Under the pieces are notes generated by a model. It saw nothing but the letters and a program-made list of their open reading frames with translations, did no database searches and had not been told where the DNA came from. Position numbers and translations under genes: made by a program. From contig JAZNLE010000101.1 of the NCBI GenBank assembly GCA_045578885.1, positions 1 through 63,130 of the forward strand: 63,130 bases of DNA. The letters run 5' to 3'. This document shows, piece by piece, positions 1 through 63,130 of this stretch (the stretch's first letter is position 1; each line of letters starts with the position of its first letter). The stretch is from Acutalibacteraceae bacterium. Lineage in GTDB: Bacteria > Bacillota > Clostridia > Oscillospirales > Acutalibacteraceae.

Positions 1-743
1 TCGATACATTCTTTCTTGTATGTACCTGCAACGGGGTGCTGGAAGCGAGTCGGGTTGGTTGAGTTACCTGTGATAGAAACGTCAACGCCTTCCTTGTGCA
101 TGATTGCAACGCCTTCACGAACATCATCAGCACCGTAGCAACGAACCTTAGCGCGTTCGCCGTTTGAGTAAGCGGTTTCTTCTACGATTTCAAGTTCGCC
201 GGTGTAGTAGTCAAACTTAGTCTGAACATAGGTAAAGCCGTTAATTCTTGAAATAATTTTAGCGGCGTCTTTACCAAGACCGTTAAGAACAACGCGGAGA
301 GGTTCTTTACGAGCCTTGTTAGCGCTACGAGCCAAACCGATTGCGCCTTCAGCAGCAGCAAAAGATTCGTGACCTGCCAAGAAAGCAAAACACTTGGTTT
401 CCTCGCGGAGAAGCATAGCGCCCAAGTTACCGTGGCCAAGACCTACCTTACGGTCGTCAGCAACAGAACCGGGGATGCAGAAAGACTGAAGACCAACGCC
501 GATTTTTTCAGCAGCTTCAGCAGCCGACTTAACCTCGTCTTTAATCGCGATAGCGCAACCTACAACATAAGCCCAAGCAGCATTTTCAAAACAAATAGGT
601 TGAATACCCTTAACGATGTTATAAGCATCAACGCCCGCTTTGTCGCAAATTTCTTTTGCTTCTTCAATGGAAGAAATGCCGTGCTTTAAAAGTTCAGCGT
701 TGATTTGATTTATTCTTCTATCATAAGATTCAAATAATGCCAT
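1..743 (-). CDS. GGGtGRT-family protein, N-terminal part (gene runs off the window start)
   Basis: Open frame from ATG at 743 to the window edge, with RBS AGGAGG at 751-758 (minus). The translation MALFESYDRRINQINAELLKHGISSIEEAK...GHGNLGAML...NGLGKDAAK recalls the clostridial GGGtGRT family, which is usually paired with a NifU-like gene. It is absent from the ORF track because it is truncated. Confidence 0.45.
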   Translation of the reverse strand, partial: MALFESYDRRINQINAELLKHGISSIEEAKEICDKAGVDAYNIVKGIQPICFENAAWAYVVGCAIAIKDEVKSAAEAAEKIGVGLQSFCIPGSVADDRKVGLGHGNLGAMLLREETKCFAFLAGHESFAAAEGAIGLARSANKARKEPLRVVLNGLGKDAAKIISRINGFTYVQTKFDYYTGELEIVEETAYSNGERAKVRCYGADDVREGVAIMHKEGVDVSITGNSTNPTRFQHPVAGTYKKECI

Positions 744-761
744 TATTCATTTCCTCCTTAA

Positions 762-1454
762 TTATTCTTCACGGGGGTCGAGAAGCTTAGCAGCGTCATC
801 AACACGACCGTACTGTCCGCTAGCCTTTTCCAAAGCTTCATTAGCGTCCATACCCTTTTTAATCATATCCATCATTTTGCCGAGGTGAACGAACTTGTAA
901 CCGATAATGGTGTCGTTTTCATCAACAGCAATCTTGGTGATATAGCCTTCTGCAAGTTCAAGATAACGGGGGCCCTTTGCAAGAGTAGCATAGGTTGTAC
1001 CACATTGTGAACGAAGACCCTTACCTAAGTCTTCAAGACCTGCACCAATCGGCAAACCGTCTTCAGAGAAAGCAGTCTGTGTACGACCGTAAACGATTTG
1101 CAAGAACAATTCGCGCATAGCGGTGTTGATAGCATCGCATACGAGGTCGGTATTGAGTGCTTCGAGGATGGTCTTACCAACCAAAATTTCAGAAGCCATA
1201 GCTGCAGAGTGGGTCATACCCGAGCAACCGATTGTTTCAACCAATGCTTCCTGAATGATACCCTCTTTAACATTGAGAGTGAGTTTGCAGGTGCCTTGTT
1301 GAGGTGCGCACCAGCCGATACCGTGGGTAAGGCCGGAAACATCTTTAACTTCCTTAACCTGAACCCATTTTCCCTCTTCCGGAATTGGAGCGGGACCGTG
1401 ATATGTGCCTTTTGCTAAAGGACACATATTTTCTACTTCATGTGAATAGTTCAT
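762..1454 (-). CDS. NifU/IscU-like iron-sulfur cluster scaffold-domain protein
   Basis: 230-aa ORF. It has the motif ETIGCSGMTHSAAMASEILVGKTILEAL plus upstream Cys residues (GWCAPQQGTC), typical of the IscU/NifU N-terminal fold. It lies directly upstream of the GGGtGRT gene. Confidence 0.55.
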   Translation of the reverse strand: MNYSHEVENMCPLAKGTYHGPAPIPEEGKWVQVKEVKDVSGLTHGIGWCAPQQGTCKLTLNVKEGIIQEALVETIGCSGMTHSAAMASEILVGKTILEALNTDLVCDAINTAMRELFLQIVYGRTQTAFSEDGLPIGAGLEDLGKGLRSQCGTTYATLAKGPRYLELAEGYITKIAVDENDTIIGYKFVHLGKMMDMIKKGMDANEALEKASGQYGRVDDAAKLLDPREE

Positions 1455-1531
1455 ATATGTACTCCTTTCGGTTATATAACAACATTATAACAAATATACC
1501 TTAAAAACTCAATAGGCTAAATGACAAAATT

Positions 1532-2575
1532 TTAACTAATTTGCGCAATTATACTGTCGAAATAATCGAAAGTTTCCTGTCTTTCTCTTTCGATTAAATC
1601 TTTCTTTTGCGAAAACTCGATTTCCATATTCATAATCTTGAGAATTTCCGACTTCAAAACCTCGTTTCTGCCGAGAGCCAAATTGACAAGCTCTTTTTTC
1701 GTTTCGTCCTGTCCATCTGCGGTAAGCTTGTTACAAACCTTTGTAACCTCGACTACACAAATGCCGATAACCTTTGCGGCATATTCCAATTCGTCGTTAA
1801 TTTTCATTTCACGCTTCTCCGTTTCTGTCGGGATAACTTCCGAGTCGGTTTTCGGCTCACTGTCCACTTCTTCGGGTAAATCAGCTTCGGGTTCTTCTAC
1901 CGTTTCGGGAATTTCTTCCGCAAGTTCTTCTGCTACCGCCTTTTGCTGTAACTCGGTTTCGAGTTTTTCAATAACAGCCTTATGCTCGTCAATTCTGTCT
2001 TCGAGAGTCTTATTTCGATAATAAGCTTTATCGAGCTTTTGATAAAGTTCATAATTTTGGTTCATAAGCGACTTCTTTGTAACCCCTGCAAATGCGGTCT
2101 TGCGACGCAAGGGTGATATAATCTTGACAAACAAGCTACATATAATAATCGCCGCCAAAATTCCTGCTGTATCAAGCAAAAAATCCCTGAACTCACAGCT
2201 TCTGCCAACTACAAAACGCTGATGGAATTCGTCACCCGCGGCATATACGCACGAAACCGCCGCTGCCCAGAAAATTCGGGCAAAAAAGTGCAGATTGACA
2301 TAGCTTATAAACGTGAGAAACGCCAAAAAACCTAATACAGCATAGATACCGATATGCGCAGTTTTTCTGACTGTGAATTGCAAAGAAGAAATAAACTCTT
2401 CTTTTTCAATTTCCGTCATTTGCTCAAAATCGGGATAAAACTTTTCGGCTATTACTTCTATAACCTGACCGCTCGTCTCGGACGAATTGTCAGCCGTCTG
2501 TCCCGAAAAGAAGAAGATAAGTCCCATCCACAAAACAAGTAAAATTATACTGAAAATTCTTAAAAATTTACGCAT
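1532..2575 (-). CDS. VanZ-family membrane protein with C-terminal acidic coiled-coil extension
   Basis: The N-terminal TM region carries RKTAHIGIYAVLGFL and GDEFHQRFVVGRSCEFRDFLLDTAG, the VanZ signature. The C-terminal half is charged and helical. RBS GGGAGGG. Confidence 0.7.
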   Translation of the reverse strand: MRKFLRIFSIILLVLWMGLIFFFSGQTADNSSETSGQVIEVIAEKFYPDFEQMTEIEKEEFISSLQFTVRKTAHIGIYAVLGFLAFLTFISYVNLHFFARIFWAAAVSCVYAAGDEFHQRFVVGRSCEFRDFLLDTAGILAAIIICSLFVKIISPLRRKTAFAGVTKKSLMNQNYELYQKLDKAYYRNKTLEDRIDEHKAVIEKLETELQQKAVAEELAEEIPETVEEPEADLPEEVDSEPKTDSEVIPTETEKREMKINDELEYAAKVIGICVVEVTKVCNKLTADGQDETKKELVNLALGRNEVLKSEILKIMNMEIEFSQKKDLIERERQETFDYFDSIIAQIS

Positions 2576-2593
2576 ATAATTTCCCTCCCATAT

Positions 2594-2627
2594 TCAAAGA
2601 AAACCGCCACAAATAAAGTGACGGTTT
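2594..2627 (-). terminator. Intrinsic terminator downstream of the M23 peptidase gene
   Basis: On the minus strand AAACCGTCAC-loop-GTGGCGGTTT is followed by TTTCTTT. The single non-WC pair is G.T only on the minus strand. Confidence 0.55.
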
Positions 2628-2632
2628 ATCTT

Positions 2633-3847
2633 TTAGCCAACCTTTTTATAGAAATTCATTGGGTTAACCCAACTGCCGTTAACTGCTATACCAAAATGCA
2701 GATGCGCGCCTGTTGAACGGCCTGTTGAACCGACATAACCGATAATCTGTCCTTTTTTAACCTTCGATCCCAAAGACACCGAAACGCTTGACATATGGGC
2801 ATAATACGCCACATAGGTCTTACCGTTTTTAGTACCGTGGTTGATGGTTATATAGTTGCCGTAACCGTTGCCGCAACAAGTTCTTGCGGGTTTTTTACCG
2901 TAGTTGTGGCGGCAATTATTCGAATAAGTGGTAACAACACCGTCTGCAATAGCAACGATTTTATCACCCCAACAGTTACCGTTTGCAATATCGATACCGT
3001 TATGCGATCTACCCCAACGCCAGCCGTAGTATGAAGAAATACGGTTAACGGTAGGTGTCGGCCATAAGAAGTCCTTACCGTCATACACAACATTTGTGCT
3101 GGTATTGCCCGAAGCGCTGAGAATTGCCTGAAGTTCTTTTTGCATCTGCTTTAATTCTTTTTCAACCTCAGCGTTTTCATCCTTGACTTCGTTCTGGTCT
3201 TTTCTTATCGAACTGATTACCGACTGAATTTCGCTTTCTTCTTGTGCAAGTTCCGCCTTTTTAGCGGCGATTTTTTCCTTAACAGTAACCTGTTCTTCCA
3301 AAAGTTTTTTGTTTTCTTTTTGTTTTTCTTCGATTTTTTTAATTTCAGCTACAAGCTCTTCAATCATCTTCTTATCGTGAGCCGAAACCGAAGCTGTAAG
3401 CTGAGATAACTGTAAAAAGTCAGAAAAATCTTCAGCACCAAGCAAAACCTGAATGCTACCGCCCGAATTGCTCATATAAATAGCGCGCAAGCGTTTTTTG
3501 AAAGCAAGCTTATCGGCTTCAATCTGCTTTTCATTTTTAGCGATTTCTGCCTTGTTAGCCGCAATTTTGCTGTTTATGGAATTTATCTGGCGGTTACAAG
3601 CGTCAATCTGGCTTTGAACATTCGCCATTTTGCGCTCTATAGCAGTTTTAAGCTCGGTTTGTTTATTAATTTTGCCCTGAAGCTGTTTTATTTCAGCCTC
3701 AAGTTGTTTTGATTCCTGCTCAAGTTTGCTGATTTCGTTCTGAATTTCTGATTTTGTTGCCGCACCTACATCTGCAGTAAAAATTGCTGTAAGTGTCAAC
3801 ACCAAAGCCATTACAAGACAAACTGTTTTTATCGTTCTTTTATGCAT
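2633..3847 (-). CDS. M23-family peptidoglycan DD-metalloendopeptidase with N-terminal coiled coil (EnvC/PcsB-like FtsEX partner)
   Basis: Signal/TM segment, then a long coiled coil, then a C-terminal M23 core (HNGIDIA ... GSTGRSTGAHLHFGI). It sits immediately downstream of ftsEX. Confidence 0.8.
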   Translation of the reverse strand: MHKRTIKTVCLVMALVLTLTAIFTADVGAATKSEIQNEISKLEQESKQLEAEIKQLQGKINKQTELKTAIERKMANVQSQIDACNRQINSINSKIAANKAEIAKNEKQIEADKLAFKKRLRAIYMSNSGGSIQVLLGAEDFSDFLQLSQLTASVSAHDKKMIEELVAEIKKIEEKQKENKKLLEEQVTVKEKIAAKKAELAQEESEIQSVISSIRKDQNEVKDENAEVEKELKQMQKELQAILSASGNTSTNVVYDGKDFLWPTPTVNRISSYYGWRWGRSHNGIDIANGNCWGDKIVAIADGVVTTYSNNCRHNYGKKPARTCCGNGYGNYITINHGTKNGKTYVAYYAHMSSVSVSLGSKVKKGQIIGYVGSTGRSTGAHLHFGIAVNGSWVNPMNFYKKVG

Positions 3848-3867
3848 TATAAACTCCTTAGGATTAC

Positions 3868-4875
3868 CTAAATTGCCGCAAATTCGCTTCCCTCTTTACG
3901 AAGGTATTTACTGATAATAATTACACTACCAATAACACCCGAAACGATACCGATTGCCACAAAGAGCACCAGTAAAACCCAAGCCATATCGCTAAAGGGT
4001 ATCACATCGCCAAAGGTTTTGATTATAGTTTCGGTAGCGATACGGTAGCAGAAATACAGCAACCCTTCTGCCAAAAGCGCTGAAATTATGCCTATAAGCA
4101 TTCCCTCTACAACAAAGGGGATTCTTACAAAAGAGTCGGTAGCACCAACCGCTTTCATTATGCTGATTTCAAGCTTTCTTGTATACATTGTAACACGGAT
4201 TGTGTTAGAAACAATAACAAGAGAAATTATCATTAGTATTGCAATAATCCAGACACCTGCAACAGTTATACCCTGCTTGATAGCAGTAAGCTTTTCTGCA
4301 AGACCGCTGTTAGACTGTATTACATCAATACCGTCGAGTTTTTCGATTTCCTTTACAGTCTGGTCAAAAAGCGCCATATCCTTCATAGAAACCTTGGCAG
4401 CGCAAGGAAGCGGATTTTCACCCTTTTCTTCAAGGAAGGTGAAGTATTCTTTCTGACTATCAAGCATCGATTTTGTCGCTGTTTCCAAGCCTTCTTCACT
4501 TGAAACAAATTCAACCGAAGCCACATTAGGAAGTGCGGCAATTTTATCGCAAAGCGCTATCGCCTCTTCCTCATTATGTATAACATAGTCGGACTTACGA
4601 ATGCCGTTTTTATCAGCCTTTTCTTTAGAATCGCTCTTTTTATCAGCACCGTTGCCATAAAGCGCCCAGCTATAATCCTCCATATAAGCCATTACAACAT
4701 TCTGCTTTTCGAGGTTACCCATTGCCATATTTACATTTTCCGAAATCATTACCGCAACGCCGATAATAACCATACAAGCGATAAGCACGCCCACCGAAGC
4801 GATGGTCATAAGACGGTTTGTCCAGGTGTTTTTAACGCCTTCTTTTATGAGGTATCTTACACTGCTTAATTTCAT
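3868..4875 (-). CDS. ftsX: Cell-division ABC-transporter permease-like protein FtsX
   Basis: 335 aa. One N-terminal TM, a large extracellular domain and 3 C-terminal TMs. Its start overlaps the ftsE stop. Confidence 0.8.
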   Translation of the reverse strand: MKLSSVRYLIKEGVKNTWTNRLMTIASVGVLIACMVIIGVAVMISENVNMAMGNLEKQNVVMAYMEDYSWALYGNGADKKSDSKEKADKNGIRKSDYVIHNEEEAIALCDKIAALPNVASVEFVSSEEGLETATKSMLDSQKEYFTFLEEKGENPLPCAAKVSMKDMALFDQTVKEIEKLDGIDVIQSNSGLAEKLTAIKQGITVAGVWIIAILMIISLVIVSNTIRVTMYTRKLEISIMKAVGATDSFVRIPFVVEGMLIGIISALLAEGLLYFCYRIATETIIKTFGDVIPFSDMAWVLLVLFVAIGIVSGVIGSVIIISKYLRKEGSEFAAI

Positions 4876-5597
4876 TATAAGTCACCTCCGGCATTATCTG
4901 CTACTATCTTACCGCCGTCAAGCATAATTACGCGGTGATTAAAGTCACGCACTAAATTATGGTCGTGCGTTACCATAAGTACAGTTGTTCCGCGCTTGTT
5001 AATTTCGGTAAGAAGCGAAACGATTTCGTAGGACATATTTGGGTCCACATTACCTGTAGGCTCGTCCGCGATAATCAAATCGGGAGAGTTTACAAGTGCA
5101 CGCGCAAGACCCACACGCTGCTGCTCACCGCCCGAAAGCTGATTGGGCATTGAACGTGCCTTGTGACCCAGTCCCACAAGGGACAAAGCCTTTGAAACTT
5201 CGCGGCGGATGTTTCGGTTATCAGCGCCTACAACATGCATCGCAAAAGCAACATTGTCAAATACATTCATATTGGGTATCAGGCGGAAGTCCTGAAAAAC
5301 AATACCCATTGTACGACGAAGCATCGGAACCGACTTTCTCTTCATTTTTGTAAGATCAAAGCCATTTACAGCGATTTTACCTGTATTTGCCTTTTCTTCA
5401 CGCATTATAAGCTTCATGAAGGTACTTTTGCCAGCACCCGAAGAACCTACAACAAACACGAATTCGCCGCCGTTTATCTTTATATTAACATCCTCTAAAG
5501 CGTGTGTTCCTGTTTTATAAGTTTTAGATACGCCGCGGAATTCGATTATCGGTTTCGAATCGGGCGCCGCCTTAAAACCTTGTTCCATTTGTTCCAT
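4875..5597 (-). CDS. ftsE: Cell-division ATP-binding protein FtsE
   Basis: Walker [13 protein letters not shown] signature LSGGEQQR and Walker B LIIADEPT. It is coupled to ftsX. Confidence 0.85.
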
Positions 5598-5612
5598 TTA
5601 AAAATTCCTTTA

Positions 5613-6686
5613 CTAATATTTGATCGGATTACTCTTTAGGTATTTATTAACCATCAAAGCGATTTTAAATATAATAGCGTGGTCAAATTCACGAAGATCA
5701 AGTCCTGTGATTTTCTTGATTTTTTCAAGTCTGTATACCAAGGTGTTACGGTGAACAAACAATTTTCTCGAGGTTTCGGAAACATTGAGGTTGTTTTCAA
5801 AGAAACGCTGAATTGTAAACAAGGTTTCCTGGTCAAGATTTTCAATTGAGCCACGCTTGAAAACTTCTTTCAAAAAGGATTCACAAAGGGTGGTCGGCAA
5901 CTGATAAATAAGTCTTGCAATACCTAAGTTGTCATAAGAAACGATAGTCTTTTCTGTGTCGAACACTTTACCTACTTCCAAAGCTGCCTGAGCTTCCTTG
6001 AAAGAACGCGCCAAATCTTTAAGATTATTAACGGTAGTACCGATACCGATAACAACATGAGCATAAAACTCACCCGAAATTGTATCAGCAATGGTAGAAG
6101 CCATCTTTTCAATAGTTTTTGGGTCTATTCCCTGTGCGGTTTCTTTGACAAGCGCAATATCGCTTTCATTAATGCTTATAATGAAATCCTTCGACTTGTC
6201 GGGGAAAAGATTCTGAATAATGTCATAAATCGAGATATCGCCCTGGTCAAGCGAACGGATTATAATAACGGTACGCGAAACATCGCTGTTAAAATAAAGC
6301 TCGCGAGCCTTGATATAGATATCGCCAGGCAAAATGTTATCAAGAATAATGTTCTTGATAAAATTGCTACGGTCATACTTTTCATCATAGTAGAATTTGA
6401 TATTGGAAAACGCGATTGCTAAAACATTGGCATATTTTGTGGCTAAAATATCGTCACCGTCAACAAAAACCGCATACTTTGCACCCTGATTTGACGGAAT
6501 GACCTTGTATGTATATCCATCGTTAGTGAAGGTCTCGATCGAAGGCATGAATTCAAGAACAGTTTCGCCTATCTTTCCAAGCTCACTCGAAGCGATAACT
6601 GTGAGGTTTTCATCAACTACACCAAAAGTGCGGTCAATAGCGTCCTTCATTTGATGGATAACACCCTGAAAAAGTCTGTTTGCCAT
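5613..6686 (-). CDS. PucR/CdaR-family transcriptional regulator
   Basis: 357 aa. The C-terminal HTH region (NLNVSETSRKLFVHRNTLVYRLEKIKKITGLD) is typical of the PucR C-terminal HTH. Confidence 0.7.
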   Translation of the reverse strand: MANRLFQGVIHQMKDAIDRTFGVVDENLTVIASSELGKIGETVLEFMPSIETFTNDGYTYKVIPSNQGAKYAVFVDGDDILATKYANVLAIAFSNIKFYYDEKYDRSNFIKNIILDNILPGDIYIKARELYFNSDVSRTVIIIRSLDQGDISIYDIIQNLFPDKSKDFIISINESDIALVKETAQGIDPKTIEKMASTIADTISGEFYAHVVIGIGTTVNNLKDLARSFKEAQAALEVGKVFDTEKTIVSYDNLGIARLIYQLPTTLCESFLKEVFKRGSIENLDQETLFTIQRFFENNLNVSETSRKLFVHRNTLVYRLEKIKKITGLDLREFDHAIIFKIALMVNKYLKSNPIKY

Positions 6687-6880
6687 TTAAAAAACACGTC
6701 CTTTATGAAAATGTAATATATAGACATAATGTACTGATTATATTTTACACTTTCTCATTGAATTTTGCAAGTGTAATATTTAAAAAAGTTACAAATAAAT
6801 TACAATTTCCAAAATTTTGATAAACTATTGTGAAAATTATGTTAAAATTAAGCGTATTTTGGAAAGGCTGTGACTAAATT

Positions 6881-7789
6881 ATGACAACCGAGAAACGCAA
6901 AGCAGGTATTTTTTGCGCTCTTTTTGCAAATATTATTTTCGGGTTCAGTTTTATTTTTTCAAAAACTGCGCTTTCGATATCGCATCCGCTTGTAATTTTG
7001 GCAATAAGATTTACTGTAGCTTTCCTATTTCTCAATATTTTATGGGCTTTCGGCGTTTTTAAAATAAATACTAAAGCTTTCAATGATCCTACCCTATGGC
7101 TTATGGGATTGGCTCAACCGTTTTTATATTTTATTTTGGAACTTTACGGTCTGTCACTTGTGTCTTCGGCGCTTTCGGGAGTTGTAATAGCGCTCGTCCC
7201 CGTTGCCGTAATGCTACTTTCAACAGTTATTTTAAAGGAAAAACCAACAGCTCTTCAATGGCTGTTCACCGCTATTTCTATCATTGGTATTTCGGTCATC
7301 AGTATAATCTCAAACGACGGTCAGAAGAATTATACTCTCGGTATTTTTCTGCTTTTGGGCGCTGTAATCTGCGCAGGACTGTTTAATGTTTTAAACCGCA
7401 AGCAATCGGAAAGCAGTACCCCATTTGAACGCACCTATGCTATGTTTTTGATAGGCTTTATCGGTTTTAACCTTACCGCTTTCGTTGCCCTCAAATCGCA
7501 GTATCTTCCCCTTATTATGCAGAGTGTCACTAATATCAGATTTATTATCGCGATAATCTACCTTGCGATAATCTCTTCGGTACTCGCATTCCTGCTTTAT
7601 AATTTCGCCACAGCCAATATAACCGCTGTCGAGGCTTCGTCATTTTCGAATATCATAACCGTCGTAACGGTTTTGGCTGGGGTGCTTATATTAAAAGAAT
7701 CTTTGAATTTGTGGGGATACTTCCTTTGCGCGCTCATAATATTCGGCGTTTGGGGCGTTAACACATTCACCCCAAAAAGCGAAAAATAA
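6881..7789 (+). CDS. DMT-superfamily (EamA-like) transporter
   Basis: 302 aa with about 10 predicted TM helices in two repeated halves. Confidence 0.7.
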   Translation: MTTEKRKAGIFCALFANIIFGFSFIFSKTALSISHPLVILAIRFTVAFLFLNILWAFGVFKINTKAFNDPTLWLMGLAQPFLYFILELYGLSLVSSALSGVVIALVPVAVMLLSTVILKEKPTALQWLFTAISIIGISVISIISNDGQKNYTLGIFLLLGAVICAGLFNVLNRKQSESSTPFERTYAMFLIGFIGFNLTAFVALKSQYLPLIMQSVTNIRFIIAIIYLAIISSVLAFLLYNFATANITAVEASSFSNIITVVTVLAGVLILKESLNLWGYFLCALIIFGVWGVNTFTPKSEK

Positions 7790-7817
7790 AAAAAATTAAA
7801 TTTTTTAAAATTAACTA

Positions 7818-7846
7818 TTGACAAAAGCGACGAGTTTCGATATAAT
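7818..7846 (+). promoter_or_regulatory. Consensus sigma-A-type promoter for the tRNA-Met/tRNA-Glu unit
   Basis: TTGACA (7818-7823), 17-nt spacer, TATAAT (7841-7846), about 20 nt upstream of the tRNA 5' end. Confidence 0.75.
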
Positions 7847-7866
7847 ATACGAGTCGCTGAAAATAT

Positions 7867-7943
7867 GGCTGTATAGCTCAGTTGGCTAGAGCATGCGGTT
7901 CATACCCGCAGTGTCATTGGTTCAAATCCAATTACAGCCACCA
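7867..7943 (+). tRNA. tRNA-Met (anticodon CAT; a lysidine-modified tRNA-Ile2 is not excluded)
   Basis: Cloverleaf folded by hand. Acceptor GGCTGTA/TACAGCC, anticodon arm TGCGG-TTCATAC-CCGCA, T-loop GGTTCAAATCC, encoded CCA. Confidence 0.85.
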
Positions 7944-7947
7944 ATTC

Positions 7948-8023
7948 GGCCCGTTGGTCAAGAGGCCTAAGACACCGCCCTTTCACGGCGGTAACACGAG
8001 TTCGAATCTCGTACGGGTCACCA
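7948..8023 (+). tRNA. tRNA-Glu (anticodon TTC)
   Basis: GGCCCGTTGGTCAAG... start typical of Firmicutes tRNA-Glu. Anticodon arm CCGCC-CTTTCAC-GGCGG, T-loop GTTCGAATC, encoded CCA. Confidence 0.9.
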
Positions 8024-8026
8024 AAA

Positions 8027-8058
8027 AATAAGACAGTCTTCGGACTGTCTTATTTTTT
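8027..8058 (+). terminator. Intrinsic terminator after the tRNA-Met/Glu unit
   Basis: AATAAGACAGTC-TTCG-GACTGTCTTATT followed by TTTT. Confidence 0.8.
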
Positions 8059-8128
8059 ATCCAATCCGATAGGATTGGTATGTGATTTGCACAAACGAGT
8101 CTGTAATCCCAACAGGCGAATTTCATTG

Positions 8129-8160
8129 AAAAAACCGCCGACAAAAGTCGGCGGTTTTTT
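8129..8160. terminator. Bidirectional hairpin terminator downstream of tRNA-Ser
   Basis: A6-CCGCCGAC-AAAA-GTCGGCGG-T6, immediately 3' of the minus-strand tRNA. Confidence 0.75.
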
Positions 8161-8161
8161 C

Positions 8162-8253
8162 TGGCGGAGAGAGGGGGATTCGAACCCCCGAACGGGTATT
8201 AGCCGTTACACGATTTCCAATCGTGCGCCTTAGACCAGCTCAGCCATCTCTCC
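8162..8253 (-). tRNA. tRNA-Ser (anticodon GGA), class II with long variable arm
   Basis: The reverse complement is GGAGAGATGGCTGAGCTGGTCTAAGGCGCACGATTGGAAATCGTG...GGTTCGAATCCCCCTCTCTCCGCCA. Acceptor GGAGAGA/TCTCTCC, loop TTGGAAA. Confidence 0.9.
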
Positions 8254-8389
8254 ACAGATCACTAAAGCATTATAATACATAACTTTTAAAAAATCAAGGA
8301 AAATTTTTTCTTTTTAAAAATAATGTATTATAAATCACGCGATTAACATTATTGTTGCAAACCAAATCGCTTTATTATATAATCTTTTT

Positions 8390-8881
8390 ATGAACAAAAT
8401 CTACATTCTCCCTCGCAAAACCGACGCTTACGGTTTTGTGAAACAAATCGCCTTCGAAAAATACAATATTGATTTTTCCGCTCTCGAAATCGGGCGAAGT
8501 GAACACGGCAAGCCGTATTTTAAAGCCATACCCGATTTTTACTTCAACATTTCCCATTCAAGCGATTTGCTTGCAATAGTTGTAAGTGACAGCGACGTCG
8601 GAATTGATATCGAAAAACTGCGCACCATGGATACGCGCATAGCAAAACGCTTTTGCGCCGATGAGCAGACTTATATAACCGAAGCAGATTCCCAAAACCG
8701 TCTTTTCGAAGTATGGACAAAAAAAGAAGCCTGTCTAAAATACAAAGGCACAGGACTTTCGGGCGGTCTTGATACCTTTAGTGTTTTTGAGTTTTACCCT
8801 TCGCCCCTATCATATACATTTGGCGAATATTTCATATCAGTTTGCGGCCAAGAAGAATTTGAACTGATTATCAAAGTATAA
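8390..8881 (+). CDS. 4'-phosphopantetheinyl transferase, Sfp-type (short form)
   Basis: Motifs GKPYF, FNISHSSDLLAIVVS, VGIDIE and WTKKEACLKYKGTGL. Confidence 0.75.
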   Translation: MNKIYILPRKTDAYGFVKQIAFEKYNIDFSALEIGRSEHGKPYFKAIPDFYFNISHSSDLLAIVVSDSDVGIDIEKLRTMDTRIAKRFCADEQTYITEADSQNRLFEVWTKKEACLKYKGTGLSGGLDTFSVFEFYPSPLSYTFGEYFISVCGQEEFELIIKV

Positions 8882-8883
8882 AA

Positions 8884-8916
8884 GCACCTACTTTTTTACA
8901 AAGTAAGTGCTTTTTG
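8884..8916. terminator. Hairpin between the convergent PPTase and transglutaminase genes
   Basis: GCACCTACT-loop-AGTAAGTGC with flanking T/A runs on both strands. Confidence 0.45.
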
Positions 8917-11274
8917 TTACTTATATTCCTTTGCCGACAAACTGAAAATCGGTAATAACAGTCTTCTTTTCAAGATATATAATACCTTATTATTTTGGTC
9001 TACCAAAACCTTTTCGAGCTGTGTACGGGCGGTAAATACACCCTCAACACCCTCATCAGTAGGTGTAATATTACCGTAATGCAGTTCTTCAACCGTCTTT
9101 ATAGCGCCCAAAACTGCTTGCGCATAATCGGGAGATAAGGTTTCGCAAACCCGCCCTGCAAGCTCACTCATAGTTTCACCCTTTTGGAAACCGAAGCCGA
9201 GCCACGAGAACTGCCGCAAGATATCGCGATAATAGAACTCCGCTTGCGACTTTGTAGAACCAAAGCGTTTGCGAACCGCTTCAATTCCGTAGAATTTCGG
9301 CGAGAATATCGCATTGAGAATAAGGCATATCACTGCCAAGAAAACTAACGACAGAAATATAATAAGCGGTGCATTATACACAGTCTTCCACTTAAGGTGT
9401 GTTTCTGCTACCTTTTGCTCTTCTTCCTTAACATCGACATCAACTTGAACATCTGGCACTGTCGATTGCTGACCCAAGGTTATTTGATCTTTATTGGTAT
9501 TATTAGGTTTAACCGCAACGGCAGGCGCAGGATCAAAGGTCATCCAACCTATGTTAGGAATATAACATTCAACCCAGGCATACGGCGAAGAAGCATCAAT
9601 TATCTGCTTTTTGCCGTTAGGGTTCTTGATCGTTTTATACCCTGCAACAAAACGAGCAGGCACTCCCGCCTTTCTCGCCATAATAACCATTGCGGTTGCA
9701 TAATATACACAATGGCCTTTTTGGGTCGTGAAGAGACTTTCTATAATATCATCGCCGCGCTTAAAATTATTAGGTTCACGCGCATAAACAAAGCCGTTTT
9801 CTGCCGAGAAATACTCGCGAATTTTGAACACCTTTTCAAACTCATTTTCATCTTCAAGACCGAGTTTTCGAAGTGCAGTTTCAAGTTCTTCAGGTATTTG
9901 AGACGGCAGTTGTGTGTAACCTTTATAAAACTCACTCTGCTTATCATACAAGGGATCAACCTCAAAATTAAAGGTCTTTCTAAGTCGGTTCAGTTGCTTG
10001 TTCAAAGCCTTTTCTTTTGTGTTATAAACCAAAGCGTCAACCGTATAGCTATACCCTTTTTTAAAGCCGTAATATGAAAACAGGCTTCCCCTTTTATCAT
10101 ATAATACAGGGTTTATAGTATCTGTTTTTTCGGTGAAACCGATTACCTGTCCCATTGTCGGCAAAAATGAAGCTTCTTCTGCCAGAGTAATGGTAACTTG
10201 CGTGTTGTCCGCCACATTTGAAAGCTTTTTTATAAATTCAGAATTACTTACCGCCTCACCTGCAAGGTATGCGTTTTGCTCATAATCCCAAAAACCGTTA
10301 ATTCTATAGCTTTTTTCAAAGGAATTTTCCCACATAACACCGTCAAATGTGTCAAAACTGGTAATTTTAACAAGCGTTTCATCGGTAAGGCTTGTCGCAG
10401 CCAAGGGCTTTGGCTTAATGTTATACAAATTACCGCCGACATAGGTGCTGTTAATAACAAGACCTAAATCAAACAATGTAAGATTCAGTTTTTTCTGTTC
10501 TTTCGTATACGTATTGGAAAGCGTCTGCAAATCTGCTACAGCATCCGAACAAATGCGGTTACGGACACTCTCCTGTGTGTTTGTAACAGCGCTGAAAGAC
10601 AACAACGAAATTGCTGCAGTAACAAGGGTGGCCACCGTCACGAGCAACCATTTTTTACCCCACACACCAAAAAGATTTTTAAAATCAGGCAGTTTTACAT
10701 TCTGGAATTTTTCGCCCGCGATAAGCGGAAAAACACCTGCAACCAAAAATGGTATTGCCAACAGGTTATAACCTGTATGACCAAAAGCGTAGTTAACAAC
10801 AATAAATCCGATAACTACACCCACAACAATCAAAGCTCTTTTGAAAATTCGAGCAACAGCAAAATAGAGAATTCCTATGCCGACATTTATGAATGTATGA
10901 ACGAGATAAAAGCCCTCGTCAGAATACCATTTTGAATCATAGGACATACCAGATGTCCACCACTGCACAAAGCTTACAAAACTCTCAAAGAAGGTGTGAA
11001 TATCGCCGGTCAAGGATATTGCCAGAAAAAATACTGGTACTAATATACCAAAGTAGATTATAGGTATCCACCAACGCCTTGTAAACAGTACTGCCGCCAC
11101 TATTGCAAACAAGGTTTGCCACAAAATCGCATTAAGACCGATTTGGAAACTAAATTGCGCGTCGACAATAAGAGCCGAACCCACTGATACAAGCCAGCAG
11201 CTAAGCACCACGCTCAAAAATTCAAGCACAGTTTCCTTGCGTCTTTCTTTTTTCTTAAAAAGCTTAAAATTCAT
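8917..11274 (-). CDS. Transglutaminase-like multi-pass membrane protein (copy 1)
   Basis: 785 aa. N-terminal about 6 TM helices. Cys-His-Asp transglutaminase core (QKGHCVYYATAMVIMARKAGVPARFVAGY ... YAWVECYIPNIGWMTFDP). Late TM and a DUF4129-like C-terminal tail. Confidence 0.8.
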   Translation of the reverse strand: MNFKLFKKKERRKETVLEFLSVVLSCWLVSVGSALIVDAQFSFQIGLNAILWQTLFAIVAAVLFTRRWWIPIIYFGILVPVFFLAISLTGDIHTFFESFVSFVQWWTSGMSYDSKWYSDEGFYLVHTFINVGIGILYFAVARIFKRALIVVGVVIGFIVVNYAFGHTGYNLLAIPFLVAGVFPLIAGEKFQNVKLPDFKNLFGVWGKKWLLVTVATLVTAAISLLSFSAVTNTQESVRNRICSDAVADLQTLSNTYTKEQKKLNLTLFDLGLVINSTYVGGNLYNIKPKPLAATSLTDETLVKITSFDTFDGVMWENSFEKSYRINGFWDYEQNAYLAGEAVSNSEFIKKLSNVADNTQVTITLAEEASFLPTMGQVIGFTEKTDTINPVLYDKRGSLFSYYGFKKGYSYTVDALVYNTKEKALNKQLNRLRKTFNFEVDPLYDKQSEFYKGYTQLPSQIPEELETALRKLGLEDENEFEKVFKIREYFSAENGFVYAREPNNFKRGDDIIESLFTTQKGHCVYYATAMVIMARKAGVPARFVAGYKTIKNPNGKKQIIDASSPYAWVECYIPNIGWMTFDPAPAVAVKPNNTNKDQITLGQQSTVPDVQVDVDVKEEEQKVAETHLKWKTVYNAPLIIFLSLVFLAVICLILNAIFSPKFYGIEAVRKRFGSTKSQAEFYYRDILRQFSWLGFGFQKGETMSELAGRVCETLSPDYAQAVLGAIKTVEELHYGNITPTDEGVEGVFTARTQLEKVLVDQNNKVLYILKRRLLLPIFSLSAKEYK

Positions 11275-12467
11275 AGCACAGCACCTGCCTTTTTCACAAT
11301 TTTTTCAGCAGAGCTTATAACCACAACAAAATCTTCGCTTTCTTCTAACAGCAAATCTTCCTCGGTCGGCACAGGTTTTGTAATAATACATCTTACACAT
11401 TTGCCGTTACCGTTCATTTCCTTTATGTTGAAAATCAGTTCTTGTGACGGGTTATCGGTTATAAAATAAATCTTATCAGCCTTTAAAAATCCTGTATCGT
11501 CAATACCGTCAAGCTGTAACGGAGAACTTGTCTTACCGTAGATAATATTGGAAAAATCATATTGCATTTTTACGACATCGTTGCTGCTTTTAATCTCAAA
11601 AACCCGATTGCCTTCACCCGTTTTTGAACGTAAGGTGACTAGTTCAACTTCATTTAATTCTTCAACAAAATAGTCAGAAAGTGTCATAGCCGTTTCAAAG
11701 GCCGTGTCGACCGCATCCAACATTTGAAGGGAAACATAGGCTGTGTCAACTGCAATAACAATCTTTGGTTTCTGAAGCATTTCATACTGACGTGAATATA
11801 GTTTTTTCGCGCGTGCACTTTGCTTCCAGTTGATACGCTTTAAAGAGTCTCCCTCTCTGTAAAGACGGGAATCCCCTAAAAGTTCTCCCTCTTCTGCGTT
11901 AGAAAAGCTCGAATTACCATATCCGCCCGAAGATATGCTTTCTTCGGGTTCATCAATATAATACACCTTCGGCATAACCGCTAAATCAGCTGTGAAATCG
12001 TCCTTACTAGCGCGGATAAGGGGCAAAGAAAACAAACCGAACAAATCCTCAAAACGAAGCTTTTTTATACCAACCTTCCACGCTCCAACATGAGCACAAG
12101 GAAGCTCGAAAGCAAATTTACGTCTTACATAAAGCGAAGTCATCATTAGGAAAGTATGCTTCAAATGGCGATTGGACTTATCGGTCACATCTGCCGACTT
12201 AACCGAAAGATATCCCGCAACAGGAAGTATGATAAAACCACTGAAAGACAAATCATATTTGATATCCTCGCCGCGCAGAGCCGCCGCCTTATTTATTTTA
12301 GATTTAACATCAAGTGTCAATGAGGCGAGAATCAGTGATAAAAGCGAATATAAAATCAATCCGCATATACACAGCGCCATGATATAAAATTCTTTGATTT
12401 CGGTACCCAATGCCAAAACGGTGATAAACACGCCAATACAGGTTACGAAAAATCCTCTTAAAGTCAT
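11271..12467 (-). CDS. DUF58-family protein (copy 1)
   Basis: 398 aa. Two N-terminal TMs and the conserved GDSRLYREGDSLKRINWKQSARAKKLYSRQYE motif. It overlaps the TGase start by 4 nt. Confidence 0.75.
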   Translation of the reverse strand: MTLRGFFVTCIGVFITVLALGTEIKEFYIMALCICGLILYSLLSLILASLTLDVKSKINKAAALRGEDIKYDLSFSGFIILPVAGYLSVKSADVTDKSNRHLKHTFLMMTSLYVRRKFAFELPCAHVGAWKVGIKKLRFEDLFGLFSLPLIRASKDDFTADLAVMPKVYYIDEPEESISSGGYGNSSFSNAEEGELLGDSRLYREGDSLKRINWKQSARAKKLYSRQYEMLQKPKIVIAVDTAYVSLQMLDAVDTAFETAMTLSDYFVEELNEVELVTLRSKTGEGNRVFEIKSSNDVVKMQYDFSNIIYGKTSSPLQLDGIDDTGFLKADKIYFITDNPSQELIFNIKEMNGNGKCVRCIITKPVPTEEDLLLEESEDFVVVISSAEKIVKKAGAVL

Positions 12468-12488
12468 AAATAAAAAATTATCCTTCGG

Positions 12489-13430
12489 TTAGTCTTTAAT
12501 CTTAGGAACGCGGACAGTTTCGAGAATATTATTTATCGCATCAAGCGAGGTCGTACCCTTAGCGCCTGAACGGTTTTTCATTATCATTCTGTGAGGCAAA
12601 ACATAGGGTGCCAAACGTTTAACATCGTCAGGAATTACAAAATTACGTCCTTCAAGTATGGCAAGACCGCAAGCCGCCTGTGTGAGTGCAATAGAACCAC
12701 GAGGGCTGACGCCCATAACCACTCCGTCATACTGGCGGGTAGCAGATGTAATTTCAACAATGTACTTGAGCACTTCGTCTGCAATATAAACTAGGCCGAT
12801 TGCTTCCTGAATTTTGATAATTTCTTCAGCAGTAGCAACAGGGTCAAGCTTAACCTCACTTGTAACAGAGCGGTTTTGCTTTAAAATATCAAGCTCGGCT
12901 TCAAATGACGGATAACCCATATTTATTCTCATAAGGAAACGGTCAAGCTGTGCTTCGGGAAGCGGATATGTACCTGCAGTATCAACAGGGTTTTCGGTTG
13001 CCAAAATCATAAAGGGCTTCGGCAATTCATAGGTTGTGCCGTCAACGGTTACCTGTCTTTCCTGCATCGCTTCCAAAAGCGCCGACTGTGTTTTAGGGCT
13101 TGCACGGTTGATTTCGTCCGCCAAGACTATCTGCGAATGAACGCTACCCTTGTGGAACACCTTCTTACCTGTGTTAATATCAAAAATATTAAAGCCTGTA
13201 ATATCCGAAGGCAAAACATCGGGGGTGAACTGTATTCTCTGGAAATCGCAACCCAAAGAAGAAGCCAGAGCGCTCGCTAAAGTAGTCTTACCAAGACCCG
13301 GCAAGTCCTCGATAATAATATGTCCAGAGCAAATAAGCGAAACTAAGAGCATATCAATTACATCATCTTTACCTACGACGACTTTTTTGATATTTTCCTT
13401 AATCGCTTCCAAACAACCTAATTTTCCCAT
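12489..13430 (-). CDS. MoxR-family AAA+ ATPase
   Basis: Walker A GLPGLGKTT, Walker B VLADEINRA, and the ATENP motif. The start was moved to ATG 13430, which has AAGGAG 9 nt upstream (the track ORF starts at 13454). Confidence 0.85.
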   Translation of the reverse strand: MGKLGCLEAIKENIKKVVVGKDDVIDMLLVSLICSGHIIIEDLPGLGKTTLASALASSLGCDFQRIQFTPDVLPSDITGFNIFDINTGKKVFHKGSVHSQIVLADEINRASPKTQSALLEAMQERQVTVDGTTYELPKPFMILATENPVDTAGTYPLPEAQLDRFLMRINMGYPSFEAELDILKQNRSVTSEVKLDPVATAEEIIKIQEAIGLVYIADEVLKYIVEITSATRQYDGVVMGVSPRGSIALTQAACGLAILEGRNFVIPDDVKRLAPYVLPHRMIMKNRSGAKGTTSLDAINNILETVRVPKIKD

Positions 13431-13566
13431 TTTTAAAATTCTCCTTAATTTCAAAATACACTGTCATTCTATCACATAACACTCGCATAATCAACAAAAA
13501 ATTTATAAACTTACAACAAATAAAAACACCTTAAAAACGAAATCACTTTCCTTGGTTTTGTCTCAG

Positions 13567-16032
13567 TTAGATAGATTTGTCTTTCCTCTTCGAAAGATAA
13601 AAGCTCGGCAATAGCACTCGCCTTTTTAAGAAATATAAAACCTTGTTGTTTCTGTCTTTTAAAACATTTTCCAAAGCCTCGCGCGCATTGAAAACGGTCT
13701 TGATCTGCTCATCAGTAGGGATAACATTTCCATATCTTACCGCCTCGATAATCGCTATAGCTTCTCCTACTATTTTAAAGGCGTTGTAATTTCTGTCAGA
13801 TAGAATTTTTTCAAGTGCTTTCCTTGCGTCCAGGGTTTCTTCGCTTTGTTCTACACCGTCACAGCACAAATCTTCAACCGCATCTATACCCTTTGAAATT
13901 CTTTGGGCATAGTTTTGATTTATTCCGCTACAGGTTCTAAGCGACAGTTCATTTATAGTTTCGCCCCTTTTGAACCTAAAACCAAGCCAAAAAAACTGCC
14001 GTAAAATATCCTTATAATAAAGCTTTACCTGAAGTGTTGTGTCAGGGTAACGTTTTTTGACTTCCTCAAGCTTGTAAAACCGTTTTGAAAGCAAAGCATT
14101 GATTACTGCAAAAAGTATCACTACCGCCAATATACCGCCAAATACCAAAAGCGGAATATTGGGTCCTTCGGTCCACTCAAGCTCAGTTCCGGGAGCTTGA
14201 TAATCGAGTTCTTCATTCAATTCGTCCTCAGCCTCACTGCCAATATGTGAGCCATGATGATTACCCCAAACCCAACCTCTTTTGGGCGTTGGGTCAAAGC
14301 TCATCCAACCGATATGCGGTATATAACATTCAACCCAAGCATAAGGCTCTGAGCGGTCAATTCTCTGCAGTCCTGTTTTTGCCGAAGTCACCGTGCGATA
14401 ACCTGCAACCAAGCGTGAGGGAATTCCCGCATACCGCGTCATCGCAACCATTGCTGTCGCATAGTAAAGACAATGTCCTCTTCTGGTTTCAAAAAGCTTA
14501 TCTACGATATTTTCGCCCTTCTCAAATTCAGGCGGATTATCAGTATAGGCAAAACCGTTTCTAACCGAAAAATATTCGCAAATTTTATAAGCCTTGTCAT
14601 AATAGTTTTCAACATCAAAACCCATATCAGCGATTATTTTTTCTATATCACCAGACTGATTTTTAATTTCCGCTGTGTAAACTTTATAAAACTCGCCTTC
14701 CTTATCATAAAGCGGGTCATTAGCATTTCCGTAAGAAGCAATAATATCTCTTAGCTTTGTTCCGAGTTTTTCGTTTTTTGTATCATAAATAACCGTGTCA
14801 AAGCTGTATTTAAACCCTTCTTCCTGACCGTAATATGACAAAAGTCTGCCGCAAGTATCAAAAAGCACCTGATTTTTATTTGGGGTTTGCTCTTTAAAAT
14901 TATGTACCTGTCCTACCGTGGGAATTACATGGCTTCCTCGTTCAAGCGTTATTTCCACATTCTGAACCTTTGCAATTCTTTGTACATTCGCCAAGAAGAA
15001 TGTATCGTCTATAAGCCGTGTTGAGAGGTGGGTTTCTTCCTTCTCTCCCCAAGGACCGCTTATTCGGTAGCTTTTCGGGAAGCTGTTAGTCCAGTTGACA
15101 CCGTCAAATGTATCAAAAGCGGTAATTTTTACAAACGCGGGATCGGTAAGATTGGTCGTAGCAAGAATGGCAGGGCTTAAATCTGGAAGTTCACCGCCCA
15201 CATAAGTGCTGTCTTCCACAAGTCCCAAATCAAAAAGCGAAACATTACGCTTTTTCTGTTCCCTCGTATAGATACCCGTCACAGACTGAACATCCGAAAC
15301 AATATCGGTACAACCGCGCGTGCGTACACTACCATTGATCGAAGTTACAACGCTTACCGATGTAACGCAAATCACCACAATAACCATAGTCGAAATGATA
15401 ATAAAAAACCATTTTTTATCAAGTGCACCAAACAAGTTTTTAAACTTGGACAAATTAACGCTTTGAAACTTTTCACTCGCAACAAGCGGAAAAATTCCCG
15501 CTATCAAGAATGGAATTGCCAGAAAATCATAATTTGTATAACCTTTGACCAAACTAAAAACAACGATACCTAAAGCAAGTGCGGCTAACGTCCACGCCCT
15601 TCTCGTAATACGGGAAAGCGAGTAATAAAAAACGCCCACGCCGATATTTATTATTGTATGCACAATATAAAGCGATTGGTCATTATAAAACTTAGAATCA
15701 ATCGGACAAGCCGAAAACCACCAATCAAAAAAACCTATAATGAATTTTATCAGTTCTTTAATATCGGTCACAAACGAAGCGACTATCAAAAATACAGGCA
15801 CAAGTAATAATAAACTAATTACGGGCACCCACCACCGCCTTGTCAACAATACAGCCGCCGCTACGGCTATCAAGGTCTGCCACACGATTGTGCCGATACC
15901 CAAATGAATTTTAAAATACGAATCAAAAATAATACAGGTGCCGATAGTTATAAGCCAACAGCTAAGAACGTTACACAAAATCTCAATAAAGGTTTCTTTT
16001 TTGGCAATATTACTTTTCCGTCCAAATATCAT
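13567..16032 (-). CDS. Transglutaminase-like multi-pass membrane protein (copy 2, with duplicated C-terminal tail module)
   Basis: 821 aa, colinear with copy 1 (RRGHCLYYATAMVAMTRYAGIPSRLVAGY ... YAWVECYIPHIGWMSFDP). The C-terminal helical module occurs twice. Confidence 0.8.
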   Translation of the reverse strand: MIFGRKSNIAKKETFIEILCNVLSCWLITIGTCIIFDSYFKIHLGIGTIVWQTLIAVAAAVLLTRRWWVPVISLLLLVPVFLIVASFVTDIKELIKFIIGFFDWWFSACPIDSKFYNDQSLYIVHTIINIGVGVFYYSLSRITRRAWTLAALALGIVVFSLVKGYTNYDFLAIPFLIAGIFPLVASEKFQSVNLSKFKNLFGALDKKWFFIIISTMVIVVICVTSVSVVTSINGSVRTRGCTDIVSDVQSVTGIYTREQKKRNVSLFDLGLVEDSTYVGGELPDLSPAILATTNLTDPAFVKITAFDTFDGVNWTNSFPKSYRISGPWGEKEETHLSTRLIDDTFFLANVQRIAKVQNVEITLERGSHVIPTVGQVHNFKEQTPNKNQVLFDTCGRLLSYYGQEEGFKYSFDTVIYDTKNEKLGTKLRDIIASYGNANDPLYDKEGEFYKVYTAEIKNQSGDIEKIIADMGFDVENYYDKAYKICEYFSVRNGFAYTDNPPEFEKGENIVDKLFETRRGHCLYYATAMVAMTRYAGIPSRLVAGYRTVTSAKTGLQRIDRSEPYAWVECYIPHIGWMSFDPTPKRGWVWGNHHGSHIGSEAEDELNEELDYQAPGTELEWTEGPNIPLLVFGGILAVVILFAVINALLSKRFYKLEEVKKRYPDTTLQVKLYYKDILRQFFWLGFRFKRGETINELSLRTCSGINQNYAQRISKGIDAVEDLCCDGVEQSEETLDARKALEKILSDRNYNAFKIVGEAIAIIEAVRYGNVIPTDEQIKTVFNAREALENVLKDRNNKVLYFLKRRVLLPSFYLSKRKDKSI

Positions 16033-17231
16033 AGCGCCGCACCCGCCTTTTCTACAATCTGGTCGGTGGAAGTGATATCCACACGCGTAACATCGCTTAT
16101 TTTATTGCTAACTAACGGGTTAATTTCAACCGACCTGTTTGAAGGCACAATACAGCAAGCAACCTTGCCGTTTTTATTGATACCTTCGCAAGCGGTTATA
16201 AGGTCGTCCGAGGGGTTAGAGGTTATGAAGTAAATTCTGTCAGCACCCACAACCTGCTCATTTTCAAGAACCGATAATTCCAATTCCTCATCAAGTTTAC
16301 TAAACGGCATATCTATAAAATTATCCCTTAACTTCAGGAGATCAGCAGAATTTTCCACATCATAAACCGTAAAGCCGCTGCCTTCTTGTTGGCGCACAGT
16401 AATAACACTTACTACATTTTCGTTACCGATAAAAAATTCTGCAAGCGAAAGCGCAGACTCACAGGTGATGTCTATTATTATGTCAATACCCTCGTCCAAA
16501 ACGGCAGTATCAACCACAATAACCGCCACAGGTCCCTGTGTCATTTCGTACATGCGCGAATAAAGTTTTTTAGCTCTTGCGCTTTGCTTCCAGTTGATAC
16601 GCTTTAATGAATCACCCTCGCGGTAAAGTCTTGAATCACCCAAAAGCTCACCGTCTTCAGAGCACAGCATACTCGTAGCGCCTATTCCGCCCACACTCAC
16701 TCTCTGCTTGTTCATACTTAAATCGTGTATGTTAGGGATAACCGAAACCTTGATTGAAAAATCCGACCTTTTAGCGCGGATAAGCGGAAAAGAAAACAGC
16801 CCGAACAAATCTTCAAGGCGCATTTTCTTAACACCCATTTCCCACTCACCTACATGGTCACAACTAAACTCAAAGGTAAAATTACGATGCACCGAAAAAG
16901 AAGGTAACAACATAAACGAATGCCGTTGCCCATTCTTTTTCAAGAGATTTCTCTCGGTGAATTTTATAAAAAAATATGACGACACAGGCAACAGCGTCAC
17001 GCCGTAAAGAAAAAGCGTATATTTAACAATTTCTCCTCGAAAAGCCGAGTTCTTGTCAATATTAGATTTTACATTTAGAGTGAGCATAGCAAAAATAAGT
17101 GATAAAAATGAATATAGTATCACTCCGCCGACACACGTTGCCACTATCAAGAGTTTTTCAAACCCTGTACCCAAAGCAAAAACCACTAAAATTATTTCAG
17201 CAATAATAATCAAAGTACCCTTTAAAGTCAT
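16029..17231 (-). CDS. DUF58-family protein (copy 2)
   Basis: 400 aa. It carries the same GDSRLYREGDSLKRINWKQSARAKKLYSRMYE block as copy 1 and overlaps the TGase copy 2 start. Confidence 0.75.
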   Translation of the reverse strand: MTLKGTLIIIAEIILVVFALGTGFEKLLIVATCVGGVILYSFLSLIFAMLTLNVKSNIDKNSAFRGEIVKYTLFLYGVTLLPVSSYFFIKFTERNLLKKNGQRHSFMLLPSFSVHRNFTFEFSCDHVGEWEMGVKKMRLEDLFGLFSFPLIRAKRSDFSIKVSVIPNIHDLSMNKQRVSVGGIGATSMLCSEDGELLGDSRLYREGDSLKRINWKQSARAKKLYSRMYEMTQGPVAVIVVDTAVLDEGIDIIIDITCESALSLAEFFIGNENVVSVITVRQQEGSGFTVYDVENSADLLKLRDNFIDMPFSKLDEELELSVLENEQVVGADRIYFITSNPSDDLITACEGINKNGKVACCIVPSNRSVEINPLVSNKISDVTRVDITSTDQIVEKAGAAL

Positions 17232-17346
17232 AAAAACCTCCTGATTTCCAAAATTTCAAAAATTCAAAGTAATTCTACCACATCACGCATATATAATCAA
17301 TGAATTTTTTGTATGCATTGTTAAAAAAATAACTTTTGAAAATCTA

Positions 17347-17375
17347 TTGAATTGTGAAATTTCATATGATATACT
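17347..17375 (+). promoter_or_regulatory. Candidate sigma-A promoter of the atp operon
   Basis: TTGAAT, 17 nt, TATACT, about 40 nt upstream of atpI. Confidence 0.45.
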
Positions 17376-17411
17376 GTATTATGATATGAATTTTGGCGTT
17401 GGAGAAGAAAA

Positions 17412-17792
17412 ATGAAGAAAATCGACAAAACTATCATAAATGAAACCGTTTATATCGCAAATATAAGCATTGTTTTAAGTTTACTTTTGCAATCGGTATT
17501 CCTCATTATTGGCAAATGGGATTATACCGTACTACTCGGTAACATTTATGGCTTATTTGTTTGTATCGGCAATTTCTTCCTTATGGGGCTTACGGTTCAG
17601 TCCTCTCTCGAAAAAGATGTGGACGATGCAAAAAAACAAATCAAGGCTTCGCAGTCATTAAGACTTCTTATGCTGTTTGTTTTAGCGCTTATCGGTTATC
17701 TCATACCTATATTTAACATAATAAGCGTTATTATCCCCTATCTCTTCCCCCGCTTTGCTATATCACTTCGCCCAATATTCAAAAAAGACTAA
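17412..17792 (+). CDS. atpI: ATP synthase protein I-like small membrane protein
   Basis: 126 aa with 4 hydrophobic helices, first gene of the atp operon. Confidence 0.6.
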   Translation: MKKIDKTIINETVYIANISIVLSLLLQSVFLIIGKWDYTVLLGNIYGLFVCIGNFFLMGLTVQSSLEKDVDDAKKQIKASQSLRLLMLFVLALIGYLIPIFNIISVIIPYLFPRFAISLRPIFKKD

Positions 17793-17813
17793 TTTTCAAA
17801 AGAGGTAATATCT

Positions 17814-18713
17814 TTGAAAACAAAAAATATAACATTCAAAATTATTGACATTATTTATATTGTAATGATGGTACTGCCTATCGCTTTTGCTATTGTGCTT
17901 CAGATTCTTACAGCGCCTGCAAGCGAGGGTATAAGTATTTCGGGCGCACAAATCTTTTTCGAAATCCCGATGCCCTTGCAGAACTTCATTGTCACCGAAT
18001 CGCAAATAAACTCAGCTTTAGTGCTTATTACGATTTTCTTCTTCTGCCTTTATATGACTCACGGTCTTACGCAAAAAATCGAGCTTAAAAGACAGCACTT
18101 TGCAGAGCTCATTGTCGAAAAGGTTGACGGACTTGTAGGCGAAAATATGGGCGAATACTTTAAAGGTTTTCCGCCGTTTATCATCGCTATTATGGCTTTG
18201 TCTGCCTGCTCGAGCCTTTTGAGTCTTTTCGGGCTTTATCCCCCGACTTCTGATATAAACATCGTAGGCGGTTGGGCAATACTTGTCTTCTTCCTTATCA
18301 CCTATTATAAAATGAAGTGCGGACCGCTTCATTACCTTAAAGGCTTTGCAGAACCTGTCGCCCTCTTGGCACCCATCAACTTTATTAGCGAATTTGCCAC
18401 TCCCATTTCAATGGCATTCCGTCATTACGGCAACGTGCTTTCGGGCGCGGTAATATCGGTGCTTTTAGGCACAGCGCTCGGCGGTCTTTCATCTATACTT
18501 TTAAAATGGCTTCCCGGTTTCTTGGCAGACTTTCCGCTGTTTCAGGTGGGTATTCCCGCAGTTCTCTCAATTTACTTTGATGTTTTCAGCGGTCTTTTAC
18601 AGGCATTCATTTTCGCAATGCTCACAATGATGTATGTTTCGGGCGGTCTTGATATCGACGAATACGAAAAAAGAAAGTTAAAAAAAGCTCAAAAAGCTTT
18701 AGAAAATAAATAA
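17814..18713 (+). CDS. atpB: F0F1 ATP synthase subunit a
   Basis: TTG start with RBS AGAGG. The conserved MAFRHYGNVLSG (essential Arg) region is present, as is the multi-TM topology. Confidence 0.85.
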   Translation: MKTKNITFKIIDIIYIVMMVLPIAFAIVLQILTAPASEGISISGAQIFFEIPMPLQNFIVTESQINSALVLITIFFFCLYMTHGLTQKIELKRQHFAELIVEKVDGLVGENMGEYFKGFPPFIIAIMALSACSSLLSLFGLYPPTSDINIVGGWAILVFFLITYYKMKCGPLHYLKGFAEPVALLAPINFISEFATPISMAFRHYGNVLSGAVISVLLGTALGGLSSILLKWLPGFLADFPLFQVGIPAVLSIYFDVFSGLLQAFIFAMLTMMYVSGGLDIDEYEKRKLKKAQKALENK

Positions 18714-18732
18714 TTTTTATTTGGAGGAATAA

Positions 18733-19023
<291 letters not shown>

Positions 19024-19035
19024 GGATAGGTAAAA

Positions 19036-19542
19036 ATGCAATCGTTAGATGTTATTTCAATAAATATCTGGCAAATTGTTGTATCGCTTTTAAATCTTAT
19101 CATTCTTTTCTTGCTTGTGAAGAAATTCCTTTATAAGCCTGTAAAGAAGATGCTTGAAGAACGACAGGGATCTATCGACAAGCAGTATAGCGATGCCGAA
19201 GAAGCCAGACAGAAGGCTTTAGAAGACCAAAAACTTTACGAAGAAAAACTCTCTGCCGCAAGCGAAGAAGCGGACGGAGTTATTCAGTCTGCCGTAGATA
19301 CCGCAAAGGCACGCGAAAAGGAAATCTTAGCCGATGCAAAGCTTAAAGCAGACGGTATTATCGCAAAAGCCGAAAACGATGCTAAGCTTGCCGTACTCAA
19401 GGCAGAAGACAGCATCAAAAAAGAAATTATCGATGTCAGCACACTTCTTACCGAAAAGGTACTCGAACGCGAAATTTCTGCTGACGACCACAAAAACTTA
19501 ATTGATTCATTCATTGATAATATAGGTGATAGCGATGAATAA
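19036..19542 (+). CDS. atpF: F0F1 ATP synthase subunit b
   Basis: One N-terminal TM plus a long charged helix. Operon position fits. Confidence 0.85.
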   Translation: MQSLDVISINIWQIVVSLLNLIILFLLVKKFLYKPVKKMLEERQGSIDKQYSDAEEARQKALEDQKLYEEKLSAASEEADGVIQSAVDTAKAREKEILADAKLKADGIIAKAENDAKLAVLKAEDSIKKEIIDVSTLLTEKVLEREISADDHKNLIDSFIDNIGDSDE

Positions 19543-20062
19543 CAGTAACAGTGAATACTCAAAAGCTCTGTTTATGTTAGCGCTTGAGCATAATAAATTA
19601 GAAGATTATGCCGAATGCCTTAAAAATATCAAAACAGTAATCAGTGAAGCGACGGAATATCTCGAATATCTGTTTTCCCCTGCCGAGCCGCTATCTCGAA
19701 GACTTTCTTCTATTGAAGAAGCCTTTAGCTCTGCGCCCGAACATATTGTAGTGTTTTTAAAGCTATTATGTGAAAATGGTCGTGTAAGGGAATTACCCCT
19801 TTTAATCGAAGACTTTTTCGATTTAAAACGAATTTATGAAAACAGTATTGTTGCGAAGATTTCCTCTGCCGTGCCTTTGAGTGATTCGCAAAAGCAAAAG
19901 CTCGAAAGCAAGCTTACCGACACTTACAAGAAACATATCACCGCTGTTTACGAGGTTGATAAGAACTTAATAGCAGGTATGAAAATCGAAATTGACGGCA
20001 AGACACTTGACGGAAGTACTTCCAGGAAACTTAGTTTAATCAAAGGAGCAATGAACGGATGA
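19535..20062 (+). CDS. atpH: F0F1 ATP synthase subunit delta (OSCP)
   Basis: About 175 aa, in the operon position between b and alpha. The ATG at 19535 overlaps the atpF stop (GTG 19526 is the alternative). Confidence 0.8.
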
Positions 20063-21474
20063 ACAGTCCCTTTGAAATTAGTAAAATAATTAAAACACAA
20101 ATTGAAAATTACAACACCCGTGTTGATATGAAAGAAACCGGCAAGGTTATCCTTGTCGGCGACGGTATTGCGCGTGTTTACGGCCTTAAAAACTGTATGG
20201 CTAACGAGCTTTTGGAATTTGAGGGGGGAAGCTTCGGTATCGCGCAGAACCTCGAAGAAGAAACCGTTTCGGTTGCTATTCTTTCGGACAAAAACGATAT
20301 CCGCGAGGGTGTTACAGTATCGCGCACAGGCAAAGTTGTATCTGTGCCTGTCGGCGAAAATCTTTTAGGTCGCGTTGTAAATGCTATCGGCGAGCCAATC
20401 GACGGCAAAGGTCCGATTGAATATGCCACAACCCGTCCTATTGAAAACGAAGCGCCCGGAATCATCGAGCGTAAGAGCGTTAGCATACCGCTTCAGACAG
20501 GTAAAACCGAAATTGCGATCGATACCATTATAAATCAGAAAAATACAGGCGTTATCTGTATATATGTAGCAATCGGTCAGAAGTCGACCTCGGTTGCAAA
20601 GCTTGCTAACGAGCTTTTGCAGAACGACGCTATGGACTATACAATAATCGTTTCTGCTACTGCGGCAGAAAGCGCCCCACTTCAGTACATCGCCCCCTAC
20701 AGCGGCTGTGCTATGGCAGAATATTTTAGAGAACAAGGTAAAGATGTTCTTATAATCTATGACGATTTAAGTAAGCACGCTGTGGCTTACCGCGCACTTT
20801 CCTTGCTTGTTCGCCGTCCCCCCGGACGCGAAGCATACCCTGGTGATGTTTTCTACTTGCACTCAAGACTTTTAGAGCGTGCCGCTTGTGTTGACGAAGC
20901 CTATGGCGGCGGTACTATCACTGCACTTCCGATTATCGAAACCCAAGCTGGCGACGTTTCGGCTTATATCCCAACTAATGTAATTTCCATTACCGACGGT
21001 CAGATATTCCTTGAAACCGAACTTTTCCATTCGGGTATTATGCCCGCTATCAACCCTGGTATCTCGGTAAGCCGTGTTGGTGGTTCTGCTCAGCTTAAAG
21101 GTATGAAAAAGGTTGCGGGTGAATTAAAGCTTTTGTATTCACAGTACCGCGAATTGCAGTCATTCGCGCAATTCGGCAGTGACTTGGACGCCGATACCAA
21201 ATCCCGTTTGGCTTTGGGTGAAAGAATTGTTGAAGTATTAAAGCAAAATAAAAACACCCCTATAAGAGTTGGCTGTCAGGTTGCTATCGTTTATGCCGCT
21301 ATCAACCATTATCTCGATTCAACACCTGTTGATAAGGTTAAAGACTACGAAGCCAACCTTTTCGCAAAGCTTGAAAATGCTCACACCGATTGGCTCGGAC
21401 GCATTGAAAACGGTTTCTTTGACGAAGCTGACGAAAACGAGCTTAAAAATATTTTAAGCGGTTTGGAGAAATAA
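20059..21474 (+). CDS. atpA: F0F1 ATP synthase subunit alpha, with a 25-residue in-frame gap at the Walker A region
   Basis: Strongly conserved alpha blocks ([49 protein letters not shown]). It is only 471 aa and reads ...[20 protein letters not shown]. Confidence 0.9.
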
Positions 21475-21477
21475 GCT

Positions 21478-23698
<2,221 letters not shown>

Positions 23699-23699
<1 letters not shown>

Positions 23700-23965
23700 T
23701 GAACACCTTTAAGCTTACCGTTTCCACCCCCGACGGAAATAAATTTGAGGGTGAGGTTGTTAAATTCGATGTTCGCGGAGTTTTGGGCGAGCTTGCCGTT
23801 ATGGCAAAGCATATCCCCTTTGTTACTACGGTAGTAGCAGCGCCTTGCAAAATCGAGTTCGAAGACGGTACGGTAAAAAACGCCACTTCAAACGGCGGAT
23901 TGCTTACTGTCTGTTCCGATAGCACCACCTTCTTTTCAGGCTCATTTAAATTTGACGAAGAATAA
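23699..23965 (+). CDS. atpC: F0F1 ATP synthase subunit epsilon, beta-sandwich domain only (88 aa)
   Basis: Its start overlaps the atpD stop. The sequence matches the N-terminal domain of epsilon. The stop is followed directly by the operon terminator. Confidence 0.8.
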
Positions 23966-23972
23966 TTTTTAT

Positions 23973-24003
23973 GGGAGGGGTTTCCCCTCCCATTTGCTTT
24001 TAT
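23973..24003 (+). terminator. Intrinsic terminator of the atp operon
   Basis: GGGAGGGG-TTT-CCCCTCCC followed by a T-rich tail. Confidence 0.8.
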
Positions 24004-24005
24004 TA

Positions 24006-24034
24006 TTGACAAAACCAACCTTCCGTAATATAAT
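24006..24034 (+). promoter_or_regulatory. Consensus sigma-A promoter upstream of the AraC-like gene
   Basis: TTGACA (24006-24011), 17-nt spacer, TATAAT (24029-24034). Confidence 0.7.
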
Positions 24035-24112
24035 TCAAATACAAAAAGAGCGTGAAGAAAAAAAGAATACTATCAAGAAAGCATAAAACTGGCGATACTT
24101 TCCGTTTTACTA

Positions 24113-24490
24113 TTGCTTTTCAGAAATTATATTATTAAAGATGTGAAAGAATATAATACATCAAATAAGGTTAAGCTGACTAAGAAAATTATCGAATATA
24201 TGAAAAAACATTTCGATAAAGCGTTAACCATTGAAGATATTGAAAAACATTGTTGTTATTCCCGTTTTTACATATCGCGTGCCTTTAAAGAAATTATAGG
24301 CGTTACGATTATGTCATATCTTAACCAAGTACGGACGCAAAAAGCAAAATCTCTATTGCAAAACAGCAATCTTAATATGAGTGAAATTGCATCCCAATGT
24401 GGTTTTGTAAGTCAATCCTATTTCGGAAAAGTTTTCAAACGATATGAAAATATGTCTCCTTTAGAATACAAAAAGAGTGTTCAAAAATAA
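24113..24490 (+). CDS. AraC-family HTH DNA-binding domain protein (no sensor domain; start uncertain)
   Basis: It has the two HTH units of the AraC C-terminal domain (LTIEDIEKHCCYSRFYISRAFKE ... MSEIASQCGFVSQSYFGKVFKR). Only about 125 aa. Confidence 0.65.
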   Translation: MLFRNYIIKDVKEYNTSNKVKLTKKIIEYMKKHFDKALTIEDIEKHCCYSRFYISRAFKEIIGVTIMSYLNQVRTQKAKSLLQNSNLNMSEIASQCGFVSQSYFGKVFKRYENMSPLEYKKSVQK

Positions 24491-24513
24491 TTTTTGAACA
24501 CTCTTTATTTTTT
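24474..24513 (+). terminator. Intrinsic terminator overlapping the AraC-like stop codon
   Basis: 15-bp perfect stem AGAGTGTTCAAAAAT/ATTTTTGAACACTCT followed by TTATTTTTT. Confidence 0.75.
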
Positions 24514-24576
24514 ATCTTATTTGTTCGTCCTTTACAAATACATGCTTTACATTAAATTCTTTATCAAGAATAATAA

Positions 24577-24849
24577 CATCGGCGCGGTAAGCAGAACAAG
24601 GATAACTTCATTTCTGCCGTCCGCAAATTTATGGAGATGGATAAGTTAACGGCTCCGCTCTTAAAAGAACTGATAGAGTGAATTGAAGTCTGCCATATTG
24701 AAGGCGTGGGCAAGAATCGTACACAGCATTTCAAAATTCACTACAAGTTTATAGGATGTATTGCGTTGCCCGAAGTTCCAAAACCGAGACCTGTAAAACT
24801 CAACACACGACAAGGCGTGGCGGTGGAGTATCTGCCGAGCGCTATATAA
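24577..24849 (+). pseudogene. C-terminal remnant of a large serine recombinase (DUF4368-like tail) with an in-frame TGA
   Basis: The frame reads ...NFISAVRKFMEMDKLTAPLLKELIE*IEVCHIEGVGKNRTQHFKIHYKFIGCIALPEV.... This resembles the extreme C-terminus of TnpX/TndX-type recombinases. No catalytic domain lies upstream. Confidence 0.5.
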
Positions 24850-24961
24850 CAAAATAGAGTAGGCCAAAGCATACTCGATACATAAAGGATAACTCATTCT
24901 ACGGATAAAAGAAAATCGAGTGTCCATTTCCAACATTCAAGTTGACTATGAACACTCGATA

Positions 24962-25007
24962 TGGTCCGAGTGACAGGACTTGAACCTGCGGCCTCTTGAC
25001 CCCCAGT
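24962..25007. repeat. attL: 46-bp copy of the 3' part of tRNA-Pro
   Basis: Identical to 63012-63057 (TGGTCCGAGTGACAGGACTTGAACCTGCGGCCTCTTGACCCCCAGT). The sequences diverge immediately outside the repeat. Confidence 0.9.
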
Positions 25008-25137
25008 TAATCAAAAAGCCGTATAAGAAAGCGGTTTTTTAGTGCTATAAGTGAAACAGGTGTGAAACACTAAAAAATACATAAATTCGATATTCTTTCA
25101 TTTACACCGCACTTCTACTAATAAAAAATTCATATTT

Positions 25138-25338
25138 TTATTCTTTAATTTCAGGCAAGCCTTTAATTGAAATCAAAAGCGAGAGTATACCCGAGAGCAG
25201 AGAAGCGGAAACCACAAGCTTCCAATCCACTTCAGATATAACAGCTGATGTGCCGATTGTTGCTACGGCCGTTTCGGCGACCGTCTTAATCGCTCTAACT
25301 CCTGCAGCCTTTAACCATTTTAATACTTTTGTTTTCAT
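25138..25338 (-). CDS. Phage holin (r1t/LL-H-like)
   Basis: 66 aa with 2 TM segments. It has the RAIKTVAETAVATIG ... LLSGILSLLISIKGLPE pattern and RBS AAGGAGG. Last gene before attL. Confidence 0.7.
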   Translation of the reverse strand: MKTKVLKWLKAAGVRAIKTVAETAVATIGTSAVISEVDWKLVVSASLLSGILSLLISIKGLPEIKE

Positions 25339-25350
25339 AATAATTCCTCC

Positions 25351-25572
25351 TTATTTATGAAATGCTTCAAGGTCTTCAATTCTGTGTTCTTCGACCTTGA
25401 TTTTTTCTTCAATCACGGGTATTCTTTCCGCGAAGTTATTATGCTTTTCAACTTTCTTTTCAAGTTGTTCAAGACGATAATTCGTTAATTTTGCGCTTAT
25501 CAAAATACCGCCGAGAGTACCACCAAGTGTACCTACGAGTGATATGAGAGCTACAATAACTGTTTCTGACAT
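25351..25572 (-). CDS. XhlA-like lysis-associated membrane protein
   Basis: 73 aa. N-terminal TM plus a coiled coil (RLEQLEKKVEKH...HRIEDLE). It lies between the endolysin and the holin. Confidence 0.55.
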   Translation of the reverse strand: MSETVIVALISLVGTLGGTLGGILISAKLTNYRLEQLEKKVEKHNNFAERIPVIEEKIKVEEHRIEDLEAFHK

Positions 25573-25573
25573 A

Positions 25574-26491
25574 TCACTTAACCCCCAAAATCTTCTTCCA
25601 GGTGTTAAGACCTACGGCGCCGTCCTGGGTAAGTCCGTGCTTCTTTTGGTACTTAATAACAGCCTTCTTGGTATCAGCGCCGAACTTACCATCGCCTACA
25701 ACACCTACGGCATTCTGAACGATTTTTGTAAGGTTCTGGTATTTGTATGTAATACGCTTTTTGCAAACTGCTTCTTTTGCAACAGCTTCACATTCTTTGC
25801 TCCACTTACCGTTAGCACCGTTCTTTTCAAATTTAAATCCGTCTTTGATAGCTGCTTTCTGCCAAGCGAGAACCTTGTTTTCTTTTTTAGGTTCTTCGGC
25901 TTTTGTAGTTTTCTTTTTAAGTTTAGCTTGCCTTACAATAACTTCAACACAAGCATCTGCTACCTGCTCAGCAAACTTGTACGTCAAGATAATCGGTACA
26001 TCAGTTTTAGAATCCATAAAGCCACACTCAACAAGTACGCAAGGCATATTACTTTCACGGCATTCGTGCAAGTTCTTAGCGCGTGTTCCATCTGCACGGT
26101 TACCCTTAAGACCTGTGTGTTTTATAAGCACTCTGTATAACTCTTCTTGCCAAGCTTTTGTTTCAGTACTTGCTTTGGTATACACATAGGTTTCGAGACC
26201 GCCGCCTGTACCACCGTTAACACCTGCGTTGTGGTGGATTGACAAATAGAAATCTGCGCCGTATTTATTAGCGTTGTCAGTTCTTGTTTTCAAAGCGACA
26301 TCCTTTTTACCTGTCGGGTCATCAAGACGTATAATATCATAGCCGTCATAAGCTGAAAGCTTCATTTCAATCTTCTCACAGATGCGACTGTTAAGGGTCC
26401 ATTCACGAGTTTGATTTTTATCTAACTTTTTAAGACATCTTTTGCCGATAGTGTTTTTGCCGTGTCCTGCATTTAATGCTAATTTAAACAT
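25574..26491 (-). CDS. Endolysin: N-acetylmuramoyl-L-alanine amidase (Amidase_3) with C-terminal PG_binding_1 domain
   Basis: LNAGHGKNT ... DFYLSIHHNAG ... CVLVECGFMD for the amidase. The C-terminal end has GKFGADTKKAVIKYQKKHGLTQDGAVGLNTWKKI. Confidence 0.85.
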   Translation of the reverse strand: MFKLALNAGHGKNTIGKRCLKKLDKNQTREWTLNSRICEKIEMKLSAYDGYDIIRLDDPTGKKDVALKTRTDNANKYGADFYLSIHHNAGVNGGTGGGLETYVYTKASTETKAWQEELYRVLIKHTGLKGNRADGTRAKNLHECRESNMPCVLVECGFMDSKTDVPIILTYKFAEQVADACVEVIVRQAKLKKKTTKAEEPKKENKVLAWQKAAIKDGFKFEKNGANGKWSKECEAVAKEAVCKKRITYKYQNLTKIVQNAVGVVGDGKFGADTKKAVIKYQKKHGLTQDGAVGLNTWKKILGVK

Positions 26492-26503
26492 AATAAATCT
26501 CCT

Positions 26504-28663
26504 TTATCCTATTAATTCAAGTAATTTTCTTAAGCTGTTGCGAGAAATTTTAGTGCCATATATTGAAATGGTTCCATCCTTATAAACTTCAAAAGCATTT
26601 CTTCTTTCGGCGTCGGAAGTTCCGCAACCCAACTCAAAAATAGTATTCGGTTTATTTGCGTTATATGTACCGCATACATATTGGAAATCGGCTGTTGCAA
26701 TGGTGCCCTCACCGTCAGTGTGAGCGCCCTTGCCAATTGTCTTTGTTCTGATGCCGTTTGCACTGCTACAGTCACCGAGCACACAGTCACCAAGCATACA
26801 GTCAGCCAAAATAAACAAATACTTTTTGCCTGCAGATAAAAACCCGTTAATCTGCGACGGATAACCCATAACTTTTATTGTATCGTTATGAGTATCTACT
26901 GCAGTAATCGTACCCGCATTTAATATAAAGTCTTGATTTGTAATGCTTTTAATTGAAATCAACATCCCGTTTTGGAGTCCTTCAACCGAAGAAAGCGATA
27001 TTGTACCTTCGTAAATTATCTCTTCACGGACATCAACTATGTATTCGCCTGCGCCTTCGTCGTCACCCGTCAAATCAAGTGTGCCGTTAGCCGAAGTTAT
27101 TTCGTCACCAAATTTATTGTATGTGGTTGCCGTATAACCTTCCTTAACAGCAAACTTGCCTGCTTCTGCCGTGAAAGACAAAGCGTCTTTACAAGTAGAC
27201 CTATTAGTAAGTATCCATTTTTGTTCAGATGGGATTTTACTTAATGCGCCTGTTGAAGAAGCAAGTGGAACTATCGAAGAATTTATAATTTGAAGTGCGC
27301 CTTCAAGCTTAAGACCTTTATTATAGTTGTCTATAAGCAAATTGATTTTGTTCGCATTTCTGATATCAAAGTTTATATTCTTTTTATAGGTTGTTTTTGC
27401 ATCTTTTGTATCGCCTATATAGAATTTCACTGAATCGCCGGCAATGTTTTCTACAATAGTAGTAACATCGCCATTATATACGGTAGAGCCGTATGTATTG
27501 GATAAAGTTATATCAAAGCCAGATAAGTTACCGTTAAAAGTAACCGTTTGTCCTTCAACCACATTATCCAAGTTCGGTGTACCGTAATACACATACCATA
27601 CTCCAGATACCGATTGCTCATCAAAAGTAATATTATTAGTGCCGAATCTTATTCCCGATGTGCCCGCCAAATATATATTTTTAAACTTCATATCGCCTTT
27701 AAAAGCCGAGTTCGAAGTGGTCGGCAAAGTAATCTTTTTTTGTGTATCATCTGCCGATTGAACAACAACCTTAAAATCGTGTGAAACTCCGTCTTGCCAA
27801 GTAATATCGCCTAAAAGATTTACGATTAGAGTATCGCCCTCGGTAAGACCTGCGGTGATACCTGAAGCAATCGCTTGAGCGATAGCGTTAAACGGATATT
27901 CCTGCGAGCCGTCTTGTTCTTCCGATTCGTTTGCTTTTACATAATAGCTTTTAACCTGACCCGTAGGTTCTTCCGCTTCATTATCAGTAAGTTCTTTGAA
28001 ATCAATATCTTTAATTTCAAAAGCTTTCGTGCCAGCCACGGTTTGAGAACCTTGTGAATGTGAAGAATGTGTAATAGCCTGTGTTCTTGTGCCCTCAGCG
28101 TGTGCTTTTTCACCTAAAGCAATACTGGCTTCTCCTTCAGAATGAGAAGCTCTTCCGATTGATTGCGAACTTTGTCCTTCGGCGTGAGTCGATTCTCCTT
28201 GTGCAAGGGTTTCTCTACCCTCCGCGTGAGCACCGTAGTTACCATTAGCTACTGAATGATTACCTTCGGCGTGAGAAGCGTTACCATTTGCTTGTGTACT
28301 TCTACCCTCTGCGTGAGCATTTTTGCCAGCAATAGTCTGTCTACCCTCGGCGTGTGCACCTGCGTCTAACGCTTGGTTAAGATATTCACCTTCGTAAGCG
28401 TTAAAGATTTCTCCGCCTTCTTCGGTAAACTGACCTACGCCACCACTATTAAACCAAGGTAATTCGTTCCAAGGATGTACCCCGTCTCCGTATTTAATTT
28501 TCTTGTATTTATCTTCGAGACCGTCCCCAGCTTCATAGAGTCCTGTAACTACACCTTTTTCACCAGATAGCAGAATCGGATTAAGCTTTTCCCAACCCAC
28601 ATAGGTATCGTTACGATAAAGGTAAATAACGTCTCCAAACACCTTTACTATTCTATTATTCAT
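26504..28663 (-). CDS. Tail fibre/receptor-binding protein with YadA-head-like xHAEG repeats
   Basis: 719 aa. The N-terminal module (NPILLSGEKG...KYGDGVHPWNELPW) is shared with the next fibre. It has about 9 tandem ..AHAEG.. repeats. RBS AAGGAGG. Confidence 0.7.
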   Translation of the reverse strand: MNNRIVKVFGDVIYLYRNDTYVGWEKLNPILLSGEKGVVTGLYEAGDGLEDKYKKIKYGDGVHPWNELPWFNSGGVGQFTEEGGEIFNAYEGEYLNQALDAGAHAEGRQTIAGKNAHAEGRSTQANGNASHAEGNHSVANGNYGAHAEGRETLAQGESTHAEGQSSQSIGRASHSEGEASIALGEKAHAEGTRTQAITHSSHSQGSQTVAGTKAFEIKDIDFKELTDNEAEEPTGQVKSYYVKANESEEQDGSQEYPFNAIAQAIASGITAGLTEGDTLIVNLLGDITWQDGVSHDFKVVVQSADDTQKKITLPTTSNSAFKGDMKFKNIYLAGTSGIRFGTNNITFDEQSVSGVWYVYYGTPNLDNVVEGQTVTFNGNLSGFDITLSNTYGSTVYNGDVTTIVENIAGDSVKFYIGDTKDAKTTYKKNINFDIRNANKINLLIDNYNKGLKLEGALQIINSSIVPLASSTGALSKIPSEQKWILTNRSTCKDALSFTAEAGKFAVKEGYTATTYNKFGDEITSANGTLDLTGDDEGAGEYIVDVREEIIYEGTISLSSVEGLQNGMLISIKSITNQDFILNAGTITAVDTHNDTIKVMGYPSQINGFLSAGKKYLFILADCMLGDCVLGDCSSANGIRTKTIGKGAHTDGEGTIATADFQYVCGTYNANKPNTIFELGCGTSDAERRNAFEVYKDGTISIYGTKISRNSLRKLLELIG

Positions 28664-28675
28664 ACTTAAACCTCC

Positions 28676-30592
28676 TTAACTTGTACGTCTCCAATAGAAT
28701 TTGTCGCAAAACTCGTCAAGCATTAACGTGGGTGCAACATTAAATGTCATATCTAAGTAAATTGGTTGGTATGTACCATTGTATATTGTGGTAACGCTTT
28801 CTGCACCAATAACATCATCAGCCGTAATAATTCCTGTCTCATAGTTTACTGCTATTAATACTCCTCCGTTCGCATAGTCGCTTGAAGCCATGATACCAAA
28901 AAAACCTGCCGGCATTTGTGTAATACCAAATTTCTCGAAGTTCAGTTTTCCTAAGACAATATGCTCTTTATCAGTAAATGTTTTTTCAGTTACAATACCT
29001 ACTCTTATTCTTATCGTTGTGCCCGACTTTCCAATATACAAACTGCCGCCCACGATCGATGCGCCTGTGTCGGGAGTGAAACACTCTGTAGATAGAATAT
29101 CAGCTGTGTAAATCGACTCATTTCTAAATCCTTTGTCAATACGCTCCCAAGTTCCGCCATATCGTTTTTCAGGGTTGCCTTCAGAGTTGTTTTCAATATA
29201 AACACTTCCTACAGGATATATTTTTTCAAAGTCTCTTTCAGCCATTGCCATAGTGGTTATTCCTGTTTTTGAGATATTGAAAAGTATTGTTCCGTTTCTA
29301 CTCACGGCATAATTTGGGATATTGTTTTTCAATAAGTAATCGTGGCTTGGATGATTTCTGAGTCCACCGTCATATTTAATGCCCGATAATATATGCGCAT
29401 ATTTGTATCGCACCCCGTTTTTGTCTTCATTCACTCCATGACCTTCGGCATCTTGTGTAAAACACATTTTTGGTGCAATACTGCTGTAAAAATCTTCACA
29501 ATGAGTTTGATTAATACCGTGATGTTCTACGTTCATTAAGTCTAAATACCCTATGGTCCCTGCAAGCTTTTCTTGCGCCGCAACATTGATATCCCCAAAG
29601 AAGCCTATTCTTGTTTCACCGAATGTCATAATGCAACAAAGAGAAGTGTTGTTATAATCAACCGTTCCTTCATAATAACTGCTTGTATCACAGTTTCTAA
29701 AATCTAACTTAAGACTTCCAATATTATGAATAGCTCCAACATCTGCCGGGATTTTCTTTTCCAGTCCAAACTTTTCTACAACTGTACTCACTATATTGAT
29801 ATAAGCATCTACATTCGTATAAGTCGTCGGTGGATTTTCTGGCAAAAATATTGTCGCCCCTCTGATATCCAGCTTGTCGCTTAATGGACACACGCTATCA
29901 AGTATTCCCATATCTTCTAGCTCTTGTGTTTTTTTATGAAAGTATGTAAGCAATCCCACATGATCATAATGATAGTGTGTAATATAGATATAATCTATTT
30001 TTTTAACACCAAGTTCATTAAGTGTCTCTATATGAGTTTCTGCTAAATCATAGTCACCGCAATCTATTAAAAGGTTTCTATACTCGCCGTCCACTCGAAT
30101 TTGCATAAGTGCCATAGCCTGTGTATCAACAAGCTTCGTAGTGTCGTGTCGATTAGTTCTGCTATCCAATATATACAATTTTACATTATCGTCAACATAT
30201 TGCTTTATAACCTTATTCGGCACCAAGTTTTCACTGTTGTCAGACATCGCGCCATCAATTACTATATCAATACCAATTTTTTTGCCATTTCCCGAAGCAT
30301 CCCCGCCATCAAAAATAAAAGTAGTTCCCTCACTTAAAGCTGACATTGCCAGCCCCATGAGGTCGGTTTTATCCTTATCGGTCAAACTATAATTTTTGTT
30401 TTCAGGTGTAGTCCAAACAGCAAGTTCCTTCCAAGCATGAACACCGTCGCCTATTTTAAATACTTTCGTTCCATCCTCACAAATAGATATTCCCATTTCG
30501 CCCGAAAGCAAAACAGGATTTAACATTTCCCAATTTTTCGCAGTATCCGTGCGCATCGTATATCTAAGCTCACCATAACACTCTTTTGGCAT
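28676..30592 (-). CDS. Tail fibre paralog carrying an internal metallo-beta-lactamase (ComEC-like) domain
   Basis: N-terminal fibre module (NPVLLSGEMG...KIGDGVHAWKELAVW). The middle has LIDCGD...ITHYHYDHVG...NVEHHGIN. The C-terminal module (PVGSVY..GGTWE...MLDEFCDKFYWRR) is shared with 30604..31872. The start is set at ATG 30592, which has AGGAGG upstream. Confidence 0.7.
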   Translation of the reverse strand: MPKECYGELRYTMRTDTAKNWEMLNPVLLSGEMGISICEDGTKVFKIGDGVHAWKELAVWTTPENKNYSLTDKDKTDLMGLAMSALSEGTTFIFDGGDASGNGKKIGIDIVIDGAMSDNSENLVPNKVIKQYVDDNVKLYILDSRTNRHDTTKLVDTQAMALMQIRVDGEYRNLLIDCGDYDLAETHIETLNELGVKKIDYIYITHYHYDHVGLLTYFHKKTQELEDMGILDSVCPLSDKLDIRGATIFLPENPPTTYTNVDAYINIVSTVVEKFGLEKKIPADVGAIHNIGSLKLDFRNCDTSSYYEGTVDYNNTSLCCIMTFGETRIGFFGDINVAAQEKLAGTIGYLDLMNVEHHGINQTHCEDFYSSIAPKMCFTQDAEGHGVNEDKNGVRYKYAHILSGIKYDGGLRNHPSHDYLLKNNIPNYAVSRNGTILFNISKTGITTMAMAERDFEKIYPVGSVYIENNSEGNPEKRYGGTWERIDKGFRNESIYTADILSTECFTPDTGASIVGGSLYIGKSGTTIRIRVGIVTEKTFTDKEHIVLGKLNFEKFGITQMPAGFFGIMASSDYANGGVLIAVNYETGIITADDVIGAESVTTIYNGTYQPIYLDMTFNVAPTLMLDEFCDKFYWRRTS

Positions 30593-30603
30593 ATTAATTC
30601 CTC

Positions 30604-31872
30604 CTATTTTATTCTTCGCCAATAAAACTTGTCGCAAAATTCATCAAGCATACAACTTGTCGGTATATATATACCTGTCGAAAAAGCCATCTTGTTGCCT
30701 GCACTCAATTGTTCCTCAGGAACAATATCTAAACAATCAAGACTTAAATAGGTTTCTCCGTTTTCATCGTTGAGTATTTGGTGTAATAACAGCATATCCA
30801 CTGTGTTTCCTTCGTCACTCAGGCCTGCTATATAACGTGCCAAAACACTCGCACCCGACGAAACTTTTTTTATTCCTAATTCATTCATATCGAAATGCAA
30901 TAAGCTCACTTGACCATCGGCGATTTCTTTTTCGACTATTGCATTAATGGATAAAAATATCTCATGTGCGCTATATTCGATTCTCAAATAGGTTATTTTT
31001 AAGAAACCCGTACTATGAAAATAATTCGCCTCTAACCCCGCATCTTTTATGCTTTCCTGTAGATAAATTCTTTTAGAAATAAAGCCTTTGTCGAACAACT
31101 CCCATGTTCCGCCAAAGATTTCTGACGGATTTATCAGATTTCCATTATCATCCTTGTTACCTATCCACACACTGCCTACTGGATGTGTGATTTTATCTAT
31201 ATACTCTTTTATCACTTTATTAGGAACAAGATTTTCACTATATTCATTCATTTTATCGTCAATGACAAATTTCGGATTGAAACCTGTCGAAGCGCCTCCG
31301 CCGGATAAAATAAACACCATGTTTCCGTCCTCAAGCGATCTTTTCGCCTCTTCGGTTTTCGCCTGCGCCTCCTGCGCCTCTTTAGCCTTGTCTTGAGCAA
31401 CCTGTGCGCTTGACTTCGCAATCGCGGCAAGAGAGGAAAGCGATTGAAATTCGGCATCGTTATCATTGTTGGCAAAGTTGGAAAACGCAAGCCGAAGCTT
31501 CGCGGTATAACTGCAAAGCTCGTTTTTAACAAACTCGACTTCGCTATTATTTGTACCCAAGACCGAAATCACCAGCTGTACCTCAACAAGTCCACCATAT
31601 CGGGTCAGATAATTCTCTAACTGATATGTAACCGTCGAACTCGTAAGCGTTGCTATGTCCGAACGGTGTACCCCGCGTGAACCGTCGAACCCGTCAAAGC
31701 GGTATACGAGCCGTCCGCTTCCTTTTTTAGTTGTCAGCCAATCCCATAGCGCCGAGCTTATATTAAACTTAAGCTCGGTTACCCTGTGGTCGCCCTGCAC
31801 CCCCGCATCCTGTACTGAAGATGGGTTTATCATTCGGTACAGGTCAACGGTGTAATTGATTGTTTGTCCCAT
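30604..31872 (-). CDS. Tail fibre/spike protein (paralog of the C-terminal module of 28676..30592)
   Basis: 422 aa. It shares SENLVPNKVIKEY, HPVGSVW..FGGTWE and the terminal MLDEFCDKFYWRR with the next gene. Confidence 0.6.
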   Translation of the reverse strand: MGQTINYTVDLYRMINPSSVQDAGVQGDHRVTELKFNISSALWDWLTTKKGSGRLVYRFDGFDGSRGVHRSDIATLTSSTVTYQLENYLTRYGGLVEVQLVISVLGTNNSEVEFVKNELCSYTAKLRLAFSNFANNDNDAEFQSLSSLAAIAKSSAQVAQDKAKEAQEAQAKTEEAKRSLEDGNMVFILSGGGASTGFNPKFVIDDKMNEYSENLVPNKVIKEYIDKITHPVGSVWIGNKDDNGNLINPSEIFGGTWELFDKGFISKRIYLQESIKDAGLEANYFHSTGFLKITYLRIEYSAHEIFLSINAIVEKEIADGQVSLLHFDMNELGIKKVSSGASVLARYIAGLSDEGNTVDMLLLHQILNDENGETYLSLDCLDIVPEEQLSAGNKMAFSTGIYIPTSCMLDEFCDKFYWRRIK

Positions 31873-31885
31873 AAATTTACCTCCT

Positions 31886-31931
31886 TAAAAATAACTAAGT
31901 TAGTTAAAACCGAACATTTTAACTAACTTAG
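31886..31931 (-). terminator. Strong hairpin/terminator between the giant ORF and the fibre genes
   Basis: Perfect 15-bp stem CTAAGTTAGTTAAAA/TTTTAACTAACTTAG with a 7-nt loop, followed on the minus strand by TTATTTTT and then the fibre RBS. Confidence 0.6.
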
Positions 31932-31973
31932 CAAATATTAAAGCGCCTGCCCTATTGGCAAACGCTTTTTAAA

Positions 31974-34900
31974 TTACTTATGCTGATTCAAGAAATAGTT
32001 TTTGATTTTTTGGTCAATATCCATTTCCCGAACTGCAGCCGACTTTTCCGCCTTAGAAACCCCACCGCTTTTATCGGTATCCGCGTTCTTTTTGCTTGTT
32101 GCAATCTTGTAGAGCAAATACTCGCCAACATCAATACCTACCGATTTCATATAAGAAATTCGGGCAATTTCTAAACCGTCATTAATTAAGCTCGCTGACA
32201 TTCCTTCGTCAAGCATTTGTTGTTTTAACCTTTTATAATTCGATTTGTTATTGCGATAAGCTTCATACAATTCATCGAAGCTGTCAGGTTTCGAAACCAT
32301 TGCCTTAACTGTTTTTTCTGTAGCAAGCGACGACATAATATCACTTTCAAGCTTTTGTTTATCCTCATCATCAAACGAAGTAAAGGTTTTATTTTCATCC
32401 AATGATTTCATATACTGTTTTGTTTGCTTTTGCACTTCTCCGCTCTCGCGATAAACCTTTTTTATTCCACTTTTGATTTTAGAATCATCTTTGCCTGAAT
32501 CGATAAGGTCTTTATAAATAGCTTGATACTCTTTTTCATCATCCTTTTCGGCAGCTTTAACCAGCGCTTCGTATTTATCAGAATTGCTATAGTCAAAAAT
32601 CGAAGACTTTATCCCCTGCCAATCAGTTTTGTTATCATTAACGAAAAAGTCTTTATAGAGATTATATGCCGACCTACCATCACGCAACATGTTCTTAACA
32701 GGAATCCCTAGGAAAGCCGCTAAGCTTCCCAATATGCTTTCGAATTTTTGATATTCGGATTTACTATCGCTGTTTAAGGTTTTAACCGACTGTGCCAAAT
32801 CACTGAAAAGGTTCATATCAGCTCTCTCTACTGTGTAACCCTCGAAAATTGAGACAATATCCTTGACAAAAGGAATTAAATTCCAAGGCATTATATCAGA
32901 AACAAAATTGCCAACAAAGTTTCCTACATATTTTTCCAAATATGTTTTATCCTCGTCATCGTCCCGTGCGGCGGTAACAAGTGACTTCAATAATGAATTA
33001 AGCACTACACTACCCACAAAGGCGGCAACCGCATTAACTGCAAATTGTTTGCCTTGCTTTGTGCCGCTCTTAGCTTCTGTAGCCGCTCTCATTAACAAGT
33101 TAAGAGAAACGGTAGGCTCTGACATAAATGCTGTGAGCATTTGAGCGCCTGTGGATTTTGAACGCATTATTTGAGAACGAGAAATAGTAGAATCATAAAC
33201 CTGAGTATAATTTATAACCTCAGTAAACCTTTTACCGCAAGTTTCAAAAAATTCTTTGCTTCCAACCTCAAGCTTGGTGGTGTCAGCTATTTCAGCCTTA
33301 ACCGCCGCCCAAATATGCGCCCAGGTGATTTCATCTGCTTTAGCGGCAAAATATGAAAGCTTGTCATCACGGTAGGTTGAATCTTTGCTCAACAGCGCTT
33401 TTATTTTATTCTTAGCGCCTCTCGGTGTTTCTTGCAAGAGCCAATTTGTTGTTGTAGCTCCCACACCCGTATCAAAACGTCCCATTTCCTTTATGCCGGC
33501 AACAGACGTCCATTTTACACACTGCTGATAATCTCTTTCGGAAAACTTAAATGTTGTCGAAAGGAAGTATTTTGGTTTTATATGTGCCATGGCTCGAATA
33601 ATTGCCGACGGTTGCTGAACCACAACCGAAGCCGAAGCGAAAACTGCTCCCTTTTTAAATAAACTTATCCACCGATTTATTGCCTTATCCGTTTGCGATG
33701 CTCTGACGTTACCGTTCATATCTTCTATAAAGGTCTTAAGATATGTTACTGCAGATTTTCCATAAACGCGTTCTATTTCCGATTTTATATTCTTTGTACT
33801 TATCTCTTCACCCGAAGTGCCGTAATTGAAAATCTTATTCATATTTTCAAGTGGCAAAGTTAACGCATTATACATACACATTCGGTTAATATGGTCTGCG
33901 CACACTGTGGAAAAGTCGGAAAGTATCAACGGATTATTAGCGCCATATACCGTATTCTTTGTAAACGATTGATGCTTAAGCCTTGCTTCGTTCGTTACAC
34001 CCGGTTGTGAATATAAGAAGTTTTGAGCCGAATTATATGGAATATAATAATCCTCATTATATTTCCTGATACCATATAACTCCATCGATACTTCGTTACC
34101 CAGCGCCGCCATATCAGTTGAAAGATATTCAACAAAAGCATTAACGTAAGCGACCTGTTCTTTAGTGAGCCAGTTACCAACCTCAACCATATCCTTGTAA
34201 GTGATTTTGTGCGCCCTGGCATCAATTTCTTCTGAAAACATTTCAATTATCCGCTCACGGCCTTTGGTACTGCTCGACTTAAATTTATTAACTATATCTT
34301 TAAGCTTCTTTGCCGAAGGTTCGATTACAACACCACCACTAAATAAATGCTTTGAATTTTGCGAAGCGTTCTTATGTTCTCTCTTGGCTGTAGCATATAA
34401 AAGCATAGCTTGTTCGCGGGTGATTTTAATTCTATCACCATTTTCGGTAGTGAACTCAAGCTTATCATCCGCCCACTGCGAATAATTGTACTTTTCTTTT
34501 ATTTGCCTTATAAACGCTTTGCCGTTCTCTACATTTTTAAACCACTTATTTTGAGCTTCTACGACATCTCCAAATAAGGTTTTAAAAACACCGCCAATTT
34601 TATCAAAGAAATAAATCGGTGTCATGTTACTGTAAACCACCGTATCATCCAAAGCGTTGGTGACCGCGTTCGCTTTTTTAGATTCCTTTGAAGTTAGTTC
34701 TTGCATAGCAATATGGCCAACTTCGTGAATTTGTTGACTTTTACCTGCAATAAACATATCATTTGCTTGCTTAATGATATGAGATAAATTATCAACAATG
34801 TTTCTGATAAGCAACGTTTCATAAAGGTCGAGATCTCGCAAGGTTTTACCTTCAAGCTTTTCGCGAAGTTTTTTAATAGCATGTAAAATATCCTCGTCAA

Positions 34901-37900
34901 AGCCATTGGTTTCATCCAGAGCCGCCGCCTCATTCATAGCATAAGAATAAGCAAGTTGTATATCACGCAAATCTTTTCTATCAAACGGTGACCTGTCATT
35001 TTCAACAAACACACTAATAAATCTTGCTATTCCTTCTTTAAGTTCTTCGGGCACGTGCTTAGTATTACTATTTGTACGAAGCATCTTATCAATACGGCTT
35101 ACCGTTTTTCTGATATGTTCAATATTCTTTTGCTTCGAAGCTCTTTCTTCGCGTTGCGCAGTAACTTCTTGAGATATTTCGGAACGCCTGCGAGCCAACT
35201 GTTCATTTTGCCGTCTTATTCTTTTTTTAAGTTGATTAGCACGGCGCGCTGAAGATATTTTTTCAGCCCAAACTGAATCTTCCATCTCAGCCAACATATC
35301 ATCCCAATATTTATCCATTGCCGCTTTGTATTCCGACTTACTAATCTCGCCGCTCTCATACATATCAAGCAGCTCGGCGGTTTCACTGGGCATAGAAAAA
35401 GCAGGCTTATTTAAACCTGCTTCATTGTCGCGGTTGGAAAATTGAATATTTTCAATTGTACCATCTTCATTAACTTTATACGCTTCGCCATTATCTGTAT
35501 AGACTAAAGAACCAGGGATTAACCCTGCATCCGTTTCGAAATCTCCATTGCTTTCCCAAGTATCTCCGATGGAATTGCTTTCTGATGATGACTCAACCAT
35601 TTCATCATTTCGTCCCTTTGAATGGGAGTCTTGAGAAGCAACATAATCCCAATCATTTCGTCTTTTCCCACCTTCATAACCTTTAGCCATTTCATAAGGT
35701 GTTGTTGTGCTGGTGTCAATACTACCATAATAGTCGCTCCATTTTTTTATTTCTGCATTTGCTTTTTTAGTGAACCTACTTCTTTTTACTATACTACCAT
35801 TCATATAGCCAGTTGCTTCGTAAAAATATATGTGTTCATCTGTAATAATTACTACATTTTTGCGTTCTCCTTGCCGCATTCCATTTGTTTTGTTTGCAAG
35901 ACTACGGAGAAATATACTTCTTTCGCTATATGGTACTTTTCTTATAAATTCAGACGTGAGTTCGTAACTTTCCCACTTATTATACTGCTCTTCAGAGTAA
36001 CTGTCAACCACTTCTGATGACGGAACAGAAAATCTTATATCCTTCTTATCTTGATTAAACCTTTCAGAAAGAGCTATTACATTTCCATCGTTATCATAGG
36101 TTACAGGCGCCGCGCTTTTAAGCTGTGCGGAATCGAAAACGATATATGATTTTGTATGTCGGTTTTTACCGTCGTCATCGCGCTCAATAATGATACCGTC
36201 ATAATCGCTTTGAGTAATAAAGTCGTTTATTAATCCTTTCGCCTTAACGCTCGCCTTATCGCTCTTAAGCTCCCACTCGTCCATTATTTCACTTTCTTTA
36301 TCCGCAAGTCTTTGATATTTTGGGTGGCTGTATATATCGCGCTTATCGGCATCGGGATTTTCCCTCTTCCATTGGCGCATATAAGACTGCAGTTCCGTTA
36401 TAGCATCATTATCTTTTTCACGGTATTCATTATCAATTTTTTCAACCTCTTTAACCGCTTTGCTATATCCTGGTATCCTTTCGCTCCAAAATTCCTGCGC
36501 TTCGCTCCGATTTTTAAACCTTAATGGATTTTCGGTTTTAGCAAACAATTCCATTTGCTTTTTGCCTTTAAGACCGATATCTTCATCACTTGGCTTCAAA
36601 AATATTCCTGTAGGTAGTTGCCAATCAAACTTACCTGCCGCTTGATTTTCGGTATTGAATTCTGTGAACTCCGCTCCCGTCTGATGATATAACCTTTCTG
36701 TATAACCGTTTGACATAGCGGCATTATCAACCATCTCATGAAGCTGTGCGGTATCACCCGTCTCAACAGTTGACATATACTCCGCATCAGTAGGTATCGA
36801 AAATTTTAAATTTTCTTTTTCGACTTTTTCGTTTGCCGAAATCGTTTTACCGTGACCCAAGTCAGGAACTATAGATTCTCTATACTTAGGTGAAATCGGA
36901 ACACGTTTTTGAGCTTCGCGCGCCTCATACTCTCCTTTTGTGTACCAATAAGCTGTTTCAGGTGTATGTTGTTCACCGGTTCGCTTATCGATTGGCAATT
37001 TACCATCTCTTTTAAATCTTGCGTTCCAATATCCAACATCGGAACCGAATTCACGATTTTCCAATCGTTGCAAAGCATGTTGCATTTCATGAATTATTAT
37101 ACCGTTAATCTCTTTATACGGATTTTCATACGCATCTCTTGGCATCTTTCCGCCAAGTTCTTCCAACTTTTTATTAGCTTTTAAAACCTCGCTTGCAGAA
37201 ATTCTGATCGTGTAATTTTTAGCATCAAATTCACCTAATCTATCATCTTCAAAATCACATATTTCAAAATTAAAACTCTTCAATATCGGAAAAGCCTTGA
37301 AAAGCTTAGGATGCTTAATAAAATCTTCAACTTTACCTTTTCTGTAAACAGAGCCATCGCCATTCGTAGCAATATCTTTTTTAGCATTCCCTAATGGAAA
37401 GAATTTCATTGAACGGTCTTCTATTTCATATATCCATATTCCCCCGGTATCACGCATAATACCTTTTCCCCGCCAAATTTCATTGCGAATTTTTTCAGGA
37501 GAGTAATTCATATCCTGCAATTGCTTTTCCATCTGTTCAGCTTCTTCTATAAGCGCGGTATCCTGTACCCTCGCAAAACTAAACTGAAGCTTATTTTTGG
37601 AATTATTTCCGCTCTCCTGCGTATAATTATTATTGACAAATGACTCATTATTGAGTATAATGTCATTAGAAGATGAACCATCAAGGGCCTGTGAGCCCAC
37701 CACGGCTATTAACTTAGCTGAAGATGGAACATCTTCTTTTATTTTACCGACGTTATAAACTGTAGCGACTGTGCCATTATGACCAACAGAAAAGCGGATT
37801 TTATAATACGCGCCATCAAAATCTTCAAAATAAGCTGTGCGATACTCAAAACCATCTTTAGCAAAATCGTGTTTCTTTTCATCGTTAGTCAGCGGTTTAT

Positions 37901-40900
37901 TTTCTTTTAATGCAGTTTCGGCAATTTCATCTATATGTGATTCTACTCGCAATTTTACTGCAAATTCTTCATCCGACATTTTTACAGGTTTTCCATCTAC
38001 CAACTTATAATTATCTCTTGCTTTATCAGCGGTATCGTCCATAGTTATTGTTAAAATATCTCCTTCTATTGTATGAATATCAATAGAAGGTTTATTTTTT
38101 AATAACCTTTTAAAGAAATTTGTTATATCTGCTCGTTGGTCTTTTAATGTGGTTCCATTAATTACTTTTCTACTGGCTTTTACATAAGTGTTACCATTTT
38201 CCAAAACAGCAATATCAAACTGCAAATCTCCACCATCCTCGGTTGGAGTTTCTTTTTTTGTATCGACAGCCTCCGAGATCATACGGTTGAACATATCTTC
38301 AAGCCTCGAAATCTCAAGGCTTATATCGCGCTCACCTGATAATTTCTTCTTAATATAAGAAATAAAATCTCTGATATATTCAATTACCGTTTTTCTCTCT
38401 TCGTAGCTTAGGTCACTGAGCATATCTTCAAGCATTGTTGTATTGTCTGTAAAAATACATTCACCAACAAAGTCAGCAATCATTTCGCAATGAAGCTCCG
38501 CGCGGTCCTCGACACTTAGTTCCCCATTTTTATCATAAGCATATCCGCGAACTTTGGCAATTTTCAGAAGATATGCATCTTCTAAATTATTAACTTTTCT
38601 ATATCCGGTTTCTTTTCCAAGCCAATTTTTAAAAGCTCTTGATTTCTTTACCGCCTTTACGAACTTTTCATACTGCGCAGTACCTTCGCCAAAGTGAGTT
38701 AATTCATGTTTCAAAATAAATGTCACAGGGTTATACACCGTATATCCCATATGTATTGTCTTAGTATTACGGTCATAATAACCGTCCGGAAGGATATCTC
38801 CATCATTAAACTCATAACCGTAACTGCGCAATAGCTCGGCTGTAATATGTTCAAACTCAACCTTAACCCCTAGGTTATCTGCAATACTTTTTATAAAAGA
38901 CTGCTCTTTAGCGGTTGTATGTCGCCGTTGCTTACTTTTTTTGCGCACTGACAACATCTCGATATTTGAGTTCTCGGCATTACCGTCCTCTACCGTCTGT
39001 TGAACACCTAAACCCTGAACATCATTATTAGCGGTCTGTAAGCGTTCCTCAACACCTTGCTTTTCACTTCTCTGTTCGGGGGTAAGCTCCACATCAGGAG
39101 TATTAAGCAACTGTGTTTCTGTTTCAGTTAAGGGCGGCGCTGAAACATTATCAACCGCCGCCGAAGAATTTTGAGCAGTATCAAATGTTATAGCATTTCG
39201 TATAACAGCTTCAGTCTTTTCAAGGGAAGACAGTCTATTATTCATACCTTCCGTCCAAGCTTCGCTGTTTTTAATTTCGGTTATAATCTGCTGTGCTTTA
39301 ACATTCTTACCAATATCTTCAGCATTAGCGGTTTCAATTTTACCGTTTGTAGCAACTTGTGTTAAATATTCTGTAAGCTTTTGCGTGGTTTTAAAATCAA
39401 CACCGAGTTCTTGTGCACGTTCGCCTACAGCGGTTTTTATAGCAGTTCCTTTTTGTGCAGAAGCATCTGACATCACCTGAACCGCCAATCCGCCAATTTT
39501 AGCAGCAGTCATTTTACCGCTTTGCTGTATTTCGGTTGCCAATTTATATGATTGACTATTGCCATCCATAGAAAGTGCGGCATTTATAATTTCACTTTCT
39601 GCTTCATTAGCCGCAATAACTTTTCCTATCGAAGAAGTCTTTTTATAAGATGCACTCGAACTTATAGATGCAAAGCCAAAGCCCATCAATGCACCGCTTG
39701 CACCCGCTTCTAAAACTTGTAATCCAAGTTTTGTGGCTGCTTTCTTTTTGGCTTCTTCTGGCGTGTAACCATTGTCTATAAATTCCTGCACCATTATACT
39801 ATAATTAGAAATACCACCATTCATAGCATAGTCATACAAGATATTGGCGACTTCAGTAGCTGCCTCTTCGGAAAAATTGGTAGCCATTGATTTAACAAGA
39901 TTACGCGCATAATCCTTAAATCCTGTGACAGCGCCCTCTTTCATTGCGTTTAATTGACCTATAGAAAACTTTTCAAAAAAGCCTTCAAAAACACCTGCAG
40001 CAACGCCACCCCAAAAAGCTTGAGAACTATCACCACCACGTGACAAAATATCATTTGTGGTACTACCTGCAGCCGATAACCCCAAAGTAACAGCGCCAAC
40101 AGCTCCCATAGGTGCAACCACTAATGAATCCGCTCCCGACATTACGGTATTGTAGACAAAATCAAAAGCATCCCAGTTTCCTATCTCAACATCTACATTA
40201 TCGGTAACACCAGAGCGCAAAGCATTTGTTATTTTCGTGGCTGAATTTTCAGAAATTTCCCCAGTTGTTGCATAATTAAAAATATTTTTTCCTTGCTCCA
40301 CAGCACTCGCCAGATTTGTACCTATAGAAGCAATCGAACCCAATACAGCAGTAGCTTCATTCTTACTCGCGAAATTATAAGCACTTTTAACATTCTTCTC
40401 AGTAAGTCTTTCTTGTAAGTCTTCATCTAAGAACTTTAAAAATTCTTCTGCCTTCGAAATGTCGATATTGTACAGATAATTATAAATACCTTTCTCTCTT
40501 TCATTCATAAAAGCATATTTCGAATAATTTTCCTGTCCTATCCCGGAACCTACATATACACTCTGAAAATTATTGAAATTATTTATATATTCGTGTCGCC
40601 AATCTACTGTTGTATCGCCCATTAAATGTGAAGCGTTATTTATACCAGTTTTATTAGTCGTTTGAGCCACACCATTCGGCAATTTAGAATAATAATTTAT
40701 AGATTTAAAATCCTCATATTCTTTTTTTGCTTTATCATACTGTGTTTTTGTATAATGCACAGGTGATAAGTCGCTACCCATCTGAAGAAATTTAACCAAA
40801 ATGTTTCTGTCATCATTCGCTTTTGTCTCTTCATAGTTTTTCTTCGCATTATTCATTACGTCACGAAGACGTAGCTCCTCAACGTAATTGGCATCATAAC

Positions 40901-41192
40901 TCTTTGACGGAATAGTAGTTTTTAGATTTTCGGTAGCTTGATTGTTGTTAAGTTTTTTAACCGCCGCCGACTGCATATTAGAAGGTGTAAGCGCACCCTG
41001 TGGAAAAGGGGAAAATCGCTTTATATCGTTTTGAAGAATAGTTTTCTTTTCTTCCCGTACAATAGCTTCATTACTAATACTGCCTATCGTTCCATCAGCC
41101 GAAGATAATCCGCTGACTCTTTTCGCTTTAGTTGTAGCATTTTCGCCACTGATAGATTTTCCAACTATCGACAATCCACTTTTTGATATCAT
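31974..41192 (-). CDS. Giant (3072 aa) multidomain virion-associated protein, polyvalent-protein-like, with two HExxH motifs
   Basis: Uninterrupted 9219-nt ORF with RBS AAGGAG. It has a Gly/Ala-rich hydrophobic block near aa 360-520, HELTH at aa 829-833 (nt about 38694-38708), HEMQH at aa 1368-1372 (nt about 37077-37091), and an LYHQTGAEFTEF block. The C-terminal half is long and helical. Confidence 0.75.
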   Translation of the reverse strand: MISKSGLSIVGKSISGENATTKAKRVSGLSSADGTIGSISNEAIVREEKKTILQNDIKRFSPFPQGALTPSNMQSAAVKKLNNNQATENLKTTIPSKSYDANYVEELRLRDVMNNAKKNYEETKANDDRNILVKFLQMGSDLSPVHYTKTQYDKAKKEYEDFKSINYYSKLPNGVAQTTNKTGINNASHLMGDTTVDWRHEYINNFNNFQSVYVGSGIGQENYSKYAFMNEREKGIYNYLYNIDISKAEEFLKFLDEDLQERLTEKNVKSAYNFASKNEATAVLGSIASIGTNLASAVEQGKNIFNYATTGEISENSATKITNALRSGVTDNVDVEIGNWDAFDFVYNTVMSGADSLVVAPMGAVGAVTLGLSAAGSTTNDILSRGGDSSQAFWGGVAAGVFEGFFEKFSIGQLNAMKEGAVTGFKDYARNLVKSMATNFSEEAATEVANILYDYAMNGGISNYSIMVQEFIDNGYTPEEAKKKAATKLGLQVLEAGASGALMGFGFASISSSASYKKTSSIGKVIAANEAESEIINAALSMDGNSQSYKLATEIQQSGKMTAAKIGGLAVQVMSDASAQKGTAIKTAVGERAQELGVDFKTTQKLTEYLTQVATNGKIETANAEDIGKNVKAQQIITEIKNSEAWTEGMNNRLSSLEKTEAVIRNAITFDTAQNSSAAVDNVSAPPLTETETQLLNTPDVELTPEQRSEKQGVEERLQTANNDVQGLGVQQTVEDGNAENSNIEMLSVRKKSKQRRHTTAKEQSFIKSIADNLGVKVEFEHITAELLRSYGYEFNDGDILPDGYYDRNTKTIHMGYTVYNPVTFILKHELTHFGEGTAQYEKFVKAVKKSRAFKNWLGKETGYRKVNNLEDAYLLKIAKVRGYAYDKNGELSVEDRAELHCEMIADFVGECIFTDNTTMLEDMLSDLSYEERKTVIEYIRDFISYIKKKLSGERDISLEISRLEDMFNRMISEAVDTKKETPTEDGGDLQFDIAVLENGNTYVKASRKVINGTTLKDQRADITNFFKRLLKNKPSIDIHTIEGDILTITMDDTADKARDNYKLVDGKPVKMSDEEFAVKLRVESHIDEIAETALKENKPLTNDEKKHDFAKDGFEYRTAYFEDFDGAYYKIRFSVGHNGTVATVYNVGKIKEDVPSSAKLIAVVGSQALDGSSSNDIILNNESFVNNNYTQESGNNSKNKLQFSFARVQDTALIEEAEQMEKQLQDMNYSPEKIRNEIWRGKGIMRDTGGIWIYEIEDRSMKFFPLGNAKKDIATNGDGSVYRKGKVEDFIKHPKLFKAFPILKSFNFEICDFEDDRLGEFDAKNYTIRISASEVLKANKKLEELGGKMPRDAYENPYKEINGIIIHEMQHALQRLENREFGSDVGYWNARFKRDGKLPIDKRTGEQHTPETAYWYTKGEYEAREAQKRVPISPKYRESIVPDLGHGKTISANEKVEKENLKFSIPTDAEYMSTVETGDTAQLHEMVDNAAMSNGYTERLYHQTGAEFTEFNTENQAAGKFDWQLPTGIFLKPSDEDIGLKGKKQMELFAKTENPLRFKNRSEAQEFWSERIPGYSKAVKEVEKIDNEYREKDNDAITELQSYMRQWKRENPDADKRDIYSHPKYQRLADKESEIMDEWELKSDKASVKAKGLINDFITQSDYDGIIIERDDDGKNRHTKSYIVFDSAQLKSAAPVTYDNDGNVIALSERFNQDKKDIRFSVPSSEVVDSYSEEQYNKWESYELTSEFIRKVPYSERSIFLRSLANKTNGMRQGERKNVVIITDEHIYFYEATGYMNGSIVKRSRFTKKANAEIKKWSDYYGSIDTSTTTPYEMAKGYEGGKRRNDWDYVASQDSHSKGRNDEMVESSSESNSIGDTWESNGDFETDAGLIPGSLVYTDNGEAYKVNEDGTIENIQFSNRDNEAGLNKPAFSMPSETAELLDMYESGEISKSEYKAAMDKYWDDMLAEMEDSVWAEKISSARRANQLKKRIRRQNEQLARRRSEISQEVTAQREERASKQKNIEHIRKTVSRIDKMLRTNSNTKHVPEELKEGIARFISVFVENDRSPFDRKDLRDIQLAYSYAMNEAAALDETNGFDEDILHAIKKLREKLEGKTLRDLDLYETLLIRNIVDNLSHIIKQANDMFIAGKSQQIHEVGHIAMQELTSKESKKANAVTNALDDTVVYSNMTPIYFFDKIGGVFKTLFGDVVEAQNKWFKNVENGKAFIRQIKEKYNYSQWADDKLEFTTENGDRIKITREQAMLLYATAKREHKNASQNSKHLFSGGVVIEPSAKKLKDIVNKFKSSSTKGRERIIEMFSEEIDARAHKITYKDMVEVGNWLTKEQVAYVNAFVEYLSTDMAALGNEVSMELYGIRKYNEDYYIPYNSAQNFLYSQPGVTNEARLKHQSFTKNTVYGANNPLILSDFSTVCADHINRMCMYNALTLPLENMNKIFNYGTSGEEISTKNIKSEIERVYGKSAVTYLKTFIEDMNGNVRASQTDKAINRWISLFKKGAVFASASVVVQQPSAIIRAMAHIKPKYFLSTTFKFSERDYQQCVKWTSVAGIKEMGRFDTGVGATTTNWLLQETPRGAKNKIKALLSKDSTYRDDKLSYFAAKADEITWAHIWAAVKAEIADTTKLEVGSKEFFETCGKRFTEVINYTQVYDSTISRSQIMRSKSTGAQMLTAFMSEPTVSLNLLMRAATEAKSGTKQGKQFAVNAVAAFVGSVVLNSLLKSLVTAARDDDEDKTYLEKYVGNFVGNFVSDIMPWNLIPFVKDIVSIFEGYTVERADMNLFSDLAQSVKTLNSDSKSEYQKFESILGSLAAFLGIPVKNMLRDGRSAYNLYKDFFVNDNKTDWQGIKSSIFDYSNSDKYEALVKAAEKDDEKEYQAIYKDLIDSGKDDSKIKSGIKKVYRESGEVQKQTKQYMKSLDENKTFTSFDDEDKQKLESDIMSSLATEKTVKAMVSKPDSFDELYEAYRNNKSNYKRLKQQMLDEGMSASLINDGLEIARISYMKSVGIDVGEYLLYKIATSKKNADTDKSGGVSKAEKSAAVREMDIDQKIKNYFLNQHK

Positions 41193-41204
41193 GCCAATCT
41201 CTCC

Positions 41205-42587
41205 TTAAATTATCTCTTCCCATTTTCCGTTTTTTGTATTCTTACGCACTTCAACATATTCGTTTAGCATATCACTCCACATCCAAAAATGTATTCCTGA
41301 AGCATTGCTTTCCGTTCTAAATACGTTTTGCTTTCTACCTAATGTTTCAACAGGAGTATTATCTTCATATTTAAGTTTAATATTTTCATCGCCAATAGTT
41401 ATATTATCAGGCTGATACCCTACACCACTTGCAAATGTACCGTTATAAACATCGGGGTTTATTCTGTTATTACCTTGAACATAAGGGTTTTCTTCCTTTT
41501 TGAATGTAGATTTTTTATTAGTATTCCTATCAAAATACGTTACGGTGCCATCACCGTTATCGGTTACCATTACACCGTTATCTTCTAATAAACCTTGATA
41601 ATTCCTACTTAAAAATCCGTTCGTTGAACTTATAATACCTTTCGACTTATTTGGAGCTTCCGGACTTTTCGAACCACCTGTCGTCGTTTCTTTTATAGCC
41701 TTTTTCGCGTTTGTATAAAGAGACTTTACTTCTTTTTTGCTCATACCCGACAATTCAATCAAATCATCACTCGGCATAAATCCCGCGTTAGCATAACCAA
41801 TTACTATCGTTTTATAGTCCGCTGTTGTAGTAGCGCTATTTACAAGATTACATATTCCTTGCAAATAGGTTTTATCCAACCCTGATTTCGCGATAATATC
41901 TTCAGAAGGCATCTTGCCTTGTTCAACACTGTACATTGCCAAAGAACTATAATTTTCTCTTGTGGTAGCACCATCACTTATAGCTTTTAAAGTTTTCACA
42001 TACTCAGGGCTCCAACCCGACATACCAATTTCATAATCGGTAGGCGACTCGCCGTTTGCTATTCTTCCTGTTATAATATTTTGATAAGACAATTGGTCTT
42101 GTGACTGTTTATCAAGACCGTACTGTAATGCGCGGTCGCTGTACGTTTGTTCTATGTTCGCATTCGCCACAGTTCTGTTTTGCTCAATAGTATCAAGTGC
42201 CTGACGGCGAGAAAACTCAAGGCTGTCGATCGAGCTTTGCTTTTGCCTGTCGATAGCCGCTTTATTATTACCGTAAGAAAGCTGTACCGCCGTTTGCTGT
42301 GTTCGGTTAAGTCCCGAATCGCGAAGACCCAAGTTTGCCATACTCTCGGCAACCTGTCGCTCGTTTATAGCCTTTTGAACCGCATTTTCTCGGTATTGGT
42401 TTTCATAAGCTCTTCCTTGTTCAAAAACTTGGGTATCATACCCCTCGTTTGTGCTTTTAACCTGTCCATCATATAAGGTATTAGAATCGGTAAGTGCCTG
42501 TTCTTTTGAGGATGCATAAAACTCCTTACCCTCGGCGGTATAATCGTCAATTGTTTTTGCCTTGCCTTTTTTATTTGTAATCGCCAT
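41205..42587 (-). CDS. Virion protein of unknown function with three about 45-aa internal repeats
   Basis: 460 aa. Repeats run G-x-(M)PS/T-D/E-(D)-I/L-I..SG(L/M)..K.(Y/V) (GESPTDYEIGMSGW / GKMPSEDIIAKSGL / GFMPSDDLIELSGM). The start overlaps the upstream stop. Confidence 0.5.
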   Translation of the reverse strand: MAITNKKGKAKTIDDYTAEGKEFYASSKEQALTDSNTLYDGQVKSTNEGYDTQVFEQGRAYENQYRENAVQKAINERQVAESMANLGLRDSGLNRTQQTAVQLSYGNNKAAIDRQKQSSIDSLEFSRRQALDTIEQNRTVANANIEQTYSDRALQYGLDKQSQDQLSYQNIITGRIANGESPTDYEIGMSGWSPEYVKTLKAISDGATTRENYSSLAMYSVEQGKMPSEDIIAKSGLDKTYLQGICNLVNSATTTADYKTIVIGYANAGFMPSDDLIELSGMSKKEVKSLYTNAKKAIKETTTGGSKSPEAPNKSKGIISSTNGFLSRNYQGLLEDNGVMVTDNGDGTVTYFDRNTNKKSTFKKEENPYVQGNNRINPDVYNGTFASGVGYQPDNITIGDENIKLKYEDNTPVETLGRKQNVFRTESNASGIHFWMWSDMLNEYVEVRKNTKNGKWEEII

Positions 42588-44848
42588 TATCTTGCGCCTC
42601 CTAAAGTTCTGTATTTTAATATTACGCTGTCGACCGCCAATGTGCCCTTGCTTTCAAATTTAAGCCCGAGCCGCAGCACTTGCTTTATACAAGGAAATAC
42701 CGCTCGGCTTGTAATATAGCCTGCGGTATAACTCTGTGTATCTGCGCCGTCGGTAAACGCCTGTTCTTCTTCAGTGCCGTTTTCAGTTATAAGGTGAAGA
42801 TTTATCGCTTCGCCGTCATTATTTCCCAATTGAAGATTTAACTGTTCAATGTTTTTGCGAATATGCGGAAGCCCAAAATCAAAAATCTTTGTTGTGAATG
42901 AAGAAACTATTTCACTTTCCGTTCCCGACAGTTTATCTTTATTCGCTCTTTGGTCAAAGTAAAAGCTCTCCACTTGATATTTATTATCAATAACACTTAT
43001 ATCTAACGCCGTTAGCTTATCTCCAAAAACAGAGAGGCTTTTACCTTTCGGCACTTCCCATAAATACCAAGGTATCTTTATATTGGCATCCTCAGTCTTT
43101 GAATAACTTGCAACGTGGGTATAGCCGTAGCAATTGTAATCCATAAGAAATATATTGTCGCCGAGCAAAAGGCAATAATATCCGTCCCAATCACACGCCG
43201 ATACAGTATCGATAGCACCTATTTCCTGTATCTTGCGCTTAACCATTTCGGAAACGCTGAAAATACTGCGCTCGTTGTATTGGCTCTCGCTTACCAAGGT
43301 GTAAACATTGTTATTGTTACCAAGCCATACAAGACGGTTTCTGCAAAGCTGAATAGTATCAGGATAAGGACAACCTATGCTCGAGTTTACTTGTGTAAGC
43401 GGGAAATAAACGCTCGAAGAAGCATAATCAATGACATTTTGATTTATAAGGTCCTCTGCAGTAATGTTTGTATTTTGTCGATACTCTGTAAACCAAGTTT
43501 CGTATTCTTTAAATATAAAAAGTTTATCCGCTTGTTTGCCAAAGCCTGTTACCGCTCCCGTTTCATTACCCACATAAAAATATGAATTTTCGGGAAAATA
43601 AAGCGGGTTATTAAGACCCGACCACACAACCAAATCGGCATTGTTATTCTTACTGTTACCGCAAAGAAATAACCTCGTACCACCCGAAAGCCCCTCAGAA
43701 CCACCGCCAAACCACTCACATTGTGTCATTTTGAATACTTTATCTTTTTCTTCTTTCCATACATAAGGCGCAATTATAACAATATCGTCTTCACCGCCAT
43801 CGGCAAAAATAACAGGTGCAGTTGGTTTTGCCTTTTCTTCTTCAGTGTCGCTGTTACGCCAATAATCCTCCTCGTCATTCTCGCTGATTGTAGCAACGTT
43901 TTTGTATTTTGTTTTATCTGTCACAAACTTTTCATCCGTATTTTCATCGCAATAATAGAAAGAAATTCGGTTTTTCCAAACCCTCATTAAAAGTTTATCG
44001 TCTTTATTAGGTCCTGCCTCTTCCCAAGTAGTTGTTTTACCTTCTCTTCGTGAATCTTCAGAAATTTCAACTTTATGTTCGCATGGGGTGCCGTTATAAG
44101 TAAATATGGCTTTTACTATTACAGGTTCTTCACCTTTTTCTTTTTCCTCTATTGAAATTTCATACTTATCAACCCTTTTAAGAAGATGATACTGCATTTT
44201 GTGTTTTTGGTCTTCTTCTTTTACGATTTCGGGGTTATAAGAGTTATAACTCATTTCATAATAATCACTTAAAAGATTATATCCCTCAATCATTACTCCG
44301 TTAACTTCACTTGAAGTAGCCTTTGCCGATTTTAATTTTTTGCACTGTATCATTACTTTCGGAATATATGTATTTTCTACCTTTTCCCACTTTGATTTTT
44401 CTGCAGACATGTCAAATTTATATATTGTTTTATTCGAAGTAAAGCAATATAGCTCTTTTGACTTTTGACAAACAAAATAACTTGTAGATTCTTCGGTTAT
44501 TGAAGTTATCGCCGTTACATTGTCGCCATAATTCCAAAAGAAATTTATTTTTCCCGAATATACCACCGAACACAACTGTCCCTCGGCATTATCTGAATAA
44601 TTGTAACAGTTGTGTTGTCTAATTTTTGGCTTTTTATTTGTGCCGCTATCACCAAGAGAGATAGTGTTGCTGTTCTGCAGCATACCTGCGCGGGTTCTCA
44701 AAACTCCGTCAAACCACCACATATTCTTGCAGTCTGTCAGCTGATTATCCAACACTTCGCTTATACCGTCGCGCATATTAAGACCGCCCGCCAAATCGAG
44801 AAGGCTAAGTATTTGCGACGGTTGTTTATTTTTTATAGGCAATCTCAT
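42587..44848 (-). CDS. Large virion structural protein (tail/nozzle candidate), function unassigned
   Basis: 753-aa ORF with RBS AAGGAGG, positioned between the portal/adaptor and the internal proteins. Confidence 0.5.
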   Translation of the reverse strand: MRLPIKNKQPSQILSLLDLAGGLNMRDGISEVLDNQLTDCKNMWWFDGVLRTRAGMLQNSNTISLGDSGTNKKPKIRQHNCYNYSDNAEGQLCSVVYSGKINFFWNYGDNVTAITSITEESTSYFVCQKSKELYCFTSNKTIYKFDMSAEKSKWEKVENTYIPKVMIQCKKLKSAKATSSEVNGVMIEGYNLLSDYYEMSYNSYNPEIVKEEDQKHKMQYHLLKRVDKYEISIEEKEKGEEPVIVKAIFTYNGTPCEHKVEISEDSRREGKTTTWEEAGPNKDDKLLMRVWKNRISFYYCDENTDEKFVTDKTKYKNVATISENDEEDYWRNSDTEEEKAKPTAPVIFADGGEDDIVIIAPYVWKEEKDKVFKMTQCEWFGGGSEGLSGGTRLFLCGNSKNNNADLVVWSGLNNPLYFPENSYFYVGNETGAVTGFGKQADKLFIFKEYETWFTEYRQNTNITAEDLINQNVIDYASSSVYFPLTQVNSSIGCPYPDTIQLCRNRLVWLGNNNNVYTLVSESQYNERSIFSVSEMVKRKIQEIGAIDTVSACDWDGYYCLLLGDNIFLMDYNCYGYTHVASYSKTEDANIKIPWYLWEVPKGKSLSVFGDKLTALDISVIDNKYQVESFYFDQRANKDKLSGTESEIVSSFTTKIFDFGLPHIRKNIEQLNLQLGNNDGEAINLHLITENGTEEEQAFTDGADTQSYTAGYITSRAVFPCIKQVLRLGLKFESKGTLAVDSVILKYRTLGGAR

Positions 44849-44860
44849 TTTAAGACCTCC

Positions 44861-45220
44861 TTAATATTCGGGCACAGGCAAAATGTCCTTATACTCCGTA
44901 ACGCGCGATAATGTCGGTCTACGGTTCTGATACTCTGCAGACCAAAACGCCTGTGCATTATCGTCACCCTCACTATTTGCGATATAACTCGCCACACCGC
45001 AAGCGAAAACATCCGCTGCCTTGTCCGATATTTCAAATTCTTCTGCGAGATTATCAAGCCTCTGCTTTTTAATTCCGCACATACGCGCAATATCGCCGTA
45101 AACCATATTTAGAAGCGGTAAAGACTTCTGTAATATTCTCTGTGTCAACTGCAAATTACCGTTATTCTCGGCATAACCCAAAAGCCCTAAGGCTCTGTTC
45201 ACAATATCATTTCCTGTCAT
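44861..45220 (-). CDS. Small structural protein (head-tail adaptor candidate)
   Basis: 119 aa. It is coupled to the portal stop by an ATGA overlap. No recognisable motif. Confidence 0.4.
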   Translation of the reverse strand: MTGNDIVNRALGLLGYAENNGNLQLTQRILQKSLPLLNMVYGDIARMCGIKKQRLDNLAEEFEISDKAADVFACGVASYIANSEGDDNAQAFWSAEYQNRRPTLSRVTEYKDILPVPEY

Positions 45221-47013
45221 ACGTCCATTACCTCCATAGGTACTTCTTCACTCGCGCGCGGAATTTCCGCTCCCGGTATCTGTTCGCTTGGTACAACACC
45301 GCCTAAAGCTTGCTGCTGTGCTAATAACATCTGCTGTTGTGCTTTCAATTCTTCCCTCGCTTCACGCAAAAGCCCTGTCTTATCAGGGATAATACCGTCA
45401 GGCATACGCTCAAGGTATTGAACCTTTGTAATCATTTGTCTGCCGTATAAAGCATCAAGCACAGAAATTGTCGACGGCAAATTCCAAATCGGGCTTGAGC
45501 CCACATCAATTCTAGCAGTAAGCGTGAGGCTTTCATAACGCGACGGATGGAAAGGAATATAATATACGCCGTCCTGGTCTTCAATTTTAAGTCTGCGGTT
45601 GCCGTAAAGATGCAACCAAAAATCAGACCATGTACGCGCGATATCTTCAATAAGGTCATAAAAGTCATTTTGATGCAACTGTATCGGCTGTAATGAAGCC
45701 TCGCGCATCTGAATAATAGCGGCGGCGTTGTCGGGTTTTATATTACCAAGCGCCGCATCATTAGCGCCGTTATCCGATAATGTATTACCTGCAAGGTCGT
45801 TAAGCATACTCAGAAGTTGATTACTAAAAGCCGGCGGCGAGACATGTCTTATAGCGCCCGCAACATCTTCCGAGGTGCCGTAAACCTTAACAAGCTCACC
45901 TGGGTTGTTGGTAAGCGGTTCGGTAATTGTGTCGCCGTTTATAACCGTAATAGGCATACCTGTTTTCATAAGTGCCCATATTCCCGCACTTGAGGCTCTG
46001 TTGAGAGCGATTTGGTTAGGTATCTGATAAGTAATCTCGCTATCTCCATAAGCCGAGCTTTTACGCTTTTGCCAACACATTTTGGCTATAGGATAAAGTG
46101 TAAGGCCTGTATCCCATGGCTTGCGAACATACGATTTTTCACAAACCTTAACACACATAACTTTATATCCGTCACCCTCTTTGTCCCACTCTTTATAAAA
46201 CTTGGTAAGAACGGTAACGCGCCTGCTGTCTTCGGGCACTTTCTCACCTCTTGTGCCGGCATTCATTTCGTAACTGTCGGCATTATCAGGCTTAATATTT
46301 TCAATATCCTCGGCGCTTATTCGGTATCGGCGCGCCTCTCTGCGCACTTCTTCAAAATTTACCCTCTGCGAGATTATAATAAACGGCTGATTTTGTACGC
46401 TGTCGTTGTTCGGGTCGCCAAAGACTACATTCTCAACATCCAACACTTCAAAAGCAATATCACCCTTAATAGCAGTGGTCTTTTGCTCGTCGGCATAAAG
46501 CCCTGTGTTAATGCGCTCATCCCAATATGTATAAGCTATACCTGTGCCTGAAATATACGCATTACGCAGGATTTTTTCTTTTTTGGCATCAAACTTAACT
46601 CTTTCGGCTGTTGTGCGGAAATAATCCGACAAAGCCGACATTATTATTGATATTTCGGCTTCATCAGTGCCGTCAACAAAGTCTTCGCCTTTCTTTATTA
46701 AGTCGCGGTATTCCTTTACCTGCTCTGAAAAACCGGCATTATCAGGCACACCGTCAGCTGAGTAGTTTACCGCTATCGGCGCCGAAGTAATTGCCGAGAG
46801 CTTATAATCTGCTATACGCTTAATAATATTTCTACGGATAAGCGGTCTTTCATTCCCGCAGTTCGCGCCGTACCATTGGTCACCAACATAAAAGCGTTCG
46901 TTTATTTTAGACTGTTCGAAGATACCTTTATCCCCGATACCCGCTTTATATTCAGTACCGTTTTTATATTCCGAAAAAACCGACTTCGGCTCGGTTGTTA
47001 TTTTCAAATTCAT
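45217..47013 (-). CDS. Portal protein (candidate)
   Basis: About 598 aa. Supported by size, the acidic/Gln-rich C-terminus, the NERFYVGDQW motif near the N-terminus, and position in the morphogenesis block. Confidence 0.55.
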   Translation of the reverse strand: MNLKITTEPKSVFSEYKNGTEYKAGIGDKGIFEQSKINERFYVGDQWYGANCGNERPLIRRNIIKRIADYKLSAITSAPIAVNYSADGVPDNAGFSEQVKEYRDLIKKGEDFVDGTDEAEISIIMSALSDYFRTTAERVKFDAKKEKILRNAYISGTGIAYTYWDERINTGLYADEQKTTAIKGDIAFEVLDVENVVFGDPNNDSVQNQPFIIISQRVNFEEVRREARRYRISAEDIENIKPDNADSYEMNAGTRGEKVPEDSRRVTVLTKFYKEWDKEGDGYKVMCVKVCEKSYVRKPWDTGLTLYPIAKMCWQKRKSSAYGDSEITYQIPNQIALNRASSAGIWALMKTGMPITVINGDTITEPLTNNPGELVKVYGTSEDVAGAIRHVSPPAFSNQLLSMLNDLAGNTLSDNGANDAALGNIKPDNAAAIIQMREASLQPIQLHQNDFYDLIEDIARTWSDFWLHLYGNRRLKIEDQDGVYYIPFHPSRYESLTLTARIDVGSSPIWNLPSTISVLDALYGRQMITKVQYLERMPDGIIPDKTGLLREAREELKAQQQMLLAQQQALGGVVPSEQIPGAEIPRASEEVPMEVMDV

Positions 47014-47206
47014 TATCATTTACCTCTTTTCAAATAAACAATTATAGGGACAGGCGTCCCCGACTGTCCGTTATTCTATTCTCTCCTTCAAAGGTGTTAT
47101 TTGCTCCCAAATAAATGCACTTCGCTCCTTTAAAAGTGTCTTTTACTCCAAAAGTGTCTATATGCGACAATAAAGCCAACCGAAAAATCGATTGGCTTTA
47201 CTTTAA

Positions 47207-47455
47207 TTATTCTTTGATAGATTCCTTAATTTTCGCAAGCTTTTCAGCTTTATTTCCGCAGTCCGAAAGGTCAATACCTTTTTCCTTTGCAAAAGCTTCA
47301 AGCTCTTCGAGCTTCATTTTGTCGAGGTTTATACCTTCGGTCTGGTCGGTTGTAGCGCTCACAACCTTATATCCTAAATCTTCGAGCATTCCCTTTTCAC
47401 GCTCGGTTTCTACAGTTTTCACAATATTGCCGTATTTGTTTTTTAAAGTAAACAT
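47207..47455 (-). CDS. Small head-associated protein with a HeH/SAP-like motif
   Basis: 82 aa. It has LDKMKLEELEAFAKEKGIDLS and RBS AGGAGG. It follows the capsid gene. Confidence 0.45.
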   Translation of the reverse strand: MFTLKNKYGNIVKTVETEREKGMLEDLGYKVVSATTDQTEGINLDKMKLEELEAFAKEKGIDLSDCGNKAEKLAKIKESIKE

Positions 47456-47484
47456 ATTTTACCTCCTATAATATCCGCTCCCTC

Positions 47485-47538
47485 AGGCTCCCTTGTGTAA
47501 AGGGAGCTAGCAAAACCGCAAGGTTTTGACTGAGGGAT
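47485..47538 (+). repeat. Two-hairpin intergenic element, copy A
   Basis: AGGCTCCCTT-gtgta-AAGGGAGCT ag CAAAACC-GCAA-GGTTTTG ac TGAGGGAT. It lies between the capsid stop and the next start. Confidence 0.8.
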
Positions 47539-47545
47539 TGTCAGA

Positions 47546-48439
47546 CTACGCCGAAACTGCCGCTGCAATAAAGTTAAGATTGCTCTTCTTTACCAATACG
47601 TCATAGTAAACGCGGTAATCAAACTTATAAGCATCGGCATCCTGGTTTGTATCAGGTTCAAATACACGGATTTTTTCGCTCTTCTTAACAAGAGAAGCTG
47701 CTTTCTTAGGAAGAATAAGCATACCAATATTCTTAGCCGCATCAGTTGGTTTAAGGCCGCCGTTATCAGCATCATCAGTATATTCAGTCTTCATTCTGTC
47801 AGCTGTTACAGGAATAAGAACAACATCGTTAATCTTTTTAACCTTGAGATTAACTTCACCCTGTTTAAAATCGCTAACAGTAATAAGCTTCTGAATTTCG
47901 CTTGAATTCATAAACGCAGCGTAAACATCGGGGTCTACAAACGCAACAAGTTCGGTATCAAAACCAGCCTTTGCCTGAACGTCGTTTACAATTTCAACAA
48001 ACTGTGCAAAAACTTTCGAGATATCAAGAGTTTTTGTATTTTGCTTTTCGATAGCAATTTTTGCAAGTTTGGATAAAGTATAGGCATCCATTTCAGGAAC
48101 AACCTTTGTGCGAACATATTCGCCCATAATTTGTCCTGCCAAATTAGCAATGCCTGTTTCGTCCATATCTTCGCGGTCAATCTGCAAAGAACGTGCGCGG
48201 TCCTGAGTAAGCTCATAAGAAGTATGAGCAACTGTCATCTTACCTTTTGAGAAACCGTTATCACGGTCATAGTCAGCAAGACCGACAAAATCAATGTCGG
48301 GAATAATTACGGTTTTTGCGCCTACAAATTTAGCGCGAAGAAGGTTATCGGCAAAGAAACCGGTAACCGCCTTTTGTACAATCATTTTGTCAAGTTCACC
48401 CGCGAACTTAGTAGCAAATTCTAAAGTGTTTAAAGCCAT
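47546..48439 (-). CDS. Major capsid protein
   Basis: 297 aa with a strong RBS. It follows the scaffold gene. The N-terminal MALNTLEFATKF... and overall composition resemble podovirus/P22-like coat families. Confidence 0.65.
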   Translation of the reverse strand: MALNTLEFATKFAGELDKMIVQKAVTGFFADNLLRAKFVGAKTVIIPDIDFVGLADYDRDNGFSKGKMTVAHTSYELTQDRARSLQIDREDMDETGIANLAGQIMGEYVRTKVVPEMDAYTLSKLAKIAIEKQNTKTLDISKVFAQFVEIVNDVQAKAGFDTELVAFVDPDVYAAFMNSSEIQKLITVSDFKQGEVNLKVKKINDVVLIPVTADRMKTEYTDDADNGGLKPTDAAKNIGMLILPKKAASLVKKSEKIRVFEPDTNQDADAYKFDYRVYYDVLVKKSNLNFIAAAVSA

Positions 48440-48468
48440 TTTAATTTCTCCTTAAATAAATTTTTGTT

Positions 48469-49269
48469 TTAGTTCCAAAGACCCGCAAGTAAAGCGCTTG
48501 TTTGAGGGTTGCTGTCCTCTTTTTCACTCGCCATACTGCCGGTAGATTTTTTCGCCGCCGCCTCTTGTGAAGCCTTTGCGGCCGCAATTTTCTTGTTTTC
48601 ATTGTGCATATACTTGAGATATGCGTGGGACAACGAAAGTCCGCCGAACGCCGCTCTCTTTACTTCTTCAGGAAGGTCCTTAAACTCGGTAAGCTCGGGG
48701 AAGTCGCCGTTTTTCATTTCGACAAACTCATTCGCCAACCGTTCATTTATGGTCTGTTCTTCCTGTTCAGCTGCAGCCTTGCGGTCTGCCTTTGCGTTAT
48801 CAAGTGTTTTTTGTTTGTTAATGCCGTAAAGTTCCATCATTTTATTGATGGTATCCTCGTCATCACCAAACTTTTCAATAAGACCTTGACGGTATGCCTC
48901 GTCCTGTGCGGTCTCGATACCGCTTAAAAATTCCTTGACAGTCTGCCCTTTAAGTGTTGCAACACGTTCCAAGGTATCGTATGTACTCTGATAGTGAATA
49001 CCTTTCTGTGCAAGCGTTACCGCTTCATCACGCGATAAACCTCTCTTTTCGTGGTTGTACTGAATTTCAAGGAATGGCGCAACTTCCGGGGCGGGATTAT
49101 CTCCGCCGTTATTGTTTCCGTCCTGGTTCTGTGCGGAAGTATTATCATCGTTTTGCTCCGTCTGTGGTGCAGTTTCGGGCGCTACATTTGTTTCTACCTC
49201 CTGTTGTGTCTCCGCTTCTGTTGGTGTGGTATCCAACTCCTGCGCGTTCTGAACGTTATTTTCGTCCAT
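48469..49269 (-). CDS. Scaffolding protein
   Basis: 266 aa. It has an acidic low-complexity N-terminus and a helical body, and lies immediately upstream of the capsid gene. Confidence 0.6.
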   Translation of the reverse strand: MDENNVQNAQELDTTPTEAETQQEVETNVAPETAPQTEQNDDNTSAQNQDGNNNGGDNPAPEVAPFLEIQYNHEKRGLSRDEAVTLAQKGIHYQSTYDTLERVATLKGQTVKEFLSGIETAQDEAYRQGLIEKFGDDEDTINKMMELYGINKQKTLDNAKADRKAAAEQEEQTINERLANEFVEMKNGDFPELTEFKDLPEEVKRAAFGGLSLSHAYLKYMHNENKKIAAAKASQEAAAKKSTGSMASEKEDSNPQTSALLAGLWN

Positions 49270-49414
49270 ATCATTTACTCCTTTTCTGGCTATGGTGAGC
49301 CATTATTTTATTTACAAACAAAAAAGACCGAAACAGGACCGCTCTCGGAATATCATTCTTGCTCCCACTAAAATAAACTCCGCGCTGTCCTTTTCCGCTC
49401 TCTTCTGAAATGTA

Positions 49415-49636
49415 TTAAATTGTGTCTTGTGGATTGCCGTTATAATTCCAAAAGTTTTCTTCGTATCGTCTTTGTTGTTCTACTTGTCTTTGCTGTTCTT
49501 GGGATAACGGTTTTGGTTGTACTTTTGGTCTTTTGGGCTTTTTCTTTCGAGTACCAAGAGAAAACCCTTTACCAAACCAAAAACCGCCCACAAAGGCAAT
49601 AAAACAAAATAAAATACCATTTAAAACTAATTGCAT
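49415..49636 (-). CDS. Small membrane protein with basic/Gln-rich tail
   Basis: One TM (LVLNGILFCFIAFVGGFWFG). It lies between terL and the scaffold gene. Confidence 0.4.
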   Translation of the reverse strand: MQLVLNGILFCFIAFVGGFWFGKGFSLGTRKKKPKRPKVQPKPLSQEQQRQVEQQRRYEENFWNYNGNPQDTI

Positions 49637-49674
49637 ATACATTCACCTCTTCACTCTTAACTATTCACTTGAGG

Positions 49675-51012
49675 TCAACTCCACCCGCCGTTCATATCTT
49701 CAGCTGTAATATTACTTCTATCCACCCGAACTTTTGTCTTTTCTTTTTGCGGATGGAAGAATATAACATCATAAAAAGCATATCTAAAGGCATCCATCAA
49801 GTGATTATCCGTATCAATAGGCTTGTTAATGCCGTTTTCGTTCTTGTCCTTTTGCCAACAGTAAGAGCCAAGCTCTTTTATAGTGTTTTCACAGCGCGGG
49901 TGAACATAGATTTTATACTCCTGAATCTGCGCTATGCCGTTTATAATACTGTCCTTACCTTTAACTGAAGGCAATATCCTGCCAATCCCGAGCCTTCGAA
50001 GGTCTTCGTTCGACTTAGGCTCTGCGCAGTCAGCGCGGATGCGTTCTTTATTGTAGCCTTTTCTCCTTATCATAGCGGCGATATCACTGTTTAGCATCTT
50101 TGTTTCATAATGCTCGTCATAAATAAAGATTTCTTTATCAACCTTGTTTACCGCAAAAGCAATAAAAGCTGTTGGGTCGTTGGTGTAACCATAGTCTAGA
50201 CCGAAGAAAGACTTGTATTTCCAACTATCATCGGTCACAATCTCGCCTTTTTCATCACGCTCGATACCAAGCTCATTTATATTGAACTCAAGCACCTGCC
50301 ATTTTTCGAATACAAGACCTTCGGCAATACCCCATTCACCAAGCCCTGCGACCGTATATTTGCGGTAGTTTTCATTTTTCATACGCTCGAATACGGCGCG
50401 GTCGGTATTGTCTAAAAACTCATTGCACAAATAATTGGTTGAAAATGTGCTCACATTATCGTGTTCGGTATCGAAAAAGCGCTTTTTCAGCCAATGGGTT
50501 TCACTCCAAGGGTTAAAGGTTATGGTTGTTTGCTTAAAAAGACTGTCAGGCACATTACCACGCGGTACCGAAAGGTCAAGCTTATCAAAATCCGCTTCGC
50601 TTTCTATCTCAAAAGCTTCCTCTATCCAAACGAAATTAAGATAACCTTTTGAAACGGTAGTCGAAGCGAGCTTCAGAACATCGTCAAAACCGCGAAAGAG
50701 TATCTTTTGCCCTGTCGGTTTATATGTCATTTCCATAGGACTTACATTGTTTTGCCACAAGTGATTTACTCCAAGCTTCTCCTGAGCCCATTTAAGTTGT
50801 GCAAAGGTACTGTCGCGGTTGGTATTCATAACCCTGCGCACAACAAGTAGATTGCTTTCAGGGTACCGCATAAGCCGATAGATATGATTTAAGGCGGTAG
50901 TAGCTGATTTCTTGCTACCTTTACCGCCCTTTAAAACTCTATATCTTTTTGTATCGCGCCAAAACTCACCGTAACCGCTCCCGATTATGTCGGGCAAATG
51001 CAGTTTCTTCAT
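49675..51012 (-). CDS. Terminase large subunit (PBSX-like family)
   Basis: 445 aa. Walker A-like VLKGGKGSKKS, the FVWIEEA Walker B/coupling motif, and C-terminal nuclease Asp residues. It overlaps the terS stop. Confidence 0.85.
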   Translation of the reverse strand: MKKLHLPDIIGSGYGEFWRDTKRYRVLKGGKGSKKSATTALNHIYRLMRYPESNLLVVRRVMNTNRDSTFAQLKWAQEKLGVNHLWQNNVSPMEMTYKPTGQKILFRGFDDVLKLASTTVSKGYLNFVWIEEAFEIESEADFDKLDLSVPRGNVPDSLFKQTTITFNPWSETHWLKKRFFDTEHDNVSTFSTNYLCNEFLDNTDRAVFERMKNENYRKYTVAGLGEWGIAEGLVFEKWQVLEFNINELGIERDEKGEIVTDDSWKYKSFFGLDYGYTNDPTAFIAFAVNKVDKEIFIYDEHYETKMLNSDIAAMIRRKGYNKERIRADCAEPKSNEDLRRLGIGRILPSVKGKDSIINGIAQIQEYKIYVHPRCENTIKELGSYCWQKDKNENGINKPIDTDNHLMDAFRYAFYDVIFFHPQKEKTKVRVDRSNITAEDMNGGWS

Positions 51013-51386
51013 TTTGGAATATCTTCCTCACCGGTGAAAATCACAACATTGTTGGTATTGACATTTGAATCCTTTTGAATTTTACCCTTAACCTCCAAAA
51101 GCATTCGTATAGCTTCCATATTACCTTGCTCAACCTTCTTGCCAATCTCTTTCCAAGCCTTAGGAATAATACTCGTGGTATAGTGCTCAACAAGACAATT
51201 AACATACCCCATAAACTGCATATCGTTCTGCCAATTATAAAAGGTCGTTCTCGAAATATTGAAATCTTTACACAGTTCAGTTATATTCCTTACGTCGTCA
51301 GGGTCCACAAGCGCCTCTGCCACTTGCCTTTGCTTAGTTTTTAGGTTTGGGTACATTCCTTTTAAAGTGTTCACTTTTGTCAACAT
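51009..51386 (-). CDS. Terminase small subunit (HTH type)
   Basis: 125 aa. The HTH is ITELCKDFNISRTTFYNWQ. It lies directly upstream of terL. Confidence 0.7.
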   Translation of the reverse strand: MLTKVNTLKGMYPNLKTKQRQVAEALVDPDDVRNITELCKDFNISRTTFYNWQNDMQFMGYVNCLVEHYTTSIIPKAWKEIGKKVEQGNMEAIRMLLEVKGKIQKDSNVNTNNVVIFTGEEDIPK

Positions 51387-51411
51387 TTCTCACTCCCTTA
51401 TTATTTAGAGT

Positions 51412-51445
51412 CTCGCGCATGTGCGCACACACGCCTATGCGCGAG
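51412..51445. repeat. GC-rich nested palindrome upstream of terS (pac/cos or regulatory candidate)
   Basis: CTCGCGCAT-GTGCGCAC-acacgcct-ATGCGCGAG in an otherwise AT-rich 345-bp non-coding stretch. Confidence 0.6.
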
Positions 51446-51455
51446 CAATTTCAAT

Positions 51456-51488
51456 AATTCCGAATTACGAATTCCGCATTCCGAATTA
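51456..51488. repeat. Cluster of AATTC-N-GAATT-type repeats (first copy of the 18-mer AATTCCGAATTACGAATT)
   Basis: AATTCCGAATTACGAATTCCGCATTCCGAATTA. The 18-mer recurs exactly at 51716-51733. Confidence 0.7.
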
Positions 51489-51659
51489 TCTTTCTCCACC
51501 TACCCGCCTCACCGGTTTCTCCTTTGCCGGCACAAAATAAAAAATCAGACAGTTCGGTACCTTTAAACCGCTTGCCTGATTTTTTACAATATCATTTTAT
51601 CACAAAACAAATGCCAAATGTTCCGCTCTTTTTCCGCTTTTACATCATTTCCATCTGCA

Positions 51660-51710
51660 AGGCTCCTTCTCCGAGGGAGCTGTCGAACGCAAAGCGTTTG
51701 ACTGAGGGAG
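51660..51710 (+). repeat. Two-hairpin intergenic element, copy B
   Basis: AGGCTCCTTC-tcc-GAGGGAGCT g TCGAACGC-AAA-GCGTTTGA c TGAGGGAG. Confidence 0.8.
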
Positions 51711-51715
51711 TAATC

Positions 51716-51733
51716 AATTCCGAATTACGAATT
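51716..51733. repeat. Second exact copy of AATTCCGAATTACGAATT
   Basis: Identical to 51456-51473. It overlaps the stop codon of the late-regulator gene. Confidence 0.7.
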
Positions 51734-52166
51734 AAATTTCCACCGTCCCATACATAGCAATAGTAAACTTCCGAAGAGCAATATCCTTGATTTCATAAAG
51801 CCTTGTTTTTTCAAGGTAAAATCTTTCGCACAGCCGTTCCACATGGTTGTCCGACTTCTCAAAATAAAAGCCTTCAAGGACTTGCCGCTCTCGTTTGTCG
51901 AGTGTGTCAAGTCCTTTTTCTGTGAGTTTAACTAAGTCTTCGGCAATCTTAAGGCTCGAAGCTAAACGCTCACGCTCCGATATGTTGTCGAGCATCTTCT
52001 CTTCCTGACGAGACATACCGCCCATGACGGGCGTGTCGGTAGAAATTCCGCGCAAGGAAGTAAACTGTTCTTCCAAAACCTTTATCCGCTCTCGGATATT
52101 CTCAATCGACTCTTTCCGCTGCGGATATGTACGCAAATCGTTAACTGCTTCCTTTTTCCAGTTCAA
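51732..52166 (-). CDS. Phage late-gene transcriptional activator, sigma-70 region-4-like (ArpU/RinA-like)
   Basis: The C-terminal LDKRERQVLEGFYFEKSDNHVERLCERFYLEKTRLYEIKDIALRKF resembles a region 4 HTH. It lies just upstream of terS. The TTG at 52166 has AAGAGGTG upstream. The longer track ORF reads through repeat copy F. Confidence 0.55.
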   Translation of the reverse strand: MNWKKEAVNDLRTYPQRKESIENIRERIKVLEEQFTSLRGISTDTPVMGGMSRQEEKMLDNISERERLASSLKIAEDLVKLTEKGLDTLDKRERQVLEGFYFEKSDNHVERLCERFYLEKTRLYEIKDIALRKFTIAMYGTVEI

Positions 52167-52191
52167 TACTTTCACCTCTTTTACATCAATT

Positions 52192-52512
52192 TCATTTAAA
52201 AGCCTTCTCCAGCGGGAGTAGGGGGACCGCTTGCGGTGGATGAGGTGCGTTCCTTTCAAAACTCCCACCGTTCCTTATGACAATTTTATTTAACCTGAGC
52301 TTGTCTACAAACTCACCGTATGTATAACTTGTCCCGTACTTGCGGTTATGCTTTTTAATAATTGCCATCATTTCCATTACAGAGATAAGTTGTTTTGCTT
52401 TCGGCTTACTTGTTACCTTGTGGCTTTTGCAGTCACCACAAAGCTTTTTGTTACCTTTTTTAGTTTCAAACATCGCTCCACAGTTTTGACACCTTTTAAG
52501 CATTATCCTCAC
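52192..52512 (-). CDS. Zinc-ribbon protein, unknown function
   Basis: CQNCG...CGDC at the N-terminus. The 3' end of the ORF is a translation of degenerate repeat copy F, so the true C-terminus is uncertain. Confidence 0.45.
   Translation of the reverse strand: MRIMLKRCQNCGAMFETKKGNKKLCGDCKSHKVTSKPKAKQLISVMEMMAIIKKHNRKYGTSYTYGEFVDKLRLNKIVIRNGGSFERNAPHPPQAVPLLPLEKAFK
52200..52248 (+). repeat. Degenerate relative of the two-hairpin element (copy F)
   Basis: AGCCTTCTCC-agc-GGGAGTA ... ACCG-CTTG-CGGT gga TGAGGTG. It has the same order and orientation as copies A-E but weakened stems. Confidence 0.3.
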
Positions 52513-52972
52513 CCACCAATTCTTTTAAGAGGTCTTCCAAATCTTTTTTAAAAAGTATTTCCAAATCTTGATAAATTCTAAATCGTTCACATAGCAAACT
52601 TACAAACTCGGTGATAGCTTCGGCTTTTAGGTTATCGCAAAATTCCAACCATTCTTCAAGAGAACTTGCAAATACAAGCATATTTTCAACTCGTATGTGT
52701 GAATTAAACTCCGCAATTTTATCTTCAAAAGGTTTCAACCTCTCATTCTCTGCTTCCAAAGAAGTTAAATTGGTTTTCAAAGAAGTTAAATCAGAAGTCA
52801 AATTTGAGTTCTTCGTTTCAAGGCGGTTGATTAGGTCAAGGGCATTGTTAATAACTTTTGCAAGTTCTTCATCTTCTCGACCACAATAAACACACTCACG
52901 GTTTTCTAAATGAATTTTTAAATCCTTTACAATCTCGTTATCGGTTGGTTTTTTATCGGGCATTGTTGTCAC
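52496..52972 (-). CDS. Coiled-coil protein, unknown function
   Basis: 158-aa ORF with heptad-like LTSDLTSLKTNLTSLEAENERL. It overlaps its neighbours. Confidence 0.45.
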   Translation of the reverse strand: MTTMPDKKPTDNEIVKDLKIHLENRECVYCGREDEELAKVINNALDLINRLETKNSNLTSDLTSLKTNLTSLEAENERLKPFEDKIAEFNSHIRVENMLVFASSLEEWLEFCDNLKAEAITEFVSLLCERFRIYQDLEILFKKDLEDLLKELVGEDNA

Positions 52973-53159
52973 CTCTCACATCTCTAAAATAAGGGCAAGA
53001 TAAACAGTATTCCGTACGATACGCGGGTGATTTTTTACCCGCACACATACCAAAAACCGCTATTAGCTTACTTTCCATATTGTCATAACAACGATTGTAA
53101 AATATTTTTGTTCTAATTTTTTCTATATATCTTTTAATTTTATCGAGCATTGTTATCAC
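52953..53159 (-). CDS. Small Cys-containing protein, unknown function
   Basis: 68 aa. The GTG start overlaps the upstream TGA (GTGA). Confidence 0.4.
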   Translation of the reverse strand: MITMLDKIKRYIEKIRTKIFYNRCYDNMESKLIAVFGMCAGKKSPAYRTEYCLSCPYFRDVRGDNNAR

Positions 53160-53311
53160 CGCCTTTCGTTAATTGGTAGCACTAAAGGAATAAATCTTTT
53201 ATTCCACACTAAAGCCAAACCGTTCTTTAGTCCTTTGTACCCTGCATATATGCGTTTTATTTTAGGAATTTTCTTTGCGTAATTAGTTTTATAAACTTTA
53301 AATAATTTCAT
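53156..53311 (-). CDS. Small basic protein (51 aa), unknown function; not in the ORF track
   Basis: ATG preceded by GGAGTGTGAGGGG. MKLFKVYKTNYAKKIPKIKRIYAGYKGLKNGLALVWNKRFIPLVLPINERR. Start and stop are coupled to neighbours. Confidence 0.3.
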   Translation of the reverse strand: MKLFKVYKTNYAKKIPKIKRIYAGYKGLKNGLALVWNKRFIPLVLPINERR

Positions 53312-53472
53312 TTCCCCTCACACTCCTTTTTTATTGGTTGATAATCTTCACAATGGTTAAAACAATACGATTGAAACACTTGCTCTCCTGTTCTGTCGCA
53401 AATACATTTGTTTTTCCCGCTTTTGCTCAAATACCCCAAGCCCTGAAATCTGCATTTTCTATGTTGTGCCAT
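53308..53472 (-). CDS. Small Cys-rich protein (54 aa), unknown function; not in the ORF track
   Basis: ATG preceded by GGAGG at 9 nt. MAQHRKCRFQGLGYLSKSGKNKCICDRTGEQVFQSYCFNHCEDYQPIKKECEGK. ATGA overlap with the next ORF. Confidence 0.3.
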   Translation of the reverse strand: MAQHRKCRFQGLGYLSKSGKNKCICDRTGEQVFQSYCFNHCEDYQPIKKECEGK

Positions 53473-53851
53473 TGTTTAACTCCTCCAACTTTTCTTCTGC
53501 TTCCTCTTTGGTGAGGAATAAATTTCCGTTTAACCAATCATTCATAAAACACCAATCAAACTCTTTAACTTGAAGCATTAAATTCATTTTTGGTTTTTTT
53601 CTTTCTACTATTTTTAAAATGCCTTGTTTAAGTTCTTTTGTTTCTATGTAATTTTCATAATTTTTGTCCCAATATGTTTCGCATATATAATACACCGTAT
53701 TCCCCACCTTACAAGGCGGCACGATAACACCATTTGCTAACAGGTAGTCGGCAATTTTTTCAATTACCATTCTTTCGGACATTTGCAAAATGGGGTTATC
53801 GGGTTTTTTAAAGTTCACTAATAAATCTATAAGCCTATCTCTATCAATCAC
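53459..53851 (-). CDS. Hypothetical phage protein
   Basis: 130-aa ORF in the early/middle operon. No motif recognised. Confidence 0.45.
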   Translation of the reverse strand: MIDRDRLIDLLVNFKKPDNPILQMSERMVIEKIADYLLANGVIVPPCKVGNTVYYICETYWDKNYENYIETKELKQGILKIVERKKPKMNLMLQVKEFDWCFMNDWLNGNLFLTKEEAEEKLEELNNGTT

Positions 53852-53863
53852 TATTCACACCTC

Positions 53864-54001
53864 CTAAAACGTCACACAAATATTAAGCACTGCTGCAGCG
53901 AGCCAATAAACCGCCATTTTAAAATCTTGCGTTACGGCATACACCACCGCCGCGCCAATGTTTAAAATAATTAATATCAAAGGGAATATGTATTTACTCA
54001 T
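53864..54001 (-). CDS. Small membrane protein (45 aa)
   Basis: MSKYIFPLILIILNIGAAVVYAV...WLAAAVLNICVTF has two TM segments. The ATG is embedded in the upstream stop region. Confidence 0.35.
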   Translation of the reverse strand: MSKYIFPLILIILNIGAAVVYAVTQDFKMAVYWLAAAVLNICVTF

Positions 54002-54233
54002 TATTAGCACCACACTTACAACAATATTTTTCGGGTAGTGTTTCAGGCTCCGCTTCACAGTAAGTAAACCCGCATTTTGAACAAGTATATTCAACAGCAA
54101 TCTCTCTGTCATTCGGAATCCATCTTCCATATTTTTGTTCTCTTCTCAAAGCTGTACCGCCGCCAATGATTAATCCCATTACTAAACCAAGAAAAACCGC
54201 CAAAAGCAGTATTAACTCAGCCATTACAATCAC
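53994..54233 (-). CDS. Membrane-anchored zinc-ribbon protein
   Basis: N-terminal TM, then CSKCG...CCKCG. Confidence 0.45.
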   Translation of the reverse strand: MIVMAELILLLAVFLGLVMGLIIGGGTALRREQKYGRWIPNDREIAVEYTCSKCGFTYCEAEPETLPEKYCCKCGANNE

Positions 54234-54627
54234 CTCCTGTCAACGACTCCGGATTGTCATGTATGTTACCGATAACTTCATACACCGCACACTCGTTGAA
54301 CAAATAAACACTATTGTAGGGGTTTTGCGGTTCAATAAAGAAACATGTCTCTTCATATACGATTTTACCGGTTATGCCGTTGTAAAAAGGACTGCCGAAA
54401 ACATCATCCTGTGCTTTTACAATATCTCCTTCAAAAATCCGCGTGCCATTCTTATCGGTCAAACCGGTATATTGGCCAACGGTGTTTTTATCTACTTCAA
54501 TAAAACTGCCACTTTTAAACTCACCAAGCGAAACGAAAGTTCTATTAACACCGGGATAGAAAAGCAAGCTGCCTTGTACCCACTGCTTGTTATCTTTTCG
54601 TTTCGCTCTAAATAATATTTCTCTCAT
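54217..54627 (-). CDS. YopX-family phage protein
   Basis: MREILFRAKRKDNKQWVQG...GQYTGLTDKNGTRIFEGDIV...EVIGNIHDNPE is the classic YopX pattern. The start is set at ATG 54627. Confidence 0.75.
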   Translation of the reverse strand: MREILFRAKRKDNKQWVQGSLLFYPGVNRTFVSLGEFKSGSFIEVDKNTVGQYTGLTDKNGTRIFEGDIVKAQDDVFGSPFYNGITGKIVYEETCFFIEPQNPYNSVYLFNECAVYEVIGNIHDNPESLTGGDCNG

Positions 54628-54629
54628 AA

Positions 54630-54962
54630 TCAATTTTCCTTCCGTTCGCCATCCATTTTTGCACTGCAATAAGGACAATAATCATATTCATTTTCGTCTA
54701 TATATCCTTTGCTACAATCGATTACAGAATCGCAATGGGAACAGGTTATAAATTTTTTGTTATGTTCTGGGAAAGAATCGACCTTCCACTCAGCGTGCAC
54801 AACCTCAACCACATTGGCAGAACGTATCATACCAACCGCTCCCTGAATCAATAAAATATCGTCCACAGGGTCAAGCGTTTTTTGTCCGTCTTCAATTGCA
54901 CCCTTGCCGTAGTTTTTTATAACTTCAATTACCTTACTGCGTTCTATATATTCCTTACTCAT
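54630..54962 (-). CDS. Zinc-ribbon protein, unknown function
   Basis: CSHCD...CPYC near the C-terminus. ATG 54962 has GGAGG 8 nt upstream (the track ORF starts at 54983). Confidence 0.45.
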   Translation of the reverse strand: MSKEYIERSKVIEVIKNYGKGAIEDGQKTLDPVDDILLIQGAVGMIRSANVVEVVHAEWKVDSFPEHNKKFITCSHCDSVIDCSKGYIDENEYDYCPYCSAKMDGERKEN

Positions 54963-55068
54963 CACTTCGTCCTCCAAACCCATACTGCAAAAGCGATAAG
55001 GGCAATAATTATTAAAATATGCTTTGTTTCCATATCAACCTGACCTTTAAAATCAATTTTTATCTACT

Positions 55069-55126
55069 AGGCTCCTTCTGATGAGGGAGCTGTCAGCGAA
55101 GCTGACTGAGGGAGAGACCCTATATA
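55069..55126 (+). repeat. Two-hairpin intergenic element, copy C (downstream flank of rep)
   Basis: AGGCTCCTTC-tgat-GAGGGAGCT GTCAGC-GAA-GCTGAC TGAGGGAGAGACCCTATAT. The tail is identical to copy D over 22 nt. Confidence 0.8.
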
Positions 55127-55170
55127 GTGCCAACGGCACACCGAACCTCTTCACTCTTCACTGCGAAGCA

Positions 55171-56079
55171 TCACCCACCGCCTTCCAATTCCGCCTTGGA
55201 AACAATCTCGCCTTCGGGACAACATTCTTTCCAGAAATTATTGCGAATCCATTCGCGGTTTTTCCTCTTGAAATATTTAATAGCCTCGCTGCCGTAAAGC
55301 CGTTTATGGTTCTCGTCATAACAATGGAAATCGGGCGGAAGTTTTATCATTCGATAAAACAAATACGGTCGCCCCGTCACAGGGTTACACCCCGCACGAA
55401 TACTATCGGTATCGATGTGATAACCCTCGCGAGCAACAGGCGGCTCTTTCCACTTGATTTTGTGGATTTTTTTAGGCGGTTCTTCATAAGACTTACGCAA
55501 ATTACGGCTTCCAATCCACTTCTTGATATATCCGTCAGTCTCTTGATACATCGGCTGTTTGACTATGTATGCCGCAAGCGAAGAATATTCACCGGTATCA
55601 TACATCGCTCTGCAGTCAGGCGGCCGAGCATCGCGTGTAGCCTTAATATGCTCTTTCCAAAGAATAGTAATCTCTTTAAACTTTTCACCCTGCGGTAATA
55701 TAACGTGGTGGTGAATGCCACCACGTTCACCGTAGGCGGTACGCTTTATGTATTTAAACTCAATTCCCCATTCGGCATATAACTTTCTTAACTTCCGAAG
55801 GAAAGCACTCAGCTGAGCCGTAGCCTTTTCATAATCTTGTGGCCTGTTATGGTTTTCATAATGGAATGTTACAAACCAATCGTCAGGAATAAAGTTTTCA
55901 TTGATAAGTCGTGTCAATTTTCTAATTGCAAGTTCTTCGTTATAGGCCTGCATAGCTTCAGGTGTACTTTCACTACGCTTCCTTCGTGTAAGGCCATCTC
56001 CAAACCTTGTAGGGTAGGTATTTTCGACTTCTATCGTATTACCCGCCTTTATTATTCGTTGTCTATATACAGGTTTCAT
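55171..56079 (-). CDS. HUH-superfamily rolling-circle replication initiator (Rep)
   Basis: Motif I WFVTFHY, motif II (HUH) GGIHHHVILP, motif III Tyr SLAAYIVKQ. 302 aa, RBS GAGGT. Confidence 0.65.
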   Translation of the reverse strand: MKPVYRQRIIKAGNTIEVENTYPTRFGDGLTRRKRSESTPEAMQAYNEELAIRKLTRLINENFIPDDWFVTFHYENHNRPQDYEKATAQLSAFLRKLRKLYAEWGIEFKYIKRTAYGERGGIHHHVILPQGEKFKEITILWKEHIKATRDARPPDCRAMYDTGEYSSLAAYIVKQPMYQETDGYIKKWIGSRNLRKSYEEPPKKIHKIKWKEPPVAREGYHIDTDSIRAGCNPVTGRPYLFYRMIKLPPDFHCYDENHKRLYGSEAIKYFKRKNREWIRNNFWKECCPEGEIVSKAELEGGG

Positions 56080-56179
56080 TTTTTACCTCAAAAATTTCCG
56101 TTAGTTAATACTTCTTATCAAGCGCTAAATCGGTAATTATACCGATTTTTGCATTTTCTTAATTTCAGTTTTTTATCCA

Positions 56180-56243
56180 AGGCTCCCTCTGATTGAGGGA
56201 GCTGGATTTTGCGAAGCAAAAGACTGAGGGAGAGACCCTATAT
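56180..56243 (+). repeat. Two-hairpin intergenic element, copy D (upstream flank of rep)
   Basis: AGGCTCCCTC-tgatt-GAGGGAGCT gga TTTTGC-GAA-GCAAAA ga CTGAGGGAGAGACCCTATAT. The tail overlaps the stop of the upstream gene. Confidence 0.8.
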
Positions 56244-56702
56244 CGCGCCCCACCTCTCGTCCCATTTTGATGTATCTCCGCCATTTAAAGCAGCTTGAGC
56301 GTATTCGTCGGCATCCTGTTCCCACTTTAAAAGGTCTTCTTTTAAAGCGACAGCCAAATACATAACTTCATATACAGGCTCATCACTGTACCGTGGAAAC
56401 TCCTTTTTAAACTGAACCAAAGCTTTTTTATACCGAATTTTAAAATCGTATGTATACTCGTCATAAATACCTTCTTCGATACATCGGTTCAGAATAGCCT
56501 TGGTGTATCTCCAGTCCGCACCTTTACAAGCTGTCACATCAATAGCCTTTATAATAAGGTCAGGCTTGGCGCCGTGGTCAAGGTAATATCCTATATCGTC
56601 TATCACAAATCTCGACAACAAGCGCCCCATTATTTCTTCATAAGCGCGAGCCACTTTACCTATAGCCTGTCCGCGTTCTCCGCTCAACTCTGTTGGTGTC
56701 AA
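56238..56702 (-). CDS. DnaD-domain-like replication protein
   Basis: LIIKAIDVTACKGADWRYTKAILNRCIEEGI resembles the DnaD/DnaB_2 C-terminal domain. The TTG start overlaps the upstream stop. Confidence 0.5.
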   Translation of the reverse strand: MTPTELSGERGQAIGKVARAYEEIMGRLLSRFVIDDIGYYLDHGAKPDLIIKAIDVTACKGADWRYTKAILNRCIEEGIYDEYTYDFKIRYKKALVQFKKEFPRYSDEPVYEVMYLAVALKEDLLKWEQDADEYAQAALNGGDTSKWDERWGAI

Positions 56703-56914
56703 GACGATTTCCCCTCTATACCGAGAATAGCGCGCACATTTATAGGCTTGCGCAATTGCCTACAGTTTGTCCCGTCGACAAAGTGATGGCTAAAGTGCTT
56801 ACAACCGTATCGCTCTTTATTACGGCACTCATATCCCGAATAATTTGCATTACGGTCAGGCAGTTCCGCTCCCGTCTTTATACACTTACACATCACTATC
56901 ACCGGGCGAATCAA
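56699..56914 (-). CDS. Small Cys/His-rich protein, unknown function
   Basis: 71-aa ORF (CKCIKTG...YECRNKERYGCKHFSHH) coupled to both neighbours. Support is weak. Confidence 0.35.
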   Translation of the reverse strand: MIRPVIVMCKCIKTGAELPDRNANYSGYECRNKERYGCKHFSHHFVDGTNCRQLRKPINVRAILGIEGKSS

Positions 56915-57257
56915 TTTCAGGTTTTGTTTTTGTTAGATATTCGATAATAGCGCTCTTGCTATCACCCGAAGGATTATACAGTTTATACGCTGTATCGGAA
57001 TAACCCGTATCAAACTTATCCTTTTCAGCCAATATTAGATGGTACCTTACCGCCGTACTTTTTTCGTACACGAAACGGTGTTGAGGTGTATAGTCGGCAA
57101 ACTTAATACACGCATACTCAGTCGCAATAATCACCGTGCCATTAGGGAATACATAACGGTAAAATTTAAGTTCGAGTTCGGGAACTTCCTTCCAAAGCTT
57201 CCAATCCTTATAATTTTCTAAAAAGCGCTCACGCTCTGCTTTATTTTTTAATTGCAT
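56886..57257 (-). CDS. Hypothetical phage protein
   Basis: About 123-aa ORF. The second ATG has GAGGAG at 7 nt. Confidence 0.45.
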   Translation of the reverse strand: MQLKNKAERERFLENYKDWKLWKEVPELELKFYRYVFPNGTVIIATEYACIKFADYTPQHRFVYEKSTAVRYHLILAEKDKFDTGYSDTAYKLYNPSGDSKSAIIEYLTKTKPEIDSPGDSDV

Positions 57258-57291
57258 TTTCATTCTCCTCTAAATTGTTTTTTCATTTTCG

Positions 57292-57343
57292 AGGCTCCCT
57301 TGCCTAAAGGGAGCTGGCTTGCCTTCAGGCAAGAGTGAGGGAT
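57292..57343 (+). repeat. Two-hairpin intergenic element, copy E
   Basis: AGGCTCCCTT-gccta-AAGGGAGCT gg CTTGCC-TTCA-GGCAAG ag TGAGGGAT. Confidence 0.8.
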
Positions 57344-57365
57344 TTACTTTTGTTTTTTAACTTCT

Positions 57366-57998
57366 CTAATTTATCCATTTTATAATTGGATTACCTGAAA
57401 AGCCTTTTTCCCATACAAACCAAGCATAAGCTACTGCACTAGACTTGATTTTTTCAAATTCGCCGTTCATCGCGCACAACAGTCTTGAAGAACTAACATA
57501 AACAACTTTTGGCGGATTGTTCAGGAAGAACTGTTTTCTTGCTTTTCCTTCAAGAAACTGCAATTTCAAAAACATTGCAACCTTTCTTCCTGGCTTTACG
57601 CTGTCCAATGCTTTTTTAACAAATTCCAATGCAAATTTGTATGGCGGGTTTGTTATGATATCACCCTCAAAACCGATAAGGGTTTCTTTAAGAAAATTCG
57701 CAGGTCTAGCATTACCATAACCACGATAAATCAAGTCCGTTGCAATAACTTCGTATCCCGCCTTTTCAAGAACCTTTGCAAGATGACCTTCACCGCATGC
57801 ACACTCCCAAATAACAGGGGCAAAACGTTCTTCTTTAAGTAGTAGTTCCATCGCTTTTGGTTCGGTTGCATAGTAATCATGGTCATGTCTCGCGGATTTT
57901 GTGTGATTGGAAGCTCCTAAAGTCTTATAAATACTGTTATAATTACCTGTCCAATCTCTACTTTGTCGCACTCTTTCTGACGCGTCAAAATTTTTCAT
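57366..57998 (-). CDS. Orphan N6-adenine (NPPY-type) DNA methyltransferase
   Basis: SAM motif WECACGEGH and catalytic ITNPPY. 210 aa, with no adjacent endonuclease. Confidence 0.7.
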   Translation of the reverse strand: MKNFDASERVRQSRDWTGNYNSIYKTLGASNHTKSARHDHDYYATEPKAMELLLKEERFAPVIWECACGEGHLAKVLEKAGYEVIATDLIYRGYGNARPANFLKETLIGFEGDIITNPPYKFALEFVKKALDSVKPGRKVAMFLKLQFLEGKARKQFFLNNPPKVVYVSSSRLLCAMNGEFEKIKSSAVAYAWFVWEKGFSGNPIIKWIN

Positions 57999-58204
57999 CT
58001 ATTATCTCCCTTAATCAAACTCTGCTTATATCCTGTTTCGGTTAAAAAATATAAAATACGGTGTTCTTCATAGCTGAAAAAATCTTCTTCGGTTGCCAAC
58101 CCAAGCGCTGTAACTTCCTTGACCTTCATAGGTACCCCCCCGTTTGAAGAGTAAATATAATCACCGGGTTTAACCAATTTTCGAATCTTATTTTCCCGAA
58201 CCAT
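57995..58204 (-). CDS. Hypothetical phage protein
   Basis: About 69-aa ORF. ATG 58204 has AGGTGA upstream (GTG 58213 is the alternative). Confidence 0.4.
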   Translation of the reverse strand: MVRENKIRKLVKPGDYIYSSNGGVPMKVKEVTALGLATEEDFFSYEEHRILYFLTETGYKQSLIKGDNR

Positions 58205-58442
58205 CTCTTTCACCTACTTTAGTCGTATCCACATTCGGCACCTTAAATGTTGCGCGGTGGTATTCTCCTATTAAGCGATTGTATTTCGAACGCAATTCTT
58301 TAAGCTGCTTGTCCTTCTTGTCAATTTCATGACGGCTATTTATGTAACCGTTTCCAACCAACAAGAAAACTATAAACATAAAAATCAAAAATAAAAGTAC
58401 AATCCAAAACGCTATTCCGTCTATTAAAATAAAATTATTCAT
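58188..58442 (-). CDS. Small membrane protein
   Basis: 84 aa. One long TM (FWIVLLFLIFMFIVFLLV) and RBS AGGAGAG. Confidence 0.45.
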   Translation of the reverse strand: MNNFILIDGIAFWIVLLFLIFMFIVFLLVGNGYINSRHEIDKKDKQLKELRSKYNRLIGEYHRATFKVPNVDTTKVGERDGSGK

Positions 58443-58452
58443 TTCCGCTCTC

Positions 58453-58785
58453 CTAACTGTGTCTTCTTAAATATTCGGCTAAGCCGTAAATAAAGTCTGA
58501 GTTGACAAGCTTACCAGTGTTATAATCCACATTAAGACCAAAATACTTTTCAATTGCTGCAGTATTGCCATTGCCGAAAGCTCTTTCTATCGCGTGGCGT
58601 ATAGCTCGCTCTACTCTGCTAGCTCTGGTTTCAAACTCCGCCGCAATCTGCGGATATATTTCCTTGGTCATTGCCATTCTGCCATTTTCATATATGAGCT
58701 CAACCGCTCTCACGATATATTCTCTGTCTCTGACGTTAAAAGGCACACCCAACTCATTTAATATGTCATAAATCTTATCTTCCAT
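58453..58785 (-). CDS. Spo0A C-terminal (DNA-binding effector) domain protein, receiver-less
   Basis: ILNELGVPFNVRDREYIVRAVELIYENG...TRASRVERAIRHAIERAF...SDFIYGLAEYLR parallels the Spo0A effector domain (HTH plus the SRVERAIRHAIE helix). Only 110 aa. Confidence 0.75.
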   Translation of the reverse strand: MEDKIYDILNELGVPFNVRDREYIVRAVELIYENGRMAMTKEIYPQIAAEFETRASRVERAIRHAIERAFGNGNTAAIEKYFGLNVDYNTGKLVNSDFIYGLAEYLRRHS

Positions 58786-58900
58786 TTTTTACACTTCCTT
58801 AATTATTTATTATTTGACATCCGTCATAATTTGGTTTATAATATTTATGGTTAATATTTCTTTGCCGTCTTCGGAATTTCCGCTTCCGAGGGCGGTATTT

Positions 58901-59131
58901 TTATTGCCCATTTTCACCGCGCATTGCTTTTATAAACGGAACTTTTGGTATCCTCACCCGAGTTCCCATTCTGATTACAGGAAACGGGAACGGATTTTCG
59001 CCATCTCTGGTACAAACATTGATGGTGTACGGCGTACACCCTAAAATATGAGCAATATCCGTAGGCACTAATATTTCTTTAGGCAACGCTTCTATTTCTT
59101 CAAGAGTTTTTGGGCAACACTTTTCTGCCAT
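58901..59131 (-). CDS. Excisionase-family/MerR-like HTH DNA-binding protein
   Basis: VPTDIAHILGCTPYTINVCTRDG..FPVIRMGTRVRIPKVPFIKAM matches the excisionase-type HTH_17 pattern. Confidence 0.6.
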   Translation of the reverse strand: MAEKCCPKTLEEIEALPKEILVPTDIAHILGCTPYTINVCTRDGENPFPFPVIRMGTRVRIPKVPFIKAMRGENGQ

Positions 59132-59159
59132 GCTCTCACCTTCCTTTCAGCCAAACTGT

Positions 59160-59336
59160 TTACCATTCTTTAAAAAACAGCACAACTCTTTCAATTCCGT
59201 CAAGCTTTAAATCATTTCGTTGCCTGTGCTCTTTTTCGGCAAAAGCGCGGGTTATCGCTTTCGATACCTTAAGCCATTCTGCAAAATTTAAACCCTGCGC
59301 TGCTTTCATAACCGCTTCAATGTTTTCATTAGGCAT
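59160..59336 (-). CDS. Hypothetical early protein
   Basis: 58-aa ORF. The ATG has AGGGAG at 9 nt. It follows the cro-like gene. Confidence 0.4.
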   Translation of the reverse strand: MPNENIEAVMKAAQGLNFAEWLKVSKAITRAFAEKEHRQRNDLKLDGIERVVLFFKEW

Positions 59337-59358
59337 TGGTTTCACTCCCTTTTATAAA

Positions 59359-59571
59359 TTAAAGTTCCACTTTCAATACTGCCGAAATAGCCTTTGCCAC
59401 ATTCTCGCTTTTCTCTCGGCCGCGAAGGTCAGCAAAGAAAGCGTTAATGCTTGACTTTGTATATCCTGTAGCCTTCGCCAAATCGCCATTGTTCATCCTG
59501 CGAAGCCGCATTTCTCTTTTGCAGTCCGCAATAAAAACTTCGTACAACCCATCACCTTCCTTTATTTTCAT
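59359..59571 (-). CDS. Cro-like XRE-family HTH regulator
   Basis: The HTH is NNGDLAKATGYTKSSINAFF. It is the first leftward gene, divergent from the repressor. The start is uncertain (ATG 59571 or TTG 59589). Confidence 0.6.
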   Translation of the reverse strand: MKIKEGDGLYEVFIADCKREMRLRRMNNGDLAKATGYTKSSINAFFADLRGREKSENVAKAISAVLKVEL

Positions 59572-59582
59572 GTCGAAACCAC

Positions 59583-59611
59583 TTGACAAAAGTGTGTAAA
59601 AAGTGTACTAT
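59583..59611 (+). promoter_or_regulatory. Rightward promoter in the lysogeny switch, overlapped by an operator half-site
   Basis: TTGACA (59583-59588), 17 nt, TACTAT (59606-59611). The -10 is embedded in GTACTATG, which is one arm of an inverted repeat. Confidence 0.5.
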
Positions 59612-59636
59612 GGACTTGCGACAGTTTTCATAGTAC
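59605..59636. promoter_or_regulatory. Candidate operator: inverted repeat GTACTATG-N16-CATAGTAC
   Basis: Perfect 8-bp arms at 59605-59612 and 59629-59636. The same 7-mer recurs at 60050-60056 and 60139-60145. Confidence 0.5.
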
Positions 59637-60134
59637 GAACTTTTTAGCCTTTTCTGCTTAGGAAAGAATGATGTTACCGTAAATTATGTGCGCACACTCT
59701 TTTACGTTGACATAAATTCTGACATCAAAGGGGTGATGCATTATGCCGGAGTTTGTAATAAAAATAATCGAATTATTATTTTTACTTAATAACTTCTCCA
59801 TGATGTTACCCTGTCTCATTCCGTCTCATCACGACGGCTGCAGTAACGTCAGGTGTGCGGTACACACAACGACTGCTTATAATGTAAAATCAAGTGTTTT
59901 TTGATGGCTGGGTGTGACTACCATATCCACCCAAATAGCCGCGCATTGTAAAAACGAGCTTGTACCCAACCGCCACCGAGTGAAAACACCGCTCGGTAAC
60001 GGTTGCCTTAACATCAATCTTCCCGTCAAGCAGTTTCGACAAGGCTATTATAGTACTTGATTTGCTTACTGTCAACCGCAAAGTTAATGTTTTGCGTAAA
60101 TTTTGTGACATTTCACAGTTTAGGAGTTGATTAT

Positions 60135-60497
60135 TTGCGTACTATTGACAAAATTTTAAAGTTGTTAAAGGAACAAAACAAGAAACAAAAAGATTTGACC
60201 GACTATCTTAATGTATCAAAAGGCGTTTTTACTGATTGGAAATCTGGTAAAAATGTTTCTTATACAAAACACATACCTAAAATCGCCGAATTTCTCGGTG
60301 TTTCCACCGACTACCTTTTAGGTATAAAAAAAGAAAACAGCCCGTCTTCCGAAGAAAACGGACTGTCCGATTCCCAAAAAGAAATCATTGCTCTTTTTGA
60401 TGCTGCTCCGCCTGAGCTTCAGGCTGCTGCTCTTGCTGTGTTAAAATCTGCCGAAGCTCGTCTTCAAGCTCAGAATGACAACAAAGCAAATCAATAA
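60135..60497 (+). CDS. CI-like XRE-family repressor
   Basis: The HTH is KKQKDLTDYLNVSKGVFTDWKSGKN...IAEFLGVSTDYLLG. The TTG at 60135 has AGGAG 8 nt upstream (the track ORF starts at 60057). Confidence 0.7.
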   Translation: MRTIDKILKLLKEQNKKQKDLTDYLNVSKGVFTDWKSGKNVSYTKHIPKIAEFLGVSTDYLLGIKKENSPSSEENGLSDSQKEIIALFDAAPPELQAAALAVLKSAEARLQAQNDNKANQ

Positions 60498-60641
60498 ACT
60501 CCTGTCGCATTATTCTCACCTCCTATCAAAACAGTAAGGTGCATTATAATGTGAAACAGCAAAAATACACAAAAATTTTATAATTTAAACAATACCTATA
60601 CTTTATTCAAAAAGCTTTAGATTATTATCAAAGGTGGATTT

Positions 60642-61169
60642 ATGACTTGGTGGCAAATTTTATTAGCAATAGTATTTACAGTCCCTTGGATATATTTATT
60701 TGTAATGGAAGTTATATTGCAACCGCTTGCGCAAAATAGTCAATATAAAAAAGATTATCTAAAATGGAACGAAGAACACCCTGACCTTCAGCGACGAAAA
60801 TGCAAAAACTGCAAATATGCTATAAGCGAAACCTATTTTGAAGGAAGATACCCTCACGGTATCCCACGAAGGCGACAAACCTATTGCACATTGACCAAAC
60901 GTAAACTTGGTGAGTATAACAAATACTGCATAATATCAGTACCACCAAATGAATACTTTTTCGAGCCTAAAGATAAAAAAGAACTATATCCCAACTCCAA
61001 TACTCCAATATATTATTCGGCCTACGGTAACTGTTACCATTCAACGCCACATTGTCGCTCAATCAAAAAATCACGAAACATTTATACTAATCGGATTTAT
61101 ATAAACGACCGTTACCCTTGTCCTAAATGTTGGACAGAAAAAGACGGATATTTATATCAAAAAAATTAA
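60642..61169 (+). CDS. Membrane-anchored Cys-rich protein (lysogeny-module cargo)
   Basis: N-terminal TM, then CKNCK and CYHSTPHCRSIK...CPKC clusters. RBS AAGGTGG. Confidence 0.5.
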   Translation: MTWWQILLAIVFTVPWIYLFVMEVILQPLAQNSQYKKDYLKWNEEHPDLQRRKCKNCKYAISETYFEGRYPHGIPRRRQTYCTLTKRKLGEYNKYCIISVPPNEYFFEPKDKKELYPNSNTPIYYSAYGNCYHSTPHCRSIKKSRNIYTNRIYINDRYPCPKCWTEKDGYLYQKN

Positions 61170-61231
61170 AGGTAAAAAGAATTTCTTTGTTTATATTCTG
61201 TAAGAAATAATTTCAAGAAAGGAAATTTAAC

Positions 61232-61693
61232 ATGTTATTAGGAATTTTTATTTCATTCGTTTTATTGTTGATATTTTGGATTAGAAACCGCATTCTATAT
61301 ATCAAAGATTATGGTATCTCTACAGATGTGATATTTTATCGTTCTACAATTCAATCATATAGCATGCTACACGAAATACCAGGAAAACCTTTGTTCGCTT
61401 TAAGTGAAAACTTCTTTAACTACACCGCAAATTTAATCTTAAAATTTGTATTCCTAGTTATATCGTTATTACTTTGTCATTTTATTGATTCTTCAATTTT
61501 ATCTATTATTATTTCAAGTTTGTTTTTAATAATTGCTATTGGTGACTGGAACGTCTATCGTAAACGTCGTACTTTTTATAAAAACATATCTAACGATTTC
61601 ACCAAAGAAGCATACCACGGAATGTTTAAGGCGTGTATATGTTCACCTTTATATCAAACATCACTATACATAATTGTTTTTTTATTTTCTTGA
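61232..61693 (+). CDS. Multi-pass membrane protein (lysogeny-module cargo)
   Basis: 153 aa with about 4 hydrophobic helices. Confidence 0.5.
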   Translation: MLLGIFISFVLLLIFWIRNRILYIKDYGISTDVIFYRSTIQSYSMLHEIPGKPLFALSENFFNYTANLILKFVFLVISLLLCHFIDSSILSIIISSLFLIIAIGDWNVYRKRRTFYKNISNDFTKEAYHGMFKACICSPLYQTSLYIIVFLFS

Positions 61694-61740
61694 ATTTTTC
61701 TAATTTTATCTTTTAATAAAATCAGAAAGGACGGTAAATT

Positions 61741-62877
61741 ATGCTTTGCAGAAAATGTAAAAAAGAAATACCCGAAAATTCAATATACTGCAACTTTTGC
61801 GGCATAAAGCAAACCTTAGACCGCCCTTTTAAAAATCGCGGCAACGGTCAAGGCAGTGTATATAAAGAAAAAAACGGCAAATGGACTGCCGAAGTAACCT
61901 TAGGTTATGATAAAAAAGAACTACCGGATGGTACAATAAAGCTACTACGCAAAAGAACCACCAAGTCGGGATTTACTACAAAAAAAGAAGCAATAGAATA
62001 TTTACCACATTTAAGGCAATCTGTACCAACTATTAACCGCAATATAAAATTTAAGGACCATTACGAATCCTGGCTTGCTATTCATGAAAGAAAAGTTACA
62101 AACGACACAATAAACTGCTATAAAGCAGCTTTTAAATATTTTTCTTCCTTGCACTATGTCGAGATAGCAAAAATTCGCACCGAGCATCTGCAAAAATGTG
62201 TGGACGAATGTCCTAAGGGTACTCGTACCAAGAAAAATATGAAATCTCTTACAACGGCTCTTTGGCGATATGCAATACAAAACGATATTATTGACCGCAA
62301 CTATGCCGAATTTATTTATATCCCACCTGAAACAAAGACTGAAAAAACAGCATTCACAACCGAGCAAATAAATTCAATGTGGCAAAATGTCGACAAAATC
62401 CCTGAACTTAAATATGTGCTCATTCTAATATATACCGGTATGCGAATCGGTGAATTATTAAGTGCATTAACTGATAAATATAACGAAAAAGAACAATACT
62501 TTGTGACAGGTTCAAAAACAAAAGCGGGAAAAGACCGTATAATAACAATCTCTCCCCGCATACTTCCCTTTTTCAAGGATTTTGGTAAAGGCGAATATTT
62601 ATTTTTTGACAATAACAAAAAAGTAACTGAAAAATATTTTAGAAACAATATTTACTATTCCGCTCTCGCAAAAATTGGTTTAGACGTTATATTGGAAGAC
62701 GGAACCCATTTATACAACCCCCACTGTTGTAGACACACTTTTGCAACTATGATGAAAAATATCGATGCACCCGCTACCGACAAACAAAAACTTATCGGGC
62801 ACAGTAAATTTGAAATGACCGCATACTACACTCATACTGATATAGACTCTCTTAAGCAAATTACAGATAAGCTATAA
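61741..62877 (+). CDS. Tyrosine integrase with N-terminal zinc-ribbon
   Basis: CRKCK...CNFCG ribbon. Catalytic residues are in GMRIGELL, HCCRHTFAT and GHSKFEMTAYYTH. It is adjacent to the attR/tRNA-Pro junction. Confidence 0.9.
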   Translation: MLCRKCKKEIPENSIYCNFCGIKQTLDRPFKNRGNGQGSVYKEKNGKWTAEVTLGYDKKELPDGTIKLLRKRTTKSGFTTKKEAIEYLPHLRQSVPTINRNIKFKDHYESWLAIHERKVTNDTINCYKAAFKYFSSLHYVEIAKIRTEHLQKCVDECPKGTRTKKNMKSLTTALWRYAIQNDIIDRNYAEFIYIPPETKTEKTAFTTEQINSMWQNVDKIPELKYVLILIYTGMRIGELLSALTDKYNEKEQYFVTGSKTKAGKDRIITISPRILPFFKDFGKGEYLFFDNNKKVTEKYFRNNIYYSALAKIGLDVILEDGTHLYNPHCCRHTFATMMKNIDAPATDKQKLIGHSKFEMTAYYTHTDIDSLKQITDKL

Positions 62878-62965
62878 TTTGTTTCTTATTGGTCAATCTA
62901 CTGTGAAACGCACTGTGAAATAAAAAAAAGTTTTTAAAAATTTTTAGATATTTTAGAAAATAATA

Positions 62966-63010
62966 AAAAACCGCTAAACCCTTTAAATAAAAGGAGTTTA
63001 GCGGTTTTTA
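62966..63010. terminator. Bidirectional hairpin terminator between the integrase and the reconstituted tRNA-Pro
   Basis: 13-bp perfect stem AAAACCGCTAAAC/GTTTAGCGGTTTT flanked by A/T runs. Confidence 0.7.
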
Positions 63011-63011
63011 C

Positions 63012-63057
63012 TGGTCCGAGTGACAGGACTTGAACCTGCGGCCTCTTGACCCCCAGT
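63012..63057. repeat. attR: 46-bp core inside the intact tRNA-Pro
   Basis: Identical to 24962-25007. Confidence 0.9.
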
Positions 63058-63087
63058 CAAGCGCGCTACCAGCTGCGCCACACCCGG
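63012..63087 (-). tRNA. tRNA-Pro (anticodon GGG)
   Basis: The reverse complement is CCGGGTGTGGCGCAGCTGGTAGCGCGCTTGACTGGGGGTCAAGAGGCCGCAGGTTCAAGTCCTGTCACTCGGACCA. Anticodon arm CTTGA-CTGGGGG-TCAAG, encoded CCA. Confidence 0.9.
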
Positions 63088-63130
63088 AAATATTAAAATT
63101 TAAGTTGTTATCCTGAAATAACTTTCAGTG

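Follow-up and report, generated by a model that had tools for sequence, protein, structure and literature searches.

The locus examined here raises the question of what a single phage protein of 3072 amino acids is, and what it does, when its gene takes up about a quarter of a prophage. The window, the whole 63,130-nucleotide stretch of an Acutalibacteraceae contig that was analysed, contains a prophage whose edges are a 46-bp direct repeat (24962-25007, identical to 63012-63057) matching the 3ʹ part of tRNA-Pro. The span between these att repeats is 38,004 bp (38.0 kb) and includes an integrase at 61741-62877. The sequence-only reading had described an uninterrupted ORF of 9219 nt filling some 24% of the prophage; the same coordinates were recovered on the minus strand, with an ATG start, 3072 codons and zero internal stops, and the gene makes up 24.3% of the att-bounded element. 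The encoded chain has a mass of 345 kDa, and its gene is preceded by AAGGAGAG, located 7 nt upstream of the gene and 12 nt past the stop of the preceding one.

Table 1. Features of the giant gene and its surroundings (positions in the window).
Feature	Position	Strand	Basis or content
Giant ORF, whole gene	31974..41192	-	3072-aa polyvalent protein; 931 homologues
N-terminal region, aa 1-199	40596..41192	-	poorly conserved; few homologues cover it
N anchor, aa ~200-600	39393..40595	-	conserved Gly/Ala-rich module with GxxxG-type hydrophobic helices
Zincin metallopeptidase 1 (ArdC/polyvalent-type MPTase), aa ~760-990	38223..38915	-	invariant zincin residues; ArdC profile match
Cargo domain, aa 1000-1191 (~190 aa)	37620..38195	-	conservation in homologues; family-less
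LPD23-like helix bundle (~1205-1260) and zincin 2, aa 1195-1490	36723..37610	-	conservation; homologue P0084
ART-PolyVal ADP-ribosyltransferase, aa 1491-1730, with ~110-aa helical insert	36003..36722	-	Pfam PF18760
Perfect sigma-70 consensus, TTGACA-17-TATAAT	35979..36007	-	sense direction, at ART/insert junction inside the ORF
Lineage-specific insert, aa ~1742-1931	35400..35969	-	small domain and acidic/Ser-rich linker
C anchor, aa ~1980-2920	32433..35255	-	all-alpha module, phrog_22978
Third HExxH, HEVGH 2156-2160	34713..34727	-	not conserved
Helical C-terminal tail, aa 2921-3072	31977..32432	-	conserved in close relatives only
Two terminator-like hairpins	31894..31968	-	directly 3ʹ of the stop codon
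Upstream syntenic genes	41205..47019	-	portal 45217-47019; 119-aa 44861-45220; 753-aa 42587-44848; 460-aa 41205-42587
Downstream genes	25574..31872	-	422-aa protein, two fibre-like proteins (653, 719 aa), endolysin

Hundreds of relatives of 2000-4700 aa share one architecture, in which an N anchor and a near-constant metallopeptidase are followed by shuffled cargo and an all-alpha C anchor. Among the 119 homologues listed, the N anchor is found in about 118, the C anchor in about 103 and both in 102, separated by variable cargo of 765-2858 aa. In the relatives, cargo recognized by Pfam includes ART-PolyVal, LPD3, LPD23, LPD38, PBECR3, PBECR5, MuF_C, Zeta_toxin and DNA_methylase. With its closest relative, P0122, the protein shares 93% identity over the C anchor, falling to 57% over the N anchor plus cargo. 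The domain order, which had at first seemed unfamiliar, also occurs collinearly in several relatives and is not peculiar to this protein.

The same modules form separate genes in some phages, as would be expected if a frame-restoring error of assembly or annotation had joined several genes here. In relative L042, a stand-alone N-anchor gene (527 aa) is followed by a 2732-aa gene with LPD1, LPD3 and the C anchor, and in relative L043, a stand-alone N-anchor gene (728 aa) is followed by a 314-aa PBECR3 gene and then by a gene of >1862 aa with the ART and the C anchor. However, collinear single ORFs recur in independent assemblies, and the frame stays clean across 9.2 kb of consistent composition. 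The C anchor, moreover, occurs in 3,695 clusters; of the 150 listed, nearly all are 2000-4700 aa long, and those below that size appear to be fragments. Because hundreds of independent contigs carry unbroken homologues of 2000-4700 aa, such an artefact is very unlikely, with a probability close to negligible.

The Gly/Ala-rich hydrophobic segment noticed in the sequence-only reading is the N anchor. Gly and Ala make up a fraction of 0.21-0.25 within aa 201-600 versus 0.09-0.15 in the rest of the protein, and hydrophobic helices lie at aa 350-375 (the Kyte-Doolittle maximum of the whole protein), ~388-410 and ~492-512. Conserved residues include G366, G371, G396, G400, E403, E407, E442, E443, E447, E495, G500 and G504. 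Hydropathy is only moderate in the predicted transmembrane-like helices, and two peaks exceed 1.8. No Pfam or NCBIfam family was found for the N anchor, and aa 1-199 have neither a Pfam match nor a family. The C anchor matches its PHROG with an E value of 1e-231, has 70 positions that are at least 92% conserved, and carries RDDDED behind a long hydrophobic helix (aa 2717-2735). The helical character first suspected for the C-terminal sequence is borne out by an AF2 model of aa 1950-3072, which is almost wholly helix (pLDDT 75, pTM 0.66). Each of the 83 BFVD matches to the C-anchor model is a C-terminal chunk of a giant phage protein. Neither Pfam nor NCBIfam has a family for the C anchor, the PDB has no fold match to its model, and the whole protein does not match PDB chains in sequence.

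Between the anchors lie the two HExxH motifs of the sequence-only reading, correctly placed at HELTH 829-833 (nt 38694-38708) and HEMQH 1368-1372 (nt 37077-37091). Both are invariant in homologues, each with a downstream Glu, and judged by this conservation they are zincin sites; the number of HExxH motifs expected by chance from the composition of the protein is 0.04. In zincin 1, G804, H829, E830, H833 and the third ligand E903 are invariant across 11 diverse sequences, and the H/E/H residues are at least 90% conserved in 39 family members. Its profile matches the ArdC metalloprotease domain (6sna/6i89, E 7e-4), and of 246 family proteins, 184 have the MPTase motif pair, whose median relative position is 0.31. 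In zincin 2, which has GEYEAR downstream of HEMQH, a W, an E, a D, H1294, H1368, E1369, Q1371, H1372 and Q1375 are invariant in nine sequences. The giant protein itself matches LPD23 weakly (E 0.17); the equivalent region of homologue P0084 matches both LPD23 (E 1.8e-16) and the putative metallopeptidase DUF6782 (29.1 bits, threshold 27). Linked through this homologue, zincin 2 appears to belong to a DUF6782-type family and to stand behind an LPD23 domain, in a region modelled by AF2 at pLDDT 77-92. The third HExxH, HEVGH 2156, had been overlooked in the earlier motif list. In relatives, H2156 is replaced by E, S or D and H2160 by S, N or T, and because of this lack of conservation it is probably a chance motif.

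The domain at aa 1000-1191 has 27 invariant columns across five sequences and is present in 11 family proteins; it has no Pfam assignment and no match in LPD3-annotated homologues, and its AF2 confidence is <50. The block formed by LYHQTGAEFTEF (starting at 1501) and GIFLKPS (starting at 1529) matches Pfam ART-PolyVal with 41.1 bits (gathering threshold 31.2, E 3.9e-10), and its invariant residues are H1503, T1505, G1529, F1531, K1533, Y1664, D1665, D1672, Q1690 and K1692. An ADP-ribosyltransferase fold had been suggested from the letters alone and stands, whereas the H-Y-E type proposed with it does not: the ARTs of polyvalent proteins, the family behind the Pfam model, are H-Y-D (Iyer et al. 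2017, PMC5512222). The lineage-specific insert is missing from P0122. A Foldseek search of the cargo model (aa 741-1750) against the PDB gave nothing significant, the best relevant match being jannalysin at probability 0.57.

The giant gene lies in a late operon with the order TerL, MCP, portal, ~120 aa, ~750 aa, ~400 aa, giant gene, fibres and lysis, between genes in portal and tail-hub positions and the fibres. The same upstream order is found in relatives L001-L003, L005, L008, L011, L019 and L046, and related genomes and viral contigs measure 38-46 kb. The portal matches phrog_156 and SU10_portal (P22_portal in relatives), and orthologues of the 422-aa downstream protein have Gp10_C. Among structural-module ORFs of at least 100 aa, PHROG and Pfam scans found no tube, sheath, tape measure, chaperone pair, Dit or Tal, in agreement with the initial impression that tail tube and tape measure were missing. 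Since neither the 753-aa nor the 460-aa neighbour is identified as a nozzle or needle, it is these absences and the podovirus-type portal that point to podovirus morphology, and the phage would be a temperate, short-tailed one of gut Clostridia.

Gly/Ala-rich hydrophobic segments and long helical stretches can both occur in tape-measure proteins, some of which also have peptidase domains; the giant protein could accordingly be the tape measure of a long-tailed phage with extra domains, an alternative touched on by the label "tape-measure-like". However, PHROG, Pfam and NCBIfam gave no tape-measure match, the scans of the structural-module ORFs found none of the long-tail genes named above, the portal is of SU10/P22 type, and the helical regions are broken up by globular enzyme domains. 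At about 1.5 Angstrom per residue, 3072 aa would moreover set a tail of ~460 nm. The tape-measure reading is highly improbable.

With moderate confidence, the protein can instead be read as a phage-type polyvalent protein that is packed in the capsid, expelled on infection and processed by its own MPTase, with anchors as chassis and exchangeable cargo. The gene would be transcribed in the late structural operon and translated from the ribosome-binding site just past the preceding tail gene. The product would lie inside the capsid, as do internal or ejection proteins of other podoviruses, and on infection would leave via portal and tail before or with the DNA. The N anchor (Gly-zipper amphipathic helices) and the C anchor (all-alpha with one long hydrophobic helix) would form the chassis, which may direct the protein to the procapsid and later, once ejected, become inserted in the host envelope or cross it. 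The ArdC-type zinc metallopeptidase after the N anchor would cleave the polypeptide into working pieces; the freed cargo (the aa 1000-1191 domain, the LPD23-zincin and the H-Y-D-type ADP-ribosyltransferase) would then hit host proteins at the onset of infection. Cargo may be swapped through recombination among relatives. Less in keeping with this scheme, the giant protein yielded no peptidoglycan hydrolase domain. By analogy, packing into the virion and injection with DNA are probable, and gene position together with analogy suggests the ejection or internal-core role proposed, as a speculation, from the sequence. In T7, the internal-core genes gp13-16 sit between gp11/12 and gp17, to which the position of the giant gene corresponds.

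The gene also adjoins fibre-like genes, so its product might be an external tail part (central fibre, tail tip or "tail lysin") whose enzymes act on the envelope from outside, with no injection. In L042, the split version stands behind a gene for a 481-aa peptidoglycan-binding protein, and virion zinc peptidases can be muralytic; the authors on phi24B suggest peptidoglycan degradation (bioRxiv 10.64898/2026.04.10.717836). Beta-helix, fibre and collagen-like features are absent, the all-alpha C anchor has hydrophobic helices, and cargo of relatives (PBECR RNases, Zeta toxin, DNA methylase) has cytoplasmic targets, all of which argues against an external location. An NAD-dependent enzyme likewise requires cytoplasmic NAD+. 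Furthermore, polyvalent ARTs are postulated to modify host proteins after delivery (Iyer et al., PMC5512222). An external role is unlikely.

Two perfect sigma-70 consensus promoters lie within the ORF, and the one in sense orientation keeps 29/31 nt in L005 and 28/31 nt in L006, against 68% identity in the flank. Together with the membrane-like helices of the anchors and the proposal that polyvalent proteins may serve defence after capture by a host (Iyer et al., PMC5512222), they would suit a non-virion weapon or defence factor of the prophage, similar to a polymorphic toxin or superinfection-exclusion protein and expressed partly or wholly in the lysogen. However, the internal promoters are not family-wide, and the 1.5 kb that follow the sense one contain no in-frame Shine-Dalgarno with start codon. 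Translational coupling ties the gene to the late structural operon in which it is embedded, its position there is kept in many relatives and 38-46-kb viral contigs, and neither nearby secretion-system genes nor a signal peptide were found. Such a role is quite unlikely.

A polyvalent protein of this proposed injected kind has known counterparts. Profile searches and homologue conservation agree with the initial description of a giant resembling polyvalent proteins that combines two zincins with an ART fold. Its sequence has the testable features of the polyvalent proteins of Iyer, Burroughs, Anand, de Souza and Aravind (2017, PMC5512222): a giant multidomain chain in a late virion gene neighbourhood, with a zincin MPTase hub, an H-Y-D-type ART, an LPD domain and disparate activities in one chain. 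It is a further member of this already known class. While MuF is the usual virion-attachment domain of phage polyvalent proteins (PMC5512222), no MuF N-domain was found here, and the cargo is framed by two anchors (N ~400 aa, C ~950 aa). The N4-like virion RNA polymerase gp50 (~3500 aa) is encapsidated and ejected into the host, and its zincin MPTase region is needed for encapsidation (PMC5512222). As another giant podovirus protein with such a region, it offers an analogy for packaging here; no RNA polymerase domain was found by Pfam, NCBIfam or PDB sequence search of the whole protein, and fold searches with aa 741-1750 and aa 1950-3072 gave no such fold.

T7 gp14/gp15/gp16 and P22 gp7/gp16/gp20 are comparable in that the giant gene lies between tail-hub genes and a fibre gene and its product is hydrophobic and largely helical. 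That character suits a switch from a soluble to a membrane-inserted state. Unlike these sets of three ejection proteins, the giant protein is a single fused chain and carries effector enzymes, and because the C anchor lacks a PDB fold match and the whole protein a PDB sequence match, the comparison with T7, P22 and N4 ejection proteins is one of analogy. T4 Alt, a packaged and injected ADP-ribosyltransferase, fits the model of Iyer et al. for polyvalent ARTs, namely delivery with the virion and modification of host proteins as infection begins (PMC5512222). Alt is a stand-alone protein of ~76 kDa from the R-S-E clade, whereas the present ART belongs to the H-Y-D (Tox-ART-HYD2) type and forms part of the giant chain.

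In the temperate podovirus and Stx phage phi24B, proteomics found the polyvalent protein gp47 (2811 aa, with LPD1/5/38 and a MuF_C metallopeptidase) to be abundant in virions; cryo-EM did not show it, and a role in ejection has been proposed for it (bioRxiv 10.64898/2026.04.10.717836). This protein is likewise a giant but has a Gram-negative host and another domain set, and neither anchor has detectable homology to it (BLAST E >=0.67; hhalign probability <=1.8%). Comparable giant ORFs are already known from the C. clostridioforme LM41 prophages phi1 and phi4, predicted podoviruses of ~41 kb from gut Clostridia (PMC11318856). Each has an unusually large 8-kb ORF of ~20% of the genome with LPD3 similarity, which the authors interpreted through Iyer et al. 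(PMC11318856). The likeness is one of description, and the 8-kb ORF, unlike the giant gene, lies at the prophage 3ʹ end. Particles of phi1 and phi4 were seen to be released spontaneously and look podovirus-like (PMC11318856).

The giant protein, a proposed polyvalent protein, is encoded on the minus strand of a 38.0-kb prophage and takes up 24.3% of it. AAGGAGAG lies 7 nt 5ʹ of the start codon of the gene, and the preceding gene stops 12 nt before that start. The prophage is bounded by a 46-bp direct repeat and a tyrosine integrase; it is integrated in a tRNA-Pro gene, and the host ATP-synthase operon adjoins it.

Coordinates of the giant gene and of the other features discussed in the window
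Feature	Position (nt)	Strand	Remarks
Giant ORF	31974-41192	-	ATG start, 3072 codons, 0 internal stops
Direct repeat (46 bp)	24962-25007 and 63012-63057		3ʹ part of tRNA-Pro (GGG)
Tyrosine integrase	61741-62877		adjoins att repeat
Third HExxH motif	34713-34727	-	HEVGH, aa 2156, in C anchor
Two successive terminator-like hairpins	31894-31968	-	12 and 17 pairs
Sigma-70 consensus	36007-35979	-	sense, inside giant, aa ~1729-1738
Sigma-70 consensus	37633-37661	+	antisense, inside giant, aa ~1174-1185
Sigma-70 consensus	7818-7846	+	outside giant
Sigma-70 consensus	24006-24034	+	outside giant
Sigma-70 consensus	58814-58842	+	outside giant
Sigma-70 consensus	60047-60075	-	outside giant
653-aa fibre-like protein	28676-30637	-	N-terminal fibre/tail-assembly-like region
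Replication initiator	55171-56079	-	REP_ORF2-G2P type, E 2.4e-9; prophage early region
Tandem paralogous gene sets	8917-12467 and 13567-17231	-	host region

The enzymatic domains of the giant are found in its cargo, the variable part between a conserved N anchor (aa ~200-600) and a conserved C anchor (aa ~1980-2920). The two HExxH motifs picked out in the sequence-only reading, HELTH at aa 829 and HEMQH at aa 1368, are in place, and both sites fit, by sequence, the gluzincin pattern of an HExxH helix with a downstream Glu ligand and a preceding beta strand. Three HExxH motifs are present in all, against 0.04 expected from composition. The third, which was absent from that reading, was ruled out as an additional active site for want of conservation among 39 relatives; judged by this alignment, it is probably a chance occurrence.

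In zincin 1 (aa ~760-990), neither residues H829, E830, H833 and E903 nor the GYYD strand before them vary among 11 diverse sequences, and in an alignment of 39 members the H, E and H each reach at least 90% conservation. A profile built from the 11 sequences matched the metalloprotease domain of ArdC (6sna/6i89) at E 7e-4, with the GYYD..IH strand aligned to 6sna, and the minigluzincin MJ1213 at E ~0.06. By these sequence features, zincin 1 is the polyvalent-type metallopeptidase (MPTase), which has been described as a hub domain of polyvalent proteins (Iyer et al. 2017, PMC5512222). It is followed by a domain without an assigned family (aa 1000-1191) that recurs in 11 proteins of the family. 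Assignment of this domain to LPD3 was rejected: a single homologue gave a match below threshold (E 0.0019), and the domain HMM matched none of the LPD3-annotated relatives. The next region (aa 1195-1490) has an LPD23-like part at its front and then zincin 2. The LPD23 match is weak in the giant (E 0.17) but reaches E 1.8e-16 in P0084, an aligned homologue. Zincin 2 has a conserved HE(M/I)QHAxQ motif with a downstream GExEAR, and its P0084 version scores above the threshold of DUF6782, a "putative metallopeptidase."

The third predicted enzyme is an ADP-ribosyltransferase (ART). Pfam returned no match for the full-length giant, and the ART became visible only after the protein was cut into 500-aa pieces, when ART-PolyVal (PF18760) matched aa ~1495-1695 over profile positions 3-134 of 140 (41.1 bits vs. 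a gathering threshold of 31.2; E 3.9e-10). The block formerly likened by eye to an ART fold, LYHQTGAEFTEF at 1501 and GIFLKPS at 1529, falls within this match, and the likeness stands. Across aa 1491-1730, which include a helical insert of ~110 aa, all 10 sequences compared have H1503 (in YHQT), Y1664, D1665 and D1672. The ART-PolyVal family is classed as H-Y-D, with a catalytic His in strand 1, Tyr in strand 2 and Asp in strand 5 (Iyer et al. 2017, PMC5512222). Beyond the ART, a second insert (aa ~1742-1931) matched no family and is absent from P0122, the closest relative.

A Foldseek search of the PDB with a 1010-aa AF2 model of the cargo gave no significant match and so did not confirm the zincin and ART folds; the best relevant match was jannalysin (4jix; E 2.4, probability 0.57, TM 0.45 over 82 columns). 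The model itself is weak (pLDDT 63, pTM 0.36), with pLDDT below 50 around H1503. The ART profile matched only apolipoprotein-like helices in the PDB, by way of its helical insert, and neither phmmer of the whole giant against PDB sequences nor NCBIfam returned anything.

Taken by its predicted domains, the giant shows the testable defining features of polyvalent proteins (Iyer et al. 2017, PMC5512222). Disparate activities are combined in one 3072-aa chain (two zincin peptidase domains, the ART and LPD23). Family-specific domain models are represented by PF18760 in the giant, by LPD23 in homologues, and by LPD3, LPD38, PBECR3, PBECR5 and MuF_C in relatives. Furthermore, the gene belongs to a prophage and lies among late/virion genes, between portal/tail genes and fibres. 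An ORF of ~8 kb that makes up ~20% of the ~41-kb podovirus-like prophages LM41 phi1 and phi4 of the gut Clostridium C. clostridioforme has been read in the same framework (PMC11318856). Because these features are present and because the LM41 ORFs and the giant of phage phi24B were reported earlier, the giant belongs to an already known kind of object.

The part that seems under-described is the pair of anchors, with their abundance and their lack of a curated family or solved relative. In a local BLAST map of the 119 best homologues, the N anchor (~118/119) and C anchor (~103/119) are near-universal, and the region between them is patchy. Both anchors occur in 102 of these homologues, enclosing 765-2858 aa of cargo. 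An assembly artefact, one rival explanation of so long a frame, is very unlikely in view of this recurrence and of the absence of stops inside the ORF. P0122 is 93% identical to the giant in the C anchor and 57% identical in the N anchor plus cargo, and Pfam families found in the cargo of relatives comprise ART-PolyVal, LPD3, LPD23, LPD38, PBECR3, PBECR5, MuF_C, Zeta_toxin and DNA_methylase. Turnover of the cargo, like domain identity, architecture and synteny, is documented at the level of sequence.

The C anchor matches phrog_22978 (function unknown) at E 1e-231, and an exhaustive phmmer search of 50%-identity representatives placed it in 3,695 clusters at E ≤1e-3. The match forms the C-terminal end of long proteins; among the best 150 of the 3,695, nearly every one has a length of 2000-4700 aa, the few shorter entries resembling fragments. 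Conservation reaches at least 92% at 70 positions, of which many are polar, including H2282, N2366, H2434, Q2526, Q2527, R2533, K2568, D2620, TQVYDS at 2663-2668, R2677, E2692 and RDDD at 2743-2746. A hydrophobic 19-mer (aa 2717-2735) precedes this acidic cluster. The AF2 model of aa 1950-3072 (pLDDT 75, pTM 0.66) is almost all helix, as had been supposed from the sequence by eye. Against the PDB, Foldseek found no match to the C anchor (best E 0.17, TM ≤0.12). In BFVD, there were 83 matches at E <1e-3, all second or third chunks of giants from uncultured tailed phages, which bear names taken from their cargo ("Nuclease," "PolyVal ADP-ribosyltransferase," "MuF C-terminal domain," "LPD"). The sole cultured-phage fold match is A0A8E5E9U1_2, a "structural protein" of Tenacibaculum phage Gundel_1 (E 3e-9, TM 0.24), which offers a possible, weak and remote link between the C anchor and a virion protein; Gundel is a 78.5-kb marine podovirus.

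The N anchor coincides with the Gly/Ala-rich hydrophobic segment described from the sequence, and composition agrees with that description: the G+A fraction is 0.21-0.25 in aa 201-600 and 0.09-0.15 elsewhere, and hydropathy is highest at aa 350-375. Conserved glycines (G366, G371, G396-x3-G400 and G500-x3-G504) form part of a Gly/Ala pattern accompanied by acidic residues, and no Pfam or NCBIfam family was found for this anchor. In some loci, the anchors are carried by separate genes. At L042 (10001-19887), a 527-aa N-anchor gene precedes a 2732-aa gene in which LPD1 and LPD3 are joined to the C anchor. At L043 (457-9198), a 728-aa N-anchor gene, a form with 164 member sequences, is followed by a 314-aa PBECR3 gene and then by a >1862-aa gene with the ART and C anchor. 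Since the same units are separate genes in these two loci, the giant can be viewed as a concatenation of units able to work as separate polypeptides. That the units are separable in other phages also fits cutting of the fused form by the near-constant MPTase.

The genomic setting of the giant is shared among relatives. In loci L001-L003, L005, L008, L011, L019 and L046, the common order is TerS, TerL, a scaffold-like gene, MCP, a small ORF, portal, and genes for proteins of ~120 aa, ~700-760 aa and ~320-460 aa, followed by the giant, a ~400-aa protein (Gp10_C in relatives), fibres, endolysin and holin. The portal matches phrog_156 and SU10_portal, with P22_portal weak in relatives. The related genome loci all come from MAGs of gut Clostridia (Acutalibacteraceae, Eubacteriales, Faecousia, Ruminococcus and Lachnospiraceae), and IMG/VR contigs with relatives cluster at 38-46 kb. 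A tblastn search of 50,697 GenBank phages yielded a faecal fragment of 4.8 kb and a weak F116 match but nothing else, and detected no cultured-phage relative. One MAG contig, JAFTXX010000014.1, carries two C-anchor giants ~40 kb apart (63.8-86.3 kb and 104.0-122.3 kb) with identical match statistics, a pattern that either tandem polylysogeny or a duplication introduced during assembly could explain.

Among the rivals to packaging and ejection, a tape-measure role had been suggested from the Gly/Ala-rich segment. This suggestion was not upheld: the giant matches no tape-measure profile, and PHROG and Pfam scans of structural-module ORFs of at least 100 aa found no tape measure, tail tube, sheath or chaperone. 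Two further rivals, an external tail component (fibre genes follow nearby) and a factor expressed in the lysogen, are unlikely; the position of the gene among late/virion genes speaks against the second.

The position of the gene matches that of the T7 internal-core genes. This position and three precedents suggest that the giant is packaged and ejected. In phage phi24B, gp47 is abundant in virions but not seen in the cryo-EM map, and an ejection role has been proposed for it (bioRxiv 10.64898/2026.04.10.717836); the N4 vRNAP enters the virion together with its MPTase region (Iyer et al. 2017, PMC5512222), and P1 DdrB is processed prior to packaging (Iyer et al. 2017, PMC5512222). The best reading, which we consider fairly probable, is a virion-packaged polyvalent protein ejected at infection. 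By analogy with these systems, the giant would be packaged in the virion and leave it at infection; the anchors would form a chassis, the MPTase would process the giant itself, and the cargo would supply early effectors. Delivery into the recipient cell with the DNA may follow the model of gp47, and the giant may also insert into membranes, cleave itself and act on host targets. Likeness to known ejection proteins is a matter of working like them and not of membership, because hhalign found no homology of phi24B gp47 to either anchor and the PDB offers no fold match to the C anchor. Homology to podovirus ejection or internal-core proteins (T7 gp14-16, P22 gp7/16/20, N4 gp50-52) was not found by whole-protein PDB sequence search or C-anchor Foldseek, and no single-subunit RNA polymerase domain of the N4 vRNAP kind was found by Pfam, NCBIfam, PDB or fold search. 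The neighbouring 753-aa and 460-aa proteins matched no PDB sequence.

Polyvalent proteins are presumed to encounter host defences before any other phage product. To our knowledge, almost none has been studied experimentally. The giant cleanly represents a large, uncultured family of gut-Clostridia phages of ~40 kb, in which one protein accounts for a quarter of coding capacity and the enzyme cargo is visibly swapped among relatives. Its anchors, without a family or solved relative, are the obvious place to ask how a 345-kDa protein fits a small capsid and crosses the Gram-positive envelope, and the cargo list (ARTs, zincins, PBECR RNases, Zeta toxin and methylase) is a catalogue of candidate early-infection effectors. 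Current ideas are not overturned by this family, which extends a computational concept of 2017 and observations of 2024-2026.

A more far-reaching proposal, which we regard as unlikely, holds that the two anchors are an undescribed delivery chassis, very abundant among phages of the gut and the environment, that effector cassettes are slotted in by recombination at short conserved junctions, and that in this lineage the junctions of the LPD23-zincin-ART cassette coincide with perfect sigma-70 promoters, so that the giant could also be internally transcribed. The exact sequence TTGACA-N17-TATAAT occurs six times in the window (0.04 expected). Four copies are in plausible places: before the tRNA-Met/Glu genes, before the ORF at 24113, and twice in the prophage early region. 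The two within the giant flank the LPD23-zincin-ART cassette, one at each edge, and are directed away from it. As promoters sit at cassette junctions, internal transcription is conceivable and could in the lysogen yield, for example, antisense RNA or a C-terminal product; if true, a virion protein would thereby gain a layer of regulation or immunity. Of the 31 nt of the sense element, 29 are identical in L005 and 28 in L006; its upstream flank is 68% identical and its downstream flank unrelated, and the ORF runs unbroken through it in the window and both loci. Within 1.5 kb downstream of this element, no start codon preceded by a ribosome-binding site was found in frame. The antisense element is missing in L005, and L006 shares it only because the whole region there is ~93% identical. 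A check across the family did not support a family-wide internal promoter.

Two terminator-like hairpins fill the ~100-nt gap between the stop of the giant and the next gene, which suggests, from predicted pairing, that transcription terminates or is attenuated immediately past the giant gene. Elsewhere in the prophage, the 653-aa fibre-like protein contains the N-terminal part of a metallo-beta-lactamase fold at aa ~183-238 (PF00753, E 1.3e-9; phrog_392, "metal-dependent hydrolase"; a faint Apyc1 match), a segment that is unusual in a fibre. In this tailed prophage of 38 kb, the early-region initiator is a Rep of the rolling-circle type. In each of the two paralogous sets in the host region, a transglutaminase-core protein of ~790-820 aa comes first and one of ~400 aa second.

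Follow-up and report, generated by a model that had tools for sequence, protein, structure and literature searches.

What are the short structured repeats found between the genes of an Acutalibacteraceae prophage, and why would they be structured on the strand opposite to those genes? In the window, i.e., the whole stretch of 63,130 nt that was analysed, five copies (A to E) are located on the plus strand at 47485-47538, 51660-51710, 55069-55126, 56180-56243 and 57292-57343, within a region (42.5 to 60.1 kb) where all called genes are on the minus strand. The initial annotation placed five two-hairpin elements at these positions, all in one orientation and in gaps between minus-strand prophage genes, and this was borne out: a covariance model built from homologues gave exactly five matches in the 63-kb window, all on the plus strand, with E values from 3e-19 to 6e-14, and zero matches in its 25 kb of host DNA. 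The hairpin-1 pattern shows three exact occurrences versus 0.19 expected by chance. DNA folding predicted both hairpins in the five copies, and in all of them the plus strand was the more stable one. The view that these elements are other than intrinsic terminators was likewise sustained, given that a T-run 3' of the element is absent from the five window copies and that an Rfam search with the elements returned no matching family. A sixth, degenerate copy had been proposed at 52200-52248; this segment is undetected by the model, does not fold into the architecture and shares with copy B its 40-nt upstream flank (75% identical, family D7), and therefore it is at most a decayed relic.

The five repeats are members of a large, undescribed family present in phages of gut Clostridia, of which IMG/VR phage contigs and Oscillospirales genomes together yielded over 350 distinct copies. 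A pattern scan of IMG/VR retrieved at least 120 loci, and covariance-model searches of the listed loci gave 247 and 47 matches; among the matches listed from a scan of GTDB genomes, nearly all were in metagenome-assembled genomes of Oscillospiraceae, Acutalibacteraceae and other Clostridia. Counted against genes that have homology support, 104 copies were antisense and 8 were sense. Tandem expansions forming arrays of up to six copies also exist, as do inverted pairs, and contigs with arrays, L008 among them, can have copies facing either way. The element is present as well in late regions, for example 3' of the capsid gene.

Across homologues, changes on both sides of a pair were found in seven of the nine hairpin-1 pairs and in five of the six modelled hairpin-2 pairs, and hairpin 2 differs from copy to copy with its pairing kept in each. 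The tail TGAGGGA(G/T) had been regarded as conserved and single-stranded; it is conserved, but the second part does not stand, since its final base (T in copies A and E; G in B, C and D) co-varies with the inner pair of hairpin 1. It had been overlooked that the tail is the mirror image of the hairpin-1 purine arm, and that it co-varies with each hairpin-1 layer: a C-G pair takes G, T-A takes A or T, and G-C takes T. This layer-by-layer code is that of an antiparallel purine-motif triple helix, in which hairpin 2 would be the fold-back connector. The features of the copies are the following:

47486..47508, plus strand: copy A hairpin 1, pyrimidine arm GGCTCCCTT, loop GTGTA, purine arm AAGGGAGCT (sequence, model, DNA fold); the model match spans 47480-47545 (E 1.4e-14).
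47509..47530, plus strand: copy A hairpin 2, putative connector, AGCAAAACC-GCAA-GGTTTTGAC (sequence, DNA fold); its stem is AT-rich like its phage, and GC-rich stems occur in homologues of GC-rich phages.
47531..47539, plus strand: copy A putative third-strand tail TGAGGGATT, mirror of the purine arm (triplet count); 8 of 8 layers are canonical, T.C-G, G.G-C, A.A-T, three G.G-C, A.A-T and T.A-T.
51661..51681, plus strand: copy B hairpin 1, GGCTCCTTC, loop TCC, GAGGGAGCT, with a T.G wobble in layer 7 (sequence, model E 5.2e-15, DNA fold).
51682..51702, plus strand: copy B hairpin 2, GTCGAACGC-AAA-GCGTTTGAC (sequence, DNA fold).
51703..51711, plus strand: copy B putative third-strand tail TGAGGGAGT, layer 9 being C-G.G (triplet count).
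52200..52248, plus strand: possible decayed relic, not a functional member (no model match at E<=10; fold z = -0.41).
55070..55091, plus strand: copy C hairpin 1, GGCTCCTTC, loop TGAT, GAGGGAGCT (sequence, model E 3.1e-19, DNA fold).
55092..55106, plus strand: copy C hairpin 2, GTCAGC-GAA-GCTGAC, a C-GAA-G mini-hairpin (sequence, DNA fold).
55107..55115, plus strand: copy C putative third-strand tail TGAGGGAGA (triplet count).
56181..56203, plus strand: copy D hairpin 1, GGCTCCCTC, loop TGATT, GAGGGAGCT (sequence, model E 1.6e-14, DNA fold).
56204..56224, plus strand: copy D hairpin 2, GGATTTTGC-GAA-GCAAAAGAC, its base closed by G-C plus tandem G.A/A.G (sequence, DNA fold).
56225..56233, plus strand: copy D putative third-strand tail TGAGGGAGA (sequence, triplet count); on the other strand, the stop codon of a DnaD-like gene lies 5 nt beyond the tail core TGAGGGAG (56225-56232).
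57293..57315, plus strand: copy E hairpin 1, GGCTCCCTT, loop GCCTA, AAGGGAGCT (sequence, model E 6.4e-14, DNA fold).
57316..57335, plus strand: copy E hairpin 2, GGCTTGCC-TTCA-GGCAAGAG (sequence, DNA fold).
57336..57344, plus strand: copy E putative third-strand tail TGAGGGATT, layer 9 being T-A.T (triplet count).

Triplets were counted in 196 unique elements (IMG/VR and the window) and then in 181 further unique elements from genomes, and the scan placed no condition on the tail. In the first set, layer 2 is G-C.T in 139 elements, C-G.G in 39 and T-A.A in 2, layer 8 is T-A.A in 119 and C-G.G in 52, and the same kind of switch is seen more rarely in layers 4 to 7; since the retrieval pattern leaves little of the core free to vary, the variation in layers 2-8 comes only from extra copies in those loci. 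Layer 9, which the search pattern left unconstrained, is C-G.G in 89 elements and T-A.T in 83, and the eight possible combinations of the two main states of layers 2, 8 and 9 were all found. The mutual information between arm layers and tail in this set is 0.70, 0.55 and 0.75 bits on the diagonal versus 0.19 or less off the diagonal; the genome set replicated this result (0.75, 0.33 and 0.72 bits), and the observed value was reached in 0 of 2000 permutations. In the parallel relation, the 5' arm and the tail are 92.3% complementary, with 81 doubly changed cells and the best agreement at slide 0, a complementarity matched by 0 of 500 shuffles, although shuffle statistics overstate the significance because related sequences are not independent. 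Canonical purine-motif triplets account for 89-90% of the layers versus 74-75% with shuffled tails, and all eight layers are canonical in 123/196 and 127/181 elements; the pyrimidine-motif reading of the other strand is fully canonical in just 5/196 and 11/181. Approximately 10% of the layers are non-canonical, including an A that recurs opposite G-C where the tail faces four to five consecutive G, which we assume to be a bulge. In sum, the three conserved segments co-vary as they should in a small DNA triple helix with a mini-hairpin as its cap.

The strand that folds is antisense to the genes, as the annotation had argued from G.T wobbles, and the mismatch, loop and triplet counts agree on this point. 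In the large set, hairpin 2 shows 33 G.T versus 6 A.C and 82 G.A versus 1 C.T mismatches, and layers 4-8 of hairpin 1 contain 9 T.G pairs and no A.C. The hairpin-2 loops, of which 65-75% are triloops, include 94 GNA triloops versus 8 TNC, and 13 GNRA tetraloops versus none of the complement; GCGAAGC, previously noticed in two copies, was found in C and D. The tolerated G.T and G.A mismatches, the dominance of C-GNA-G triloops and the T.A-T and T.C-G layers favour an antisense-strand fold made of DNA over RNA. From the two options originally offered, single-stranded DNA is thus the better one and antisense RNA is disfavoured, since DNA-type mini-hairpin triloops dominate hairpin 2 and purine-motif triplexes are reported not to form in RNA (PMC4666352, citing Semerad and Maher). 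DNA mini-hairpins of the C-GNA-G type have a stability far above that of their RNA counterparts (PMC13037366).

Overall, the best explanation, and a probable one, is that these elements are cis-acting DNA intrastrand triplexes, formed by the strand that is antisense to those genes of the phage. When this strand is unpaired, hairpin 1 would arise from the pairing of the pyrimidine segment GGCTCCCTY with the purine segment RAGGGAGCT. Hairpin 2, a mini-hairpin of free sequence that usually has GTC...GAC at its base and a C-GNA-G triloop at its tip and that abuts both neighbouring segments directly, would reverse the chain direction, and the purine tail TGAGGGAK would then occupy the major groove of hairpin 1, running antiparallel to the purine arm. 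The product would be a reverse-Hoogsteen purine-motif triple helix of 7-8 layers (G.G-C, A.A-T, T.A-T and T.C-G), corresponding to the published class II intrastrand triplexes such as BoxC/PIT/TM_ECO, with a hairpin replacing the 3-nt second loop. If replication is co-directional with the genes, the strand left single would not be the folding one, which counts against this explanation, as do the array contigs with mixed orientations. TM_ECO forms a stable triplex in the isolated strand only, and the structure was not seen in duplex DNA or by in vivo DMS footprinting (PMC4666352).

The claim that the motif is unlike any described class stands with respect to Rfam but not in general, since the BoxC/PIT/TM_ECO intrastrand-triplex repeats of E. 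coli and other Proteobacteria (Hoyne et al. 2000; Holder et al. 2015, PMC4666352) are already described and are its closest known relatives. Both present on one strand a pyrimidine arm, a loop, a purine arm, a loop and a mirror-image purine third strand (class II purine motif), with a G/C-rich core of 8-9 layers and A/T interruptions; both are intergenic and multi-copy, lack promoter or terminator features, comprise two sequence types that pair in inverted configuration and are associated with local genome rearrangement. They differ in the core (CTCCCT/AGGGAG/GAGGGA in the phages versus CCCTCNCCC/GGGNGAGGG), in the second loop (a free-sequence hairpin of 13-45 nt versus 3 nt) and in the host DNA, i.e., Clostridia phages and prophages versus proteobacterial chromosomes; Holder et al. 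found no link between TM_ECO-type repeats and phages (PMC4666352). TM_ECO also shows no orientation bias and its copies are nearly identical, whereas here the copies differ inside one genome, and it was this variation that revealed the three-strand co-variation. The REP/BIME sequences of enterobacteria are also short structured intergenic repeats within operons, arranged singly, in tandem or inverted as mosaics of unit types. Nevertheless, a REP is a simple imperfect palindrome that has a GTAG head, is mobilised by RAYT transposases and is near-identical to the other REPs of its genome, whereas in the phage element the third strand co-varies, hairpin 2 changes between copies within a genome, and a RAYT was not seen. 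Canonical H-DNA has the same mirror symmetry of the purine segment and the same reverse-Hoogsteen triplet code. Its acceptor duplex is formed by the two complementary strands of a mirror-repeat homopurine-homopyrimidine tract; here, one strand supplies the three strands of the triplex and would therefore have to be unpaired, supercoiling of the DNA not being enough.

Hairpin 2 also resembles the mini-hairpins of the complementary-strand origins of phages G4/St-1/alpha3, RSF1010 ssiA and the N4 vRNAP promoters (GGA/GAA loops), where a short stem with a C-GNA-G triloop is a hallmark, binds SSB poorly and works only on a single strand, the N4 hairpin being on the template strand upstream of genes (PMC13037366). 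It is conceivable, if unlikely, that the elements are single-stranded DNA signals that start synthesis, either priming or primosome-assembly sites for complementary-strand synthesis (like G4 oric, RSF1010 ssiA or plasmid sso) or N4-type template-strand promoters. The triplex and the mini-hairpin would then mark the site and prevent SSB from covering it. Such a role fits the abundant GNA triloops and the strand-specific, multi-copy occurrence on the template strand; in 80 of 220 copies, moreover, a ribosome-binding site and a start codon follow no more than 40 nt downstream. The window phage is also consistent with it, as it encodes a DnaD-domain protein and, between copies C and D, a rolling-circle Rep. 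However, the known signals lack a triplex-forming tail, are few per genome and each have a known primase or polymerase of their own, whereas among the prophage proteins scanned neither a primase nor an RNA polymerase domain was found; if phiX174 and f1 are a guide, the sense strand and not the folding one should be displaced. Copy B lies 3' of a gene stop codon, and what comes next is an intrinsic terminator and not a gene; around copies A and E there is no space for a transcript to start separately, at a distance from the upstream gene, and the occurrence in late regions, e.g., after the capsid gene, is likewise unfavourable.

It is rather improbable that the element acts in the sense mRNA as an intercistronic two-hairpin processing site, stability element or partial terminator, even though it would account most simply for the 104:8 orientation bias and for a location between co-transcribed genes. 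In the capsid-gene relatives the element is absent, and five of the seven have an ordinary hairpin with a T-run at the same junction. Such an mRNA might hold a pyrimidine-motif triple helix via the C-rich UCCCUCA, a kind of triplex that does form in RNA (PMC4666352), and layers 3 to 8 fit C+.G-C and U.A-U equally well. Nevertheless, five of around eight layers, three of them contiguous, would require protonated cytosines, and the scarcity of fully canonical pyrimidine-motif elements speaks against it. Read on the sense strand, the tolerated mismatches become A.C (33) and C.U (82) and not G.U (6) and G.A (1), with UNC instead of GNA loops, the reverse of folded-RNA habits, and both a U-run and an Rfam match are absent.

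A polar obstacle to an enzyme unwinding the DNA from one side also has a low probability; such an element might be met by AddAB as a Chi-like or anti-exonuclease site on rolling-circle tails, make replication pause or block antisense transcription, with the purine strand folding upon displacement. The strict orientation suits it, inverted pairs would work in both directions, tandem arrays would strengthen the block, PIT elements block DNA polymerase in vitro (PMC4666352) and mini-hairpins are nuclease-resistant (PMC13037366). This reading is, however, purely inferential, no in vivo effect of PIT elements was found in E. coli (PMC4666352), and the prophage end facing convergent host transcription has no element, all five copies being within 47-57 kb. 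Finally, a small antisense RNA, or a portion of a long antisense transcript, with two hairpins and a purine tail, is very improbable: it would come from the folded strand, its G.U and G.A mismatches and GNRA loops are typical of RNA too and host genes left of the prophage are transcribed toward it, but a promoter scan found no enrichment at the copies, none is followed by a T-run, triloops at this frequency are unusual in RNA, arrays of up to six copies are unlike sRNA genes, and the mirror co-variation needs the purine-motif triplex that reportedly does not form in RNA (PMC4666352).

Returning to the DNA triplex, a survey of homology breakpoints bears on its role. The similarity with a relative ends cleanly at the element in 23 of 114 element sites, versus 16 of 238 other putative gene junctions and 0 of 126 sites located about 700 nt away; clean breakpoints are thus approximately three times commoner at elements than at other gene junctions, a ratio based on small numbers and crude junction calls, in a survey where 82 of 165 pairs were ambiguous. 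A boundary role is also in keeping with the lack of the element in the capsid-gene relatives and with the tandem expansions. As a tentative best guess, the element may promote recombination as a structure-prone linker where genes or modules meet; DNA transactions would stall or break at it while the DNA is transiently unwound, and its approximately 30 nt of shared sequence would allow recombining phages to exchange modules there. Since viable exchange products would need a uniform orientation relative to gene direction, the orientation bias could be explained without strand-specific biology. Whatever this role may be, the evolutionary evidence of co-variation suggests that a triplex-type structure is selected in living cells.

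The element present in five copies (A to E) on the plus strand of the window consists of a first hairpin with a pyrimidine arm, a loop and a purine arm (hairpin 1), a second hairpin that serves as connector (hairpin 2), and a purine tail.

Copies of the element in the window
47485-47538, plus strand, copy A
51660-51710, plus strand, copy B
55069-55126, plus strand, copy C
56180-56243, plus strand, copy D
57292-57343, plus strand, copy E

The initial annotation regarded the tail as single-stranded; instead, it co-varies with hairpin 1 in mirror register. The purine arm AGGGAGCT read in reverse is TCGAGGGA, to be compared with the tail (C)TGAGGGA. Diverged copies show joint changes of all three segments, from GGCTCC/GGAGCT/TGAGG to GCCTCC/GGAGGT/GGAGG and from CCCT/AGGG/GGGA to CCCC/GGGG/GGGG; likewise, the arms GCCCTCCTT/AAGGAGGGT accompany the tail GGGAGGATT, and the arms GCCTTCCTC/GAGGAAGGT the tail GGAAGGAG. 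Within the window, the change proposed earlier for the inner pair of hairpin 1 (T-A in copies A and E versus C-G in B, C and D) was recovered, and the tail carries T or G accordingly.

A scan that imposed no condition on the tail, and asked for hairpin 1 directly followed by a second hairpin, provided two independent sets: 196 unique elements from IMG/VR phage contigs and the window, and 181 further elements from genomes. In both sets the tail base at position L is predicted by the base pair at layer L of hairpin 1 (a layer being a pair plus the tail base that faces it), and by no other layer.

Mutual information between hairpin-1 base pair and tail base (IMG/VR plus window set; genome set)
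Layer 2: 0.70 bits; 0.75 bits
Layer 8: 0.55 bits; 0.33 bits
Layer 9: 0.75 bits; 0.72 bits
Off-diagonal: at most 0.19 bits; at most 0.21 bits

The pairing code that emerges is G facing C-G, A facing T-A (T at layer 9) and T facing G-C; G.G-C, A.A-T, T.A-T and T.C-G are all antiparallel purine-motif triplets (PMC4666352). Layer 9, which lies outside the constraint of the search pattern, shows C-G.G in 89 cases versus T-A.T in 83, with few exceptions. Layers 2, 8 and 9 each have two main states and all eight combinations are present; therefore, these layers changed independently. Among 107 distinct arm/arm/tail strings, the 5' arm and the tail are 92.3% complementary in register, with 81 doubly changed cells and a clear maximum at slide 0. 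This score was reached by 0 of 500 shuffles, canonical purine-motif triplets account for 89-90% of the layers versus 74-75% with shuffled tails, and the mutual information of the genome set was matched by 0 of 2000 permutations, although the sequences are related and statistics based on shuffling consequently overstate the significance. The non-canonical layers, about 10%, include an A that recurs opposite G-C where the tail faces long runs of G; we interpret this A as a bulge.

Two other arrangements of the tail were considered and rejected. Watson-Crick pairing with the 5' arm, as an alternative hairpin or a switch, does not agree with the variable layers, which co-vary in mirror and not in antiparallel register; the core AGGGA reads the same in both directions and so fits both registers. 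A three-way junction closed by TCCCTCA and TGAGGGA would need an upstream complement that is present in copy A only (47479-47485); CCCTCA is found downstream in some homologues and is lineage-specific. To our knowledge, mirror repeats cannot arise by templated copying and are not read by dimeric proteins; therefore, selection for a triplex is the only explanation that we can offer. As judged from these comparisons of sequence, the natural co-variation of three strands is evolutionary evidence that a DNA triplex is selected. Hairpin 2 joins hairpin 1 and the tail without any linker, so its closing pair can span from the purine strand to the third strand.

The plus strand, antisense to the genes, had been proposed as the strand that folds, and this is supported by the mismatches, the loops and the fit to the purine motif. 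The non-canonical pairs of hairpin 2 comprise 33 G.T and 82 G.A versus 6 A.C and 1 C.T. Its stems are mostly of 6-9 bp and 65-75% of its loops are triloops; GNA was found in 94 loops versus TNC in 8, and GNRA in 13 versus its complement in 0. In layers 4-8 of hairpin 1 there are nine T.G pairs and no A.C pair. As a purine motif, 123 elements of the 196 set and 127 of the 181 set are fully canonical, versus 5 and 11, respectively, as a pyrimidine motif of the complementary strand, because T.A-T and T.C-G would turn into A.A-U and A.C-G. Purine-motif triple helices have been reported not to form in RNA (PMC4666352), and mini-hairpins of the GCGNAGC type, which have a far greater stability in DNA than in RNA, are known in the single-stranded DNA signals of the G4, St-1 and alpha3 origins, ssiA and the N4 promoters (PMC13037366). 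For both reasons DNA is favoured over RNA, and we infer that the structure forms in DNA.

Homologues were retrieved with the pattern GGCTCC-N6-12-GGGAGCT-N14-32-TGAGGGA, which fixes most of the core. It occurs at no fewer than 120 loci in IMG/VR phage contigs, and the GTDB genomes listed with it are almost all Oscillospiraceae, Acutalibacteraceae, Ruminococcaceae and other Clostridia metagenome-assembled genomes from gut and rumen; in INPHARED only three contigs carry the element, all unannotated faecal phages. Covariance-model searches of the retrieved loci yielded 247 and 47 matches, many diverged copies among them. The consensus is GGCTCCCTY / RAGGGAGCT / TGAGGGAK. In the homologues hairpin 1 is 98% paired, with both-sided changes at 7 of 9 pairs, and hairpin 2 shows such changes at 5 of its 6 modelled pairs. 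The sequence and length of hairpin 2 are free (13-45 nt, with a stem of 5-16 bp) and its base composition follows that of the genome; the sequence of hairpin 1 and the tail is kept across contigs of about 40% to 70% G+C. Tandem or inverted pairs of differing sequence classes are common (GGCTCC with GCCTCC). In one phage contig (L071), arrays of three to six head-to-tail elements with a period of 66-67 nt lie between minus-strand genes at 1689-2079, 4465-4678 and 6446-6909, the largest having six copies; these belong to the variant GGCTCCCCC/GGGGGAGCT, whose tail is TGAGAGGG. Another contig (L008, at 2770-3120, 5820-6340 and 8800-9320) carries in both orientations a 159-nt composite repeat, seen also in L025, L062, L082 and L102, that combines the element with a second hairpin, GGGCGAT-GAAA-ATCGCCC. 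Its units form arrays of three to four between TerL, portal and the genes next in line; one unit is inverted and most are in sense orientation.

The five copies of the window were all found on the plus strand in gaps between minus-strand genes of a prophage that includes 42.5-60.1 kb, in which all the lytic genes are on the minus strand.

Prophage genes
31974-41192, minus strand, 3072-aa open reading frame of the virion module
47546-48439, minus strand, major head protein
55171-56079, minus strand, rolling-circle Rep
61741-62877, integrase, adjoining a tRNA

Further minus-strand prophage genes encode the portal, the large and small terminase, an ArpU/RinA-like regulator, YopX and a DnaD-domain protein. 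A covariance model made from the homologues detected these five copies and no others across the window, at E 3e-19 to 6e-14, and had 0 matches in its 25 kb of host DNA. It missed the sixth, "degenerate" copy of the initial annotation, which does not fold into the architecture; this stretch has a flank in common with copy B and may be a relic of an element. Among the five, hairpin 2 has a different, unrelated sequence in every copy, and hairpin 1 falls into three subtypes. The copies match no Rfam family: among the Rfam 15 families only tRNAs exceed the gathering threshold in the window, and at E<=10 the sole match overlapping a copy is a chance one to sR24 (19.7 bits versus a threshold of 36). 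The loop of hairpin 1 in copy C contains CUGAUGA, which resembles a hammerhead but lacks support from Rfam. Neither are they intrinsic terminators, since the gene-sense strand has no T-run after any of the five; a terminator scan of the plus strand picked up, among the copies, only the hairpin-2/tail region of copy E, and ordinary terminators occur elsewhere in the same prophage region.

Several features were noted close to the copies. Directly downstream of copy A, an 82-aa gene (47207-47455, minus strand) gives weak matches to PHROG families, among them an endonuclease VII family (E 1e-6); nucleases of this type are specific for branched DNA and, next to a structured DNA element, this gene is maybe worth a look. 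An inverted repeat, CTCGCGCAT...ATGCGCGAG, lies at 51412-51445, 25 nt upstream of the terS start, and encloses CGCGCATGTGCGCACACACGC, a Z-DNA-prone run of 21 nt of strictly alternating pyrimidines and purines; the similar AATTCGCGTGCGCGTGCGCGAATT follows an element in three phage loci (L002, L022 and L048). The inverted repeat could be a pac/cos site or part of a late control region. An exact 18-nt direct repeat, AATTCCGAATTACGAATT, at 51456-51473 and 51716-51733 (0.01 expected by chance), flanks a 242-nt segment with copy B and an intrinsic terminator, and a further copy with 2 mismatches is found at 51470-51487; these repeats could be a duplication scar or binding sites of a regulator.

The closest described class is that of the BoxC/PIT/TM_ECO intrastrand-triplex repeats (class II purine motif; PMC4666352), of which the phage element is not a member. 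Both have pyrimidine, purine and mirror-image purine (reverse-Hoogsteen) segments in this order on one strand, and sequence classes are paired here in inverted or tandem fashion as in TM_ECO types A and B (PMC4666352). However, the pattern of that class is CCCTCNCCC N3-6 GGGNGAGGG N3 GGGNGAGGG, which differs from our consensus, and only rare variants, e.g., GGCTCTCCC/GGGAGAGCT/TGAGAGGG, come near it. Its second loop has 3 nt, in contrast with the 13-45-nt hairpin of the phage element; it is chromosomal, with no link to phages and no strand bias, whereas the element is carried by phages and prophages and strongly oriented; and TM_ECO copies are near-identical, whereas those of the element diverge inside one genome. 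A published description of such an element in phages was not found. TM_ECO folds in vitro, but its triplex was undetected in duplex DNA or in vivo and a function was not found (PMC4666352). The REP/BIME repeats are near-identical palindromic units mobilised by RAYT proteins; the window copies differ from one another instead, and the only HUH protein near them is the rolling-circle Rep.

The orientation was assessed against genes with homology support, which encode terminases, portal, Rep, head and other structural proteins, and by a ribosome-binding site plus start codon, as strand inference from long open reading frames is useless in high-GC contigs. Relative to the former, 104 unique elements are antisense and 8 sense, with the contig family of L008 as the main exception; within 40 nt downstream, 80 of 220 copies have a ribosome-binding site and start codon on the gene strand, and 20 of 220 have them on the element's own strand. 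No association was seen between the hairpin-1 subtype and the family of the downstream gene. In the window, the copies lie 5-55 nt past the stop codon of the upstream gene and four of the five sit 28-100 nt ahead of the next start codon, from which it follows that the elements are transcribed within operons. Copy B is followed by an intrinsic terminator and then by the terS control region; therefore, it at least is no promoter. Around seven relatives of the capsid gene, which share 57-63% amino-acid identity, a 2.5-kb vicinity contains no element, and five of them have an ordinary hairpin and T-run at the same junction; the presence of the element is therefore sporadic.

Under looser criteria, tandem-array neighbours and partial similarity inflated the count of breakpoints of similarity, and a stringent version was used, in which one flank shows 75% or more identity in register across 150 nt or more, with similarity up to the site, and the other has zero detectable similarity. 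A partner with a clean breakpoint was found for 23 of 114 element sites (e.g., L011/L053, L014/L031, L017/L098 and L022/L116), 16 of 238 other putative gene junctions of the same contigs and 0 of 126 sites about 700 nt away, in a comparison of small numbers with crude junction calls and many ambiguous pairs. These counts are only suggestive of elements that mark mosaic junctions. A role as recombination linkers would fit the reported tie of TM_ECO to rearrangements (PMC4666352), the sporadic distribution, the arrays and the uniform orientation, which exchange among co-oriented modules would demand.

Among the rival explanations, a priming or promoter signal in single-stranded DNA agrees with hairpin 2, as the signals of G4 oric, ssiA and N4 carry, on the strand being read, a stem of 5-7 bp with a G-N-A loop of 3 nt. 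In its most specific form, the elements would be initiation sites that are encoded in DNA structure and read, as N4 promoters or ssi signals are, from the template strand once the DNA is unwound or extruded; extrusion would be locked by the triple helix, and the enzyme would recognise the GNA mini-hairpin. We regard this form as very unlikely. A polymerase or primase of these Clostridia phages that has so far escaped recognition could do the reading, and might conceivably reside in the orphan virion-type protein of 3072 aa; no primase or polymerase domain was found in the scanned prophage proteins. This protein matches PHROG 22978 (function unknown, a profile of 3513 positions) at E 1e-231, has two HExxH motifs, around residues 829 and 1378, and is without sequence matches in Pfam, NCBIfam and PDB; its C-terminal third, used as query in a locus search, gave no match. 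A reading as a virion RNA polymerase is not supported by its sequence, which has no DxDGD, T7-like or other polymerase motifs. No tape-measure, tube or sheath protein was recognised at 25-47 kb of the window, which suggests that the particle may be podovirus-like with this giant protein inside.

A double-stranded -35/-10 promoter made of two GAGGGAG boxes was discarded, as the distance between the boxes depends on how long hairpin 2 is and differs by more than 20 nt, and a promoter scan found no enrichment at the elements. Elements with the tail GAGGGAGAGA have a -10-like hexamer (TATATA, TAAAAT, TAGAAT or TTATAT) on the gene strand exactly 7 nt before TCCCTCAG, at 55116-55131 and 56234-56249 of the window and in L010, L060 and L015; it occurs in several AT-rich contigs, is absent from GC-rich ones and may have arisen by chance from base composition and stop codons. 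A link of the elements to the rolling-circle Rep gained no support: CTTGATA as its candidate nick site is too common to inform (31 copies in this genome), and a query with Rep found no close relatives. Further rivals are a polar barrier, a sense-mRNA element and an antisense RNA, the last of which would use the strand that folds.

The formation and relevance of intramolecular DNA triple helices in bacteria has been a long-standing question since H-DNA and PIT/BoxC. The phage family supplies what TM_ECO lacks, hundreds of diverged natural copies in which three strands change together and keep the reverse-Hoogsteen code, the type of evidence that established RNA secondary structures; this natural co-variation is its main value. 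It makes the triplex question testable with defined oligonucleotides, natural compensatory variants and the genetics of prophages of gut Clostridia. If the reading as initiation sites were true, it would represent a new encoding of promoters or origins spread over a large group of gut phages; and if the link to mosaic junctions holds, the elements would provide a physical basis for module exchange in this group.
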